A stretch of DNA of 62,074 nt, filler included, from Stramenopiles sp. TOSAG23-2 (lineage: Eukaryota), in assembly GCA_900128395.1 (NCBI GenBank). It is 10 parts of 10 records of this genome, joined end to end, with 100 filler letters (N's around TTAATTAATTAA, not from the genome) between each part and the next. Parts side by side here need not be neighbours in the genome. Positions count along the whole stretch, not along the records: positions 55,984 to 62,074 come from LT650520.1; 9 more parts are not named here. One strand, 5' to 3'. Position 1 is the stretch's first letter. The number at the start of each line of letters is the position of its first letter. Both the position numbers and the translations under genes were made by a program. Shown here in pieces: positions 1-62,074 of this stretch. The notes under the pieces were generated by a model. It saw nothing but the letters and a program-made list of their open reading frames with translations, made no database searches and had not been told where the DNA came from.

Positions 1-59
1 AATGTTAATGTGTTTTGTTTCTTATTATTTATTGAATTTATTCTAATTATTATTATGAT

Positions 60-77
60 TAGAGCGGATCCTCTCTA
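60..77. mobile_element. 18-bp palindromic hAT-like mini-element (TAGAGCGGATCCTCTCTA) with 8-bp TSD ATTATGAT
   Basis: ATTATGAT at 52-59 and 78-85 flanks TAGAG...CTCTA termini. The identical 18-mer occurs at 25152-25169 with a different 8-bp duplication. Confidence 0.7.
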
Positions 78-591
78 ATTATGATGGGTGCATGGATAAC
101 AACAACTGTCAAAAATACACCTCCTGTTTTGTTGTAAATTTCATAAATAGTAAAAAATTTAAAAAATTAATAAGGATTTGGGGATTACCTGTAAAGTCTA
201 TAGAATTACCTAGTATCAGATATTATAAAGTATACAAAACTTTGTGCTTATGATATAATAATTATTATAGTAATTAGGGAAAAACAAGGTATTAAATATA
301 AGGGGAAAAACAAATTTAAAAAATGGAAAAATGATGAAAAACTTAATAATAATAATAACTTTTTTTAACATAATATTGTGCATATATATTCCGAATATAT
401 AATAATAATAAACATCATCGAACTTAAACTTCTTCTCTCTCTGGCTAGGCTGGCTCTGTCGAACTTGATCGAAACATCAAACTAATAGAATCCGGCCTAC
501 AGTTAGTTCAGTTAGAGAGGAGGAGAGAGTAAAAGTAAAGCATATAGAAATTGAAACAACAAAGAAAAACAACTATCATATAATATACACG

Positions 592-2184
592 ATGACATTG
601 CGTTCAATATTATTAATAATAGTATCATTAAATATTATATTATTATTTCATGCAAAGGCAACGTTTCAGCAACCAAAAATTATAATACCAACTTTAAAAA
701 ATGATTGGAAAATTATAAAATCTTATGCAAAATCAACTTTATATTCAATAACACCAACAAATATGAATTATCTATTAGGTGCCCCTTTCGTTATGGAATT
801 GAAAGGAAACAGATCAGAAGTTGGATATGCCGCTGGTATTTTATTAGGTGTTGAAAGTAGTGAAAGTTATCATGCCTTTATGCAACATAAGTTTGGTAAA
901 AAAAGTAAATCCTACGAAGAAGCTATGGATTATTTATATGCAAATGTATTATTAAAACATATACCAAAAGAGTATGAAGACGAGTTTATTGGTTTAACAC
1001 ATGGAGCATGGGAAGCAGGTGTAGATAAGTCTATTGATGTTGGGCAACAACAAAGACGAGTAATTACGCTGTCAACATTACCAGCCGATGTTTCTAATAT
1101 CATACGTTTAATTGAAAATGATTTTGATTTATGTACTAAAAAACCAAAAGTATGTCAAGATATTTTAAAATGGGAAGAAAAAAATTTAGGACCAAATAAT
1201 ATTCCATATGCAAATGGAACTTGGCCACGACCTGAAGTGACAAATCCATTCTCTGGACATTGTGATTTTCTAGCTGCATGGGGCGAAAGAACCGAAGGTG
1301 GACGATTAATATCAACACGTAATTTAGATTGGGATAAAAGTACTGGGATCTCTAAAGTGAAATTAATAACGGTTTATAATATTGATGGCCTTGGTTCTCC
1401 ATACGCTACAGTGGGATTTGGAGCTTTGATATCAGGTGCAATTGCTGGCATGTCTAAAAATGGAATGACAGTTAGTGAAGCTAATTTAGATAATTCTGAA
1501 GTTTCTTTTCACGGCTTTCCTTGGCCATTACGCCTTCGCTATGTTATGGAAAATGCCCATAATCTAGCCGAAGCAAGATCTATTTGGTCGCATACAAATA
1601 ATACAGCTGCATTTAATTTTTTAATTGGTTCAAGTTCAGATGCTGGTACACCAGGTTCGCCAGCTGCGATGGCACTCGAAACGATGAAAGATTTTACAGG
1701 ATATTTTTATGACAATTCACCAATTGAAGCTAATGCTACGTGGCAATGGCCAAATGTCAGTACACCAGAGAAAATAGGGTTTCCAATAAAAGATGCAGTA
1801 TGGCGATCCAATCATGCACTGCATCCATTTGTGATGCATACGCAAGAAAATTTATGGAATGATACAATATGGAGATATAAAGAATTACATGATTTAATTG
1901 TATCAAAAAGCAGCAATGGAAAAGTATTATCAGTTGATGATGTCGTATATATTGTATCAGTATTAGGAATTAAAGGACCTAATTATTTAAGTTGTAATCC
2001 AAAGCAATTTACTGATGGGGGCGATAATGTTATGTCTATTGTATACGACCCAGCAAATTTCAAATTGTACAGTGCGTGGGAAGATGGTTCAAATGTGAAT
2101 AATAATTGGAGCCCGGCTGCATGTAATGATTATATACAGTTTGATTTGAGTGTTGTTTTTGAAGAGAATATGTACGAAGCGTAA
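592..2184 (+). CDS. Secreted Ntn-hydrolase, peptidase C45 / acid ceramidase (NAAA)-like
   Basis: N-terminal hydrophobic signal. GHCDFLAAWG...RNLDW motif with a candidate N-terminal Cys nucleophile. Many N-x-S/T sequons. Confidence 0.8.
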   Translation: MTLRSILLIIVSLNIILLFHAKATFQQPKIIIPTLKNDWKIIKSYAKSTLYSITPTNMNYLLGAPFVMELKGNRSEVGYAAGILLGVESSESYHAFMQHKFGKKSKSYEEAMDYLYANVLLKHIPKEYEDEFIGLTHGAWEAGVDKSIDVGQQQRRVITLSTLPADVSNIIRLIENDFDLCTKKPKVCQDILKWEEKNLGPNNIPYANGTWPRPEVTNPFSGHCDFLAAWGERTEGGRLISTRNLDWDKSTGISKVKLITVYNIDGLGSPYATVGFGALISGAIAGMSKNGMTVSEANLDNSEVSFHGFPWPLRLRYVMENAHNLAEARSIWSHTNNTAAFNFLIGSSSDAGTPGSPAAMALETMKDFTGYFYDNSPIEANATWQWPNVSTPEKIGFPIKDAVWRSNHALHPFVMHTQENLWNDTIWRYKELHDLIVSKSSNGKVLSVDDVVYIVSVLGIKGPNYLSCNPKQFTDGGDNVMSIVYDPANFKLYSAWEDGSNVNNNWSPAACNDYIQFDLSVVFEENMYEA

Positions 2185-2301
2185 AAATTAAAAAAAAAAG
2201 ACTTGTATTATATTCGTACGAAGCGTTCGTAGATTTTTTGATAAAACGAGAGATATTTTTTTTTCTTGATATGCCCACGGCAGCTATTATTTATTATATT
2301 C

Positions 2302-4069
2302 TTACTCCCCTCGTCTCAAAATGGAATGTTTTACATTTTGCATTAATTTTCGTACTTGTGCTTTCTTACGCAAGGAGGCATCATTTGGACGAATAGATAT
2401 AGCCTTTCGTATCAATTCAAATGCTTCAAAACGGTCTTTTGGTAATAATAATTTGAAATCTGCAGCATTTAGGCATACGACTTCACTTGCACCTTCCGAA
2501 ACAACACTTGCCCAAGCTTTGTTTTTTTGCTTTCTTTTATTATATGTATCGACCCATTTCTCTAATTTTATTTGTTCCGGTGATTTCAAAAAAGACGGTT
2601 TACTCTTTGTATTGTCCGCATTATCACCATTATTTGCACCATCCTCCTTGCTATTATTTTGTTGATTCAATAATAATAAAGTTACTAATAATTTCTTATC
2701 AAATAAACTTGTATTACCTTCTTCACCAAAAAAACTACCTAAACCATGGCGATTCACTGTTACACATGGTGCGCTTTTAGCCACTCGAATATGTTTAACA
2801 ATCTGTCGTGATGTATTATTGATATTGTTTCTCTCTCCTTTTTTATTACTATGCTCTGGCCATATATTTTTTTGTTTCATTGATACAGTTCGTCCACTAA
2901 CAAAACTTCCTTTTGATACGATATACATACAATTTATTTCCTCATTTTGACGTATTGCTACTTGACGATGTTTAAACAACATCGTTTTTGCACCTAATGC
3001 CATCCTACCAAGTTGACCTTTTGATAAATGTTTAAATAATGGACTACGTTGTAATGCTTCTACTTTACTATTCAAAATTCGCAATCGATATGGTGCAATC
3101 AGCAATTTATAATCTTTTAATGGTATTTGTACTAAATCAACACCACGTGCACCTGCAAAGATACCAACTGTATCTTCACTATAATCATTCCCTAAAGCTT
3201 GCAGTTCCCCAAAGGATGAATGAACATCTAATACTCGTTCATCAAGTGTTGCTTTTGATTTTTGTTTTATTTGTCCATCAAAGACAACAGAAACCATTGT
3301 TGGAGGTGAAGGTAATTCACCACTTTCAATAATTCTTTGACGATTTACTTCTGTTGCTAGCAACATATTGGCTGGAAAATATTTTGACATTTGTACAATT
3401 CTAGCTAATTTCATGCGTACAAGTAAAGGTAAATCTTTGGTCATATCTGTATTTAACAACCATAAAGTTATATATCTTAAATCTGTTTCATTTCGTTTTC
3501 TTGGTTTTTCATAAAATGCATGTTTAGTTTCTTCCTTATGTTGACCTTCAAGTATTTCATTAAATGGACTTGAATAATTTAATACTTCCTGTGGTAATCT
3601 GCTTCTTAATTCAAAAATAGATTCTTCAAGTTTTGATATGTTGTTGGTTTTAACATTTTTGTTTTTATTGATAATATTATTTACATATAAAAGACCTTGC
3701 TGATTGTTTTTCTTTTTCTTTTTTTTTCTATTGCTATTCACAATTGTTCGCCCAACTGCTAAGGATTCTAATGTAGGTGACAATTTCCAAATCATTCCTT
3801 CGTTTGCTCTTGAACCTAAATGTTGTCCATCCTCAACAGCACTTAATCTCCATTCTTCCGTTGATGGTGAAGCTACATATACACCTCTCTGTGTAGGATG
3901 TGTATATTGTATGTGAATGTATATATTGTTGTTGTGTTAGTATTAATAATTTATTGATCTAATAATAGGCCTAACTTACTGCATGATTTATGTATTTTTT
4001 TCGATGTTTGGACATAGGTGATGTTGGACGTAATGGATTAATATTATCATCATGGATATTCAATGCCAT
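2302..4069 (-). CDS. Cyclic-nucleotide-binding domain protein, 2 exons (4069-3980, 3888-2302)
   Basis: Two cNMP-like segments (SFGELQAL; IRQNEEINCMYIVSKG...FFGEE). Intron 3889-3979 has a GTAAGT donor, TACTAAC branch point (3936-3942) and CAG acceptor, and joins a 30-codon ATG exon in frame. Confidence 0.7.
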
Positions 4070-4440
4070 GTTGTTTAATGTTATTGTTGTTGATAATGCT
4101 GTTGTTGTTTTGATATATAGTATTATATTGTGTATGTATATTTGTGGTGAATGTATATATATGTAAATGGAATGGGTTTATGATAAATGATTATTATTTT
4201 ATTTGATCTATGATTGGGTGCATTGAGATGGTTTATTAATAAATTTGTATAACTGATTAATACGTATATTGCTGCGAATATCCCTATCAAATTTACCTAT
4301 ACTACATACATTTAAGTATGTAATAAATAACCTAAAGAATGGGAATTATTTTGGTCAGGCGTAGTATTTTGTTCTACAACAGTATATAGTAATTGAAATA
4401 ATACAAAACTTTCTGAAACACACACACACACATCACTTTC

Positions 4441-6135
4441 TCAAAATTCTCCATTTTTCATACAACTCATTGGAACTGCTCGAAATATACCACCGCCATG
4501 TACCAATTTCATGGAACGACGACGAAATCCACTCATATTATTCTCCCAACACCCAAAGAAACCATCTTTACTACCACTATACCAAAATCCTCTATAAAAT
4601 GTTGATGGACTGCCACTTTCCATTGCAATTTCTCGAGTAATACCATACCATTTTTTCATAAATATAGACCCTGCTTTGGAACTTACATTCATCCCATCTT
4701 CCGCTTCAAGGCCATACCATTCACCACTTAGAAAATAGACACCACGATCATTATCACATCCACTACCTAATACTTTCCCATCAAGTGTAAAACAAAAACT
4801 AACATGTTCATCAACACCTTTTCGGCTACCACTTTGATACATATGTAACATTCTCCAACGATAATTATTGTTATTATTTTTATCAACACAAACATTACTA
4901 TCATTATTATTATTTGATATGGATGATGAAAAATTAAATGGAATTTTAAATAATTGTTTACGATTTGAACTATGTGTTCTTAAGATATTCCATTCATGTG
5001 CAAGTAATAATTCACGTTCATTCGCTATAACTGGATACGCGGAACAATTCATATTGATTAAACAACGTGCAGCTTCTTGCGATGCCATTGTTTCAACTTC
5101 TGCTACAGGTGAGCATAAAAGATCTCGTAAAACAGCGCCGCCATTATTTTTTTCAATTTCATTGTATAAAGATTGATGCATTTGATTTTTTTCATCAATT
5201 GTACAAGTTAATAAATTTGCTAATGCACCAACACTTATACGTCTAATCCAATGCGAATTATGACCAGATAATCCAAGTAAAAAACGAGCACCACCACATG
5301 TACATATAATATCTCTCGTTTTAATATCATATTTATTATTACAAAGAAATATTAAACCCGTCAATGCATTAATCCATTCTTGTTGTGCAGTTTGTGAACC
5401 ATTTGATGTTTTTGGTATACGACCATGCCTATATTTTTTCAACAATCTATTTATTTCAGACATACCAGCACAACGTATTAAACAAGATATTCTCCATGAT
5501 GATAAAGAATTATTGTTGTTGTTGTTGTTGTTGTTATTGTTGTTCTTATCAATTGTACTATTAGTTTTCATCATCATTGGTGCAACTTTTTTTGTAATAT
5601 TTTTTTTATTATTATGCACATAATCAATAATACCATTATCAAGTTTCTTTAAATACCATCTATTTGCAGCTAATGGTTGCCAACATTTTTCATCTTCATT
5701 TTCAAATACTACACGTAATGTTTTTGTTACCAGGACTAATTCTAGAATATCTTCTGAAGTTAAATATAAAAATATTTTGCCATACATTTCCGTTGGCAAC
5801 AATTCGATAGGTGCACATTCACGTTCTTTTTTATTAGTTTGACGCATATTTAATAAACGCTCACGCTCCGCAAAATATTCATCTGATTTTCTTTTTATTT
5901 CATCAAAACGTCTACAGGTTTTTTGCAAATGATTTATTGATTCACGTGTTTTTGCAGCAGTTTTTTTAAACTTTTCAACAGATGCAAAGGATGATATGAG
6001 CCATGCAGGTAAAGATGACGAACGTGTTGGTGTAGGCGCCTCTGCTGAAATTTCTCCACTACTATCTGCTTTTGTTATTATTGCTTTATTATTCACATTA
6101 TTAGTATTACTATTATCATCATCATCAAATTTTAT
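4441..6135 (-). CDS. F-box + armadillo-like repeat protein, 5' truncated
   Basis: F-box LLPTEMYGKIFLYLTSEDILELVLVTKTLR. ARM-like GALANL and EAARCLINM. The listed start at 6096 is GTG and the frame stays open to the contig edge. Confidence 0.7.
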   Translation of the reverse strand: MKFDDDDNSNTNNVNNKAIITKADSSGEISAEAPTPTRSSSLPAWLISSFASVEKFKKTAAKTRESINHLQKTCRRFDEIKRKSDEYFAERERLLNMRQTNKKERECAPIELLPTEMYGKIFLYLTSEDILELVLVTKTLRVVFENEDEKCWQPLAANRWYLKKLDNGIIDYVHNNKKNITKKVAPMMMKTNSTIDKNNNNNNNNNNNNSLSSWRISCLIRCAGMSEINRLLKKYRHGRIPKTSNGSQTAQQEWINALTGLIFLCNNKYDIKTRDIICTCGGARFLLGLSGHNSHWIRRISVGALANLLTCTIDEKNQMHQSLYNEIEKNNGGAVLRDLLCSPVAEVETMASQEAARCLINMNCSAYPVIANERELLLAHEWNILRTHSSNRKQLFKIPFNFSSSISNNNNDSNVCVDKNNNNNYRWRMLHMYQSGSRKGVDEHVSFCFTLDGKVLGSGCDNDRGVYFLSGEWYGLEAEDGMNVSSKAGSIFMKKWYGITREIAMESGSPSTFYRGFWYSGSKDGFFGCWENNMSGFRRRSMKLVHGGGIFRAVPMSCMKNGEF

Positions 6136-6235
6136 NNNNNNNNNNNNNNNNNNNNNNNNNNNNNNNNNNNNNNNNNNNNTTAATTAATTAANNNNNNNNN
6201 NNNNNNNNNNNNNNNNNNNNNNNNNNNNNNNNNNN
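6136..6235. other. Artificial contig linker (44N-TTAATTAATTAA-44N); also at 12369-12468, 18600-18699, 24828-24927, 31046-31145, 37263-37362, 43478-43577, 49686-49785, 55884-55983
   Basis: Identical 100-nt spacer with stops in all six frames. The intervening contigs fall monotonically in length (6135, 6133, 6131, 6128, 6118, 6117, 6115, 6108, 6098, 6091). Confidence 0.97.
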
Positions 6236-6428
6236 CCAGAAGAATCAACAATGAATGGCATGCACAAATCAATGGATCACAAGATATATATAAATGTAGT
6301 ATTATATGTATTGAATAAATTGCATTACTATGATATAGACAGATACATTAAAATATATCAATAATATATTGCATTGTGACAAAGGTATAATTAGTATATT
6401 TCTAAAATAAGAGTAAAGGAACGAAAAG

Positions 6429-9236
6429 ATGGCAGATTTAGCATCTCTTGAATCTGCAGTAACAGATGCAGGAAACCAAGTACGTAAAATTAAAGGGGAA
6501 GGCGGTGACATTAAACCTGCTTTAGCTTTATTGACATCTGCCAAAGAGGCATTTAAAGTTGCTTTAGAAAAAGCAATCGAAGCGTTAGCTCCAGAAGGTG
6601 ACGAAGCAACATTGGCTGATTTGAAAAAGAAATTAGATAGCGTTACGCCTAAAAGTAGGAAAGACAAGAAGAAAAAGGCAAAAAAGGATAAAGAAAAGAA
6701 AGCAGCAGAGGCAGCTGCAAAAGCAAATGGTGATAACGGAGGTGAAAAGAAAATGTCCAAGTCACAGTTGAAAAAACTTGCAAAGATGCAAAAGAAAGCT
6801 CAATACAAAGCAGCTGCAAAAGCAGAGAAGGAAGGCGCTGCCGAAACAAAAGGAAATGCAGGCGGTAAAGGTAAAGGCAAAGCATCTAGTGGAAAAGGAT
6901 CTATGGGTAGTGCCTCTACTTCCACCACGACTCGAGTTTTAAGTGGAACGCCATATGCTGGTATGATTGCAGCGTCGATGGCTGGTGAAAAATTTACTAG
7001 TGAGGTGGATGAATTAAAATTACCAAGTGGTACGGTTTTGCGTGGTTCACATACGATTGCAAGATATTTTGTACAATCAAAAAATTTGAATTTGTATGGT
7101 GGTAAAGATGTTGAAAAACGTTGTTGTATTGATCAATGGGTCGATTTTACGTTATTACATTTGCCATATTCTAAAAAAGGTTTACAAGCAGTAGACCAAC
7201 ATTTAGAAACAAATACTTACGTTGTAGGTTATACAATGACATTAGCAGATATTTGTGTCTTTGGTGCAATGAGAGCTAGTGATGATTTTGATGTTGTGAA
7301 ATCATCTGTATCGTTGCCACATTTATCTCGTTGGTATAAACATTGTGAGAAATTAGCACATTTTAAATCATTTAAAAAAGTTGCACCAGCAGCAAAAACT
7401 AATGATAATAACAATAACATAAACAATAATAAAAGTAATAATAGTTCTGACGATGCAAAAAAGTATGTTGATAAAGATGGCAAACCATTATCAAAATCTC
7501 AAATTAAGAAGATGAAAAAAGCGGAAGCTAAAGCTGCAGCGAAAGCAAAATACAAGGCACAAGCAGTAGCAGACAAAGCAAGTGGAAAAACGTCGGCTAA
7601 GAAAAAAGATTCTGGTGGTAAATTGATAGAATTAAAAGATGCCGTGGAAGGTGAAGTTTGCACCCGTTTCCCTCCAGAACCATCTGGCTATTTACACATC
7701 GGCCATGTCAAAGCTATTATGTTAAACAATGCCATGGCACGAAAGTACAAAGGCAAACTTATTGTACGTTTTGATGATACAAATCCAAGTAAAGAAAAAG
7801 AAGAATTTGCAGAAAATATTTTACTCGATTTAAAACGTTTAAATGTAAAACCAGATAAAATTACATACACATCGGATAGTTTTGATTTAATTCGCCAATA
7901 TGCTGTAACTATGATTAAAGAGGGAAATGCATATATGGATGATACCCCTGGCGATAAAATGAGTGAGGAACGTAATGAGGGTATTCCATCCAAACATCGC
8001 GATAATGATGTCAAGACAAACATGAAACGGTTTGAAGCAATGTGCAAAGGTACGAAGGAGGGTCAAAAATGGTGCATGCGTGCTAAAATCGACATGCAAG
8101 CAAAAAATAAATGTTTACGAGATCCAGTATTTTATCGTTGCAATTTAACGCCACATCATCGTACAAAGACGCAATACAAAGCATATCCAATTTATGATTT
8201 AGCTTGCCCAATTGTTGATTCTCACGAAGGAGTTACTCATGCAATGCGTACAACTGAATACAGAGATCGAGATGAAATGTACGAATGGGTATTAAATACA
8301 TTAAAGTTACGACATGTGAAAATTCAAGAGTTTGCAAGAATCAACTTCTTATACACCTTGATGTCGAAGCGTAAATTGCAAAAACTAGTGGATGAAAATG
8401 CTGTAGATGGTTGGAACGATCCTCGTTTCCCAACCGTTCAAGGCATTTTAAGACGTGGGATGCGTGTACAAGCTTTAAGGGAGTTTATATTGTCGTTAGG
8501 TTTTTCAAAACGTGTAGTTGATATGACATGGGATCAAATTTGGGTTAAAAACAGACAGTTGGTAGATCCAGATGCTAAAAGGTATTTTGCTGTTCCAAAA
8601 GAAAATTGCGTCAAATTATCTCTGACAAATGTAGAGATAGCGACTGGAGTATCTGTTCCATATCACCCTAAAGACCCTAAAGGAGAACGCTGTGGTATGA
8701 AAGTTTTGCATGCTACACCTTCTGTCATATTGGGGCAAGAAGACTGTTCAGGATTGGCTGAAAACGAGGAATTAACCTTGCGTTATTATGGGGGTACAGT
8801 TACTGTGAATAAAATTTTGAAAAATGCTAATGGTATTGTTATCAGCATGGAGGGTACACATAATAGTGACGGTGATGCCCGAAAAACGAAACGTAAAATT
8901 GGATGGGTCCCAGATTCGGAGGATAATGTTGAAATCGATTTGCATGAATTTGGTCATTTATTAAATGTGGGTAAAATTCCAACTGATGATGTTGGAGATA
9001 TCGTTGGTAAATTTGAAGATTATTTATCGAAAAACACGCATGCAATTACTGTAGCAATTGGTGAGCCAAGCATTAGATTAGCACAAGAAAATGAAATTTT
9101 ACAAATCGAACGTGTTGGATTTTTCCGTGTTGATCGAGTTCATATTAGCAATAGTAAAAGATTACAGTTATTCATGGTTCCAGATGGCAAGCAGAAAGCA
9201 ATGAGTACGTTGAAATCTAAGCTAGATCATGTTTAA
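6429..9236 (+). CDS. GUS1: Cytosolic glutamyl-tRNA synthetase with N-terminal helical (WHEP-like), Lys-rich and GST-like extensions
   Basis: TRFPPEPSGYLHIGH (HIGH), RFDDTNP, LMSKRKL (KMSKS-equivalent), GWNDPRFPTVQG and QIERVGFF. GST-C-like segment IDQWVDF...TLADICVFG. Confidence 0.95.
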   Translation: MADLASLESAVTDAGNQVRKIKGEGGDIKPALALLTSAKEAFKVALEKAIEALAPEGDEATLADLKKKLDSVTPKSRKDKKKKAKKDKEKKAAEAAAKANGDNGGEKKMSKSQLKKLAKMQKKAQYKAAAKAEKEGAAETKGNAGGKGKGKASSGKGSMGSASTSTTTRVLSGTPYAGMIAASMAGEKFTSEVDELKLPSGTVLRGSHTIARYFVQSKNLNLYGGKDVEKRCCIDQWVDFTLLHLPYSKKGLQAVDQHLETNTYVVGYTMTLADICVFGAMRASDDFDVVKSSVSLPHLSRWYKHCEKLAHFKSFKKVAPAAKTNDNNNNINNNKSNNSSDDAKKYVDKDGKPLSKSQIKKMKKAEAKAAAKAKYKAQAVADKASGKTSAKKKDSGGKLIELKDAVEGEVCTRFPPEPSGYLHIGHVKAIMLNNAMARKYKGKLIVRFDDTNPSKEKEEFAENILLDLKRLNVKPDKITYTSDSFDLIRQYAVTMIKEGNAYMDDTPGDKMSEERNEGIPSKHRDNDVKTNMKRFEAMCKGTKEGQKWCMRAKIDMQAKNKCLRDPVFYRCNLTPHHRTKTQYKAYPIYDLACPIVDSHEGVTHAMRTTEYRDRDEMYEWVLNTLKLRHVKIQEFARINFLYTLMSKRKLQKLVDENAVDGWNDPRFPTVQGILRRGMRVQALREFILSLGFSKRVVDMTWDQIWVKNRQLVDPDAKRYFAVPKENCVKLSLTNVEIATGVSVPYHPKDPKGERCGMKVLHATPSVILGQEDCSGLAENEELTLRYYGGTVTVNKILKNANGIVISMEGTHNSDGDARKTKRKIGWVPDSEDNVEIDLHEFGHLLNVGKIPTDDVGDIVGKFEDYLSKNTHAITVAIGEPSIRLAQENEILQIERVGFFRVDRVHISNSKRLQLFMVPDGKQKAMSTLKSKLDHV

Positions 9237-9313
9237 AAGAGAGACATTTTATATTATTTTTAAATACGGTTCGTATCATATGATACATATTTTTTTATTT
9301 TTATATTAAAATA

Positions 9314-9559
9314 TCATATATCAATCTCACCGTTTTCGAATGAATCCGACGTCCAGCCCGTTCGACGATCGCGCATGGAAGGATAGAAACCTCGAAGGTT
9401 TGTTGTACTCCTTGTGAAACCGCTGATTTTCTTCAGAACGACAGGTATATGATTCAACCGGTGGTTCTTCTTGTTGCTCTTCTCTGTATCCAATATACAA
9501 TTTTTACAAATACCATATGAACGCTTTAACAACATCATTCTTTCATTGCAACGTGCCAT
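9314..9559 (-). CDS. Small hypothetical ORF (81 aa)
   Basis: ATG-started ORF, less AT-rich than its flanks. No recognisable domain. Confidence 0.3.
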   Translation of the reverse strand: MARCNERMMLLKRSYGICKNCILDTEKSNKKNHRLNHIPVVLKKISGFTRSTTNLRGFYPSMRDRRTGWTSDSFENGEIDI

Positions 9560-9658
9560 TCATATTTATCACAAATGTGTCAATGTGTCCTGATGTGCTC
9601 CTCCTTTTTTTTTTATTAATAATTTTTCAGGTACAAAAAAACAACAAAATTAAAACAA

Positions 9659-9778
9659 CTGTTTGTGGTTAATATTTATACTTGTTAGTATATGAAAAAT
9701 CTCATAAAGCATAAGAATAGCATTACAGAAAACGAGGAAGAATTATTATTATACTTGGTAGTCTACGTAGCACCTTAC
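9659..9778 (-). other. Spliceosomal intron in non-coding sequence (3' UTR of PP2C or 5' UTR of the small ORF)
   Basis: GCCAG|GTAAGG donor at 9778, TACTAAC at 9684-9690, CAG acceptor at 9659-9661. Confidence 0.6.
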
Positions 9779-9820
9779 CTGGCCTGATATAAAAAATAAA
9801 AACACAAAAAAATTACGTTC

Positions 9821-10975
9821 TTAATTTAAATTTTCAATACAAATAATGATGCATGTCATATTATCTCCACCAATTCCACGAGTAGTTTTTGGATCATCTG
9901 CAATACAATAATCAAATACTTCTTCTGCTATTTGTGCCGGTGATTTACCTTGCTTTAATCGTACACGAACGAAATCTACAGCTTGTTGATTACTCATTAC
10001 ATCCCAGACACCATCACATGCCATAATGATAAACTCATCACCCGGACATAAAGTTTCAGTTAATAGATCTGGCTGAGCAGTTATCATTTGCTGCTCCGGT
10101 GGCAGCGTTTTATTTTGTTTATATTTTAAATCGCCTAAACTACGTGATAGATTTAAATTTCCATTTACCCGAAAATGCCCATTCGCACTTGTAATAAATC
10201 CACCAGCACCTACAATTCTGTCAGTCTCTTCTTTATCGTTTGGTTTATGATCAAATGATAATGGTACAGCAGCACCTTTTCTACATAAGACACCTCTTGA
10301 ATCTCCAGCATTTGCTACATAAATAGTATTACCAACAATTAATGCTACCACTGCTGTGCAACCACAACGCACGGGATGTTCGTTAAGGTTACATACTTTA
10401 CGGTCACCTTGTTCACCACCACCTGCAGTTACTCTCCCACCTTGTAATTGACGACGCATAACCATCATTTGTTGCATAACACGTCTAGCCTCTTCCTCTT
10501 TTTCCGTTGGTTGGTTTGACCTTGCTGACCCAAATAGACCACTATCATCCCTAGCGTTGTTGTTATTGTTCCTAATTGCAGATCCCATCGTATTATTATT
10601 TGACAGCGCATTTTCATTTGGCGTCATACCAATGGCACGTTGGTGTTCTGGTTGTTCAAGCAATACATCAATTGCATGAAATGCTTCACATAATGTTTTT
10701 TTATAATCACCGTTTTTGAAATTACTATTATTTTTGATAATATTTGGCATTTTCGCTTTAGCAAACTGCGCCACTTCTGGACCACCGTGCCCATCAAACA
10801 CGGCGTATAATGATACATTTTTCTGTCCATGCACATCTAAATCTGGTTCTGTAATATGAGCATCTTCCATTTTCTTCCTCCACCCCTGCATTGCAGATGC
10901 ACCATGTCTTAAATATGCGTTACCACCACTTTCTGTTTCTTTCTCTGTATTCGGTCGTTCTAAATAAGCACCCAT
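9821..10975 (-). CDS. Protein phosphatase 2C (PPM1G/Ptc2-like)
   Basis: MGAYL N-terminus, MQGWR..MEDAH, VFDGHGG, ANAGDSR, DHKP, RSLGD, ACDGVWD, GGDNMT. Confidence 0.95.
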   Translation of the reverse strand: MGAYLERPNTEKETESGGNAYLRHGASAMQGWRKKMEDAHITEPDLDVHGQKNVSLYAVFDGHGGPEVAQFAKAKMPNIIKNNSNFKNGDYKKTLCEAFHAIDVLLEQPEHQRAIGMTPNENALSNNNTMGSAIRNNNNNARDDSGLFGSARSNQPTEKEEEARRVMQQMMVMRRQLQGGRVTAGGGEQGDRKVCNLNEHPVRCGCTAVVALIVGNTIYVANAGDSRGVLCRKGAAVPLSFDHKPNDKEETDRIVGAGGFITSANGHFRVNGNLNLSRSLGDLKYKQNKTLPPEQQMITAQPDLLTETLCPGDEFIIMACDGVWDVMSNQQAVDFVRVRLKQGKSPAQIAEEVFDYCIADDPKTTRGIGGDNMTCIIICIENLN

Positions 10976-11305
10976 GTTTTCAAATTATTATTCTTGGAAA
11001 AGTTTAAAAAAAAACTTATTGTTATTTTTTTAATTGACTGCTATAATACACTATATATATGTGTGTGTGTGTATGATTCCAATTTATTGCTGTAAGTAAC
11101 AACAACAACAACAACAATAATAATAAAATGTAGAATAAAGAATTAGAATGTACAACAATATGTAAGTATTTAAAGGAATAAAGAAACAATGACTAAAAAA
11201 GCTGAAGTTGAAGCAGGGAATAGTTTTTGAAAAGTCATATATATTTACATATATAATTTATATTTATTGTATAGGAATTATTATTAATAGATATTAATAA
11301 TAATA

Positions 11306-12358
11306 ATGGATATATTATCGTCACCCAAGGATGAAGATAATAATACATGGAAATATTTTTATTTAAAAGTATTAAAAAATAAAAAAACAAAAATATTGGT
11401 TATATATTTATGTTTAAATACAATAGGCCTTATATTTCAAGTAATAATAGCATGGAAATCAAATAGTTTAGCGTTATTAGGCCATGCATTTCATACTATG
11501 TTTGATTGTATCGGAGTTGTTGTTGCATGTGGAGGTGAAGTTTATCAACATCATAATGAAGAAAATGAACTATTTACATTTGGTTTATCACGTGTACCTG
11601 TACTTGCTGCATTTACAAATGCAGCATTTTTGTTTTTCACTGCTGTATTTATAGCTTTACAAGTTTTGCACCGACTCAGTATACCACAAGAAGTCAATCC
11701 ATGGGGTCTTGTTTTTGTTGTGTTGTTTGGCCTTGTTATTAAATTGTTAGGATTTTTTTTATTTATTCATGGTGGATTAATATCTATCAAGAATATTGTT
11801 GGTAATGCTAGTACTAGTACTACTACTAGTAGTAGCAGTAGCAATAATAATGACAACGGCAGTATTGTAAGTGGTAGAAGGAGATCTAGTAATTTAAACA
11901 CGCAAGTACTTTTGATTGGTATCTTTAGTGATGCGATGCGTTCAACTGGAATTTTAATTACATCCTCTACTTTACATTTATGGCAACATAGTGATACAGC
12001 TGCTTCATTAATTATTAGTTTGTTGATGATGCGTACGGTATTGCCGACATTAAAATCTAGTGCAAAAATATTATTACAATGTGCACCAGATACACCATTA
12101 ACAAAAGCAACAGTGGAACGTTGTGTACGACATTTATCAAATCTAGAGGGTGTATTAGAAGTCAGGGAGGAACGTTATTGGTCCATTGATGGTACTACAT
12201 GTACTGGTACATTTTGTATACGTGCCCATGCAAATGCGGATGAACAAGCTATTTTAAAAAATGCTGAAATGTTGTGTAAACCTACATTTAAATATTTAAA
12301 TATACAAATTGAGAAGGATCCACCTACAACATGGTTTTTATCGAAGCGAAATAAATAG
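11306..12358 (+). CDS. Cation diffusion facilitator (ZnT5/6/7, MTP5-like) zinc transporter
   Basis: SNSLALLGHAFHTMFD, FTFGLSRVPVLAAFTN, about 6 TM segments, C-terminal EGVLEV...YWS...NIQIEKD domain. Confidence 0.85.
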   Translation: MDILSSPKDEDNNTWKYFYLKVLKNKKTKILVIYLCLNTIGLIFQVIIAWKSNSLALLGHAFHTMFDCIGVVVACGGEVYQHHNEENELFTFGLSRVPVLAAFTNAAFLFFTAVFIALQVLHRLSIPQEVNPWGLVFVVLFGLVIKLLGFFLFIHGGLISIKNIVGNASTSTTTSSSSSNNNDNGSIVSGRRRSSNLNTQVLLIGIFSDAMRSTGILITSSTLHLWQHSDTAASLIISLLMMRTVLPTLKSSAKILLQCAPDTPLTKATVERCVRHLSNLEGVLEVREERYWSIDGTTCTGTFCIRAHANADEQAILKNAEMLCKPTFKYLNIQIEKDPPTTWFLSKRNK

Positions 12359-12692
12359 AGAGAGAGAGNNNNNNNNNNNNNNNNNNNNNNNNNNNNNNNN
12401 NNNNNNNNNNNNTTAATTAATTAANNNNNNNNNNNNNNNNNNNNNNNNNNNNNNNNNNNNNNNNNNNNAAATAAAATTGGCATTTTAGAAAACGATATAT
12501 ACATATTTCCCATAGTGAATAGTTTTATTTGTGACATAATAAGGCGGATCTCAATCATCATATAACCGTTTGGTACACATTTTATGAAAGCAATATATAT
12601 AATAATAATAATAATATATATTATTATTATTCAGAGGTAGGCAGATAGATAGATTTGAGAGAGGAGAGATCAGAGAGAGAGCGAGAGATTGT

Positions 12693-13255
12693 TGTTGTTG
12701 TTGTTGTTGAAAAGAGAGATTCTTATTATTGAAGAGAGATCGTTGTTGTTATTGTTGAAAAGAGAGATTCTTATTATTGAAGAGAGATCGTTGTTGTTAT
12801 TGTTGAAAAGAGAGATTCTTATTATTGAAGAGAGATCGTTGTTGTTATTGTTGAAAAGAGAGATTCTTATTATTGAAGAGAGATCGTTGTTGTTATTGTT
12901 GAAAAGAGAGATTCTTATTATTGAAGAGAGATCGTTGTTGTTATTGTTGAAAAGAGAGATTCTTATTATTGAAGAGAGATTCATATATTGTTATTGTTGA
13001 AGAGAGATTCATATATTGTTGAAGAGAGATATCGTTGTTTTTATTGTTTTAAAGAGAGTTTGTTGTTTTTATTGTTGAAAAGATATTGATATTCTTATAT
13101 TGTTGAAGAGAGATATCGTTATTGTTGAACAGATATTGATATTCTTATTGTTGAAGAGAGATTCTTATTGTTGAAAAGAGATTCTTGTTGTTATTGTTGA
13201 AGAGATATAGGGGATATCAGAGCATTTGTTGTTATTGTTATTGAAGAGATATTGT
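12693..13255. repeat. 48-bp minisatellite (6 near-perfect units, 12693-12980) decaying into degenerate TTGAA(A)GAGAGAT subunits
   Basis: Unit CGTTGTTGTTATTGTTGAAAAGAGAGATTCTTATTATTGAAGAGAGAT repeated head-to-tail without spacers. Confidence 0.9.
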
Positions 13256-13745
13256 TATTCTCAACAAAAAGACAAAGCAAATTAAAAATAAATTTTGCAT
13301 TTTCCAACACACTAAAATATTTACTTTTATAAAATATATAAAAGATTTTACTGAGAAATGTTTTTTTTTTTAGAAATGATAGCACATACTTCGTTTTTAT
13401 ACGAACGCACGAACGTCGTACTATTTCCAGAAAGTTATTTGATGATTATTTTTATATGATGAAAATTCCTGAAATGTTCCCATACTTTTTTTAAAATATA
13501 TTAAGTATGTATTTTTGTATACTAAAATAATGTATCCTAACAAGGTGAGTTTTGGTCAAATGGTCAAATAGGAATATTAGTATACAAACATGCATGTTCG
13601 TTTAACCACTTTGGTGATGATACTCATGTCAATAAATATTGGATTTATTTTTACTAAAAAAGAATTCGTTGGATTCATTTTGATAGGTTAAATAATATTA
13701 AAACAAGAATCGTTTTAGCATTTTTTTTCACGGATATATGTAAAC

Positions 13746-13957
13746 CTTTTTGAAATAAATGGAAAGGAAAGCAATTTAGCTATATTTACACGATATATAT
13801 GACACATTGGGATGTAGATAGATATATGTGACACATTGGGATATAGATTATCTTTTTGAAATAAATGGAAAGGAAAGCAATTTAGCTATATTTACACGAT
13901 ATATATGACACATTGGGATGTAGATAGATATATGTGACACATTGGGATATAGATTAT
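13746..13957. repeat. Exact 106-bp tandem duplication
   Basis: 13746-13851 repeated at 13852-13957. Confidence 0.85.
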
Positions 13958-14193
13958 ATATATATATATATATATTTAATTGCAATATTATTGTAATATT
14001 TAGTAAATAATAGTGCATATTAAAATAAATATATATATATATAATTATTGTCCATAGTTAAATATATAGTCCACATTCAATAAATATATATATATTTAAT
14101 AATTATATAGTCCATATAGTTAAAATAAATAAAGAAAGATTTCATCATCGTTGTAATACCTATAATAGCAAGAAGCAAACGAAATTTGGATAC

Positions 14194-14918
14194 ATGGAAA
14201 TGAAACGAACACGATATATTTACATGACCATGTTATACATTTCCATCATTATATTATCATCGTTACAATTGTATCAAACATATGCAAAGGAACAACAACA
14301 ACAACAACAACATGCATTATACCAATTACCATCCTCACAAATAACAAATTCATTAATTGAACATGTAAAAAACATGGACGACGAGAAAACACCACCATCT
14401 GAAAAAGCTACAATATTAGCAAATTTATTAGCAACATCTTTCCTTGAGTATGGTGCATATAATGGTCAAATAAATGTTGGATTTGATCCAGAAGAAGGTT
14501 TACCAGAACCAACGCCACAGTGTAAACGTATAATGAACCATTGGACGAAAAAATGTTTAGTTGGAGGTAAAAAACATTTTTCATCTCCTGGGATTTATCC
14601 TGATCTTGATTCTGGTGCAAGTAATCCACATGATGGTGGTGGTGGTGGTGGTAATGGTGGTGGTGGCGCACCAGGTGATGAAAATGAAAAACCAAAAGGT
14701 GGTGGTGGTGGTGGATGTGGTGGTGGTTTAATTGGTGCAATCCTATGTCTTGTGAAAAAAGTAGTAAAACATGTAGCAAAAGCAGCACAAGGTATTGGTA
14801 AAGCATTATTTGGTTTTAAACAAATAAATGGAACGCAAGTGTTAATACGTTATGCAAATAATGATACAAATAATATATCAAACATGTGGGTGTTTGGCCC
14901 ACCAAATATTTATTCTTC

Positions 14919-14954
<36 letters not shown>

Positions 14955-15114
14955 GTTGAATGATAAGAAGAGAGATATGATAGTTAGTAACAGTAATGCT
15001 GTTTCATCATCCATGATTAATAATAAGGATGATAAAACTAAGGATGATAAAACGATAGATGATGATCAATTAATTCAAGCTGCAATGAAAATGCAATCGG
15101 GACAGCAGACATAA
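14194..15114 (+). CDS. Secreted precursor carrying one C-x9-C cationic amphipathic (AMP-like) module
   Basis: Signal-like MLYISIIILSSLQLYQTYA, an SFLE motif, Gly linkers, then CGGGLIGAILCLVKKVVKHVAKAAQGIGKALFGFKQ, closely similar to modules in the 56009-62074 ORF. Confidence 0.7.
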
Positions 15115-15179
15115 AGCTCTAAAAAAGTGTTTTAAAAATTAAAAAAATATTAAAATGTGTGTGTAAATAGTAAATCATT

Positions 15180-16106
15180 TTAACCTAGATATATACCCGC
15201 AGTCAAAAAAATAAAATAAGAGATATTGAAAATACGAGAACCTGGTTTCACTTCTTGTATAATATCATCATCAAATAAATGATGTAAATGTATCATTCCA
15301 CATTCTTCTAATACTTTTTCAGCTTGATATTTTTTCATTGGGTCCCTGTTTGAATATACGTATATCAGATGTATATATTTAATTACATTTTTAGTTGTTA
15401 GTTCATGTAGAGAAAAAGAGTCAATGAAAATAATTTGTACTACTTACAATTTACCATTGATACGTTCTTCATTTGTAATGTTAAATTGATATTCCTCTAA
15501 ACAATTTATTTTGATTATTGCATTATCATTTACATTTGCATTATTATTATTTTCATCATTTATTGTTATTTGTTCTTCCCCCATCATCATCGACGATGGT
15601 TTTTTTCTTGTAGAAGATTCATCATCAGCATTATTATTATTACTATGTTTATTGTTAAATTGATAATCCCCTACGATAATATTACCAATTTTTGCAAATG
15701 GTGAATCAATAGTTGATAAACTACCACGGAAATCAAATCGTATCAATGTATTTTTAGGTGGTGCAATGAAATGCAAATGACCAATATATACATCTTTAAA
15801 TAAATGTTTTGAAATCTCTGGTTCAATTTGTTGATGATCATACATTTCCTCTGTTATTACGTCAGTTAAATAAATATGGAAATCTATTTCTTGAAATAAC
15901 TCAACTGGAATAATCCATTTTAATGATATTATTTTTTGTTGTTCCACTTGATATTTTTCAGTTGTAAACAAGCAATTTTCAAATTCTAAAAACAATGCCG
16001 CTGGTGTTCTTGATGGTGGTTGCTGTTGTTGTTGTTGTAATGCGTGTGCCGTTGTTATGATTAAGCATATTGCGATGGAAAAAACGATACTTAATACTAC
16101 TTTCAT
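15180..16106 (-). CDS. Secreted hypothetical protein, at least 2 exons (16106-15448, 15345-15180)
   Basis: Signal peptide MKVVLSIVFSIAICLIITTAHA. GTAAGT donor at 15447 and CAG acceptor at 15346 give the in-frame continuation LDPMKKYQAEKVLEECGMIHL. Confidence 0.55.
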
Positions 16107-16244
16107 TTGTGTGTATGTGTAATAAAAATGTCGTTGGACGGTCAATTTTTGATGATGCAAATTATAAAAAAAAAAAATGCAAAAACAAATATAACTAATA
16201 TAATAACAAGATAATATATATATATATGCAAAAATCTCTTACAA

Positions 16245-16420
16245 ACTGACTTTCCAATGGACGGTCATGAATATATGCAAATGTACGTGTTTGGCAGAAC
16301 AATAAATTAATTTTGTAATTATATCTATATATACTGACTTTCCAATGGACGGTCATGAATATATGCAAATGTACGTGTTTGGCAGAACAATAAATTAATT
16401 TTGTAATTATATCTATATAT
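16245..16420. repeat. Exact 88-bp tandem duplication
   Basis: 16245-16332 repeated at 16333-16420. Confidence 0.85.
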
Positions 16421-16740
16421 TGCTTAAATTGCTTTTTTTGTATCAACAAAAATCGGGTATCATTCTTAATTGTATGGGCCTGCTATAATTAATTATTAAC
16501 AACAGACTTTTTTTTTTAATTAATAGAAGTTACTATAGTACTATTATAGTAAAATACATATATTATAATCTTATTGTATAATAAAGGATTGATATTATAT
16601 ATATATATATAACTATATGTGTAATATATATATCAATAGTGAGTGAGACAATAACATCTATCTAACACGTACAGTTCATTTGTAATTGATACGGGCATAA
16701 AATATAGAAAACAAAACGTAGTAACAAAAAAAAATTACCA

Positions 16741-16914
16741 ACAAGTATCATCAGATTATTATTGATCAATTACGACTAATTATTTAGCCGTTTAAAATAT
16801 TTAAAATATTTGAGTAAAAAAAAGACCACAAGTATCATCAGATTATTATTGATCAATTACGACTAATTATTTAGCCGTTTAAAATATTTAAAATATTTGA
16901 GTAAAAAAAAGACC
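16741..16914. repeat. Exact 87-bp tandem duplication
   Basis: 16741-16827 repeated at 16828-16914. Confidence 0.85.
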
Positions 16915-16991
16915 ACAACACCAAACATCATTTGTACATACCACAACAACTCTCTTTATATAACATATTCACTTGTAAAGATAAATAAACC

Positions 16992-17786
16992 ATGCAAAAA
17001 GAAAACGAAGATGTCATAAAATTAAGAAAAGCAAGTAAATTAGCAACAGTGCAAGGAATACGTACAGTTACAGAAATTATGAAAAAATTAATACATGATC
17101 CATGGATACAACAAGAATGTACCAGAATGGCATGGAATTTTATATTTCATTATCCAAAGTTTAAAAAAATATTTTATGATTATGAAGGTATAGAAACGAC
17201 CATTGAATCCATTGCATTGCATTATAAAAATAAATTATATGGAAAACACATAGCAAAATCTGGTTTATTTTGTATACATCAAATGGCAACAATAATTACA
17301 ACTAAAAACCCAAAAATGAAAACAACACTTATACAAAATATACATGAAACAACTGTACGATCAAATGTAGTAGAAGTTGCAGTTAATGCTATGCGTTATT
17401 ATCCATTAGATGCACGTTTACAAGAAGCGGGGTGTGCTGCATTAGGTTGGTGGGCATTTAAAGCAACAAACAGAGATAGGGCAAAATGTATAATAGCTGG
17501 TGGATTGGAAGTATGTGAAGAAGCACAAGCATCGCATACAAAAAATGTACATGTACAACGTTATGCCAATTGGACAATAGAATTATTACGTGAAGCAGAA
17601 GCAGAATATAAAGCTGAATTAATTGCAATTGAGGAAGCTAAACGACGTAGGGAAATGATTGATAAAATGGTTAAAAGTCAAATTGAATATGCAAGACAAA
17701 AAAAATTAAAAAAAGATAAAGCATTAAGAGAGATGGGGATATTGGATGGTGATGGGGAAGGAGAGATTAATTATTATCCGAAGTGA
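16992..17786 (+). CDS. Armadillo-like repeat protein with C-terminal coiled coil
   Basis: VNAMRYYPLDARLQEAGCAALGW and similar ARM-type helices; charged helical tail. Confidence 0.65.
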   Translation: MQKENEDVIKLRKASKLATVQGIRTVTEIMKKLIHDPWIQQECTRMAWNFIFHYPKFKKIFYDYEGIETTIESIALHYKNKLYGKHIAKSGLFCIHQMATIITTKNPKMKTTLIQNIHETTVRSNVVEVAVNAMRYYPLDARLQEAGCAALGWWAFKATNRDRAKCIIAGGLEVCEEAQASHTKNVHVQRYANWTIELLREAEAEYKAELIAIEEAKRRREMIDKMVKSQIEYARQKKLKKDKALREMGILDGDGEGEINYYPK

Positions 17787-17932
17787 GAGATTAATGATTG
17801 ATAAAATGGTTAAAAGTCAAATTGAATATGCAAGACAAAAAAAATTAAAAAAAGATAAAGCATTAAGAGAGATGGGGATATTGGATGGTGATGGGGAAGG
17901 AGAGATTAATTATTATCCGAAGTGAGAGATTA
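17654..17932. repeat. 139-bp tandem duplication of the 3' end of the ARM gene
   Basis: 17654-17792 repeated from 17793, including the stop codon. Confidence 0.85.
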
Positions 17933-18234
17933 GAGAGATGTGTGGTGTGTAAAAAATATTTTAGATATGATATGTAAAAATATATTTTCATATTTTTTGT
18001 CGTTTTTTATATTTTTTATAAAAAATAAAATTAAATTTTTAATTCTCTCTTTATATCTAGTGGTTTTAATTAATTTATTTCAACAAATTTTACTGGGGTC
18101 AAAAGGCCAAATTGCCGACCATATATGTGATGACTACAAAAAAAAATAATATGACCCACAAGACACCACGCACATCAATTTTTTTAATCATTCTCCGTAT
18201 ACATCATCTCAAACTATACAACTCTTGCTCCATA

Positions 18235-18599
18235 TCAATCCTCTTCAGAACTTTCACTATCTTCCTCTTCACTACTATCATCATCATCTTCCTCTTCGGA
18301 ACTTTCTTCTTCTTCTGAACTTTCTTCTTCTTCTGAACTGTCATCATCTTCTTCCTCTTCCGAGCTGTCATCATCTTCTTCCTCTTCCGAGCTGCCATCA
18401 TCTTCTTCCTCATCTGAACTTTCATCATCATCTTCCTCTTCTTGTTCATCCAATAATTTTTTCTTTGCTTCGGTAGAAATTTTCTTCTTTTTCTTTTTAT
18501 CGTTTCCACTATCATCATCTTTCTTACGTCTTTTTTTCTTTTTACTGCTCATTTTCTTTTTCTTTCTTCCACCACGTTTCTTTTTTGGTGTTTTATGTA
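18235..18599 (-). CDS. C-terminal Lys-rich / Asp-Glu-Ser-rich low-complexity tail of a truncated gene (probably nuclear)
   Basis: Frame open to the contig edge. KKKKRRKK followed by repeated SSEEEEDDD. Confidence 0.6.
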
Positions 18600-18977
18600 N
18601 NNNNNNNNNNNNNNNNNNNNNNNNNNNNNNNNNNNNNNNNNNNTTAATTAATTAANNNNNNNNNNNNNNNNNNNNNNNNNNNNNNNNNNNNNNNNNNNNT
18701 CACTTTAACTTGTAGATTTCTACAAGTTTCATTGACCCATTGTGCTTTAAGCCAGTTTAATTTTTGTTTCGATGGTTAGTATATAAAATGTTTTATAATA
18801 TTACGGATTCCCTTGCAATTACTGTATCATATTATATTGTCCTCATAAATATACGAACCGTTATATTATATCATCTCATGTTTAACATAAAAAAATATAT
18901 TTCTTCTCTTCTTTTATATGATATACAATATATATATCATATTATATACAAATATATGATATATATATGTTTTTATT

Positions 18978-20050
18978 TCAATCGTCTCGTTCAACATACC
19001 ATAAATCGACTGCATATGAACAAAAATAAATTGAAAATTGTAAAATAATAACCCATTCTATATTTTAAAAAAAGTAAAAATAAGAGTGTTAGAGATTTAA
19101 GTTTTTACATATCGTTAAATATTGCATAATATAAAATAAAAGATACATATGTAATTAATCTTCTATCACATGTAAGTCAATATTCTTCATTTAGATTTAT
19201 CATATATATATAATATATATTACTTACGCATTAATCCCATTGAATTCATAGTTGCTGGTGATTGTGGTTGTTGTTCTGGCGGTGGTGATGGCCCTTCCGT
19301 TGTTTTACTTTCTTGTCTATTTGCAACTTGACCATTTGTAGCACTGTTTGTACTAGCAAAAAACACTTGGCCCAATATCATTGGTGCAAACATTAATACA
19401 GATGAATATTTCAATATGAGACTACGAAAGTATGCAACTTGTTTTATCTCTGGAATATCTAATAATTCAATATCGAACTCCTCAGCATATTTAGTATAAA
19501 GTTCGGTTGAAAGTTGAGCGTGTTGCATTGCACCAAACATGAATAACATTGCACCACCCCAATGAAACAAATTTTGCATTGACATATTGACTTGCAACGT
19601 ATACATACCTTGCAAACTACAACCAAATGCTGCTTGAAAACCATACCACACGCAGTCTTGAGCAATTTTTGCCACCGCATGGTTTTTATAAAAATGAGGC
19701 TTCAAAATCACTTCACGAAAACAATAAATATGTATTGCTAATAATATACCGACTGTACCAAAACCTGCTTGATAAATTAATTTTTGCGGGTAAGCTATAC
19801 CTAACGCTGATATTGCAGGGAATATTGCTCCTGGTTCACGGACCGGCCACCACAACGAATAACATTTACCGACTGTGATCAACAGCATGACTATTGCACT
19901 TAGTGGAGCTGCAACTAAGATATATTTTTGCATTGATAAAGTACCAAGTAACAAAAAGATACCAGGAATGACTAGCCAATTACGCACGTCATCCGTTATT
20001 GGTCTATCGATTGCCATTTTCGGCATATAATTATGTGTTTGGGGAGGCAT
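18978..20050 (-). CDS. Frag1/DRAM/Sfk1 (CWH43 N-terminal-like) membrane protein, 2 exons (20050-19228, 19057-18978)
   Basis: FPAISALG..YPQKLIY and HWGGAMLF. Intron 19058-19227 (GTAAGT...TAG) restores a last TM segment QWVIILQFSIYFCSYAVD. Confidence 0.7.
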
Positions 20051-21101
20051 GTTCTTATCTAATTATTCATGTATTCTATGTACTGCATAAATATCTTTAT
20101 ATTTTGTGTATCTATCTATGTTTTCCAGAATATATATATATACATATATTCATATGTAATAATAATTGAAAGGTGCAAAGATAATAATAAAAAGATGCAA
20201 AAGTAGTCTGCGTCGTCAGACTCTTTCCGTAATTATTGCAAAAGGATGCAACAACTTTTTAACCTTAACCTCTTTCGTTGTTTTTTTGACTTTTTTTTTT
20301 CATCAACACGAGATAAAATGCACCATATTTTTAACCATTATTTCAATTATTAACCATTGCCATTATTTTCGCCATACATGTTAGACTACTGCAATTTTAT
20401 TAGCTTTATAATCTGATCATCTGATCTGACCACTCACATTTAACACGCACACACCACTATACATGTAAACGTTTTACATTATGAATATATGCACTAGCGT
20501 GACATAGATGTACATTTTGTCATAACAAACCACATATAATGAAATAAAGGACACAGCATTAGCATTGATACAGTATGATCCGTTTCACTGATCCCCCCAG
20601 AGAGAGAATCTCACTGGATCACCGAACAAATTTAACCATATCAACTCCTGCGCTTTAGCAGGACAATAGTATTGGAAAAACTGACCGATATAAATTTAGA
20701 TCCTAAATTATTAACACAACACAACACTAAAATAGATAAATACACATGTACATATGTAACAATATAATATATATATTATATATTTGTATGTAACATATAT
20801 ATATACATATCGTAAATAAACATATACATACATTGCATCAATATCAATTAGCAATATTTGATTCTACATAATAATCAGTTACAAAGAAAGATCAGTTGAT
20901 ATATTTTTATCATTCATATCGTCATATATAATATATATAGCTTCTATATATTTGGCATATATTTAAAAGAGCACATACATATACATAGTATAGTAAATAT
21001 ATACATACATATCATATCAATCATCTAGTAAAACAAATCCTCCGAATAATATACATACGATAACAGAAAAAGAAAGAGAAGAACAGAAACCGATTATAAA
21101 C

Positions 21102-21406
21102 ATGGCAAAAGAAATACAAGAGTTAGATAAATCTTCACCAGATGGTACATCGAATCTAATTGATAGTAATGCAAATGGCACATGGAAGATTTGCCAGTAG
21201 GCAGCAAAATGGACAAGTTACGTCGTGAAGCTATGTTGAGGAACATGGTTAGCGCTGGTTTAGATGTGGATTCAAATGTAACATATACAACACACGAATT
21301 ATCAGCAGTTGCTTCCATACAACGCCAATTTAAAGCACATAAATTAAGAAGAGAAATAGATGCGCGCGCTGCTGCGACTAAAAAAGCAGCTAATGCTGGT
21401 AGATAA
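21102..21406 (+). CDS. Small IQ-motif (calmodulin-binding) protein, probably 2 exons
   Basis: IQ motif VASIQRQFKAHKLRR. The upstream ATG exon (21102-21144) joins in frame via a GT at 21145 and a CAG/TAG acceptor at 21197/21200. Confidence 0.55.
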
Positions 21407-21931
21407 GTTATATATATATATAATCGTGCAGAAAGATTAAATGCGCTCGTATTAATTTTCAAAATAAAAGAAAAAAATTAAAGTGTTTAAAAATATGAAA
21501 AATTAAGTAGAAGGATGTTTAAAATCTAAGTTTAATCTTCGTGTAATTAATTTTATACGAGAGAAAGTTCGTAAAAAAAAAAATTAAAAATAATACGCAT
21601 ATAATATATATTTTTTAAAAATTACTCGTACACGCATTATGATATTAATTAAAAACATTCAAATTATTATATTTATTCGTATAATATTATATATATTTTT
21701 AGGATAGCATATTATTCTTGCGATTGAGTATTGAGCATATTATCATACTTAACACGAGAAGTGTAAAATTATTATGCATATATGTATATAACTTAGATTT
21801 TAACCATCATTATATTATAAAAAATATTAAAATATATCGTGTACGAACTTCGTATTTAAAATTTAAAATTAAATTTTATTTTAAAATATTTTTTAATAAT
21901 ATGACACCTCACGAACAAAAATACTCCTTTT

Positions 21932-23506
21932 TTAATAAGGCTTATCACCACCGCCTCCTGCTAATGGACAGTCCCGTTTCCAATGACCACTTTGACCACA
22001 GCCATGACAGACATAATTTGGTGGTGGAGCAGCTCGTTGTGGACAATCATTAATAAAATGCCCAGGTGTGTTACATAATCTACAAACATAGCCGGGAGGA
22101 GGTGCTTGTTTATTGGTTGATCCTCCGCTATACCTGCTACCTTGCCCACTTTGTCTTTGAGCATTTGCAGCTGCAATAATTGCTTTCGCGGCAGCTTGTA
22201 CAGATGATGCGCTTGATGCTGGTAAAGATGCAAAACCTTGCCCGGTGGTTTCTCTAGACAAATCTATACCTTCTGCTTGTTCTAATGCGGCCATATTGTG
22301 TTCACGTTCCACTTTATGATCTCCCGGTCTTGGTCGACACCAAAACTTCGTAGTAGTATCACCACTTGCACTTGCTAAAACATTACCTATTGGATTAAAT
22401 TGGACATCCCAAATTGCACTTTCATGTGCAAATGGCACAATTGCTTGTGGTTCATCGCATCCAACGGACCAATATATAATTTTGCCTTTCATATCTGCAG
22501 TGCATAAAACACGAGAATTGGTTGGGTGCCATGCAACAGCTGTTACTTCACAGTCATGACCTTTCCACGTTTGAAACTCACGCATAGTTCTAATATCATA
22601 TAATTTAATCATTTGATCTTTTCCACAACTGACGAACCAATTGCCATTAGGAGCCCAATCAACGCGCAATACTGTGTGGTTATGACCATATAATGTATTT
22701 AAACAAGTACCATTCTTTGCATCCCATAATTTGACTGTATTGTCCTTGCTCCCAGATACCAACAAAGGTTTTGTTGGGTGCCATCTTAACGATTTCACAT
22801 CCCAACCATGCCCCGTATGTCCAGAAAAGACACGTTCGCAACGATTAGCCCAAAAATCCCATACTTTAATCAATTTATCATCGCTACAAGTAGCAAATTT
22901 TTGATCCCCAGGTGCAAATGTAATGCTACGGACGGTCGCCATCCCATCATTAGTTGTATGTGCTTGTATTTGATGCATGGGTGCTAAACTAGATTGCCAT
23001 ATTTTTACTACACCATCATGGTCGCCTGATAACAACCACCTCCCATCGTGACTCCATGTTAAAGAACGAATGGGCCTTGTATGCGCCGGTATTAAAATTT
23101 CGAATTGAAAGCTTGTTCCATCCCATACAGCAAATTCGCCATTTGCTGCACCAGTAACAACCCGCCTTGAATCTTTCGTCCAACTAACTACGTTAATCGG
23201 TGTGCGGTTTTTATTGATAGATGTATGGCTATAACGGGTACACATGACTGCTGGTGGGCAATCACCATATTCACTTGGAGGTAACATATATCGAATATAG
23301 TCTCTGTGTGGCTGTAAAGGTCTACGACTACGATAATCTCTTTTATATACACGTTCACTTATCATACGAATTATTGATGGATTAGGATCAACATATCGTT
23401 TCGTGTATAAATTTAAAGTAGCTTGCGCATTAATTTTTGAAGAAGATCTAGCATCATCGATTATTATGCATGATTTATCATCGATTTTATTAGTTTTGGT
23501 GGTCAT
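21932..23506 (-). CDS. WDR33: Polyadenylation factor WDR33/PFS2/FY with two C-terminal CCHC zinc knuckles
   Basis: HTSINKNRTPINVVSWT..RRVVTG...GEF.VWDG..FQFE, WD40 repeats, and DTTTKFWCRPRPGD. Tail contains YVCRLCNTPGHFINDCP and YVCHGCGQSGHWKRDCP. Confidence 0.92.
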   Translation of the reverse strand: MTTKTNKIDDKSCIIIDDARSSSKINAQATLNLYTKRYVDPNPSIIRMISERVYKRDYRSRRPLQPHRDYIRYMLPPSEYGDCPPAVMCTRYSHTSINKNRTPINVVSWTKDSRRVVTGAANGEFAVWDGTSFQFEILIPAHTRPIRSLTWSHDGRWLLSGDHDGVVKIWQSSLAPMHQIQAHTTNDGMATVRSITFAPGDQKFATCSDDKLIKVWDFWANRCERVFSGHTGHGWDVKSLRWHPTKPLLVSGSKDNTVKLWDAKNGTCLNTLYGHNHTVLRVDWAPNGNWFVSCGKDQMIKLYDIRTMREFQTWKGHDCEVTAVAWHPTNSRVLCTADMKGKIIYWSVGCDEPQAIVPFAHESAIWDVQFNPIGNVLASASGDTTTKFWCRPRPGDHKVEREHNMAALEQAEGIDLSRETTGQGFASLPASSASSVQAAAKAIIAAANAQRQSGQGSRYSGGSTNKQAPPPGYVCRLCNTPGHFINDCPQRAAPPPNYVCHGCGQSGHWKRDCPLAGGGGDKPY

Positions 23507-24424
23507 ATCTACATTTGCTATATTATTAGTAGTAGTAATAGTTATATTATGTGTGCAATGTGTTTTAAAATTATGTTGAGTTTCTAAAATGGTAAATTAC
23601 TTGTAATATAATAAAATATTTTGTTTATAATTTTATAAATGAGAATGATATGTAAATCCATTTGTGGAGTGTAAATATATATATATATTTCGATGGAAAT
23701 TAAAATGGACTAATCAAAAAAATCCTCCTCCTGCAACAACAAATCCAAATATTTTTTTTTTCATTTTTTTTCATCAGCAAAAATCAAATTAAAATGTGCA
23801 AATTAAAATGCTCCATGTACAGTGCTAGCTATTCTAATTCAGACTATATTTAGGCTAGAAATAGCATTGTAAAACCTTAAAAATACCCTGATTGTACTCG
23901 AAATAGAAGCCACACAGCACTAAATCTATGTCCAGGATTTTAATGCTGGTGGTATGTTGCTATGAATTTTACGCAAACACATAACGTTGGTGTATTCGTA
24001 TTAGTATAGGTACATGGTAGTATCAGCGGTAATTAAAATGATATTATTCTTATGCTATTATATTTAACTTATTAACCAGTTTCATCACACTTACACTACA
24101 TTAATTTATACTATTATTTAAGTGATATATCAGTTGGAACAATATATGATTTACCATCAACACAGCAGCTACAAACGACTGTATGCAACAACAACAAGTT
24201 TTTTGTCGTAGAGAAGTTCAATTTAAAAATACCAATTACAATGTTTATACCATTAGCGTTTTGCAGAAATATAAAGCAAGGCGTCGAGATAAAAACATAT
24301 TTCAAAGAAAAACAACAACAAAACTAGACAACAACAGAATAAAAAAACAAAACAATAAGAAAACAATAGAACAAATCAGGAAAACAACGTAAAAGAAGAA
24401 AAAACTAAAAAGCAATATATAAAG

Positions 24425-24827
24425 ATGGGAGCAGGAGCAAGTGTACAAATTGATGAAACTACAAGCAATGTATTGAAAGAAGAAAGCCTTAAACCACTTG
24501 ACGCATCTGATGTTGCAACACCAAGAGGTGAAAGTGCTAAAGCTGAAGTAATTAGACTTCGTGCTTTGATTGCAGAAAATGCAAAAAAGACTGAGGCGAC
24601 AGCTACTACAACAGAAGAAGCACCTAAAGAAGGTGGAGATGCAACAGCTGAAACGACTGCAACTGAAGCACCTAAAGAGGAAGCACCTAAAGAGGAAGCA
24701 CCTAAAGAAGGTGGAGATGCAACAGCTGAAACGACTGCAACTGAAGCACCTAAAGAAGAAGCACCTAAAGAGGAAGCACCTAAAGAAGGTGGAGATGCAA
24801 CAGCTGAAACGACTGCAACTGAAGAAG
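24425..24827 (+). CDS. Probably N-myristoylated acidic repeat protein, 3' truncated
   Basis: MGAGAS start. 78-bp (26-aa) repeat EGGDATAETTATEAPKEEAPKEEAPK running into the contig end. Confidence 0.75.
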
Positions 24828-25151
24828 NNNNNNNNNNNNNNNNNNNNNNNNNNNNNNNNNNNNNNNNNNNNTTAATTAATTAANNNNNNNNNNNNNNNNN
24901 NNNNNNNNNNNNNNNNNNNNNNNNNNNTATACTATATTTATTTTAATACTGTTTTCCTTAAATATTTATTTCTTCCAAGTCTCTTCTTTGTTATCTTGAA
25001 ACGTTAACACCCCTACATCAGGGCAGGGAATGCCAGAATGATGAGTGAATATGCACAATTTATTACATGTTGCACATCATCAAATGAATATGATGATGGT
25101 TTTAATAAATACTAGTATAATTCCATTCAATAGTGCAATAATAGGCAATAC

Positions 25152-25169
25152 TAGAGCGGATCCTCTCTA
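25152..25169. mobile_element. Second copy of the 18-bp hAT-like mini-element, 8-bp TSD GGCAATAC
   Basis: GGCAATAC at 25144-25151 and 25170-25177 flanks TAGAGCGGATCCTCTCTA. Confidence 0.7.
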
Positions 25170-25221
25170 GGCAATACCACGTTATTGATTTGAATTTCAA
25201 TAAGAGAAAATTACAATTTAA

Positions 25222-25302
25222 AAATCATTTTTGATTTGAGATGTTAATGAACGGGAGTAAAAGAAATTTATATAATATATGAGTAAGAGAACATTTTATA
25301 TA
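25222..25302 (+). repeat. ~81-bp dispersed repeat (inverted copy at 36174-36254)
   Basis: AAATCATTTTTGATTTGAGATGTTAATGAACGGGAGTAAAAG...ACATTTTATATA matches the reverse complement of 36174-36254 with about 2 mismatches. Confidence 0.8.
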
Positions 25303-25765
25303 TATCAAATATGTAAATTTAATTTACGCATATATAATATAATTTATTTTTAATTTACTCATGATAATTCCTACTCTTCAAAAGAATAAAATAACTGAAA
25401 TAATCTATCTCACACAAGTGTGTTGATATTCTCATAATCGAAAATACCAATGAAGGTAAATAGATAGTATCAACTACTCATAATAGCTGATGGAAAACGG
25501 ACATCATATGAAGGCGGAGAATAAATTGTACCAGGGTACAAATCATTATAATATAAAAAATTCTAAATAAGAGAATTTTTTATATTTTATTATTATATAA
25601 AGATTTTAACCATCCTTTTTAAATATATATATATATATGCATAAAATATAAATATATGCATTATGATACGTATCACATTTTATATTTCGTATCATATATA
25701 TATACATGAAAGAGAATTTTTTATATCATACATGTATCATCTGATATATTATAAAACACGAAGAC

Positions 25766-27697
25766 TTAAGAATTTTGAGCAGCCTCTGCTGCTCTTTTCT
25801 TCTCTCGTAGAAGCCTTTCTGCCTCCTTCTTTTTTCGTAAATCTGCGAGAAATTGCGCATCTCGAATTGCTTGTTCAGCATCTCTAGCTTCTTTTGCTTT
25901 ACGAGCTCTCTCTGCCCGTACATAGTCTATCAGTTCAACTAGCATTTCTTCATGGAGTTCCCGTTGATCTTCCTCCATTCTTTCCAACGCAAGTTGTCTT
26001 CTAATTGCAATCTCTTCCTCTGTTTCAAGTTCCTCATCTGCTTCATCTGGAATTACCAATTTACGGCAATGAATACCATCCACTGGACCTTGCACTGCAC
26101 TAACAATGCAGAACTCCGCGCTTTCACGAAATACATTATCATATCGAATACTTTTGATCTTTACACGATAAACTCTTCCAACTCTTGCAAGTCTCGGGCA
26201 ATGCCAATGAAATTCACCTGTATACGTCGTAGATGTATTGTCATATACAACTGGTATCGGATATTGACCACCAAAAATTTCTGCGACAAATGCTGCATTT
26301 CTATATAATGCAATTGTAATTTCTCCTTTAATTGTTTGTGTAGATTCAAATTTGATAACTACAGGGGCTCCTCGCAACCACCTTGTAGATGATTTAGGTT
26401 CAATCAAAGCGATTTGTCCAGCATCTAATGTTTTACATGTATCACTCCATGACCATGGACCCCATCCTATATCATTATGTGCACGCACTCGTACTCTGTA
26501 TTTTGTTCTAGGCTCTAAATCGTTTACCGTTGATAAAACTTCGTCTCCTTTATGTACATTACTGGTAACCCAAATCCCATTAAAGGTTGATTTACGGAAC
26601 TGCACTTCATATTTATCGATCGGAGCACCATTATCATACGGATGTGACCATTCAAATCTAATGTCACTAACGCCAACACGATGAATTATCGGTATACCAG
26701 GCGCCTCCGGTTTGTCTTTTAATGTTTGTACACGTTTTGAGGGCTCAGATGGTGGTCCCCAACCAGCCCAGCTTCGTGAAAGGATTCGAAATTGGAACCA
26801 GCTTGCTGGCCTTAAATCTAACATTTTATATAGGATTTTTTCTGCACCACATTCGATTACTGTTATCCATTTATTTGGATCATCTGGATCGGTTTTCTCT
26901 AATCTATATTTATCGATTGGTGCACTCCATCTAACAGCTGGTAAAGCCCACTGTATTCGAATCGAACGGGCACGTATTTTATCAACCTCAGGGCGATCTG
27001 GTGCTTCTGGTTCTTTTGACGCACGTTGCAATCTATCTCCCCACCCATCATCAATAGCATAATTTTTAGGTATTTTTGGCGCAGAGCTCAGCTTTACAAC
27101 ATCCGCACCGAGCACAGCAAATTGTAGAGCACATTCTACGTGACCTCTCATACTTGCAAGAATTAAAGGTGTCTGCGTTGTCACATTTAACGCATCCACT
27201 GTTGCTTCCTTAGCCAATAACATTTTAACAATTTCAACATGCCCCAAATATGCAGCATGATGCAAAGGTGTCCAGCATTGTTTATCTAAAGCATTAACAT
27301 TCGGGAATTGCTTAGAACGTCTTGGTTGATCCAATAAAATTTTAACAATATTGCCAAAACCTTTATTACAAGCAATGTGCAATACAGTCCAATTATCCAC
27401 ATTAACTGAATTTGCCAGAGATTTCACACTTAAAAGATATTTAACAATATGCGCATGCCCTCTATACGTCGCAGACATCATTGGTGTATGATGAAATGGG
27501 TCTTTTTCTAACAAAGGAGAATTAGCCGGACTTTCCCCAATATTTTCCACCGCATAGAGGTGTTCTTCAACAGCATTTTTTATATAATCAAGATCACCAT
27601 TCCACGCAGCATTAAGGAAAGGTGAACCACGCATAAATAGTGATGCACCTAAACCTTTTACACCTTCTAAACCAAATGCATTGTGTGCATACTGCAT
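25766..27697 (-). CDS. Ankyrin-repeat + fibronectin type III protein with coiled-coil tail
   Basis: TPMMSA, TVLHIAC, TPLHHAA and TPLILAS ankyrin repeats. Two FN3 domains (YQ/KYR..RVRAHNDIGWGPWS). Confidence 0.85.
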   Translation of the reverse strand: MQYAHNAFGLEGVKGLGASLFMRGSPFLNAAWNGDLDYIKNAVEEHLYAVENIGESPANSPLLEKDPFHHTPMMSATYRGHAHIVKYLLSVKSLANSVNVDNWTVLHIACNKGFGNIVKILLDQPRRSKQFPNVNALDKQCWTPLHHAAYLGHVEIVKMLLAKEATVDALNVTTQTPLILASMRGHVECALQFAVLGADVVKLSSAPKIPKNYAIDDGWGDRLQRASKEPEAPDRPEVDKIRARSIRIQWALPAVRWSAPIDKYRLEKTDPDDPNKWITVIECGAEKILYKMLDLRPASWFQFRILSRSWAGWGPPSEPSKRVQTLKDKPEAPGIPIIHRVGVSDIRFEWSHPYDNGAPIDKYEVQFRKSTFNGIWVTSNVHKGDEVLSTVNDLEPRTKYRVRVRAHNDIGWGPWSWSDTCKTLDAGQIALIEPKSSTRWLRGAPVVIKFESTQTIKGEITIALYRNAAFVAEIFGGQYPIPVVYDNTSTTYTGEFHWHCPRLARVGRVYRVKIKSIRYDNVFRESAEFCIVSAVQGPVDGIHCRKLVIPDEADEELETEEEIAIRRQLALERMEEDQRELHEEMLVELIDYVRAERARKAKEARDAEQAIRDAQFLADLRKKKEAERLLREKKRAAEAAQNS

Positions 27698-28250
27698 GTT
27701 TCAGTAATTACATACACAGGTATTGCAAGAAAGAAAGCTATATAAATAATATGATACAAATCAGCTGTAGTTTTTATAAGTAATGAACTAATAATATTGT
27801 GGATTACTTTTACATACACATCCGTATATGATTTTCTAAGTTTATATTAAATATATAATAATTTATAAAAAAGAAGAGAAGTGTCGTATAATTGCTAACG
27901 GTTCTTCATCACATCATCACATCATACCAGGTACCACTGGGTAGCTACTGTGGTGTTATTATATATTATAATACAGTATGTCTATCACTTCTAACATGGC
28001 AGCGTCCATCATCCATCAACAAAAAAAGGCTGAATTGGAGGGTTTCTTTCTTTTTTTCATGCTAAATCAATGCTAAAGTTTTTATTTTTATTTAAGAAGA
28101 ATCATCTTCTAATAATAATAAGAATAATAGCAACATAAACAATAATAGTACTATAGTTTACTTCAGCTTATTTATTATTACAAAAGTATTGCATTTATAC
28201 TTTATTTATATGTAATTTAAATGTGAAGTAAAAAGGCCAAATACTAAAAA

Positions 28251-29039
28251 ATGTTTACAAATACATTTATCACAACTTTAACAAACGGCATTTTCGATTT
28301 CCTCAACCATTCTAACACCAGTATTAATTTTGTGAAAATGAATATGCTTCAACAGAAACTTGCTGCTGCTAATAATAGTAATAGTGGCAATGGACAAGGT
28401 AAAATGGGCACTTCGTCTGATTCGAAGAAAAAGCAAGGAAAAAAAGTTAAGTCTATAAGACTTGGAAAAAAAGATCCATACTTATTAAAAGAGTTATTTA
28501 GAGCCAGTAAAGAATGTAAAATAAAAACACTGGAAGCTTTACTTCAAAATGAATATGGTACGGCCCGGCTTCCAGTTAATGCTACAGACGATATTCCTGG
28601 AATAGATGGATCTGGCTGGAACTCCTTGCATTATTTATGCTCTTCTAAACCTCTAACTCAAGATCAATTTATAGCTATGGATCCAGATGATCCTATTGAA
28701 CCAAAACGATGCTTAGATTTATTGTGTGGGTGGAATATAGATATTAATAAACAAGATAAAGACGGTTTAACTCCACTTCACGTAGCGGTTTTAAGCAACA
28801 ATAGGCGTATAGTAAAATTACTCCTCTTTCGAGGCGCTGATATGAAACTTGCAACAAAAGAAGGAAATACCGCAGCAAGTTTAGCGCAACAGAGTGGATA
28901 TCCTGATATCGAACAAGTGTTGATTGATAGAGATTTACACTTAATAAGTATTAAGAACAAGAAAAATGAACTTAAAGAAAATAAGAATAAAGACGGTGGT
29001 CTTTTTGGTTTGGGATGTTGTGTTGGACAACGTGAATAA
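28251..29039 (+). CDS. Ankyrin-repeat protein (true start may be 28338)
   Basis: GWNSLHY, DKDGLTPLHVAV...LLFRGAD. C-terminal GCC may be acylated. Confidence 0.8.
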   Translation: MFTNTFITTLTNGIFDFLNHSNTSINFVKMNMLQQKLAAANNSNSGNGQGKMGTSSDSKKKQGKKVKSIRLGKKDPYLLKELFRASKECKIKTLEALLQNEYGTARLPVNATDDIPGIDGSGWNSLHYLCSSKPLTQDQFIAMDPDDPIEPKRCLDLLCGWNIDINKQDKDGLTPLHVAVLSNNRRIVKLLLFRGADMKLATKEGNTAASLAQQSGYPDIEQVLIDRDLHLISIKNKKNELKENKNKDGGLFGLGCCVGQRE

Positions 29040-29227
29040 TTATACATGTGCGCGTGTAATTTTCGATAACAATTACGAACGTCGAATTATTATATTGACA
29101 TAAAAAATATCACACATTTTTATTTTTATATTTTTTTAAATACTTCTCAAATGCTTACCTGGCTTACTCGTATTTTTAAAATATTTTTGATATCATATAT
29201 TTTTTTATATTTTGATATCTCGTTTTT

Positions 29228-31045
29228 TTACAAGACATAATCATTACTCTTTCGATTATCAGTGAAAAATACCGAAGTTTTGGTAAAATCAACAAATTCC
29301 CAATTACAGTCTTCGTAGTACAAGACACGATGACCATGACTCTCCACATGAAACGTATCTATATAAGCTTTATACCATGCTTTATCCTCTGGCCAGTAAA
29401 TATGAGCTTCACGTCCAATGATCATTTGGCTAAAATTAACATTTTTCAAACAACCTAGGCAATAATATACAATCTTGTCTGTTGTTCTTGGTTGTAAAGT
29501 GATCTCGTTTCCACAATTTTTTAGACAATTGGGACAGGTTGCACTACGAGCTGTAGCATTCTTACGAGTCGATGTTGTTGTCGTAGACGAGCTGCTGCTN
29601 NNNNNNNNNNNNNNNNNNNNNNNNNNNNNNNNNNNNNNNNNNNNNGTCGTAGACGAGCTGCTGCTACCGTTGGACGATCGAGCCGGTGATCGACTTTTCA
29701 TTCGATCCAATCCAGCATCAATAACCTGCAGCATACTCATTTGTTTATTAACTTCTCTTTCCAATATTCCAGCATGTTGATATACTTCAGATATCGATTC
29801 GTTATATTTTCTTGCATTTGCAACAAGTTTTTTTATATCAGACGAAAGTTTTTGCCTATTAATATATTCTCCATTTTGAATCTTTTCAGCTATTTCATTT
29901 AACGAAATCGGATCTTTTATCTTGCTACTGTAGTCAGGGAATTTTTCATCAGATGGTATGTGTTGAAAATGTTTTGTACAATCCTCTCCGTAAAGATCTC
30001 GTTTTTCAGTAATTGCTTTAAATATACGACTCAAATCAACATCCAATTTAAGAAGATGTGCCTTTCTCGATCTTTTTCTCAACCTTTCTTTAATTTGTTC
30101 AATTTTTTCTTCAAACGTCAATTCGCGTGGTGGCGGCGATGGTACTCGTGGAGCTTTTTTGGCTTTTTTCGCTGGTTCTGACATCATCTTCAGCTTTTTA
30201 GAGGAAGTTTTTTCATTACGACTATCGTTATTATCAGGAACTTGCTCCGCCCTATCCTTCTCTTCCTCCTCCTCCTCGTCATGTTTACGCTTTTTTTTCG
30301 ATTTTTTTGATTTCTTCCCCTTCTTTTTCTTCTTTTCGATATTCTTACTACTACTACTATTCTTACTGCTAGCGCCATTACGGTTACTTCCCACTTGTTC
30401 ATCATCTGCTGTTTCATCGTAAAGTAAATATTGTTGCGATGGTATTTTTACACCATCATTACCTCGCATTCTTTTCTTATCTTCAATTTGTTCTCGTCTC
30501 GTTCTTCTTGACATTGGCCCATTCTTCGGCTCATATTTGGTCCTTTCTGCTTCAAAAAAATTAAATTCACAATCAAAAATGCGTCTTTCAATTCGTACAC
30601 GTTTCTTCAATACATCTATTAAAGTTCGTGTACGATCAATGTCTCTGCGCACCGCAAGGAGATCTTTTAAGCCTTTTGGTAAAGGCCTTGTTGACTTTTT
30701 CTTTCTCCAAACCCCTTCCACTTTGTTAAATTCCAAATGTGATGGCCAATGTGTTGGACAATAATTGTACAAGCTTACCCCAGTACCGCCAACAGCTTTT
30801 CTAGTGTAAAAACAATTTGACATTGCTGCACATAACGGATGAAACTTCCGATAACATCCCGGTTCAGCACATTGCACACATGCACTATGATCAAACGCAT
30901 CTTGCTTACCCCCCAATTGGCATATGCAGCACCGATGGCCGAAATGTGATTTTTGAATATTCTTTATTACACATGCTTTGTTTATCCAATGTGTCCCGGG
31001 TACCCACGATGCACAAAAGGTATGCACCCATTTCCCAGAAGCTGT
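29228..31045 (-). CDS. BRPF/JADE-like chromatin reader: extended PHD, bromodomain and Tudor-like tail; 5' truncated
   Basis: HTFCASWVP...CCIC...ACVQC..GC..KFHPLCA...YCPTH (ePHD); FPDYSSKIKDPISL...NARKYN (bromodomain); IYWPEDKAWY...HRVLY (Tudor-like). Confidence 0.85.
   Translation of the reverse strand, partial: TASGKWVHTFCASWVPGTHWINKACVIKNIQKSHFGHRCCICQLGGKQDAFDHSACVQCAEPGCYRKFHPLCAAMSNCFYTRKAVGGTGVSLYNYCPTHWPSHLEFNKVEGVWRKKKSTRPLPKGLKDLLAVRRDIDRTRTLIDVLKKRVRIERRIFDCEFNFFEAERTKYEPKNGPMSRRTRREQIEDKKRMRGNDGVKIPSQQYLLYDETADDEQVGSNRNGASSKNSSSSKNIEKKKKKGKKSKKSKKKRKHDEEEEEEKDRAEQVPDNNDSRNEKTSSKKLKMMSEPAKKAKKAPRVPSPPPRELTFEEKIEQIKERLRKRSRKAHLLKLDVDLSRIFKAITEKRDLYGEDCTKHFQHIPSDEKFPDYSSKIKDPISLNEIAEKIQNGEYINRQKLSSDIKKLVANARKYNESISEVYQHAGILEREVNKQMSMLQVIDAGLDRMKSRSPARSSNGSSSSSTXXXXXXXXXXXXXXXXSSSSSTTTTSTRKNATARSATCPNCLKNCGNEITLQPRTTDKIVYYCLGCLKNVNFSQMIIGREAHIYWPEDKAWYKAYIDTFHVESHGHRVLYYEDCNWEFVDFTKTSVFFTDNRKSNDYVL
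29600..29645. other. Genuine scaffold gap inside a Ser/Thr coding repeat
   Basis: N run without the TTAA linker. GTCGTAGACGAGCTGCTGCT occurs on both sides. Confidence 0.85.
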
Positions 31046-31735
31046 NNNNNNNNNNNNNNNNNNNNNNNNNNNNNNNNNNNNNNNNNNNNTTAATTAATTA
31101 ANNNNNNNNNNNNNNNNNNNNNNNNNNNNNNNNNNNNNNNNNNNNTATTGGGTCTACTTTAATAAATGTTTCGATTGATATGTGTTATATATATATATAT
31201 CTATATTGCTTTTGTAATATTTATTGTTGAATGTGAGAATGTGCGAATGCTTGAATATTTAAACATAACGTATATTGTGCTATTCATCATAATAAATAAT
31301 AAATTACTGAATTAGCTCTACCTCTGATTTGTCATACTATATCACCGACGGCAATATATATTATACCTTAAAAGTGTGGCGCCGCCAGCACTCGGTTTTA
31401 CGTATAGTATCATTACATCATTACTGGCATACACCACACAGCATATAGGCACCACCTTACTTACTTACTAGCGACTGTAAAAAAAAGATATGTTGTGGTT
31501 ATGGTAAATATTAATCTACAACACATAGATGACTATGTATATATAGAAATATAGATGGGTTGGACGTAATATATATCTTATACATCGCTTCGCTCCTTGC
31601 TTTTTTAAAAGGAGAGAAGCAAGACGTAGAAGACGAGACACCATTAGTGTGAAGGGACCGAGTAAGATTCCATCATCCACTTACCCATCCAACACTCACA
31701 ACACTTAGACCTCCACCACCACAACCAACAACAAC

Positions 31736-34700
31736 ATGAGTCAAGTTATCGACAAAAAAAACACACCATCTATAAAAATAAATCCTGAGGAAACTGCATC
31801 AATATGTAATAAAGCATTTTTTTTATGGACATTTCCAATTTACAACCAATTACGGGACAAAGGGGAAGCCTTGGAATTAGTTGATTTGGTCCCTTTACCT
31901 GCGGATGAAATTCCTGAAAAATTGGTGACGAAATTAAAATTAATAATTGAAAAAAATACAATAAATGGAGTTTGTCAAATTGATATGGGAACAGCAATTT
32001 GGAAATTAATTCAATCAGACATGATTAAAGCATTTTCTTTAATTAACGTTGCTGTTACTACGTATGTTATGATTCCTTTTTGTTTAGCAACCATAGTGGA
32101 AGTACTTGATGGCAAATACCCAGCATATGTTGGTTACGTTGCTGCAGTATCATGGTTCATCATAAATTTTGCAGGCATGGCTACTGGTGGAAATGCGTGG
32201 ACAATGGGGATAAAAGCTGGGCGAAAAGCATTAGTAAGTTAAAATCCTTTCTTTCCCTAAACATATACTGTATAGTAGAATTCGTTTCTAACATATCACT
32301 TTAATTCTTCATATACACTATATTCCACAAAAAGGCTGCAGTTTCTGTTGTTTTATTTGAAAAACCAGTATTGCTAACATCAAAAGCACGTGCAAAATTT
32401 ACGGAAGGCGAAGTATTGAATTTAATGTCAATGGATGGGCAGACTGTGGTACAATTTATCATGATGACAAATATTTTTGCTGTGATTCCTGTCTTATTAT
32501 TGGTTCCATTAATTTTTCTATGTTTTGTGATGGGTTGGCCAACACTGGTAGGAATTTTTATAATGGCATTGAATGTATTTATATGTGATTATTATGGGAA
32601 AAAAGTTGAAACATTGCAAGAGGAAAAAAATACATTATCTGATGAACGGTCGAGCATTTTAAATGAAATTTTTCAAGGTATACGCACCGTTAAATTAAAT
32701 GCATGGGAAACGAGTGTTGCAGCACGAGTAAAAAAAGTAAGGAAAAAAGAAATCAATGTTATAAGCAAAATGAATCAATACAGAGCATTGCAAACATCAT
32801 TATCATGGGCAACACCTGCTATTGCAATGATGTTATCATTTGTTTTATATTCTCAATACATAAATAAACTTACCCCTGCATTTGTATTTTTAGCATTGCC
32901 TTTATTTACACAAGCAAACTTAGCACTAGTAATAATACCGATGTTAATTAATGAATATCGACGTTATCTTGAAAGTACAAAAAGGTTAGGAGCGTATTTA
33001 TTTGTTCCAAATGATTATAAAAAATTAGAATTAAGTGAAGGTGATGGGCATGTTATAGTTGAAAATGCTACGTTTGAATGGGGAGTCAGTTTAAAGAAAA
33101 ATGAAGAGCAAGACCCACTACGCAAAGGACAAAATATTCAAACAGGTAAGAAAGAAGATACGAAAACGGAAGGAATTGAATTGGTTGACAAAAAGAAACA
33201 AGATGACAAAGGATTTGTATTAGAAAACATTATGTTTGAAATGAAACCAAAACAATTAATTGCTGTAGTTGGAAGAGTAGCTAGTGGTAAATCTACACTG
33301 GGGGCATCGATATTAGGCTTAGTTACAAAAACCAACGGAATATTAACTGTAAAAGGTAAAACGGCATATGTTTCACAAGAGGCATTTATAATGAATGAAA
33401 CAGTCCGTGAAAATATTTTATTTGGCAATGAATTTGAGCAAGAACGCTATGATATGACAGTAAAAGCATGTGAGATGTCAAGTGATATGGAATTATTTGT
33501 AAATAAAGATATGACACAAGTTGGAGAGAAAGGAATAACGATTTCCGGTGGCCAACGACAACGGATTGCAATAGCAAGAGCTGCATATTCGAAAACGAAT
33601 GTTATTATATTTGATGATCCACTATCTGCTATGGATGCACATGTTGGTAAATCAGTATTTGATAATTGTATATCAAATAATTCTATTATGAAAGATAGAA
33701 CACGTATTTTTATTACGAACCAATTGCAATATTGCGAAGACTGTGATTACATTTTATGCATGGATAATGGAGTCATTGTTGAACAGGGGACATATGATGA
33801 ATTAATGAATGAAAAAAATGATAATAGTAATGAAAATAAATTTAATTTCTTTCGTAATTTGAATGCCCATCAAGTTGGTATATCAAGTGAGAATATTGTT
33901 GATGCTACCACCACTACTACTACTACTAGTAGTACTAATTCTAGTAGTGATAGCATTAATGATTTGAATGATACTAATAATAAAAATGATATGGTTAAAA
34001 ACATATCAGATGCTCATGTTAATAGTGATAATAATAATAACAATACTTTTACAAAACAAATAAATAAAAAAAAGGATGATCAAAAATCTCAATCAAATGT
34101 TGATTATGATCTTGATTTAATTATGATTGAGGAATTAAAAGGTACTGGACGAGTTGGCATGAGTGAAATGTATCGTACAGCTAAGCGTGCAGGGACATTG
34201 ATGCAATTTGCTTTTGTCGTTTTTTTTATTGCTACTGTACCATTCATATATTGGACCATGACATTATTTCTAGCACTATGGTCAGAGGATGGCTCTACTA
34301 AAATGGAAGGACCAATGTTATATTATATAATTATGGCCATTTTATATGCATTTGGTGTTGCATTTTTGATTATTACAGTAAATGATTTCTTTTTAAAAAA
34401 TAGTGAACGTTTACATAATGAAATGTTAGATGCTGTATTGGAATGCCCTATGAGATGGTTTGATACTACGCCAGTCGGTAGGATTATGAACAGATTCAAT
34501 AATGATATTATGAATTTTGATTTATCAAGTCCACGTAATTTTGAACAATTGGTAAATGAATTTGGTCGATTATGGATTGGTATTTTGCCATTATGTTTTT
34601 TAGCACCACCATTAATAATAATTGCTATACCCTTTACTTTCATCTGTTATTTTTTCTTTCAAATATACGCACGTATTTCATTAATAGTTCATCGTTTATA

Positions 34701-35985
34701 TTTAGTTGCAAACTCCCCGGTATTAGCTGCATTTTCAGCGTGGCTTCAAGGGTTAGATACCATTCGAGCATTTGATAAAGTTGGTAGATTTAAATCGATA
34801 TTTACTGTAAATCATGCGTTGTTAATAACAGCAATGAATAATAGTAGTGCCATTGATCGTTTATTTATTCAATTTACACCTCCGATGATTATCAATAATT
34901 GTACCATTTTAGTTGCCATTGGGTTAATTTTAATGAAAGATATGACAGTTGGAGAAACGAATGAAAAATTTATATCACCAGGACTTGGTGGTCTTATTTT
35001 AACCGGCATGATAGAGCTATGTTTTCGTTTGCCACATTATTTTTGGTTACATAGTACACAGGAACGATTTCTGGCAAGTGGGAAAAGAATTGTGGAATAT
35101 GCAGATTTAATCCCTGAAAAATCATCTACGTTAACGAAGAAAGTAGGCAACGATGATGAGGATGATACAATAATGGTTGACAAAGAATGGCCAAGAAATG
35201 GTGTAATTGTTTTTCATAATGTTTCGATGCGATATCGAGAAAAGCTTCCATTGGTATTAAAGTCAGTGTCATTTTCAATACAAGATGGGGAAAGAGTTGC
35301 TATTGTTGGTAGGACTGGTGCTGGCAAGTCATCAATCTTATTAACTTTATTGAGGATGATGGAAATAGAATCAGGAAATGTAAAGGTTGATGGGGTAGAT
35401 ATTAAAAGCGTTAGTGGCCGTACATTGAGAAGTCGCTTTGGCATGATACCGCAAGATAGCTTTATATTGCAAGGTACCATACGTAGTAATTTAGACTTAG
35501 AAGGTACTTGTGATGATGATGCACTGTGGGAAGTATTGGAATTAGTAGATTTAAAGAAATTAGTAGAAAGTTTTGATGAGAAATTAGATCATCGAGTGGA
35601 AGAACGAGGTAGTAATCTGTCTGCTGGTACTGTTCAATTAATATGTTTAGCACGAGTTTTGATTGATAATCCTAAAATAATTATCATGGATGAAGCAACA
35701 TCAAGTGTAGATATTGAAACAGATGCATTGGTTCAAACCACTATTCGACAAGTATGTAAAGGAAAAACAATTATATCAATTGCGCATAGATTACAAACTG
35801 TTATTGATTTTGATAAAGTGTTAGTTTTAAATGAAGGCGAGGTAGCAGAATTTAATCATCCACATTTATTATTACAAAATGAGGATGGAATCTTCTCTTC
35901 TTTGGTGAAAGATACAGGTGAAACAAGTGCAACGGAGTTATTGCGACGAGCAAAAGAGGCATATGATGATGTGGAAAGTATTTAA
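31736..35985 (+). CDS. ABC transporter subfamily C (MRP-like), 2 exons (31736-32233, 32335-35985)
   Basis: Two TMDs and two NBDs (GRVASGKS/ISGGQRQR; GRTGAGKS/LSAG...DEATS). Intron 32234-32334 with GTAAGT donor, TTCTAAC branch point and AAG acceptor joins the two ORFs in frame. Confidence 0.93.
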
Positions 35986-36173
35986 AATAATACGAATGAT
36001 ACTCTCACGCATTATTACCAACATCATTATATGATATTTAATTGACAATTGTGCGAGATTTTAAAATGTTTTTTAAAAAATTTAAAAAACGTGTTTATAA
36101 TTATATTATCATATTGATTAATGTGTGATTATTCGTACATAGGCCAGAAAAGTTTTACCATTATCGTATATAT

Positions 36174-36254
36174 TATATAAAATGTTCTCTTACTCATATA
36201 TTATATAAATTTCTTTTACTCCCGTTCATTAACATTTCAAATCAAAAGTGATTT
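36174..36254 (-). repeat. ~81-bp dispersed repeat (copy of 25222-25302)
   Basis: Reverse-complement match to 25222-25302. Confidence 0.8.
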
Positions 36255-36810
36255 ATAAAGTTTAGTAAAAATTATTTAGTATTCAAAAGATTGTTCCTCT
36301 GTCTGTGATTCAGAGTTAGACGAAAGAGGTACTCCTTCATAAAGTTGTAAATCACATTGTTTAATCAATCTAAATGTTTTTATATTGTCGTTATCCAATT
36401 TAACTTTTTTAAGTTTCCATCCTTACGTGAGGTCGCCTCAATAACTGTCCCTCTACTTCATATATATAATTATATATATACGAGTAATTCTTATTTCGTG
36501 TTAAATCATTTTGATTTACGGAACGAACGAAGATGTACGTATATTTTAAATTTTATAATAAATCAAAAGAAATATAATTTCAATCAACAAAGAAAAAAAA
36601 TAAATAATATCATAGAGATTGGAGTAATTGAGCGTAGTAGTATTTCCCACGGAAAGCGGAAAGAAAAATTACTACGTATAACTTAGATTTTAACCACATC
36701 ATTATATTATGAAAATAATAGAAAGAGATTTCTTTTTTCACGCGCGTTAATATTTAATTAAAAGTACGAGAACAAATATGATCTATGGTGGGTGTTAATT
36801 ACGAGTATTT

Positions 36811-37209
36811 TTAATGATGTTTCTTCTTTTTCTGTTTTTTCTTTTTTTTTTTTTCTGTTTGTCTTTGTGCAAGATCCATACCTTTTCCATTCATAATAGC
36901 TTCAATATCCATTTTATGTCTCATTTTTTCTTTCTTTTTCTTTTCTTTTTTCTTTTTCTTTTTTGCTTTTGCTCTTGCTTCCTCATCTTCGGATGATTCA
37001 TCATCACTACTTTCAATTGGAGCGGTCGATATGCCAGCTTTATTTAATGTTTTTTCGGAATGTGGACTTGATCTAAGAACTGCTTCTACAAATAAATTAA
37101 ATGCATCTTCAGAATGCATTTGTGTCATATCTAAAAAAGCTTCAATATATTCATCTTTTGTTAATCTCCTGTTATTATCAAAATCGATTTTTTTAAATTG
37201 GGCTTGTAT
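36811..37209 (-). CDS. Terminal exon of an EF-hand protein with Lys-rich tail (5' part missing)
   Basis: TAG acceptor at 37210-37212, then QAQFKKIDFDNNRRLTKDEY (EF-hand-like loop) in frame with the 36811-37128 ORF. Confidence 0.6.
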   Translation of the reverse strand: MQAQFKKIDFDNNRRLTKDEYIEAFLDMTQMHSEDAFNLFVEAVLRSSPHSEKTLNKAGISTAPIESSDDESSEDEEARAKAKKKKKKEKKKKEKMRHKMDIEAIMNGKGMDLAQRQTEKKKKKKQKKKKHH

Positions 37210-38155
37210 CTACAAGGATGGAAGAAGAAAGGTAGATTGACAAACGAATTGTCAACAAGTATNNNNNNNNNNNNNNNNNNNNNNNNNNNNNNNNNNNNNN
37301 NNNNNNTTAATTAATTAANNNNNNNNNNNNNNNNNNNNNNNNNNNNNNNNNNNNNNNNNNNNAAAAAAAAAAAAAAAAAAATACTACTACTAACACACAT
37401 TTGTTGGTATTTTAATTACAAATATATATGACATATGTACATAGATAGATAGATATACATTGAGAGAGAGATTGACAGAGAGAGAGAGATTGACACATAT
37501 ACATAGATACATACATTGACAGAGAGATACCTTGAGAAATATATATATATTATATATTATATATATATTTTTAATCAAGATCAAATAAATAATAATAATA
37601 ATAATATAAATAATGACACGATTAGGAAGTCATGATGGATTTCATCGTGGTGAATTGTAAAATATAATATACGTTCGTACGAACTTTGTAAAAAGAAGAG
37701 AGAGAGAGAGCGAGAGAGAGGAAAAAGAAAGAAAGGAACGTGTGATTTATGTGATACATTGCCATATGCAAGAGTCAAAAAAATAAAATCACATGTTTAC
37801 GTATATATATCATATGTATTTATATTCAGCAGATATAATAAAATACAGGTATTCTAAATGCTATATATGAACAATGAACAAATAACAAATATCATCAATA
37901 ATCATTTCAGCGATAATACATAATTATGGAGAGAAGTGTGAAACGATACATTCAAATATACAGTACATACATATATATATATATACATATATTCAACATA
38001 TATAAAAAATGTTAACAGGTACATCATATATATATATATAATTGACGAATAATACAACAAGATCAAGTATCATACCCTTATCAATATATTTTACAAAAGT
38101 ATTATATATATACAAATAATACACAAGAAGATCAAGTACCAATTAATTAATCAAC

Positions 38156-39106
38156 ATGATAAATTTTTCTATAATATACTTATCATTGTTTCTATTTTTA
38201 TTCATATCAATTACAATTGCAACAAATAATGCAAATGAAGAATTTCCATATCCATCCTCTATTAATTCACCTGGAACACAAGATCAAGTTGATAGTCCGA
38301 TTATTTATTCAATGGGGTACATCTGGCAAAATACAACTTTGAAAGCCAATACACCAGTAGCATCTTTTGATCTTTCAAGTGATGCAATTCCACAGAGTTT
38401 GGATTGGCGTACCAAAGGTGTAGTAACACCAGTCAAAACACAAGGGCACTGTGGTTCGTGTTGGGCTTTTAGTGCAGTGGAGACTATAGAATCGGCACTA
38501 GCAATCACAACAGGTGAAGCGCCAGTATCTTTGTCCGTTGAACAAATTCTTGTATGTTGCAAGACGGTGGTACATTCACAGTGTTCCTCGTGTATGGGTG
38601 GTGATCCTATTGCTGCTTACCGCTATATACAAGAAAATTCAACAGGACTTGATGCCACGACAGACTACCCATACAATCCAGCAACAGATCCATTTGACCC
38701 ACCAGCATGTAAAGCTGCTTCAAACAAACCGGTTGCGAAAGTCACTTCATGGGCATATGCAGTCCCACGATGTGCTGGGGAAGGTTCTTGTGCGGATGGT
38801 GCTAAGAAAGAAACAGCATTGATGGCCGCGGTCGCACAAAATGGACCAGTTAGCATATGTATCGATGCGGAACATAGTTTCATCAATTATAAATCTGGTA
38901 TTTATAATGGACCATGTTCGACAAAGGTGGTTCGACAAAATCATTGCGTTAGTATTGTTGGTTATGATGCTCAGGAAAAGTATTGGCTAGTGCGAAATAC
39001 GTGGGGGAAAAGCTGGGGTGAAGATGGTTACATTCGTATGGCAATGGGTAGTAATTTGTGTGGGATTACAAATGAAGCTACCATTGTAAATGTAACAAAG
39101 GCATGA
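38156..39106 (+). CDS. Papain-family (C1A) cysteine protease
   Basis: Signal peptide, IPQSLDWR, QGHCGSCWAFS (Gln/Cys), QNHCV (His), VRNTWG (Asn). Confidence 0.93.
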   Translation: MINFSIIYLSLFLFLFISITIATNNANEEFPYPSSINSPGTQDQVDSPIIYSMGYIWQNTTLKANTPVASFDLSSDAIPQSLDWRTKGVVTPVKTQGHCGSCWAFSAVETIESALAITTGEAPVSLSVEQILVCCKTVVHSQCSSCMGGDPIAAYRYIQENSTGLDATTDYPYNPATDPFDPPACKAASNKPVAKVTSWAYAVPRCAGEGSCADGAKKETALMAAVAQNGPVSICIDAEHSFINYKSGIYNGPCSTKVVRQNHCVSIVGYDAQEKYWLVRNTWGKSWGEDGYIRMAMGSNLCGITNEATIVNVTKA

Positions 39107-39430
39107 GATAAGGTGTACATATGAAATATCACACACATGAGAGTCATTGAGTCAAATGAAGGTGTAAAAAAAAATTTTGTCAAAGGAAAAAATGTGGTGC
39201 AAAAATACCGCGCGTAAAATATAACATATAATACGAACTGTATATATATAATAATATAATAATATTTTTTAAAATTTTACATGCAACTGTCTCGGTATTT
39301 TTACCCCCTACGAATATAGATATATACGAACTCGTACTTTTCATTAAATGTTTTATACTCGTACATATAAATATTGTTTGACATTAATATTTAATATTTA
39401 AAATATTTCGTTAACACGGTATTAATATTA

Positions 39431-41497
39431 TTAACCCCCATCCCTAGCTGCTAATAATAATATTTGTCCAACTGTAGCACCAACTGTACCTAATAATGTA
39501 AATATTGCACCAAGCATTTTTTTATCGACTGGAAAAGAAAGTATGCGTAACATATCTACTTCACTTTCACTTTTTAATTCTTGTTCAATTGCTACAAATG
39601 CATCTGCAACACGTTCAGCCTCTGCAATTGCTTTTTCACCACCTTGTTGTTGGTAATTTTGTAAAATATTTTTTCGATTAAATTCCAATTCTCCTTTATA
39701 CCTTCGTACATGACGTAATATAGCATTTCGCTGTAATAATAATTGTTTATTAGCACGAATGCCACTTAATACTATCACAACAAAGGCGCCTAAGAAAGAT
39801 ATTAACCAAAAGGCTAACAATACGTTACCAGTCGTTAATTTAATCGTAACAGTTTCTTCACTTAATCCAACAAAAATACGAATGGTTTGATATAATCCAG
39901 CACTTGCAATGATGACAAAAAATGCACCTAAGAAATGTTCACATCGTGCGACATATTCAATACCAAAATTTCGAAAGACATCACGTCCTTTGACCCATAA
40001 ATATACATTACTTGCTAAACCTTTTAATTTTGGTAATTTATTTAATAAATTATCTTTTTCGCTTTTTTCTAAACGTCTAGCATCATCATGTGTACGTGGT
40101 ATTAAAAATTCAAAATATGTTGCAGACATACACCATCTACGATCAAATAAAACTTTTGTCGCGTATGCAAATGAGATACAACTACCAGCAACGCTAATAG
40201 TAGCAATAAAATTGCAAATTAATAAAATTATTTCAAATATGGTTGAACCAAATGGTGGTTTATTTAATATAATACGTACCACAGGTCCAATTAACCCTGC
40301 AACAAATGGAATAAACCAAACATACGTTGGCATTGCATGTTTTCTAGTAGCTCTTGCTGCAACATATATCAAAATATCTCTTAATGATATTTCATCATTT
40401 CGTTTATTATTATTGTTGTTATTACGAAGTTCAAGTTGGCTTAATGGATGTACTTTGTTATTATTATTACTATTATTTCTTTGCGATATGAAAGATGGTG
40501 ATGATTTTGGTGTATTATTTTTGTTATCATCTTTATTGCTTTGATCTGGTTTTAAGGCATCATTCATTCGTTGCAACATATGTTTTTCTATATTATTATT
40601 TAAATGAAAAAATGAATCTTCACTAGCACTTTTTATTGTATTACCGGATCTCCACAATGCTAAATCTAATTGATATAATATAGAATCTGCAGCAACTTTT
40701 GGATCTGTCCATGCTAAAATTTGCTCTTGGCTTGCACGAATGGCACTTCTACCTTCCTTTCGAATTGTAATTAAATTTCTTCTAGGTAAATATGCATATT
40801 TTACACCAATGACATACATTCGTAATAAAAACAACGCAGTACATATACAACATTCTAATAAATCGACATTGGGATTCTTGTCATTTTGCGTAGTCCAGAC
40901 ATATATACCAACTATTTGTATAGCAGCCACAAAATTTAAAAAAATATTCATACACCAAAATTTAAAGGAACGTGTAACATGATCAGATTTAAAATTTGGT
41001 ATATATGCAGCATTTAATGCACCATGGTATTTTGATATTGGCAATATAAATGGCCATGCAAATATGTTAATATATGCATATAATGTTTGGCAAATGAATT
41101 CTTCTATGAATGATTGAACATTAAAATGTACTTCTTTATCTTCATTTAAAAATTTAGAATCGATATGCGAAGTAACATTTGTTTTTGCTAATTGTATAGT
41201 ATCTATTGTAGTATTTGTTTTGATTGGACGGTGGAAACCTAAATTTGGTCTTTTTACCATGTTTGCTTTTTTTTCTAGTTGATGATGTGATTTTTCACGT
41301 TGTATTAAACGTGCTTTTAAATGATTATGATGTTGCAATGCTTCTTTATTTTCATGTTTTATAAATTCGTTATCATCTTTTTCTCCCCAATTTAATATAC
41401 TATTAATTTCTTCATTGTCATCTTCTATTATATATATTTCGTTATTGTTGTTGTTGTTATTCATATTTATGTTATTGTTGTTGTTGTTCTTAAACAT
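39431..41497 (-). CDS. Multi-pass membrane protein of unknown function
   Basis: 688-aa ORF with about 8 hydrophobic segments and Asn-rich loops. Confidence 0.7.
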   Translation of the reverse strand: MFKNNNNNNINMNNNNNNNEIYIIEDDNEEINSILNWGEKDDNEFIKHENKEALQHHNHLKARLIQREKSHHQLEKKANMVKRPNLGFHRPIKTNTTIDTIQLAKTNVTSHIDSKFLNEDKEVHFNVQSFIEEFICQTLYAYINIFAWPFILPISKYHGALNAAYIPNFKSDHVTRSFKFWCMNIFLNFVAAIQIVGIYVWTTQNDKNPNVDLLECCICTALFLLRMYVIGVKYAYLPRRNLITIRKEGRSAIRASQEQILAWTDPKVAADSILYQLDLALWRSGNTIKSASEDSFFHLNNNIEKHMLQRMNDALKPDQSNKDDNKNNTPKSSPSFISQRNNSNNNNKVHPLSQLELRNNNNNNKRNDEISLRDILIYVAARATRKHAMPTYVWFIPFVAGLIGPVVRIILNKPPFGSTIFEIILLICNFIATISVAGSCISFAYATKVLFDRRWCMSATYFEFLIPRTHDDARRLEKSEKDNLLNKLPKLKGLASNVYLWVKGRDVFRNFGIEYVARCEHFLGAFFVIIASAGLYQTIRIFVGLSEETVTIKLTTGNVLLAFWLISFLGAFVVIVLSGIRANKQLLLQRNAILRHVRRYKGELEFNRKNILQNYQQQGGEKAIAEAERVADAFVAIEQELKSESEVDMLRILSFPVDKKMLGAIFTLLGTVGATVGQILLLAARDGG

Positions 41498-42055
41498 TGT
41501 ACATAGTTGATATATAATGTAAAATGATATCTGTGTATATATCTGTATGGGAGAGCTATCTTGAATCTCTCATGATTCTCTTTCTACATCTATTTTATAT
41601 GTTTTTATGTACACATTTCAGTAGTAACAACTTGCTGCTGCGTATAACTTCATCACGTTTTCTTCATCATCATCATAATCATAATTAATAGTTGTTCTTT
41701 TCCGGTTTTCTTTCCGTTCTATTATTAGAATCACACTTTTTTTGATCGGAATTATAGACGTAGGTAAGGAAAAGTACAATACTAAAATATATAGAAAAAG
41801 AAATGGATATATCTCCCTGATATTTTTAATACATGGAGTTTCAAAAAAACAACATGTATAAATAATAATTTATTGTATATTTCATATATATAGTCATTAT
41901 TGTTCCGAAGGTGTATGGGTTGTCAAAAAAAAACAACGAGCTGATGATAATTTTTTATCTACTGTCACACGTATCTATATATTATTGGGACATTGTACCG
42001 CCCAAATAATATTCTGTTTTAATAATATTCTGTTTTAATCATAAAATATTTATTT

Positions 42056-43273
42056 ATGACCATGTTGTTAAATAATATATTTATCTTTTTTATTGTTATT
42101 ATTATTGTTGGAATTGCTGATGCTAGTAATGTTTTTGATGTAAATAATATAACTAACAAAGTATTTATACCTGGTGAGAATAATTATGTAGCATTTCGAA
42201 TTCCCGGTATCAAAGTTGTCGATTCAAAAAATATTTTAGTATTTGCAGAGGGTAGACGTTATGGGTGTAGTGATTATGCTGGGGAACATGATATTGTCTT
42301 TAAAAGGAGTCTAGATGCAGGGAAAACATGGTCAAAAATAAATGTATTAATGAATCCATATGAAATGTTTGGTGAATCTATTTGTCCCACAATTAACAAA
42401 ACATCTACGACAAATGCATGTCAATTTTGGGATCCAACACCAGTTTACGACAAAGATACAAAGATTTTACATGTTTTAACCGCATTTTCAAACTCAGCAA
42501 AGCATCGTATGTCAAGTGCAATGTGGGTTTATTCAATTACTTCAAATGATTTAGGTGCTACATGGAATAGTCCTACAAATATTACAAATCAAATTTTAAG
42601 TTTAAAATATGGTGTTCCAACCCCAAGTAATGGTCACGGTATACAATTAAGTAATGGAAAATTAATTGTACCAAATTATGTGAAACTAAATGGTGTTTCA
42701 GCAGTAATGTCAGGTATATTTTATTCAGATGATCATGGGAAAACATGGCAATTTGCGGAAACATCTTTAGTTGGTCTAGGTACAAGTGAAAGTGAAGTTG
42801 TTGAATTATATCCTTCTTCTACATCAGAAGCATCCCCAGTATCAACACTTTTATTTAATCATCGCCGTGCACCAAATGCCCAAATAGATACAGAATGTGA
42901 TGGTAAATCTGGAAATCAAGATGGTTGTAGATGGCAAAGTATTAGCCATGATGGTGGCATGACATTCAACCACTTTCATGCAATGCCGCATTTACCTGAT
43001 CCGTCAAACAAAGGCGGCATTTGTCGATACAAGGAAAAAAGGGCATTGTTATTTACTAACACGGCAACTGATATTAATCAAAGTCGTGTAAATGTGACAT
43101 TAAGAATCAGTTATGACAATGGCAATCATTGGTCGGATGGTATTTTAATATCTTATTGGGGTGGGTACTCTGATGTAGAAACAATTATAGATTCTAGTGG
43201 TAAATCAAAGGCAGCAGTTATATATGAAAATAATACATGTGCAATCAACATAAATCTTGTTGACTTGCCATAA
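42056..43273 (+). CDS. Secreted sialidase (GH33)
   Basis: Signal peptide, FRIP motif, several Asp-boxes (SLDAGKTW, SNDLGATW, SDDHGKTW, SHDGGMTF, SYDNGNHW), SES glutamate and GYSD tyrosine. Confidence 0.9.
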   Translation: MTMLLNNIFIFFIVIIIVGIADASNVFDVNNITNKVFIPGENNYVAFRIPGIKVVDSKNILVFAEGRRYGCSDYAGEHDIVFKRSLDAGKTWSKINVLMNPYEMFGESICPTINKTSTTNACQFWDPTPVYDKDTKILHVLTAFSNSAKHRMSSAMWVYSITSNDLGATWNSPTNITNQILSLKYGVPTPSNGHGIQLSNGKLIVPNYVKLNGVSAVMSGIFYSDDHGKTWQFAETSLVGLGTSESEVVELYPSSTSEASPVSTLLFNHRRAPNAQIDTECDGKSGNQDGCRWQSISHDGGMTFNHFHAMPHLPDPSNKGGICRYKEKRALLFTNTATDINQSRVNVTLRISYDNGNHWSDGILISYWGGYSDVETIIDSSGKSKAAVIYENNTCAININLVDLP

Positions 43274-43577
43274 TTTTCTTTTCTCTACCAGGTACTATAA
43301 AATTCTGCAAATGGTAAAAAGGTGCTAAAATCATCGACCTGAGACCACACACTGTTAATTATTATTTGGATGAAAATTATACCTTAAGTAGCATATTAGT
43401 TAGTGTATAGCTCTAGAATATTTTCTCCCCGATCCTATTCCCATACTAAATCACATGTATGCTATGTCTATGTTATTNNNNNNNNNNNNNNNNNNNNNNN
43501 NNNNNNNNNNNNNNNNNNNNNTTAATTAATTAANNNNNNNNNNNNNNNNNNNNNNNNNNNNNNNNNNNNNNNNNNNN

Positions 43578-44042
43578 TTTATGAATCTTCATCCTTTTCA
43601 TAAGTATATTACTAATCGTGATGTGAATGGCTGCAGAGATGAGATGATATTGAAAGATATGGTGAGTCAAGAAGGTAAAAATATTGGTGGTTATGAATTT
43701 ACACCTTTAATGGCAGCTGCAAACTACGAACATTTCCAAGTAGTTAAATATTTAATTGAACAAGGTGAAGCTGATCCTAACATTGCAAATAGTGATGGAG
43801 TGAATGCATTACATTTGGCAGCAGGTACTAACAGAACGAATACTGAGTTGATTGAATTGTTATTAACTCATATGTCTCTTAATAGCATTAATAAGAAGCA
43901 GTCCGGGGGGTGCACTCCCCTGGACAGGGCATATCATTTTAATCGTAGTCCAATTCGCCAAGAGATCATTGCACTTTTACGTTCAAAAGGTGGAAAAGCA
44001 AATTATCATGATGAAAATGGTAGAAGAGTTAGAGGAAGGTAG
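43578..44042 (+). CDS. Ankyrin-repeat protein, probably 5' truncated
   Basis: FTPLMAAA, NALHLAA and CTPLDRA repeats at the contig edge. Confidence 0.75.
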   Translation, partial: FMNLHPFHKYITNRDVNGCRDEMILKDMVSQEGKNIGGYEFTPLMAAANYEHFQVVKYLIEQGEADPNIANSDGVNALHLAAGTNRTNTELIELLLTHMSLNSINKKQSGGCTPLDRAYHFNRSPIRQEIIALLRSKGGKANYHDENGRRVRGR

Positions 44043-44203
44043 AGGTGAGAGATCTAAAATCATTTTAAAAAACTACTTCTCGGAGGTATAGCAGTAAATT
44101 TTGGGGGAGAGCAAAAAATCTCTACACCCAGCAATGTTGTAATTTTTATAATATAAAATATGCACACACTGAGAAATGCGCACCACACCCCTCTCTTTTA
44201 GTT

Positions 44204-44938
44204 TCAATCGTGTTCCCTATCTCTAGTAGTCAACCCCTTTTTCCTTTCCTTTACCAATTCAGTCATTTTGAATTCAATTTTCTTCCAATTTTCTTTTATT
44301 AATTTTGCGTTTTGTGCCCATCGTATGTTTTCTAAATCACTTGCCCGTGATTTTAATAATTGTTTCAATTGAACAATATATTTACAAAAACTATCATAAT
44401 CTTTATTTTTAATAACAATTGTCGTCTGTTGATTACTGTCAAGTTCTTCTTCTTGTTTCTTTTTCATATACAATATCTCTTCAATTTTATTTTTATTTAT
44501 TAAAATATCAGATATATATTGATTTAAACTTTTCACAATATTAATTCTATTTTCGATTGTGTTTAACGATAACTCATTTGCAACTTCAGGCGTCATACAA
44601 TATTCTTTGATTTCTTGTTCTAATTTCGCATGTTTTGCTTTTTCGTTTGAAATGTCTTTCATTAATTGTATAAATTCTTCTGCACCTTTATCAACATTAG
44701 TCATTTCATCGGCTGGATTTTCTTCTAAAATACCATTACTTTCCATCAAATGTTTTAAACCACCAAAACGTATATGACGTCTTTCTTTTGGTATGTTTAA
44801 AAATGAGTTTGAATCATTTTCCCATGGATTTTTCGATGCCGATGGCGTTAAATGATTTCTTCGTTTTGATGATGTTTTTTTCGTATAACGTGATTGTTTC
44901 GTTTGATTGAATTTTGTTGGCGTTGCAGTAAGTCTCAT
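44204..44938 (-). CDS. HAUS2: Coiled-coil protein resembling augmin subunit HAUS2
   Basis: NPW near the N-terminus, coiled coil, SLNQYISDILINK and DLENIRWAQN, recalled as similar to HAUS2/AUG2. First ATG at 44938. Confidence 0.5.
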   Translation of the reverse strand: MRLTATPTKFNQTKQSRYTKKTSSKRRNHLTPSASKNPWENDSNSFLNIPKERRHIRFGGLKHLMESNGILEENPADEMTNVDKGAEEFIQLMKDISNEKAKHAKLEQEIKEYCMTPEVANELSLNTIENRINIVKSLNQYISDILINKNKIEEILYMKKKQEEELDSNQQTTIVIKNKDYDSFCKYIVQLKQLLKSRASDLENIRWAQNAKLIKENWKKIEFKMTELVKERKKGLTTRDREHD

Positions 44939-45173
44939 CTTTTTTTTTTTTTCCAAAACTTGTATGTATTTTTTTTGAAATTTTAAAATAATATAAAAAA
45001 TAATGACAATGGTAACGGCACCAATGATGTAAAATAAGTTTGATTGAATTTTGTTGGCGTTGCAGTAAGTCTCATCTTTTTTTTTTTTCCAAAACTTGTA
45101 TGTATTTTTTTTGAAATTTTAAAATAATATAAAAAATAATGACAATGGTAACGGCACCAATGATGTAAAATAA
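44901..45173. repeat. ~137-bp tandem duplication spanning the HAUS2-like start codon
   Basis: 44901-45037 repeated from 45038. The copies differ by one T in a homopolymer (13 vs 12). Confidence 0.85.
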
Positions 45174-45755
45174 AAATAAAAAACAAAATTTATTCTGTAT
45201 AATATAATTATTGTTTTTGTATTGAATGAATAAACCAGAAATAATATAATATATATATATATATATGTAGGATTATTTTCGCTTTCCAATATGTTTTTCT
45301 TTTTCACATTTTTACCTTGCACAAGGTTTATACTTATAATATATTATTAATTTTATATTTATGTAAAAAATATTTTTTTGAAATTTAAATTATTTGTTGA
45401 AGAAATTTGTAATCAAAAATGATTTTTTTTAATATTCTAAATTTCTTCAAGTATAAATTATATGACAGTTGATAGGGTAAAAATAAAAAATCGATGCATG
45501 AGAATTAAGGTAAAAAGGTGCTTTAGCAAGACGACTATATCGATATAATCAAATAGCATCTACAATGTAGGTGTAAAGGAAAACGTAGATTTGGACCAGG
45601 AAATGCCTCTGGTGTCCAGAGAAATGTAGGTGTGTGTGTAGAGAGAGAGAGAGAAGAAACAATTAATAATAACAACAACAACAGAGAATTACAAGTTGCA
45701 GAACAGTATATATATACAGACGATGATATGTCAAAGTATCAGGTAGGCACACTCT

Positions 45756-48700
45756 TTACACATCAAAAATTGTATCCTCAAAATTTAAAAAGTAGGGATC
45801 AAATCGTTGCGACCCTTCAAACCATCCATATTTGCGAAATCCATCTCGTCTCGCCGCTTGTGTAGGATCCATAAATTCGCAAGAGGTGTTTTCTTCTTCA
45901 TCATCAGAATTAATATCGTCATATACTGGATCGGTAGCATTTCCTAATTCTTCAAGTGACATCATATGACCCAAATAAATTGTCCGTGCCCATGTATGTA
46001 TGGATCTATCCTCCCTGGTATCAAATCCAACTCCATAATAACTTAAATCACCGACGTCAGTCCCTTCATCTTCCTCATAATTTTTCATAAATGCGCGAAA
46101 CGATGCACGTTCACAAAAGAAATTTTCACCTATATGAACCAATGATCCAAAATAAGGATTTAACATTAACGATGTTGCTTTAGCCAAATCACTAAAGTAT
46201 GGTACTATTCCACCATGTATTGCTTTCAATTGCGGAATAAAGTCTTCAATCAATTTATCTAATCTAGCATCCAAAGATTTGGAAAGTCTTTTATTTTCTG
46301 CTACATCTTCTTCACTAATATTTATAGGAATTCCATTTCTATCAAATTTTAAAGGTTCTTCCTCCCTTGTGGGGCTGTTATCTAGTATATCATCAAAAAA
46401 TGTAATTCTAAACAGTTTTTCAACATCGCTTTGCAACAAAATCAAAAATACATTTTTTGGATCTAAATTACGACAGCCGTCAATTGTTCTTTCTGCAACA
46501 TAATCGATATTTCTAAAATATTTTTGATAATCTTTATTTATCAAATCATAATAGTCTTTTTCCATTGATGAAAGTGGTTTCCTTCCACTTAAATATTGCT
46601 GACAAAACTTTCTTTTAAATCCAAAGATTAAATTGCTCCACACATTCATTTTTTCTTTATTTTTAGGATAATCTGCTACACCCCGTGTATCTTTTCCTAG
46701 ATGTTTCAATCTTTTCGCCCAATTATTACTTGACTTTAAGTCTATGCAAAATATTTCAATTGTCAAATTAATACGGCGACATAACAATTCCAAGCGTTGA
46801 GCAACGCGTTTTTTCCCTTTCTTCATATACTCATCTAGTCCCAGAATTTCTGCATTAAAAGCACCCAAAGCTTCAATTGCGCTACTAACTGTCCATAAAC
46901 AAGTTTTTCGCCATTTATGTCTTTCGGTGCCATTCATGTCTTTCATAGACAATTTATCACATCGTAAACGAGCAAGAGACGTCATAAAAGTTGCTCGGTC
47001 AGCAGTTGGACCGCCAAAAGTCACTACTGGTGCTAAAAAAAGCGCGTTTAAATATTTTGTTTCTGCCCCTTGGTAATCTTCTTTTTTCTCTAATTCAGTG
47101 CCAAGTTTCCACTCCTTTCGTGACTCTAAACGTTGTTCTTTAAATTCCTTTACTAACTGCTTTCTCTCATCTTTAGAAACCTTTTTCTTACGATCTTTTG
47201 CAAAAATTTTAGCTTGCGGATTTAAATGCTTATCCTTGGCCGTCCAACAAGCACTTCCTGCACCAACGTTATTTAAAGGCTCAAAATAACGCGCTGAGCT
47301 TAGCATTTGCTTTGCAATTTTTACAGCATATCGTGCAGATTCGTTGTTATCGTATACATCGGGATTTTGGCATATTCTAACGATGGCTTCTGCGGCATAT
47401 GTAAACAGATGAGGCAAATAATATTCATACTTCTCTATTGTCCAGTCATCATTTACCAGTTTGAAATCTTTATTCCCAATAGCTGAAGTTGTTGGCATTG
47501 GAAATTGAGGCTGGCCAAAAAATACAAGTGGTAAAAGCATTTGAAGCATTCCTCCATCATCCCAAAGAACTTTATGAAGTTTTGGATACCGAGAACAAAC
47601 GCAATAAAATGCAGGCGCCCATACTTGGGTTGGAGTGTAAATGGTGGGTAATGTACCCATTGGCAATCTTGGCATTCCCTCTGTCTGGCGCACGCCATAC
47701 AACATAGGAGAGCCCATTTGCTCTTCCGTTCGGAGTGGAGTTATATGACTTACAAGCAAATATTTGTGTAGCTTATATTTTAAAATTACTAATTCAAGCA
47801 ATTTTGGATTCAGCTCAATACTAGATATTAATCTACCAAACATAATCATAGTAGCCTGTCGATGACTTGAGACGTTGTCAAATAACGATTCAATAAATAC
47901 ATCCAAGATTCCAGGTTGAACCATTAGCTTTGCATCTTTATGTGTACCGACTAAACAAGATGCTCTTGCGCAATGTGAAAGTACGTTTATACAACTTGTT
48001 TTAAGTTGCGTTATACGCCCAAACAGTTTTGGCCGACCGCTTTTAAAAGATGCTTGCCCCCGTGTAATAACACTCTCGTGATAAGGCATTTGCCTACCAG
48101 GGTCTACTACAAGATGTGAAAGAAACCGGTCGAAACATGTTGAACTCATATTTGCTACACTTTCAATTGCAGTAGGATATCTTATCAATGCAAGACTAAC
48201 TTTTGTACTTTCCATTGTCATATGGGCCAGGCATCTTCCTGCCAAATGAACCTCCATAATTGTAAATGCACCTTTCAATATAGGTACCATCACGTCTAGT
48301 ATACCTTCTGCCAAAAGTCTGTTGGAGACACTTGGCCCATTCCCTGAAACAACTAATGATCCTAATATTGAAGAAAGGTAATATGGCATATAGTCATTTG
48401 ATCCCAATTTAAGCCACAACTTATTTGTTAGTCCTATTTTCAATAAACGAATAGCACAACGTGACAATCCAGATGAATTTGCGAAGTTTATCATTACTGA
48501 GTTATTTGCGTCCATTAATGCTTTCCATAATGCTGATACCCATAGTACTGCATCCTCACAATCATTATGGAGATTGTCCTGGATCCAATATGGATAATCA
48601 TGGAAAAACATTTTACATTTTTCAACTTTACCAGCATTCCAAAATTCAAGAATATTTCGATTTGGCCCAAAAGGTACACCATCTATCAACCCAGCCATAG

Positions 48701-49259
48701 TATTCCTTCGTGACCAATCATCACCAGCTTTGTAATCTATTCTCTTGTCTTCTGGGGCCCGCGTTGGTGCTGGAAGTTCTTTCCAGGTCTTTTCAAACCA
48801 CGATGGTCCGAATTTTAACATGTCCACCGGTACTCTATTTGGTATATTATTTATTAATACCAAGTTATTATGTGTACTGGAACTAAATAGCTGATAGTTT
48901 AATTTCCATGAATTGTAATAAAGCCTGTAGTATCCAGTTTGTAACCAATATTGGCACACTTGATCTTTGCAGCCTCCTGTGCTTTCATTACCTTCATTTG
49001 CTAGCAATGTACGCAAAGTTGTTGTTGCACCTTTCCAACTTATATCGCAGTTGTTCCATATATATTTACATGTTATTGATACACGTGATAATTCGGATCC
49101 ATTACAGTAAAATCCAAATCTTTGTTGTATGACTTCAATTTTAAACACACTTTTTGCAAGCAATGAGCTTGGCAAGCATGCAACATCGTGTCTGCTGTTA
49201 CTGTTCGTATTGCCCGTTTCAACAACTTTGGTGGAAGAAGAAGATGCAAGTGCTGCCAT
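45756..49259 (-). CDS. Large alpha-helical protein (possible degenerate F-box, ARM/TPR-like repeats)
   Basis: About 1165-aa uninterrupted ORF from the first ATG. ACLPSSLL...ELSRVSITCKYIW is F-box-like; GTELEKKEDYQGAETKYLNAL is TPR-like. Confidence 0.65.
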   Translation of the reverse strand: MAALASSSSTKVVETGNTNSNSRHDVACLPSSLLAKSVFKIEVIQQRFGFYCNGSELSRVSITCKYIWNNCDISWKGATTTLRTLLANEGNESTGGCKDQVCQYWLQTGYYRLYYNSWKLNYQLFSSSTHNNLVLINNIPNRVPVDMLKFGPSWFEKTWKELPAPTRAPEDKRIDYKAGDDWSRRNTMAGLIDGVPFGPNRNILEFWNAGKVEKCKMFFHDYPYWIQDNLHNDCEDAVLWVSALWKALMDANNSVMINFANSSGLSRCAIRLLKIGLTNKLWLKLGSNDYMPYYLSSILGSLVVSGNGPSVSNRLLAEGILDVMVPILKGAFTIMEVHLAGRCLAHMTMESTKVSLALIRYPTAIESVANMSSTCFDRFLSHLVVDPGRQMPYHESVITRGQASFKSGRPKLFGRITQLKTSCINVLSHCARASCLVGTHKDAKLMVQPGILDVFIESLFDNVSSHRQATMIMFGRLISSIELNPKLLELVILKYKLHKYLLVSHITPLRTEEQMGSPMLYGVRQTEGMPRLPMGTLPTIYTPTQVWAPAFYCVCSRYPKLHKVLWDDGGMLQMLLPLVFFGQPQFPMPTTSAIGNKDFKLVNDDWTIEKYEYYLPHLFTYAAEAIVRICQNPDVYDNNESARYAVKIAKQMLSSARYFEPLNNVGAGSACWTAKDKHLNPQAKIFAKDRKKKVSKDERKQLVKEFKEQRLESRKEWKLGTELEKKEDYQGAETKYLNALFLAPVVTFGGPTADRATFMTSLARLRCDKLSMKDMNGTERHKWRKTCLWTVSSAIEALGAFNAEILGLDEYMKKGKKRVAQRLELLCRRINLTIEIFCIDLKSSNNWAKRLKHLGKDTRGVADYPKNKEKMNVWSNLIFGFKRKFCQQYLSGRKPLSSMEKDYYDLINKDYQKYFRNIDYVAERTIDGCRNLDPKNVFLILLQSDVEKLFRITFFDDILDNSPTREEEPLKFDRNGIPINISEEDVAENKRLSKSLDARLDKLIEDFIPQLKAIHGGIVPYFSDLAKATSLMLNPYFGSLVHIGENFFCERASFRAFMKNYEEDEGTDVGDLSYYGVGFDTREDRSIHTWARTIYLGHMMSLEELGNATDPVYDDINSDDEEENTSCEFMDPTQAARRDGFRKYGWFEGSQRFDPYFLNFEDTIFDV

Positions 49260-49785
49260 GATGACACGACTTATCACGGGTGAAATTGATTGTGGAAGCA
49301 ATAGCAACTGGTGAATGTTCTGCAATCAATGCGGCTGTATGGCATGCGTGTTGAATCAATTCTTCGCGTAATAATCCACTTAGTGATAATATGAAATCAC
49401 AATTAAAAGCTATACAACAATATAAAAGAGATGGATCAAACGGGTATCAACAAGTGAAAGATATGTTATTAATGTGTATATATGATGGACATAATAATTA
49501 TAAATTATATATATATTTATATACTACCAACTACAATACCCTATCAATTTATTACCGTGTTTCCATGTTTCCATTATCCATAATCCATGAAATCCATCAT
49601 CCATCATAATCCATAATATAAATACAACTCATAAAAAAAATGCCATACGGCGAGGGCCCTACATTTGTTTTTTAAGGGTGTGAGTNNNNNNNNNNNNNNN
49701 NNNNNNNNNNNNNNNNNNNNNNNNNNNNNTTAATTAATTAANNNNNNNNNNNNNNNNNNNNNNNNNNNNNNNNNNNNNNNNNNNN

Positions 49786-50521
49786 TATTATTTGGATTGG
49801 CTATGAGCTCGCACGTAGCTTTTGGCAATCAAGTTGATTCTTACCATACTGCTACAAAATCTTTTTTGAATGTTTTTCAGTTAACTTTTGGTGACTTTGA
49901 CATTAGCTTTGATTCGATGATGAAGAGCAAAGAGGTTTTTACAATGATATTTTGGATACTCTCTACTTTTGCAATGACAATGGTCATGATGAACGTGATG
50001 ATTGCTGTCGTATCGGACGTTTACCAAGATAGTGTTCGTGAAAGTAAGAAAGATTTTGTCACTGAAAGTAATGTAAGACTAATGAAGCAGTTGAAAAACT
50101 TGAAGAGGGCAGATAATAATGATGTTTTAAAGCTAATTGGGGATTATTTAAGTGTATCGAAAACACTGGTGGATAAAGATGTGAATCGATTGGTTCGTAC
50201 ATTAGCAAAAGGACATGGAAAGAGTTTGAAAGAGAGTAGAGAAGAAACTTTTCGTCGAGTTTTAGGTGCTTCAAAAGGAAATGATTTTCACAGCGTCATG
50301 AAATATTTGACAAAACTATCTGTTGAATAGGCGTTGAGTTGGATGAACAAGGATTAGAAGACGAAGGTGATCATATGCCGGACAGTGAATCATACAGTGC
50401 AAAAGTTCAATATGACTACTTGCAACATAAAAAATTTCATCAACGAAAAATAGAAGATCGTGAGAAAGATTCTAAAGAAAAACTTGCACAAAGAAGGGCA
50501 GCCCAAAAACTTAACTCTTGA
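49786..50521 (+). CDS. C-terminal part of a polycystin (PKD2/TRPP-like) cation channel, 5' truncated
   Basis: Pore and S6 signature FG.QVDSYHT..KSFLNVFQLTFGDFD...MMNVMIAVVSDVY. The 50339-50521 segment can be joined by a putative 65-bp intron (50266-50330). Confidence 0.7.
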
Positions 50522-50697
50522 GAGATTCATGTGTGTACTCGTATATTTCACATCAGGAAAAAATATATTTGGTGTATAAATCATATATATTATATTTTCA
50601 TTACGAAAAGCGATGTTACTTTTTTGTAAAATATGATACGAGTACTCGTACTATTTTATAGAGATATATATGTCTTTCATACCGCCATATATTTTTT

Positions 50698-52380
50698 TTA
50701 CAGAAAATCAAACACACCCCAATGATTTTCATATTTATCTTTTGCAATATTACATGCTCGTGCATCTTTTTTTCCTCTATATGGACTGTAAACTGTTTTT
50801 TGTGCTTCTTCAATACGTTTTAACATTTCATTGAATAAATCTGGCATAGATGGTGCAAGATTATTCATTTCATATGGATCTTCTTTAATATTAAATAAAC
50901 AGCCATGTTTTGCATCAGGCTTACATTTCATTAATTTTGTTAATGGCCATAAACGTGGCTTCGTATTATTTGGCCAATTTGCACCTGTAATAGTATTTTG
51001 ATTTACGTTATATAAGCGACTTTTTGCACCAATAATCAATTTATAATCATTAATAATGATACCTCCAACTAATGTTTTTCCACCGGCATTTGGATATAAA
51101 CTAGTTGTATCTCCTATAATAATTTCATTACGTGGTGATGTATTGTTTTTACCGGAAAGTAAAGGCCACATGTTAATGGAATCAATTCCTGGTAAATTTG
51201 CGTTTGCAGCCATATTATCAAATGGATCTATATTTGCTATACTAGCATATGTTGCATACCAATCCCATCCTGTAATATAGTGTTCTATTTTCGTTCCAAC
51301 TTTTTCATTTGGAATAATTCCACCTGTAACAAATGCATTTACACGAATACCCCCCTCCCAATTACTAAATTTTCCTCCCTTTAATGGAAAATTATTCCCC
51401 CCGCATAATCCTCCACCCATGATTTCACCCCCATTATCTGCATGGAAAACAATTAATGCATTATCATATATACCACGTTTTTTCAACAAGTCGATTACTT
51501 TCCCAACATTTTCATCCATTAAATTACCCATCGCATGATTTAATCGTCTATATGTATTATTGATGAAAGAAAATTTATCAACATATTTTTGTGGTACTTG
51601 CAAAGGCATGTGCACCAAATGCATCGACCAAAAAAGAAATAATGATGTTGATACATCATGTTTTTCAATAATATTCAAAACTTCATTTGTTAAAATTTCT
51701 TCCTCATATATACACGTTTCATTATTCTTAGGTTTTTGATTATCTTGAGAACAGCTTGGACCATTTTGATAAAAAGTTGCTGGACCATCAAACGTTTCAT
51801 TATATTTCCATAAATCATATACAGGTTTTGATGAACATTTTTCCACTGTGTATTGCCAATAATCGTTGCTATGGTGAAAATATCCTAACCATGTATCATA
51901 TCCTCGAAATTTTGGGTGGTGGTAAGGAGTAGCCATGCCTACGTCCCATTTGCCAACAATGTGTGTTTTATAATTTTGTTTACGAAGCAATGCAGCAATT
52001 CCTGTCATATTTGTTGGTATTCCTTGATACCCACCGATAATATCTTTTGAATTAGTAACTTCTGGTGGAACATTTTGAACATTTACATGTATTGGGTTTC
52101 TACCAGTTTGTATAGAGCTACGTGAAGGAGAGCAAATTTTATATACATAGAATCGATCAAGTTCGATCCCTGAATTTTTTAACGCATCAAGATTCGGTGT
52201 CTGTACCTCTTGATTATTGTTATTATTATTATTTCGATGATAACCGATATCTGCCCAACCATAATCATCCGCTAAAATATGTATAATATGTGGGTGTGGT
52301 GGTGTTGATTTTGCACTGAATACATGTTGTAATAATGTTATTATTATTATTATTATTATGATTGGGTATAATTTAATCAT
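50698..52380 (-). CDS. Arylsulfatase B-like sulfatase (family S1), left arm copy
   Basis: Signal peptide from MIKLYP, ILADDYGW, CSPSR (FGly motif), VGKWDVG, ADNG, KGGK..NWEGGIRV. Confidence 0.92.
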   Translation of the reverse strand: MIKLYPIIIIIIIITLLQHVFSAKSTPPHPHIIHILADDYGWADIGYHRNNNNNNNQEVQTPNLDALKNSGIELDRFYVYKICSPSRSSIQTGRNPIHVNVQNVPPEVTNSKDIIGGYQGIPTNMTGIAALLRKQNYKTHIVGKWDVGMATPYHHPKFRGYDTWLGYFHHSNDYWQYTVEKCSSKPVYDLWKYNETFDGPATFYQNGPSCSQDNQKPKNNETCIYEEEILTNEVLNIIEKHDVSTSLFLFWSMHLVHMPLQVPQKYVDKFSFINNTYRRLNHAMGNLMDENVGKVIDLLKKRGIYDNALIVFHADNGGEIMGGGLCGGNNFPLKGGKFSNWEGGIRVNAFVTGGIIPNEKVGTKIEHYITGWDWYATYASIANIDPFDNMAANANLPGIDSINMWPLLSGKNNTSPRNEIIIGDTTSLYPNAGGKTLVGGIIINDYKLIIGAKSRLYNVNQNTITGANWPNNTKPRLWPLTKLMKCKPDAKHGCLFNIKEDPYEMNNLAPSMPDLFNEMLKRIEEAQKTVYSPYRGKKDARACNIAKDKYENHWGVFDFL

Positions 52381-53288
52381 TATTATCCTGTTAAAAAAAG
52401 TTGAAAAAGCTGCAAGAATGGTATATACATACATATATATATAATGTCGGTCTTTTCTGTTATCTGTATAATCAGTTGTTCCATTGATGTGATCCTAATC
52501 CCATCTATAATATTTTCAACACTTCTTTTTGTTATAAGCTAATAATATCTTTTTTTTTTGCGGGCTCTTCTCGTCGTATCTTTTTAAGGCTTTTATTACT
52601 TTTTCCTATCTTTTTTTTGGTGTTTTGATTTTTGTATATCAGCCTTTTACTTTCAGGTAAATTTTTTTTTTTGTTTCCCTTTTTTTCTTAAAAAAATACG
52701 AGCGTGTACTGGTGCTACTTTATACCGAGGTCGTAATTAATATAAATATTATCTTTTAAAAATTTAATAAAATTAAAAGGTATGCACGTATTAAGTTTTA
52801 ATGAAGTGTGCGTGTACATTTTATATTTTTTTTTAAAAAAAAATTTAAAATGTACACGCACACTTCATTAAAACTTAATACGTGCATACCTTTTAATTTT
52901 ATTAAATTTTTAAAAGATAATATTTATATTAATTACGACCTCGGTATAAAGTAGCACCAGTACACGCTCGTATTTTTTTAAGAAAAAAAGGGAAACAAAA
53001 AAAAAAATTTACCTGAAAGTAAAAGGCTGATATACAAAAATCAAAACACCAAAAAAAAGATAGGACAAAGTAATAAAAGCCTTAAAAAGATACGACGAGA
53101 AGAGCCCGCAAAAAAAAAAGATATTATTAGCTTATAACAAAAAGAAGTGTTGAAAATATTATAGATGGGATTAGGATCACATCAATGGAACAACTGATTA
53201 TACAGATAACAGAAAAGACCGACATTATATATATATGTATGTATATACCATTCTTGCAGCTTTTTCAACTTTTTTTAACAGGATAATA

Positions 53289-54971
53289 ATGATTAAATTA
53301 TACCCAATCATAATAATAATAATAATAATAACATTATTACAACATGTATTCAGTGCAAAATCAACACCACCACACCCACATATTATACATATTTTAGCGG
53401 ATGATTATGGTTGGGCAGATATCGGTTATCATCGAAATAATAATAATAACAATAATCAAGAGGTACAGACACCGAATCTTGATGCGTTAAAAAATTCAGG
53501 GATCGAACTTGATCGATTCTATGTATATAAAATTTGCTCTCCTTCACGTAGCTCTATACAAACTGGTAGAAACCCAATACATGTAAATGTTCAAAATGTT
53601 CCACCAGAAGTTACTAATTCAAAAGATATTATCGGTGGGTATCAAGGAATACCAACAAATATGACAGGAATTGCTGCATTGCTTCGTAAACAAAATTATA
53701 AAACACACATTGTTGGCAAATGGGACGTAGGCATGGCTACTCCTTACCACCACCCAAAATTTCGAGGATATGATACATGGTTAGGATATTTTCACCATAG
53801 CAACGATTATTGGCAATACACAGTGGAAAAATGTTCATCAAAACCTGTATATGATTTATGGAAATATAATGAAACGTTTGATGGTCCAGCAACTTTTTAT
53901 CAAAATGGTCCAAGCTGTTCTCAAGATAATCAAAAACCTAAGAATAATGAAACGTGTATATATGAGGAAGAAATTTTAACAAATGAAGTTTTGAATATTA
54001 TTGAAAAACATGATGTATCAACATCATTATTTCTTTTTTGGTCGATGCATTTGGTGCACATGCCTTTGCAAGTACCACAAAAATATGTTGATAAATTTTC
54101 TTTCATCAATAATACATATAGACGATTAAATCATGCGATGGGTAATTTAATGGATGAAAATGTTGGGAAAGTAATCGACTTGTTGAAAAAACGTGGTATA
54201 TATGATAATGCATTAATTGTTTTCCATGCAGATAATGGGGGTGAAATCATGGGTGGAGGATTATGCGGGGGGAATAATTTTCCATTAAAGGGAGGAAAAT
54301 TTAGTAATTGGGAGGGGGGTATTCGTGTAAATGCATTTGTTACAGGTGGAATTATTCCAAATGAAAAAGTTGGAACGAAAATAGAACACTATATTACAGG
54401 ATGGGATTGGTATGCAACATATGCTAGTATAGCAAATATAGATCCATTTGATAATATGGCTGCAAACGCAAATTTACCAGGAATTGATTCCATTAACATG
54501 TGGCCTTTACTTTCCGGTAAAAACAATACATCACCACGTAATGAAATTATTATAGGAGATACAACTAGTTTATATCCAAATGCCGGTGGAAAAACATTAG
54601 TTGGAGGTATCATTATTAATGATTATAAATTGATTATTGGTGCAAAAAGTCGCTTATATAACGTAAATCAAAATACTATTACAGGTGCAAATTGGCCAAA
54701 TAATACGAAGCCACGTTTATGGCCATTAACAAAATTAATGAAATGTAAGCCTGATGCAAAACATGGCTGTTTATTTAATATTAAAGAAGATCCATATGAA
54801 ATGAATAATCTTGCACCATCTATGCCAGATTTATTCAATGAAATGTTAAAACGTATTGAAGAAGCACAAAAAACAGTTTACAGTCCATATAGAGGAAAAA
54901 AAGATGCACGAGCATGTAATATTGCAAAAGATAAATATGAAAATCATTGGGGTGTGTTTGATTTTCTGTAA
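53289..54971 (+). CDS. Arylsulfatase B-like sulfatase (family S1), right arm copy
   Basis: Translation identical to the left arm copy. Confidence 0.9.
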   Translation: MIKLYPIIIIIIIITLLQHVFSAKSTPPHPHIIHILADDYGWADIGYHRNNNNNNNQEVQTPNLDALKNSGIELDRFYVYKICSPSRSSIQTGRNPIHVNVQNVPPEVTNSKDIIGGYQGIPTNMTGIAALLRKQNYKTHIVGKWDVGMATPYHHPKFRGYDTWLGYFHHSNDYWQYTVEKCSSKPVYDLWKYNETFDGPATFYQNGPSCSQDNQKPKNNETCIYEEEILTNEVLNIIEKHDVSTSLFLFWSMHLVHMPLQVPQKYVDKFSFINNTYRRLNHAMGNLMDENVGKVIDLLKKRGIYDNALIVFHADNGGEIMGGGLCGGNNFPLKGGKFSNWEGGIRVNAFVTGGIIPNEKVGTKIEHYITGWDWYATYASIANIDPFDNMAANANLPGIDSINMWPLLSGKNNTSPRNEIIIGDTTSLYPNAGGKTLVGGIIINDYKLIIGAKSRLYNVNQNTITGANWPNNTKPRLWPLTKLMKCKPDAKHGCLFNIKEDPYEMNNLAPSMPDLFNEMLKRIEEAQKTVYSPYRGKKDARACNIAKDKYENHWGVFDFL

Positions 54972-55147
54972 AAAAAATATATGGCGGTATGAAAGACATA
55001 TATATCTCTATAAAATAGTACGAGTACTCGTATCATATTTTACAAAAAAGTAACATCGCTTTTCGTAATGAAAATATAATATATATGATTTATACACCAA
55101 ATATATTTTTTCCTGATGTGAAATATACGAGTACACACATGAATCTC

Positions 55148-55883
55148 TCAAGAGTTAAGTTTTTGGGCTGCCCTTCTTTGTGCAAGTTTTTCTTTAGAAT
55201 CTTTCTCACGATCTTCTATTTTTCGTTGATGAAATTTTTTATGTTGCAAGTAGTCATATTGAACTTTTGCACTGTATGATTCACTGTCCGGCATATGATC
55301 ACCTTCGTCTTCTAATCCTTGTTCATCCAACTCAACGCCTATTCAACAGATAGTTTTGTCAAATATTTCATGACGCTGTGAAAATCATTTCCTTTTGAAG
55401 CACCTAAAACTCGACGAAAAGTTTCTTCTCTACTCTCTTTCAAACTCTTTCCATGTCCTTTTGCTAATGTACGAACCAATCGATTCACATCTTTATCCAC
55501 CAGTGTTTTCGATACACTTAAATAATCCCCAATTAGCTTTAAAACATCATTATTATCTGCCCTCTTCAAGTTTTTCAACTGCTTCATTAGTCTTACATTA
55601 CTTTCAGTGACAAAATCTTTCTTACTTTCACGAACACTATCTTGGTAAACGTCCGATACGACAGCAATCATCACGTTCATCATGACCATTGTCATTGCAA
55701 AAGTAGAGAGTATCCAAAATATCATTGTAAAAACCTCTTTGCTCTTCATCATCGAATCAAAGCTAATGTCAAAGTCACCAAAAGTTAACTGAAAAACATT
55801 CAAAAAAGATTTTGTAGCAGTATGGTAAGAATCAACTTGATTGCCAAAAGCTACGTGCGAGCTCATAGCCAATCCAAATAATA
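55148..55883 (-). CDS. Mirror copy of the polycystin-like channel C-terminus
   Basis: Reverse complement of 49786-50521. Confidence 0.68.
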
Positions 55884-56008
55884 NNNNNNNNNNNNNNNNN
55901 NNNNNNNNNNNNNNNNNNNNNNNNNNNTTAATTAATTAANNNNNNNNNNNNNNNNNNNNNNNNNNNNNNNNNNNNNNNNNNNNCGTGATGTACAAAATCT
56001 TCCTTTTT

Positions 56009-59000
56009 TTACTCTTTCCCTGGCAAATTGACGCCATTAACACTCATTGGTAATTCAGGATTATCCATTATTTTATATGTTTTAATTTTTTGACATAGTG
56101 GGCATTGATGAGCTTCTAGTTTGACACATGTTTGACCTTCGTATCGGTTACTATCACTATATAATTTATCAAACGATGATGAAAACAATAATTGGTAATC
56201 ATGACCTCGTTCAAACGTGTAAAAGATATTTGCGCCCATAATCAATTCGTGGCAATCTGAACAAGATCCTAACCATTTAAATGCTTGTCCATGCCCATTA
56301 TAATTGCGTATACGTGTATTTTCCGGAGGAGCAATAATTGGCTTTTCAGGTCGTTTGGCACGACCTATAATTTCGTTGTCCATCTTTGTTAATATCACTT
56401 GTACAACCCCGTCATTTAAATCATTGCAAGTAAACAGACCATGTGTTTTATGAGCATCGCAAGTAATGCCATTTTGAAGTTGTTTCCCTGCAAATGTATT
56501 TAAGACGGTTAATTTAAATTCAACTACATGTTCAATCAATTCTACTGAACGAAATGTTCCTAATTTATCTGGAATATTTGGACCAAAACATACGTTTTCT
56601 GCCAATGTCACCCATTCTTGAGACCTATCTATTTCATGCCCAGGTTCTTTCCTTGGGAATTCTTTGTATGGTATAAACCTTGTTTTATTAAAACCACGGT
56701 GAATATCATGCAATTGATATGTTAAATGATTTAATTGTTTTTGGATTTTTCCTAAATGTGCCATTTTGATCTTTCTCTTTACTGCTTCTTCATTTTCTTT
56801 TCTATCATTGTTTGCTATAATTGGTTTCTTCATCTTTTTTTTTGGAAGAATACAATTATTGACATCATCCTCATAACGTATCATTGCCGTACCTTCTCGT
56901 GAAAAACATTGTGGTTGATCTATTTTTGTATACATTATATCAAGGCTAAATTTATCATCGGCTACAATATGTGAATGGCATTCTTCTTCCGTACCTTCTT
57001 CACCAGTAACAGCATCGTCATACCGATATTTTAAAATCAATTCATAGACTTTTTCTTCCTCCTTTGCTGTAGGATCCACTTTAACGCCGAATAAAATATG
57101 ATAATACAATTCAACATCTTCATCTGGGTATAAATGCAATTCATTCGTTGTTTTATTTACTTTTTCTCGTACTATTGCAGTAACATCAATACCATCTGTA
57201 ACGGACCATAACTGTTTTGGGTTGCCATACCATGCCTTTAGTATATTTAAAGCATATCGTTTTTGTATTTTTCCACAATATTTTTGATGTACTGCATCAC
57301 CATCGTCATGTGTCGTATCGTCATCATCAGTTAATGCTTCCTCGCGCATTTTATTGTTGTTGTTGTTGTTGTTGTTATTTGCAATTAACTTGTGAATATG
57401 AAATGATTTTGATAATATATTTCGTCTTCCTCGTCTAGCACTACGCAACATACTTGTCGGTCTATGTCTCGTCTTCACCACCACATCGTGATTATTTACA
57501 ATCGTTTCACCCATGTTGATCTCTTTAAACTTTTCATCGTCGCCTTCATTATCTTCATCCGTTCCATCATCACCATCATTACTAATGTTGTCATCTTCTT
57601 CATCCGAATTATCATCTGTTGGTAAATCATCGTCGCCAACGTCCGATTCGTCTTTGCATTGTTTGTACTTTGCTTTTAAATCTTGACGCTTTGCTTTTTT
57701 TTCTCGAAGTTTTTCTTTTGTACGTTTGATCTTTCCTGTCATTGTTTTAATTTTTTGTTTGCGTTTTTCAGTTTTTTTTCTGTTACGCATTCGCTTCCGC
57801 TTTCTTTTCCTTCTTGATTTTTTTTTTCTAAGAAATCTAACCCTTTCTCTTATTTTTTTAATTCTCTTCTTGAATTTTGCGCAGTCCTTGCTACTATCAT
57901 CATCGCCTGCTCCTGGGGATGATCCTGGCGATGGTCCTGGGGATGGTCCTGGCGATGGTCCTGGCGACCCACTGTCTCCGTTATTACCTCCGTCGGTATT
58001 GCCTCCGTTATTTCCAACTCCTTCCCCTTTACCATCTGCTTTTGGTGGTGCAGCTCCACCTTCTGCTGGTGCCGCTTTCTCTGGTTTTTGAAACATGGCT
58101 CCAGAAAAATCAACATTAGACATTGTCTCTTCTATCTTGTTCATTCCTATTTTAGCTTTATTTAATATCTCTTTACCCTTTGCAACTAATTTTTCCCAAA
58201 AGGAATGGTCTGGATTCGATTTTGCAGCGTCAAGGGATTTTAACTCACCCTTCAACATTTTAACTTGCGCTTCTGCATTTTTCATCGCCCCAGCCAACTC
58301 CGGGTCTGCATTTGCAGATGCTTCAGCATGTTGTTTAATTTGTTTTTCTAAATGTTCTATTTTTGATCCAATTGCTGCTTCTTCTATTTTGATTTGATCT
58401 TTTAATAATTCAAGCCCTTCTTCTGCATGAATGTCTGCTTGCTTCTTTCCTGCTTCTTTTATTTTATTTTGCAATGTTGAAAGATATCCTCGCATGCTTC
58501 CAGGGCCATTTCGGGAAGCTTTTGCTTTTTCAGTTTCCTTCCATTTCTGTAACTCCTTATCAATTGTCTCGGATTTTTGTTGTGCCTGGTGAATAGCTTG
58601 CTTCATATCCATATGCATTTTTTCAGTTGTCTTTTCCTCTTCAAGTACTTTTCCTTCTTTTTTACCCATATGTGTTATTTCATCAAATAAATCATCAGCT
58701 TCTCCACCCTCGGGTTTACTTATTTGTGTAGATTGACAACTGCATGATTGCGAACACGATGCGCATACTTCTTTTGTCAATTTTGCTGCCATACAAATCC
58801 CAAAATCTTTTAATTTGTCTATAACCCCACATCTTGCTTTCGGGATATCAACACCTGGTGGTAATGATGGTGCTTTGTTTGGTGTATCATTATCCGTTCC
58901 TTGAGATTTTTTCTGATCTTCCAATTGTTTCTCGGAATTGTCATCTTTCACTGAGTTGCGTATAATATCACCATTAAATCCACCATCTTGAAGATTTTTC

Positions 59001-62000
59001 ATTGTAACTCTAGAATCCGCGTGTGGCAAATTAGGAGGCTCAATACCTATTTTTACAACCGTACCAGGTGGTTTCAAATGTTTCTTTGTCCATTCCCATT
59101 CCACACCTTCATGTTCTAACTTTACGAATATATTTGGGTTAGCATGTGGATCTAAATCCAACTCTTTCAATGCACATATTAATCTTTCCAACAAGCTTGG
59201 CTTGCATTTACAACCTTCATGGCCTTTTCCACCCTGAGGTGGTGGCGCTTTTACGTTTTTTTCGATTTCCTTCTTTATATCCTCCTGAGTTGGTTTTTTT
59301 TCATTTGTTGATGGCGGTGTTTTTGGTGCTGGTTTTGGTGCTTTTGCTTCATCCGCTTGTATAGATCCCATCTCGCTTAATTTTGGCGATTCTGCTTCAG
59401 CAGGTGCTGCTGCTGGCTTTGGCGCTGCTGGAGGAGGTGGTGCGGGGGCTGGTTTATCATCTCCACCTGTATCTTTACCTGTATCTCCACCTGCATCTTT
59501 ACCTGTATCTCCACCTGCATCTTTACCTTTATCTCCACCTGCATCTTTACCTTTATCTCCACCTGTATCTTTACCTTTATCTCCATCTGTATCTTTGCCT
59601 TTAGGAGCTGGTACAGGAGGAGCAGGGGGAGGTGGACAACATTTAATGTTATTACTTCCAGCACATTTGCCATGTAATACATCCGAATCACACTTTTCGT
59701 GGCGTAAATCAATACATTTTCCTTCTGCACCTTTACATTTCACATCGCACGATGGTGGGCCAGGACATTCCTTCCATTTATTTAAAAGTGCCGTATTTGC
59801 TTTTGCAGACTTATCATTTGGCAAACTATAACATTTTGATATTTTTATTTGATAAAATTTATAATCTTTATTGAAACATTCATACATAGTATTTGCACTT
59901 GGACATGCTGGTTGGCATGAACCTTGCACTTTGCTTTTCATTTCAACAAAAGACGACGTGCTACTTGGGTTATCCATATGCAAATGCGCTTTTCTTGCCA
60001 TGGCTCTTCTTTTTCGTTTGAAATTATTCCTTAAACTTAAATCTAGGAAACTGTTTGTTCTAGGTTTTACCATATTATTATTTTGATCGTCGCTTACATA
60101 AACAGATTTTTTTTGAATATTATTAGAATTTGTCACTGAATCGCCTTTGTTGGTGGATCCTTTCTTTCGAAGACCAACCATTTTATCATTGTTCTTAGCA
60201 TCGATCATCGTAGTTTTTCGAATCGTTTCACCCATGTTGATCTCTTTAAATTTACCACCACAATGTCCATCTGCACCCCAATTTTTTACAACTTTTACTT
60301 TCCTACCATCACCAAATGGATCTGGCTTTCCTAAAACATTATCAATGCATGTTTGGTCATTTCCAGCATCTCTAGCACGCCCATTATCATTACAATCATA
60401 ATTTTGACCTCCTTGATGTTTTGCCAAATATGCTTTACATTCCTCTGATTTATCCCCGCCTCCGCTATCTTTACCTCCACCTCCGCTATCTTTACCCCCG
60501 CCTCCGCTATCTTTACCCCCGCCTCCGCTATCTTTACCCCCGCCTCCAAGTTTTTTTGCTGCTTTTTTTATGCCTTTCACAACTTTCTTAATGAGACAAA
60601 ATATTTTTTTAAGTATTCCTTTTCCTTTTCCACATTTTTTTTTTCCCTTAGGTTTACCTGGTTTAAAGGGACTGCCTGAGGCGTCTTTAGCCGGCACCTT
60701 ATCTTCTGGACCTGCTTCATTTGCATCATCACCACCTTCCGTTCTTAAACCCTTAAGTTCTTCTACCATTGATTTAGGATTGTGACTATCCTCATGTTTG
60801 GATGGTGGTGGTCCTTTTTCTTGGTTTTCTATCTCGGCCGCATCTGCTTTTGCTTTATTGGCTATAAAAGTGCCAAGCAATTGACCTAAATCCCCTTTGC
60901 TTTTTGGGCATTCGTTTTTTTTATCACCGCAAGCACCTGCTTTCTTACATACTAAATCCTCTAGATCATCTGCGTTCATGCAATCAGTTCTTGATAATAT
61001 CTCTACACCAACTTCTTGAAATCCCATTTTTCCCAACTTGGAAACAAATTTCTTTGATGCTGCTGCAACTTTTTTAATGAAACAGGTAATGACACCTATT
61101 ACACCTTTACCTTTACCACATTTTTTCTTCTGCTCTTTTGCATCTGGTACAAGCACTTCTGGTTTCATTGGTGGTTTTTTATCTTTACAAACTGGCATAG
61201 GCGATGGCGATAAAAGACTAGCTACCGCACATGCTGGGCACGCGGGTGGGCTACCACCACCATCACCAGGACTTGGTCGTGGTTTTGGTGTTGGTCCAGG
61301 GCCATGGTTTGGTGATGCATTTGGTGATGCATTTGGTGATGCATTTGGTGATGCATTCGGTGATGCATTCGGTGATGCATTCGGTGATGCATTCGGTGAT
61401 ACACTAGGCAGTGATACATCTCGTGGTTCCATATTTGGTGTTGTTGGTGGTGCATGGCTTGGTGTTGCTACCGGTCGTGCCGCGCTTGGTTGTATTGGTG
61501 GTGGAGATGCATTTGGTGATGCACTTGGTGGCGTTGGTGGTGAATCTTTCTTATCCGGCATTCTACAAACCATTTTTTCATGTGGGCGTTGCATCATATT
61601 GCTTTTAGCATTTGCAATAGCAGCGGGCATTGGTTTTTCGTAAACAAAAGCTTCCCCTTTCTGTTTAAATTTAAGATTTAAAAATTTATCTACTGGTTCA
61701 TACTCATAGATTACCATGTCTCCATTTGAGTCCAAGTTAACTTGCTTGAATCCAAAGCCTAGTCCTTTTCCAACTGCTTTGAGACCTTTTCCAACAGCTT
61801 TTACAACTTTTTTTATTAGACATAAAATAGCACCAAGCAAACCTTTCTTGCACTTCTTTTTTCCACCGCCTGATCCGCCGCTGCCACCACCACCACCACT
61901 GCCACCACCACCACCACTACCTCCTCCACCAGCTCCTCCTGCTCCTGCAGCAGCAGCATCTGCTGTAGCTTTATCAGCCAAATTGTCTAACCCAGTACCC

Positions 62001-62074
62001 TCAAATGGCATTGCCTCCTCTCCACTACCACCACCACCACCACCACCTCCTCCTCCTCCTCCTCCTCCTCCTCT
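56009..62074 (-). CDS. >2000-aa modular polyprotein with AMP-like helices, Cys-rich modules, low-complexity linkers and C-terminal globular domains; 5' truncated
   Basis: Single open frame to the window end (21 further codons RGGG...SGEEA before the listed Met). Repeated C-x9/11-C helices; SPNA, GGGGKDS, DTGGDKGK and SPGP linkers. Confidence 0.8.
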   Translation of the reverse strand, partial: RGGGGGGGGGGGGGGGSGEEAMPFEGTGLDNLADKATADAAAAGAGGAGGGGSGGGGGSGGGGGSGGSGGGKKKCKKGLLGAILCLIKKVVKAVGKGLKAVGKGLGFGFKQVNLDSNGDMVIYEYEPVDKFLNLKFKQKGEAFVYEKPMPAAIANAKSNMMQRPHEKMVCRMPDKKDSPPTPPSASPNASPPPIQPSAARPVATPSHAPPTTPNMEPRDVSLPSVSPNASPNASPNASPNASPNASPNASPNASPNHGPGPTPKPRPSPGDGGGSPPACPACAVASLLSPSPMPVCKDKKPPMKPEVLVPDAKEQKKKCGKGKGVIGVITCFIKKVAAASKKFVSKLGKMGFQEVGVEILSRTDCMNADDLEDLVCKKAGACGDKKNECPKSKGDLGQLLGTFIANKAKADAAEIENQEKGPPPSKHEDSHNPKSMVEELKGLRTEGGDDANEAGPEDKVPAKDASGSPFKPGKPKGKKKCGKGKGILKKIFCLIKKVVKGIKKAAKKLGGGGKDSGGGGKDSGGGGKDSGGGGKDSGGGDKSEECKAYLAKHQGGQNYDCNDNGRARDAGNDQTCIDNVLGKPDPFGDGRKVKVVKNWGADGHCGGKFKEINMGETIRKTTMIDAKNNDKMVGLRKKGSTNKGDSVTNSNNIQKKSVYVSDDQNNNMVKPRTNSFLDLSLRNNFKRKRRAMARKAHLHMDNPSSTSSFVEMKSKVQGSCQPACPSANTMYECFNKDYKFYQIKISKCYSLPNDKSAKANTALLNKWKECPGPPSCDVKCKGAEGKCIDLRHEKCDSDVLHGKCAGSNNIKCCPPPPAPPVPAPKGKDTDGDKGKDTGGDKGKDAGGDKGKDAGGDTGKDAGGDTGKDTGGDDKPAPAPPPPAAPKPAAAPAEAESPKLSEMGSIQADEAKAPKPAPKTPPSTNEKKPTQEDIKKEIEKNVKAPPPQGGKGHEGCKCKPSLLERLICALKELDLDPHANPNIFVKLEHEGVEWEWTKKHLKPPGTVVKIGIEPPNLPHADSRVTMKNLQDGGFNGDIIRNSVKDDNSEKQLEDQKKSQGTDNDTPNKAPSLPPGVDIPKARCGVIDKLKDFGICMAAKLTKEVCASCSQSCSCQSTQISKPEGGEADDLFDEITHMGKKEGKVLEEEKTTEKMHMDMKQAIHQAQQKSETIDKELQKWKETEKAKASRNGPGSMRGYLSTLQNKIKEAGKKQADIHAEEGLELLKDQIKIEEAAIGSKIEHLEKQIKQHAEASANADPELAGAMKNAEAQVKMLKGELKSLDAAKSNPDHSFWEKLVAKGKEILNKAKIGMNKIEETMSNVDFSGAMFQKPEKAAPAEGGAAPPKADGKGEGVGNNGGNTDGGNNGDSGSPGPSPGPSPGPSPGSSPGAGDDDSSKDCAKFKKRIKKIRERVRFLRKKKSRRKRKRKRMRNRKKTEKRKQKIKTMTGKIKRTKEKLREKKAKRQDLKAKYKQCKDESDVGDDDLPTDDNSDEEDDNISNDGDDGTDEDNEGDDEKFKEINMGETIVNNHDVVVKTRHRPTSMLRSARRGRRNILSKSFHIHKLIANNNNNNNNNKMREEALTDDDDTTHDDGDAVHQKYCGKIQKRYALNILKAWYGNPKQLWSVTDGIDVTAIVREKVNKTTNELHLYPDEDVELYYHILFGVKVDPTAKEEEKVYELILKYRYDDAVTGEEGTEEECHSHIVADDKFSLDIMYTKIDQPQCFSREGTAMIRYEDDVNNCILPKKKMKKPIIANNDRKENEEAVKRKIKMAHLGKIQKQLNHLTYQLHDIHRGFNKTRFIPYKEFPRKEPGHEIDRSQEWVTLAENVCFGPNIPDKLGTFRSVELIEHVVEFKLTVLNTFAGKQLQNGITCDAHKTHGLFTCNDLNDGVVQVILTKMDNEIIGRAKRPEKPIIAPPENTRIRNYNGHGQAFKWLGSCSDCHELIMGANIFYTFERGHDYQLLFSSSFDKLYSDSNRYEGQTCVKLEAHQCPLCQKIKTYKIMDNPELPMSVNGVNLPGKE

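Follow-up and report, generated by a model that had tools for sequence, protein, structure and literature searches.

The open reading frame at positions 56009..62074 (minus strand) of the window, by which we mean the whole 62,074-nucleotide stretch of DNA that was analyzed, is a real gene that is found in RNA libraries. It comprises 2021 codons with no internal stop, ends with a stop codon at 56009-56011 and is open at its 5' end, past the end of the window. Its product (P0001, at least 2021 residues) appears to be the C-terminal ~60% of a giant, putatively secreted protein. The full protein probably measures about 3,300 amino acids or more, and its host, with compact eukaryotic DNA of about 31% GC, is a marine protist that is probably phagotrophic. 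Our favored reading, to which we assign a probability of roughly 45%, is a lineage-restricted, secreted mosaic protein of the adhesive or matrix type, in which tethered cationic helices would bind anionic membranes or polymers.

RNA-library contigs from three studies, including a poly-A study, extend colinearly over 27-29 of 30 bins of the gene, and neither an intron nor a skipping joint was seen in them. DNA and RNA contigs from four runs gave the same figure (27-29 of 30 bins colinear with the gene), and the gene was found in 20 of the 24 runs listed, which represent 11 studies of seawater metagenomes and metatranscriptomes. An independent metagenome contig (L001:4382-14320) encodes an orthologue, P0032, of 3312 amino acids in one frame. 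This protein aligns colinearly with P0001 (52-62% identity) and carries the same modules in the same order. The ratio dN/dS between the two is 0.15 overall, with a coding-like pattern along the whole length. Directly downstream of the gene the window holds a perfect 3149-nt palindrome, and synteny with L001 is absent on this side. Nearby genes encode lysosomal-type hydrolases (a cathepsin, a sialidase, sulfatases and an AAT/NAAA-like protein), which provide weak context for phagotrophy.

A first-pass annotation of this DNA had quoted six peptides from the gene, all of which are present in its translation at the positions given, including a "module 4" (59159-59206) and a variant that lacks the second cysteine (60848-60910). 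The three strongly cationic amphipathic modules that it described were borne out. Module 1 (61742..61861, minus strand like all features below; residues 72-111) consists of KKKC-x9-C, an amphipathic Lys-rich helix and a GFGFKQ tail. Module 2 (61013..61129, residues 316-354) contains KKKC-x11-C, an amphipathic helix and a GFQE tail, and module 3 (60545..60643, residues 478-510) KKKC-x11-C followed by an amphipathic helix. These units are homologous: they share KKKC, a second cysteine that follows after 9 or 11 residues, and the sequence [LF]IKKV, and each begins with KKK and finishes with a conserved F-[KQ]-[EQ]. A regular expression for the module motif, run over six frames of the whole window, returned three matches, which are modules 1-3 only. 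Their charges are +12, +10 and +14, and their best 18-residue hydrophobic moments of 0.73, 0.58 and 0.77 are reached by 0.1% (of 2000), 2.9% and 0.1% of shuffles, respectively. The three most amphipathic 18-mers of the whole of P0001 are these modules.

An AlphaFold2 model of low overall confidence (mean pLDDT 47.6, pTM 0.24, 14-row alignment) shows the module helices as isolated elements at residues 79-104, 325-346 and 487-510, with disorder in between. Local pLDDT is 71-84 for the module 1 block, about 55 for the module 2 helix and 77-84 for the module 3 helix. The assignment of modules 1-3 as cationic amphipathic helices in flexible linkers is supported. The Gly- and Pro-rich repeats that had been proposed to separate the modules are also real, with 10 tandem-repeat rows (for example 61311-61400, 60449-60547 and 59459-59603). 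The first cysteine of each module sits in the N-terminal KKKC(GKGKG) loop and the second within the hydrophobic face of the helix. Within a module the pair may pin the Lys/Gly loop against the helix; alternatively, it may link separate chains.

Other elements of the earlier description had to be revised. Modules 4 and 5 do show C-x9-C and C-x11-C spacing, but their charge is +1 and their amphipathicity is no more than that of shuffles (20% and 11% of which reach theirs). Since they are not cationic and the blocks around them are well conserved (82% and 70% identical to the orthologue), they are not credible lytic units. Module 4 belongs to a conserved block at 58895..59224 (residues 951-1060, dN/dS 0.09); module 5 (58766..58831, residues 1082-1103) is followed by a CxxCxxxCxC cluster. 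As the AlphaFold2 model of residues 700-1135 is poor (pLDDT 32.7), their placement in folded domains is argued from conservation. We counted 8 C-x9-C or C-x11-C pairs, more than the 2.7 predicted (P 0.005) under a null of uniformly placed cysteines, which ignores cysteine clustering. The supposed variant without a second cysteine is no module copy; it is a separate, conserved hydrophobic helix that follows module 2. It belongs to a segment (60848..61012, residues 355-409) that combines a four-Cys cluster with this Gly-rich helix and holds 20 invariant columns in alignment A1, including VC..AGACG.KKN.CPKS. AlphaFold2 places helices at residues 368-378 and 393-418, and the P0032 counterpart of the hydrophobic helix has a KD19 of 1.71. 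In the module 2 unit, the intervals between the six cysteines are x11, x33, x10, x5 and x6, unlike the saposin pattern. A 19-residue hydrophobic (membrane-spanning) segment was not found in P0001.

After module 3, the protein continues as a mosaic. A (GGGGKDS)n tandem repeat (60449..60547) opens insertion 1 relative to the orthologue, and a 68-residue four-Cys domain (60260..60463, residues 538-605) is missing from P0032. This domain is multi-copy and forms the C-terminus of other secreted proteins; it is 88% identical to the end of P0002 and also occurs in P0010, P0012, P0013, P0015 and P0018. Loose ends were seen at 60259/60260 in four of four runs. Spacer 1 (59930..60253, residues 608-715) contains KFKEINMGETI (repeat D7), some variable sequence and the multibasic site KRKRR, and it leads into a Cys-rich domain (59627..59929, residues 716-816) that is 85% identical in the orthologue and matches no Pfam family. 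Beyond the blocks with modules 4 and 5 lies a Lys/Glu-rich stretch (58085..58699, residues 1126-1330; 43% identity) that by inspection has a coiled-coil look. Insertion 2 (57500..58072, residues ~1335-1525) is Gly/Asn-rich and includes (PGPS)n, a second KFKEINMGETI (D7), and a very basic block (residues ~1395-1470) that adjoins an acidic one (residues ~1475-1515). It is missing from P0032, P0025 and the RNA contigs of X5 and X16. In-frame shuffling of domains is evident at this locus from the 68-residue Cys domain and from a 38-nt repeat that borders insertions.

A multibasic motif, RRGRR (57422..57436, residues 1547-1551), precedes the C-terminal region and is kept in orthologues including P0025, which makes it a candidate convertase site. 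Such candidate processing motifs are kept in three orthologues, and this conservation suggests that the protein is cut into pieces. The globular C-terminal region (56012..57286, residues 1597-2021; 61% identity, dN/dS 0.09) starts with an AWYG...DVT beta domain that, on sequence comparison, resembles DnaJ-C11 C-terminal and SUEL-lectin-like domains (PF11875, PF02140). The region gave 11 HMMER matches, among them P0029 and P0031, both with PF11875 (E 3e-24 and 6e-9). In phmmer, residues 1609-1706 matched these two proteins at E 2e-4 and 7.3e-4; the AWYG...DVT pattern is visibly shared with both, and Pfam gave no direct match in P0001 itself.

The orthologue P0032 provides the missing N-terminus. 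It opens with a signal-peptide-like segment, followed by about 1,600 residues of Cys-rich sequence and then by the modules. The hydrophobic core of this start scores KD 2.78 over 10 residues, and 2.5 is reached in only 2 of 3257 internal windows. Absence of a signal peptide from the full-length protein had been named in the first-pass annotation as an argument against its proposal; this argument does not apply because P0032 has a signal-peptide-like start by hydropathy. The paralogues P0002 and P0012 have signal-peptide-like starts too. We infer secretion of the window's protein from P0032 and hydropathy; its own N-terminus lies outside the window. P0032 has 163 cysteines and 14 four-Cys units as defined by a regular expression. 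Its residues 1396-1443 match DUF7107 (PF23416; E 7.4e-6, with 26.6 bits above the cut-off of 24.6), in a part that in P0001 lies upstream of the window.

Pooled over the three modules, amino-acid identity to P0032 is 82% (pN 0.12), against 34-55% for the linkers; pS is about 0.7 and saturated. This is the level of the folded Cys-rich block (85%) and ranks the modules with the protein's best-conserved segments rather than with fast-evolving ones. Module 1 itself is 85% identical in P0032, module 2 is kept in P0003, P0007, P0009, P0011 and P0032, and module 3 in P0004, P0008 and P0032. The adjoining segments after module 1 and after module 2 (the Cys cluster) retain 66% and 73% identity. Judging from these values, the modules and their neighboring segments are under strong purifying selection. 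A search of 5.8 billion proteins of 75-2000 residues with a profile of the module gave 8 matches among 2331 candidates, all of them fragments of orthologues, and no stand-alone or multiplied copies of the module were found in other proteins of this size range.

Searches for known families returned little. Pfam matched 0 families in the whole of P0001 at E up to 1. Single modules searched at E up to 10 retrieved only Moricin (PF06451), with module 1 (E 0.055; at 13.7 bits this is below the cut-off of 27.6); modules 2 and 3 had no match. A saposin B domain was found neither in P0001 (E up to 1) nor in residues 316-409 (E up to 10). The PDB search gave no match, no adhesive or matrix family was matched, no homology to a known extrusome protein was found, and a full-text literature search for one module motif found no mention of it. 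By these comparisons the protein is an orphan that matches no described family.

How, then, may the cationic helices work? The first-pass annotation proposed that the modules may be lytic peptides released from a precursor. In this reading, convertases and/or lysosomal cathepsins would free modules 1-3 as disulfide-looped cationic helices that permeabilize the membranes of bacterial prey, either extracellularly or within the food vacuole. The charge and hydrophobic moments of the modules, which rank first in the protein, are exactly those of lytic peptides, and this also counts against our favored reading, as does the fact that the sole Pfam signal, although below threshold, comes from an insect antimicrobial family. 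Isolated helices with disordered linkers on both sides, the secretory-type start of the orthologue, conserved multibasic motifs elsewhere in the protein, and expression in RNA libraries would all suit a precursor, and the KKK start and F-[KQ]-[EQ] end of each module could be cut marks. Protist precedent for precursors of several antimicrobial peptides exists in naegleriapore B and Dictyostelium Apl, as described in passages of PMC11542183. Nevertheless, we consider release unlikely. For P0001, 15 KR/RR sites are listed, and no module has one beside it; the closest are at residues 686-689 and from 1403 onward. There are only three modules, which account for 3.3% of the 3312 residues of P0032, and the remainder is conserved multidomain sequence. 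Strong purifying selection on modules and neighbors is compatible with effector peptides but unusual for them, the module is confined to one protein in the size range searched, no antimicrobial family reached its threshold and no saposin domain was present. Slightly less probable again is the more specific proposal of a novel non-saposin weapon of a globally distributed marine protist clade, in which cationic helices stapled by cysteines, one of which has a Gly-rich hydrophobic helix as its partner, would be carried on a giant secreted protein and freed by convertase or cathepsin to kill or permeabilize bacterial prey.

Cargo of a regulated secretory organelle, of the extrusome or dense-granule type, is a doubtful reading in which basic, acidic and Gly/Pro blocks would drive condensation and then rapid expansion on release, while the cationic helices would help packing or attach to membranes after discharge. 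Such a role would fit the adjoining extreme basic and acidic blocks, the low-complexity repeats, the retained multibasic motifs and the secretory-type N-terminus of P0032. However, the basic/acidic block is part of insertion 2, and since several relatives lack it, it is not essential to the family; homology to known extrusome proteins was likewise missing. It is very improbable that the frame is not one gene product, but an assembly chimera or a fusion of neighboring genes with the modules in a smaller protein. The downstream palindrome, the absence of downstream synteny with L001 and the use of the 68-residue domain as the C-terminal end of other proteins would allow this, but a run of 2021 codons uninterrupted by a stop, an identical arrangement of parts in one 3312-codon frame of an independent contig, colinear contigs from four runs and coding-like conservation throughout argue against it.

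The adhesive or matrix-type protein, in line with the structural or adhesive role that the first-pass annotation had kept as its alternative, is a better fit to the whole architecture. It accommodates the colinear orthologue, the secretory-type starts, the absence of a membrane span, the small share and high conservation of the modules, their restriction to one protein with no flanking KR/RR, the isolated helices, the lectin-like domain, the RNA-library expression and, as weak context, the hydrolase neighborhood. Against it stand the lack of a match to any adhesive or matrix family and the Gly-rich hydrophobic helix after module 2, which suits membrane insertion too. In P0032, the chain runs from a signal-peptide-like start through a Cys-rich region with four-Cys repeats to Gly/Pro linkers with three cationic helices, then through further Cys-rich blocks and a Lys/Glu-rich helical stretch to a globular C-terminal region with the lectin-like beta domain at its start. 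After export, the protein would probably be split into a few large fragments at its conserved multibasic sites. The three helices would stay tethered as polyanion- or membrane-binding elements and attach the protein to anionic surfaces, for instance the envelopes of bacterial prey, acidic glycans or the membrane of the cell itself. Export, cleavage and a binding role in place of a lytic one are inferences; the gene, the modules with their amphipathicity and conservation, their restriction to this protein and their presence in RNA libraries were observed.

Known systems provide partial parallels. Like the SAPLIP precursors naegleriapore B, Dictyostelium AplE/AplK and prosaposin, this protein of a probably bacterivorous protist places several Cys-containing helical units on one putative precursor, with predicted membrane activity and secretion; the layout has three units, with the signal-peptide-like start seen by hydropathy in P0032. 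In contrast to SAPLIP precursors, it has no saposin B domain, and its modules are about 35 rather than about 80 residues long and make up 3% instead of most of the protein. For naegleriapore B, processing into separate units is documented in passages of PMC11542183. The modules resemble the moricin, cecropin, magainin and melittin class in being rich in Lys, Gly, Val and Leu, highly charged and predicted to form a single helix with a high hydrophobic moment. Linear cationic alpha-helical peptides of this class are encoded by small prepropeptide genes, whereas the helices described here lie within a far larger protein (at least 2021 residues), carry two conserved cysteines and are highly conserved between diverged species. 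Rana-box brevinins, bactenecin and thanatin also combine a cationic segment with cysteines 7-12 residues apart and a membrane activity that is predicted for the modules; their loop lies at, or forms, the C-terminal end, while the Cys loop of the modules is N-terminal and its disulfide putative. Giant secreted mosaic proteins of surface or matrix that contain EGF-like Cys repeats, such as the glycoproteins of flagellar hairs (mastigonemes) or of the ECM, resemble this protein in putative signal peptide, tens of short Cys repeats, low-complexity Gly/Pro linkers, lectin-like domain and absence of a membrane span, although no common sequence family was found. We know of no counterpart of Cys-bracketed cationic helices in such proteins. 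Unlike dibasic-processed polyproteins of repeated peptides, no module is flanked by KR/RR, and the spacers vary in length and sequence.

The gene is an orphan although six or more diverged marine lineages have orthologues of it, and its host is widespread in the sea. If the helices bind prey or membranes, they would offer a way into the question of how bacteria are captured or processed by uncultured marine grazers. If they are released, they would represent a new class of protist antimicrobials, with three ready-made sequences. Under either reading, the modules are a clean, conserved and testable motif.

The minus-strand frame at 56009-62074 (P0001) comprises 2021 uninterrupted codons, continues past the end of the window and closes with a stop at 56009-56011. 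All six peptide strings that the first-pass annotation had read from this region are found in the translated frame at the assigned positions. Modules 1 (61742-61861), 2 (61013-61129) and 3 (60545-60643) share a pattern of KKKC, a second cysteine 9 or 11 residues on, and [LF]IKKV. A regular expression for this pattern returned just these three matches in the six frames of the whole window, and neither this search nor tblastn found further copies elsewhere in it. With charges of +12, +10 and +14 and hydrophobic moments of 0.73, 0.58 and 0.77, modules 1 to 3 outrank all other 18-residue windows of the protein in amphipathicity. When the residues of each module were shuffled (n = 2000), the moment was attained in 0.1%, 2.9% and 0.1% of the cases. 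These values bear out the description of the modules as strongly cationic amphipathic helices, and the tandem Gly- and Pro-rich repeats said to separate them are indeed in between. The physico-chemical part of the earlier reading is right. Modules 4 (59159-59206) and 5 (58766-58831) also keep the cysteine spacing, but their charge is +1 and their amphipathicity is without significance.

With the aligned module 2-3 region as query, a scan of metagenome contigs identified one locus (L001), which carries the full-length orthologue P0032 as a single frame of 3312 codons. This protein is colinear with P0001 (52-62% identity) over a span that starts with the Gly-rich stretch ahead of module 1 and runs through to the final residues. 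It presents modules 1, 2 and 3 in identical order, and extends about 1,630 residues further upstream. The upstream region contains scattered four-cysteine motifs followed by 14 regular four-cysteine units (residues 1080-1443), with a DUF7107 match in one stretch (E = 7.4e-6). At the N-terminus, basic residues precede a 10-residue hydrophobic core with a KD of 2.78; a value of 2.5 is attained by no more than 2 of the 3257 internal windows. The first-pass annotation had named absence of a signal peptide as an argument against its lytic precursor; by hydropathy, the start of P0032 is signal-peptide-like. Given this start, and since P0001 contains no 19-residue hydrophobic segment, the simplest reading is that of a giant soluble protein that is probably secreted.

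AlphaFold2 prediction for residues 60-620 of P0001 from a 14-row alignment gave a model of low overall confidence (mean pLDDT 47.6, pTM 0.24). Helices were placed on module 1 (residues 79-104, block pLDDT 71-84), module 2 (residues 325-346, pLDDT about 55) and module 3 (residues 487-510, pLDDT 77-84), with disorder in the stretches between them. Because of this arrangement, the low-confidence model does not predict the modules as buried parts of a fold, which the earlier annotation had held to speak against its proposal. In each module the first cysteine lies in a Lys/Gly loop ahead of the predicted helix, and the second lies within the helix. Prediction for residues 700-1135 from three sequences afforded no usable model (pLDDT 32.7).

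In a comparison of the window with L001, synonymous sites have reached saturation (pS about 0.7), and modules 1 to 3, pooled, retain 82% amino-acid identity (pN 0.12). The corresponding identities are 85% for a Cys-rich block at residues 716-816, 82% for the block around module 4, 73% for the Cys cluster after module 2, 66% for the segment after module 1, and 34-55% for linkers and spacers. Module-bearing fragments occur in other assemblies (P0003, P0004, P0007, P0008, P0009, P0011, P0019, P0033 and P0034). Since their pairwise identity is as low as about 40-50%, the modules have been kept in at least six diverged lineages, and their hydrophobic/Lys pattern is preserved through substitutions. 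Using a profile of the six module copies, we searched the proteins of 75-2000 residues in a collection of 5.8 billion. This produced 8 matches from 2331 candidates, all 8 being orthologue fragments of P0001, and no stand-alone copies in this size range. Likewise, tblastn of P0001, P0032 and two other large proteins (P0002 and P0012) found no paralogues in window positions 1-55983.

Pfam assigned no family to P0001 at E values up to 1, and NCBIfam none to four proteins. The sole Pfam match to a single module was Moricin on module 1, which is sub-threshold (E = 0.055; 13.7 bits versus a cut-off of 27.6). PDB sequence searches returned nothing beyond Gly/Ser-linker artefacts and designed coiled coils, and the ESM Atlas held no usable match to the C-terminal region or to the N-terminal 1480 residues of the orthologue. 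A full HMMER scan of the C-terminal 437 residues against 1.84 billion representatives identified 11 proteins. Six are orthologue fragments (E = 1.1e-77 to 1.3e-12); among the five weak matches (E = 6.8e-6 to 7.3e-4) are proteins with AWYG...DVT repeats, and two of these bear a DnaJ-C11 C-terminal domain. Full-text literature search with the motif KKKCGKGKG returned no paper. Multi-SAPLIP precursors, for example naegleriapore B and the Apl proteins of Dictyostelium (PMC11542183), are the closest documented analogues of a lytic precursor among protists. P0001 is not a member of this family, and family tests found no saposin domain.

Relative to P0032, P0001 contains two lineage-specific in-frame insertions. 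The first (residues ~511-616) consists of (GGGGKDS)n and a 68-residue four-cysteine domain; the second (residues ~1335-1525) consists of Gly/Asn, (PGPS)n and a basic and an acidic block, and is absent from the related protein P0025, from P0032 and from RNA contigs of the public runs X5 and X16. Both are closed by a 38-nt direct repeat coding for KFKEINMGETI, the copies of which (57495-57532 and 60216-60253) are 92% identical. This repeat may point to a mechanism of recombination or domain shuffling. We rejected introns within the frame at these two sites, as GT...AG borders are missing and RNA contigs show no skipping joints; the lineages differ here by an indel of 543 nt. The 68-residue domain (60260-60463) has no match in Pfam and is multi-copy and shuffled. 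It recurs in P0002, P0010, P0012, P0013, P0015 and P0018, and was the only link by which a word-index search with whole P0001 found another protein, P0002. It forms the extreme C-terminus of P0002 and P0012, large proteins with signal-peptide-like starts. Contigs from four of four runs part from the window exactly at the end of this domain, and some contigs of X5 and X16 carry it in tandem (joint 60445 to 60251). P0002 (2381 residues) and P0012 (933 residues), which have no family in Pfam or NCBIfam, are paralogous. Ahead of the 68-residue domain, both have a conserved His/Thr/Leu-rich segment and then CxxC...CxxC and a Tyr-rich (YY..YY) stretch. Within P0032, a spacer piece (KKANN[VI]DK.DLSFITLKS...RQSI) is duplicated after module 2 (L001 10175-10260 and about 10900-11000; residues ~1932-1960 and ~2175-2215), which is further evidence for intragenic reshuffling in the family.

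The window has a G+C content of about 31% and is densely occupied by long unbroken frames that encode eukaryotic proteins, including a Glu/Gln-tRNA synthetase with a GST domain, a bromodomain/PHD protein, a WD40 protein, an ABCB transporter, a PP2C and a cation-efflux protein. Lysosome-type hydrolases within the same 62 kb (AAT/NAAA-like, 592-2184; papain-family cathepsin, 38156-39106; BNR sialidase, 42056-43273; two sulfatases, 50698-52434 and 53235-54971) suggest a phagotrophic lifestyle. The compact, AT-rich genes, together with the tRNA synthetase and an ORF resembling a mini-channel, raised the possibility of a giant-virus origin. We rejected it, as none of 68 candidate stretches in viral_contigs was a relative and the neighbours on L001 are eukaryotic (Dzip1-like, PIG-H, Nop16, receptor kinase).

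Positions 49686-55983 form a perfect, spacer-free palindrome (arms 49686-52834 and 52835-55983, 3149 nt each, 100% complementary) in which a sulfatase gene and a 177-residue ORF are each present twice, as mirror images. Masked N runs mark its end, and the giant frame's stop codon is only 25 nt away. The palindrome may be a genuine inverted duplication or may have arisen as an artefact of assembly or amplification. In run X1, one DNA contig reaches about 4.2 kb past 55984; downstream synteny with L001 is absent. In polycystin/ion-transport channel profiles, the match of the 177-residue ORF (55339-55872, minus; 49797-50330, plus) is confined to the final, pore-forming portion (PKD_channel positions 153-223 of 225, E = 1.3e-7). 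The ORF is a mini-channel or else a fragment truncated by the masked stretch. The window contains 19 N runs (838 N in total; for example 6136-6235, 12369-12468, 55884-55983 and 29600-29645). Pairs of 44-N runs recur at intervals of about 6.2 kb, and one further run stands alone. Some break frames, as upstream of the bromodomain ORF at 31027, and the last pair mirrors that at 49686-49785 about the palindrome centre.

The stretch is present in 20 of 24 public runs listed (6 of the 20 on record as RNA), from 11 studies that are mostly marine or seawater metagenomes and metatranscriptomes. Contigs from one DNA run and three RNA runs (RNA from three studies, one poly-A selected) cover 29, 29, 28 and 27 of 30 bins of 55984-62074, colinear with the window; the last bin (61900-62074), a Gly-codon repeat, is covered in 0 of 4. 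No contig skips any part, so no intron is seen; the only joints, two in number, are of the 'goes back' type, reflecting paralogues or variants. The gene is present in RNA libraries, which shows presence and not level, and DNA carry-over is possible.

The idea that modules 1 to 3 are freed from a lytic-peptide precursor draws on their cationic amphipathic character and on the signal-peptide-like start of the orthologue. Release of the modules fares less well, and we consider it unlikely: there are just three, and the protein around them is a conserved, multidomain one of 3,300 residues; they and the adjoining segments are strongly conserved; stand-alone copies are lacking among proteins of 75-2000 residues; and no module has any of P0001's 15 listed KR/RR sites next to it. 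Multibasic motifs do occur at other positions. RRGRR, directly before the C-terminal region, is the same in P0001 and P0032 and corresponds to RGRR in P0025, and KRKRR lies in spacer 1 of P0001. Furin/kexin-type convertases recognize R-X-K/R-R sites, and both motifs are candidate cleavage sites for such enzymes. If cut there, the protein may end as a few large pieces. By eye only, possible cleavage motifs of apicomplexan or diatom type (S-hydrophobic-x-E, RXL) were also seen; they do not enter the interpretation.

For the same reasons, namely the small number of modules in a conserved protein, their conserved neighbours, the lack of flanking dibasic sites and of stand-alone copies, a better fit is a secreted protein of adhesive or matrix type, in which the modules would stay tethered and bind polyanions or membranes. 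We tentatively give this reading a probability of about 45%. That the protein is cargo of secretory granules seems somewhat less probable even than release of the modules, and an assembly or fusion artefact very improbable. The frame encodes a real, conserved, orphan giant protein, probably secreted, with a new Cys-bracketed cationic helix motif.
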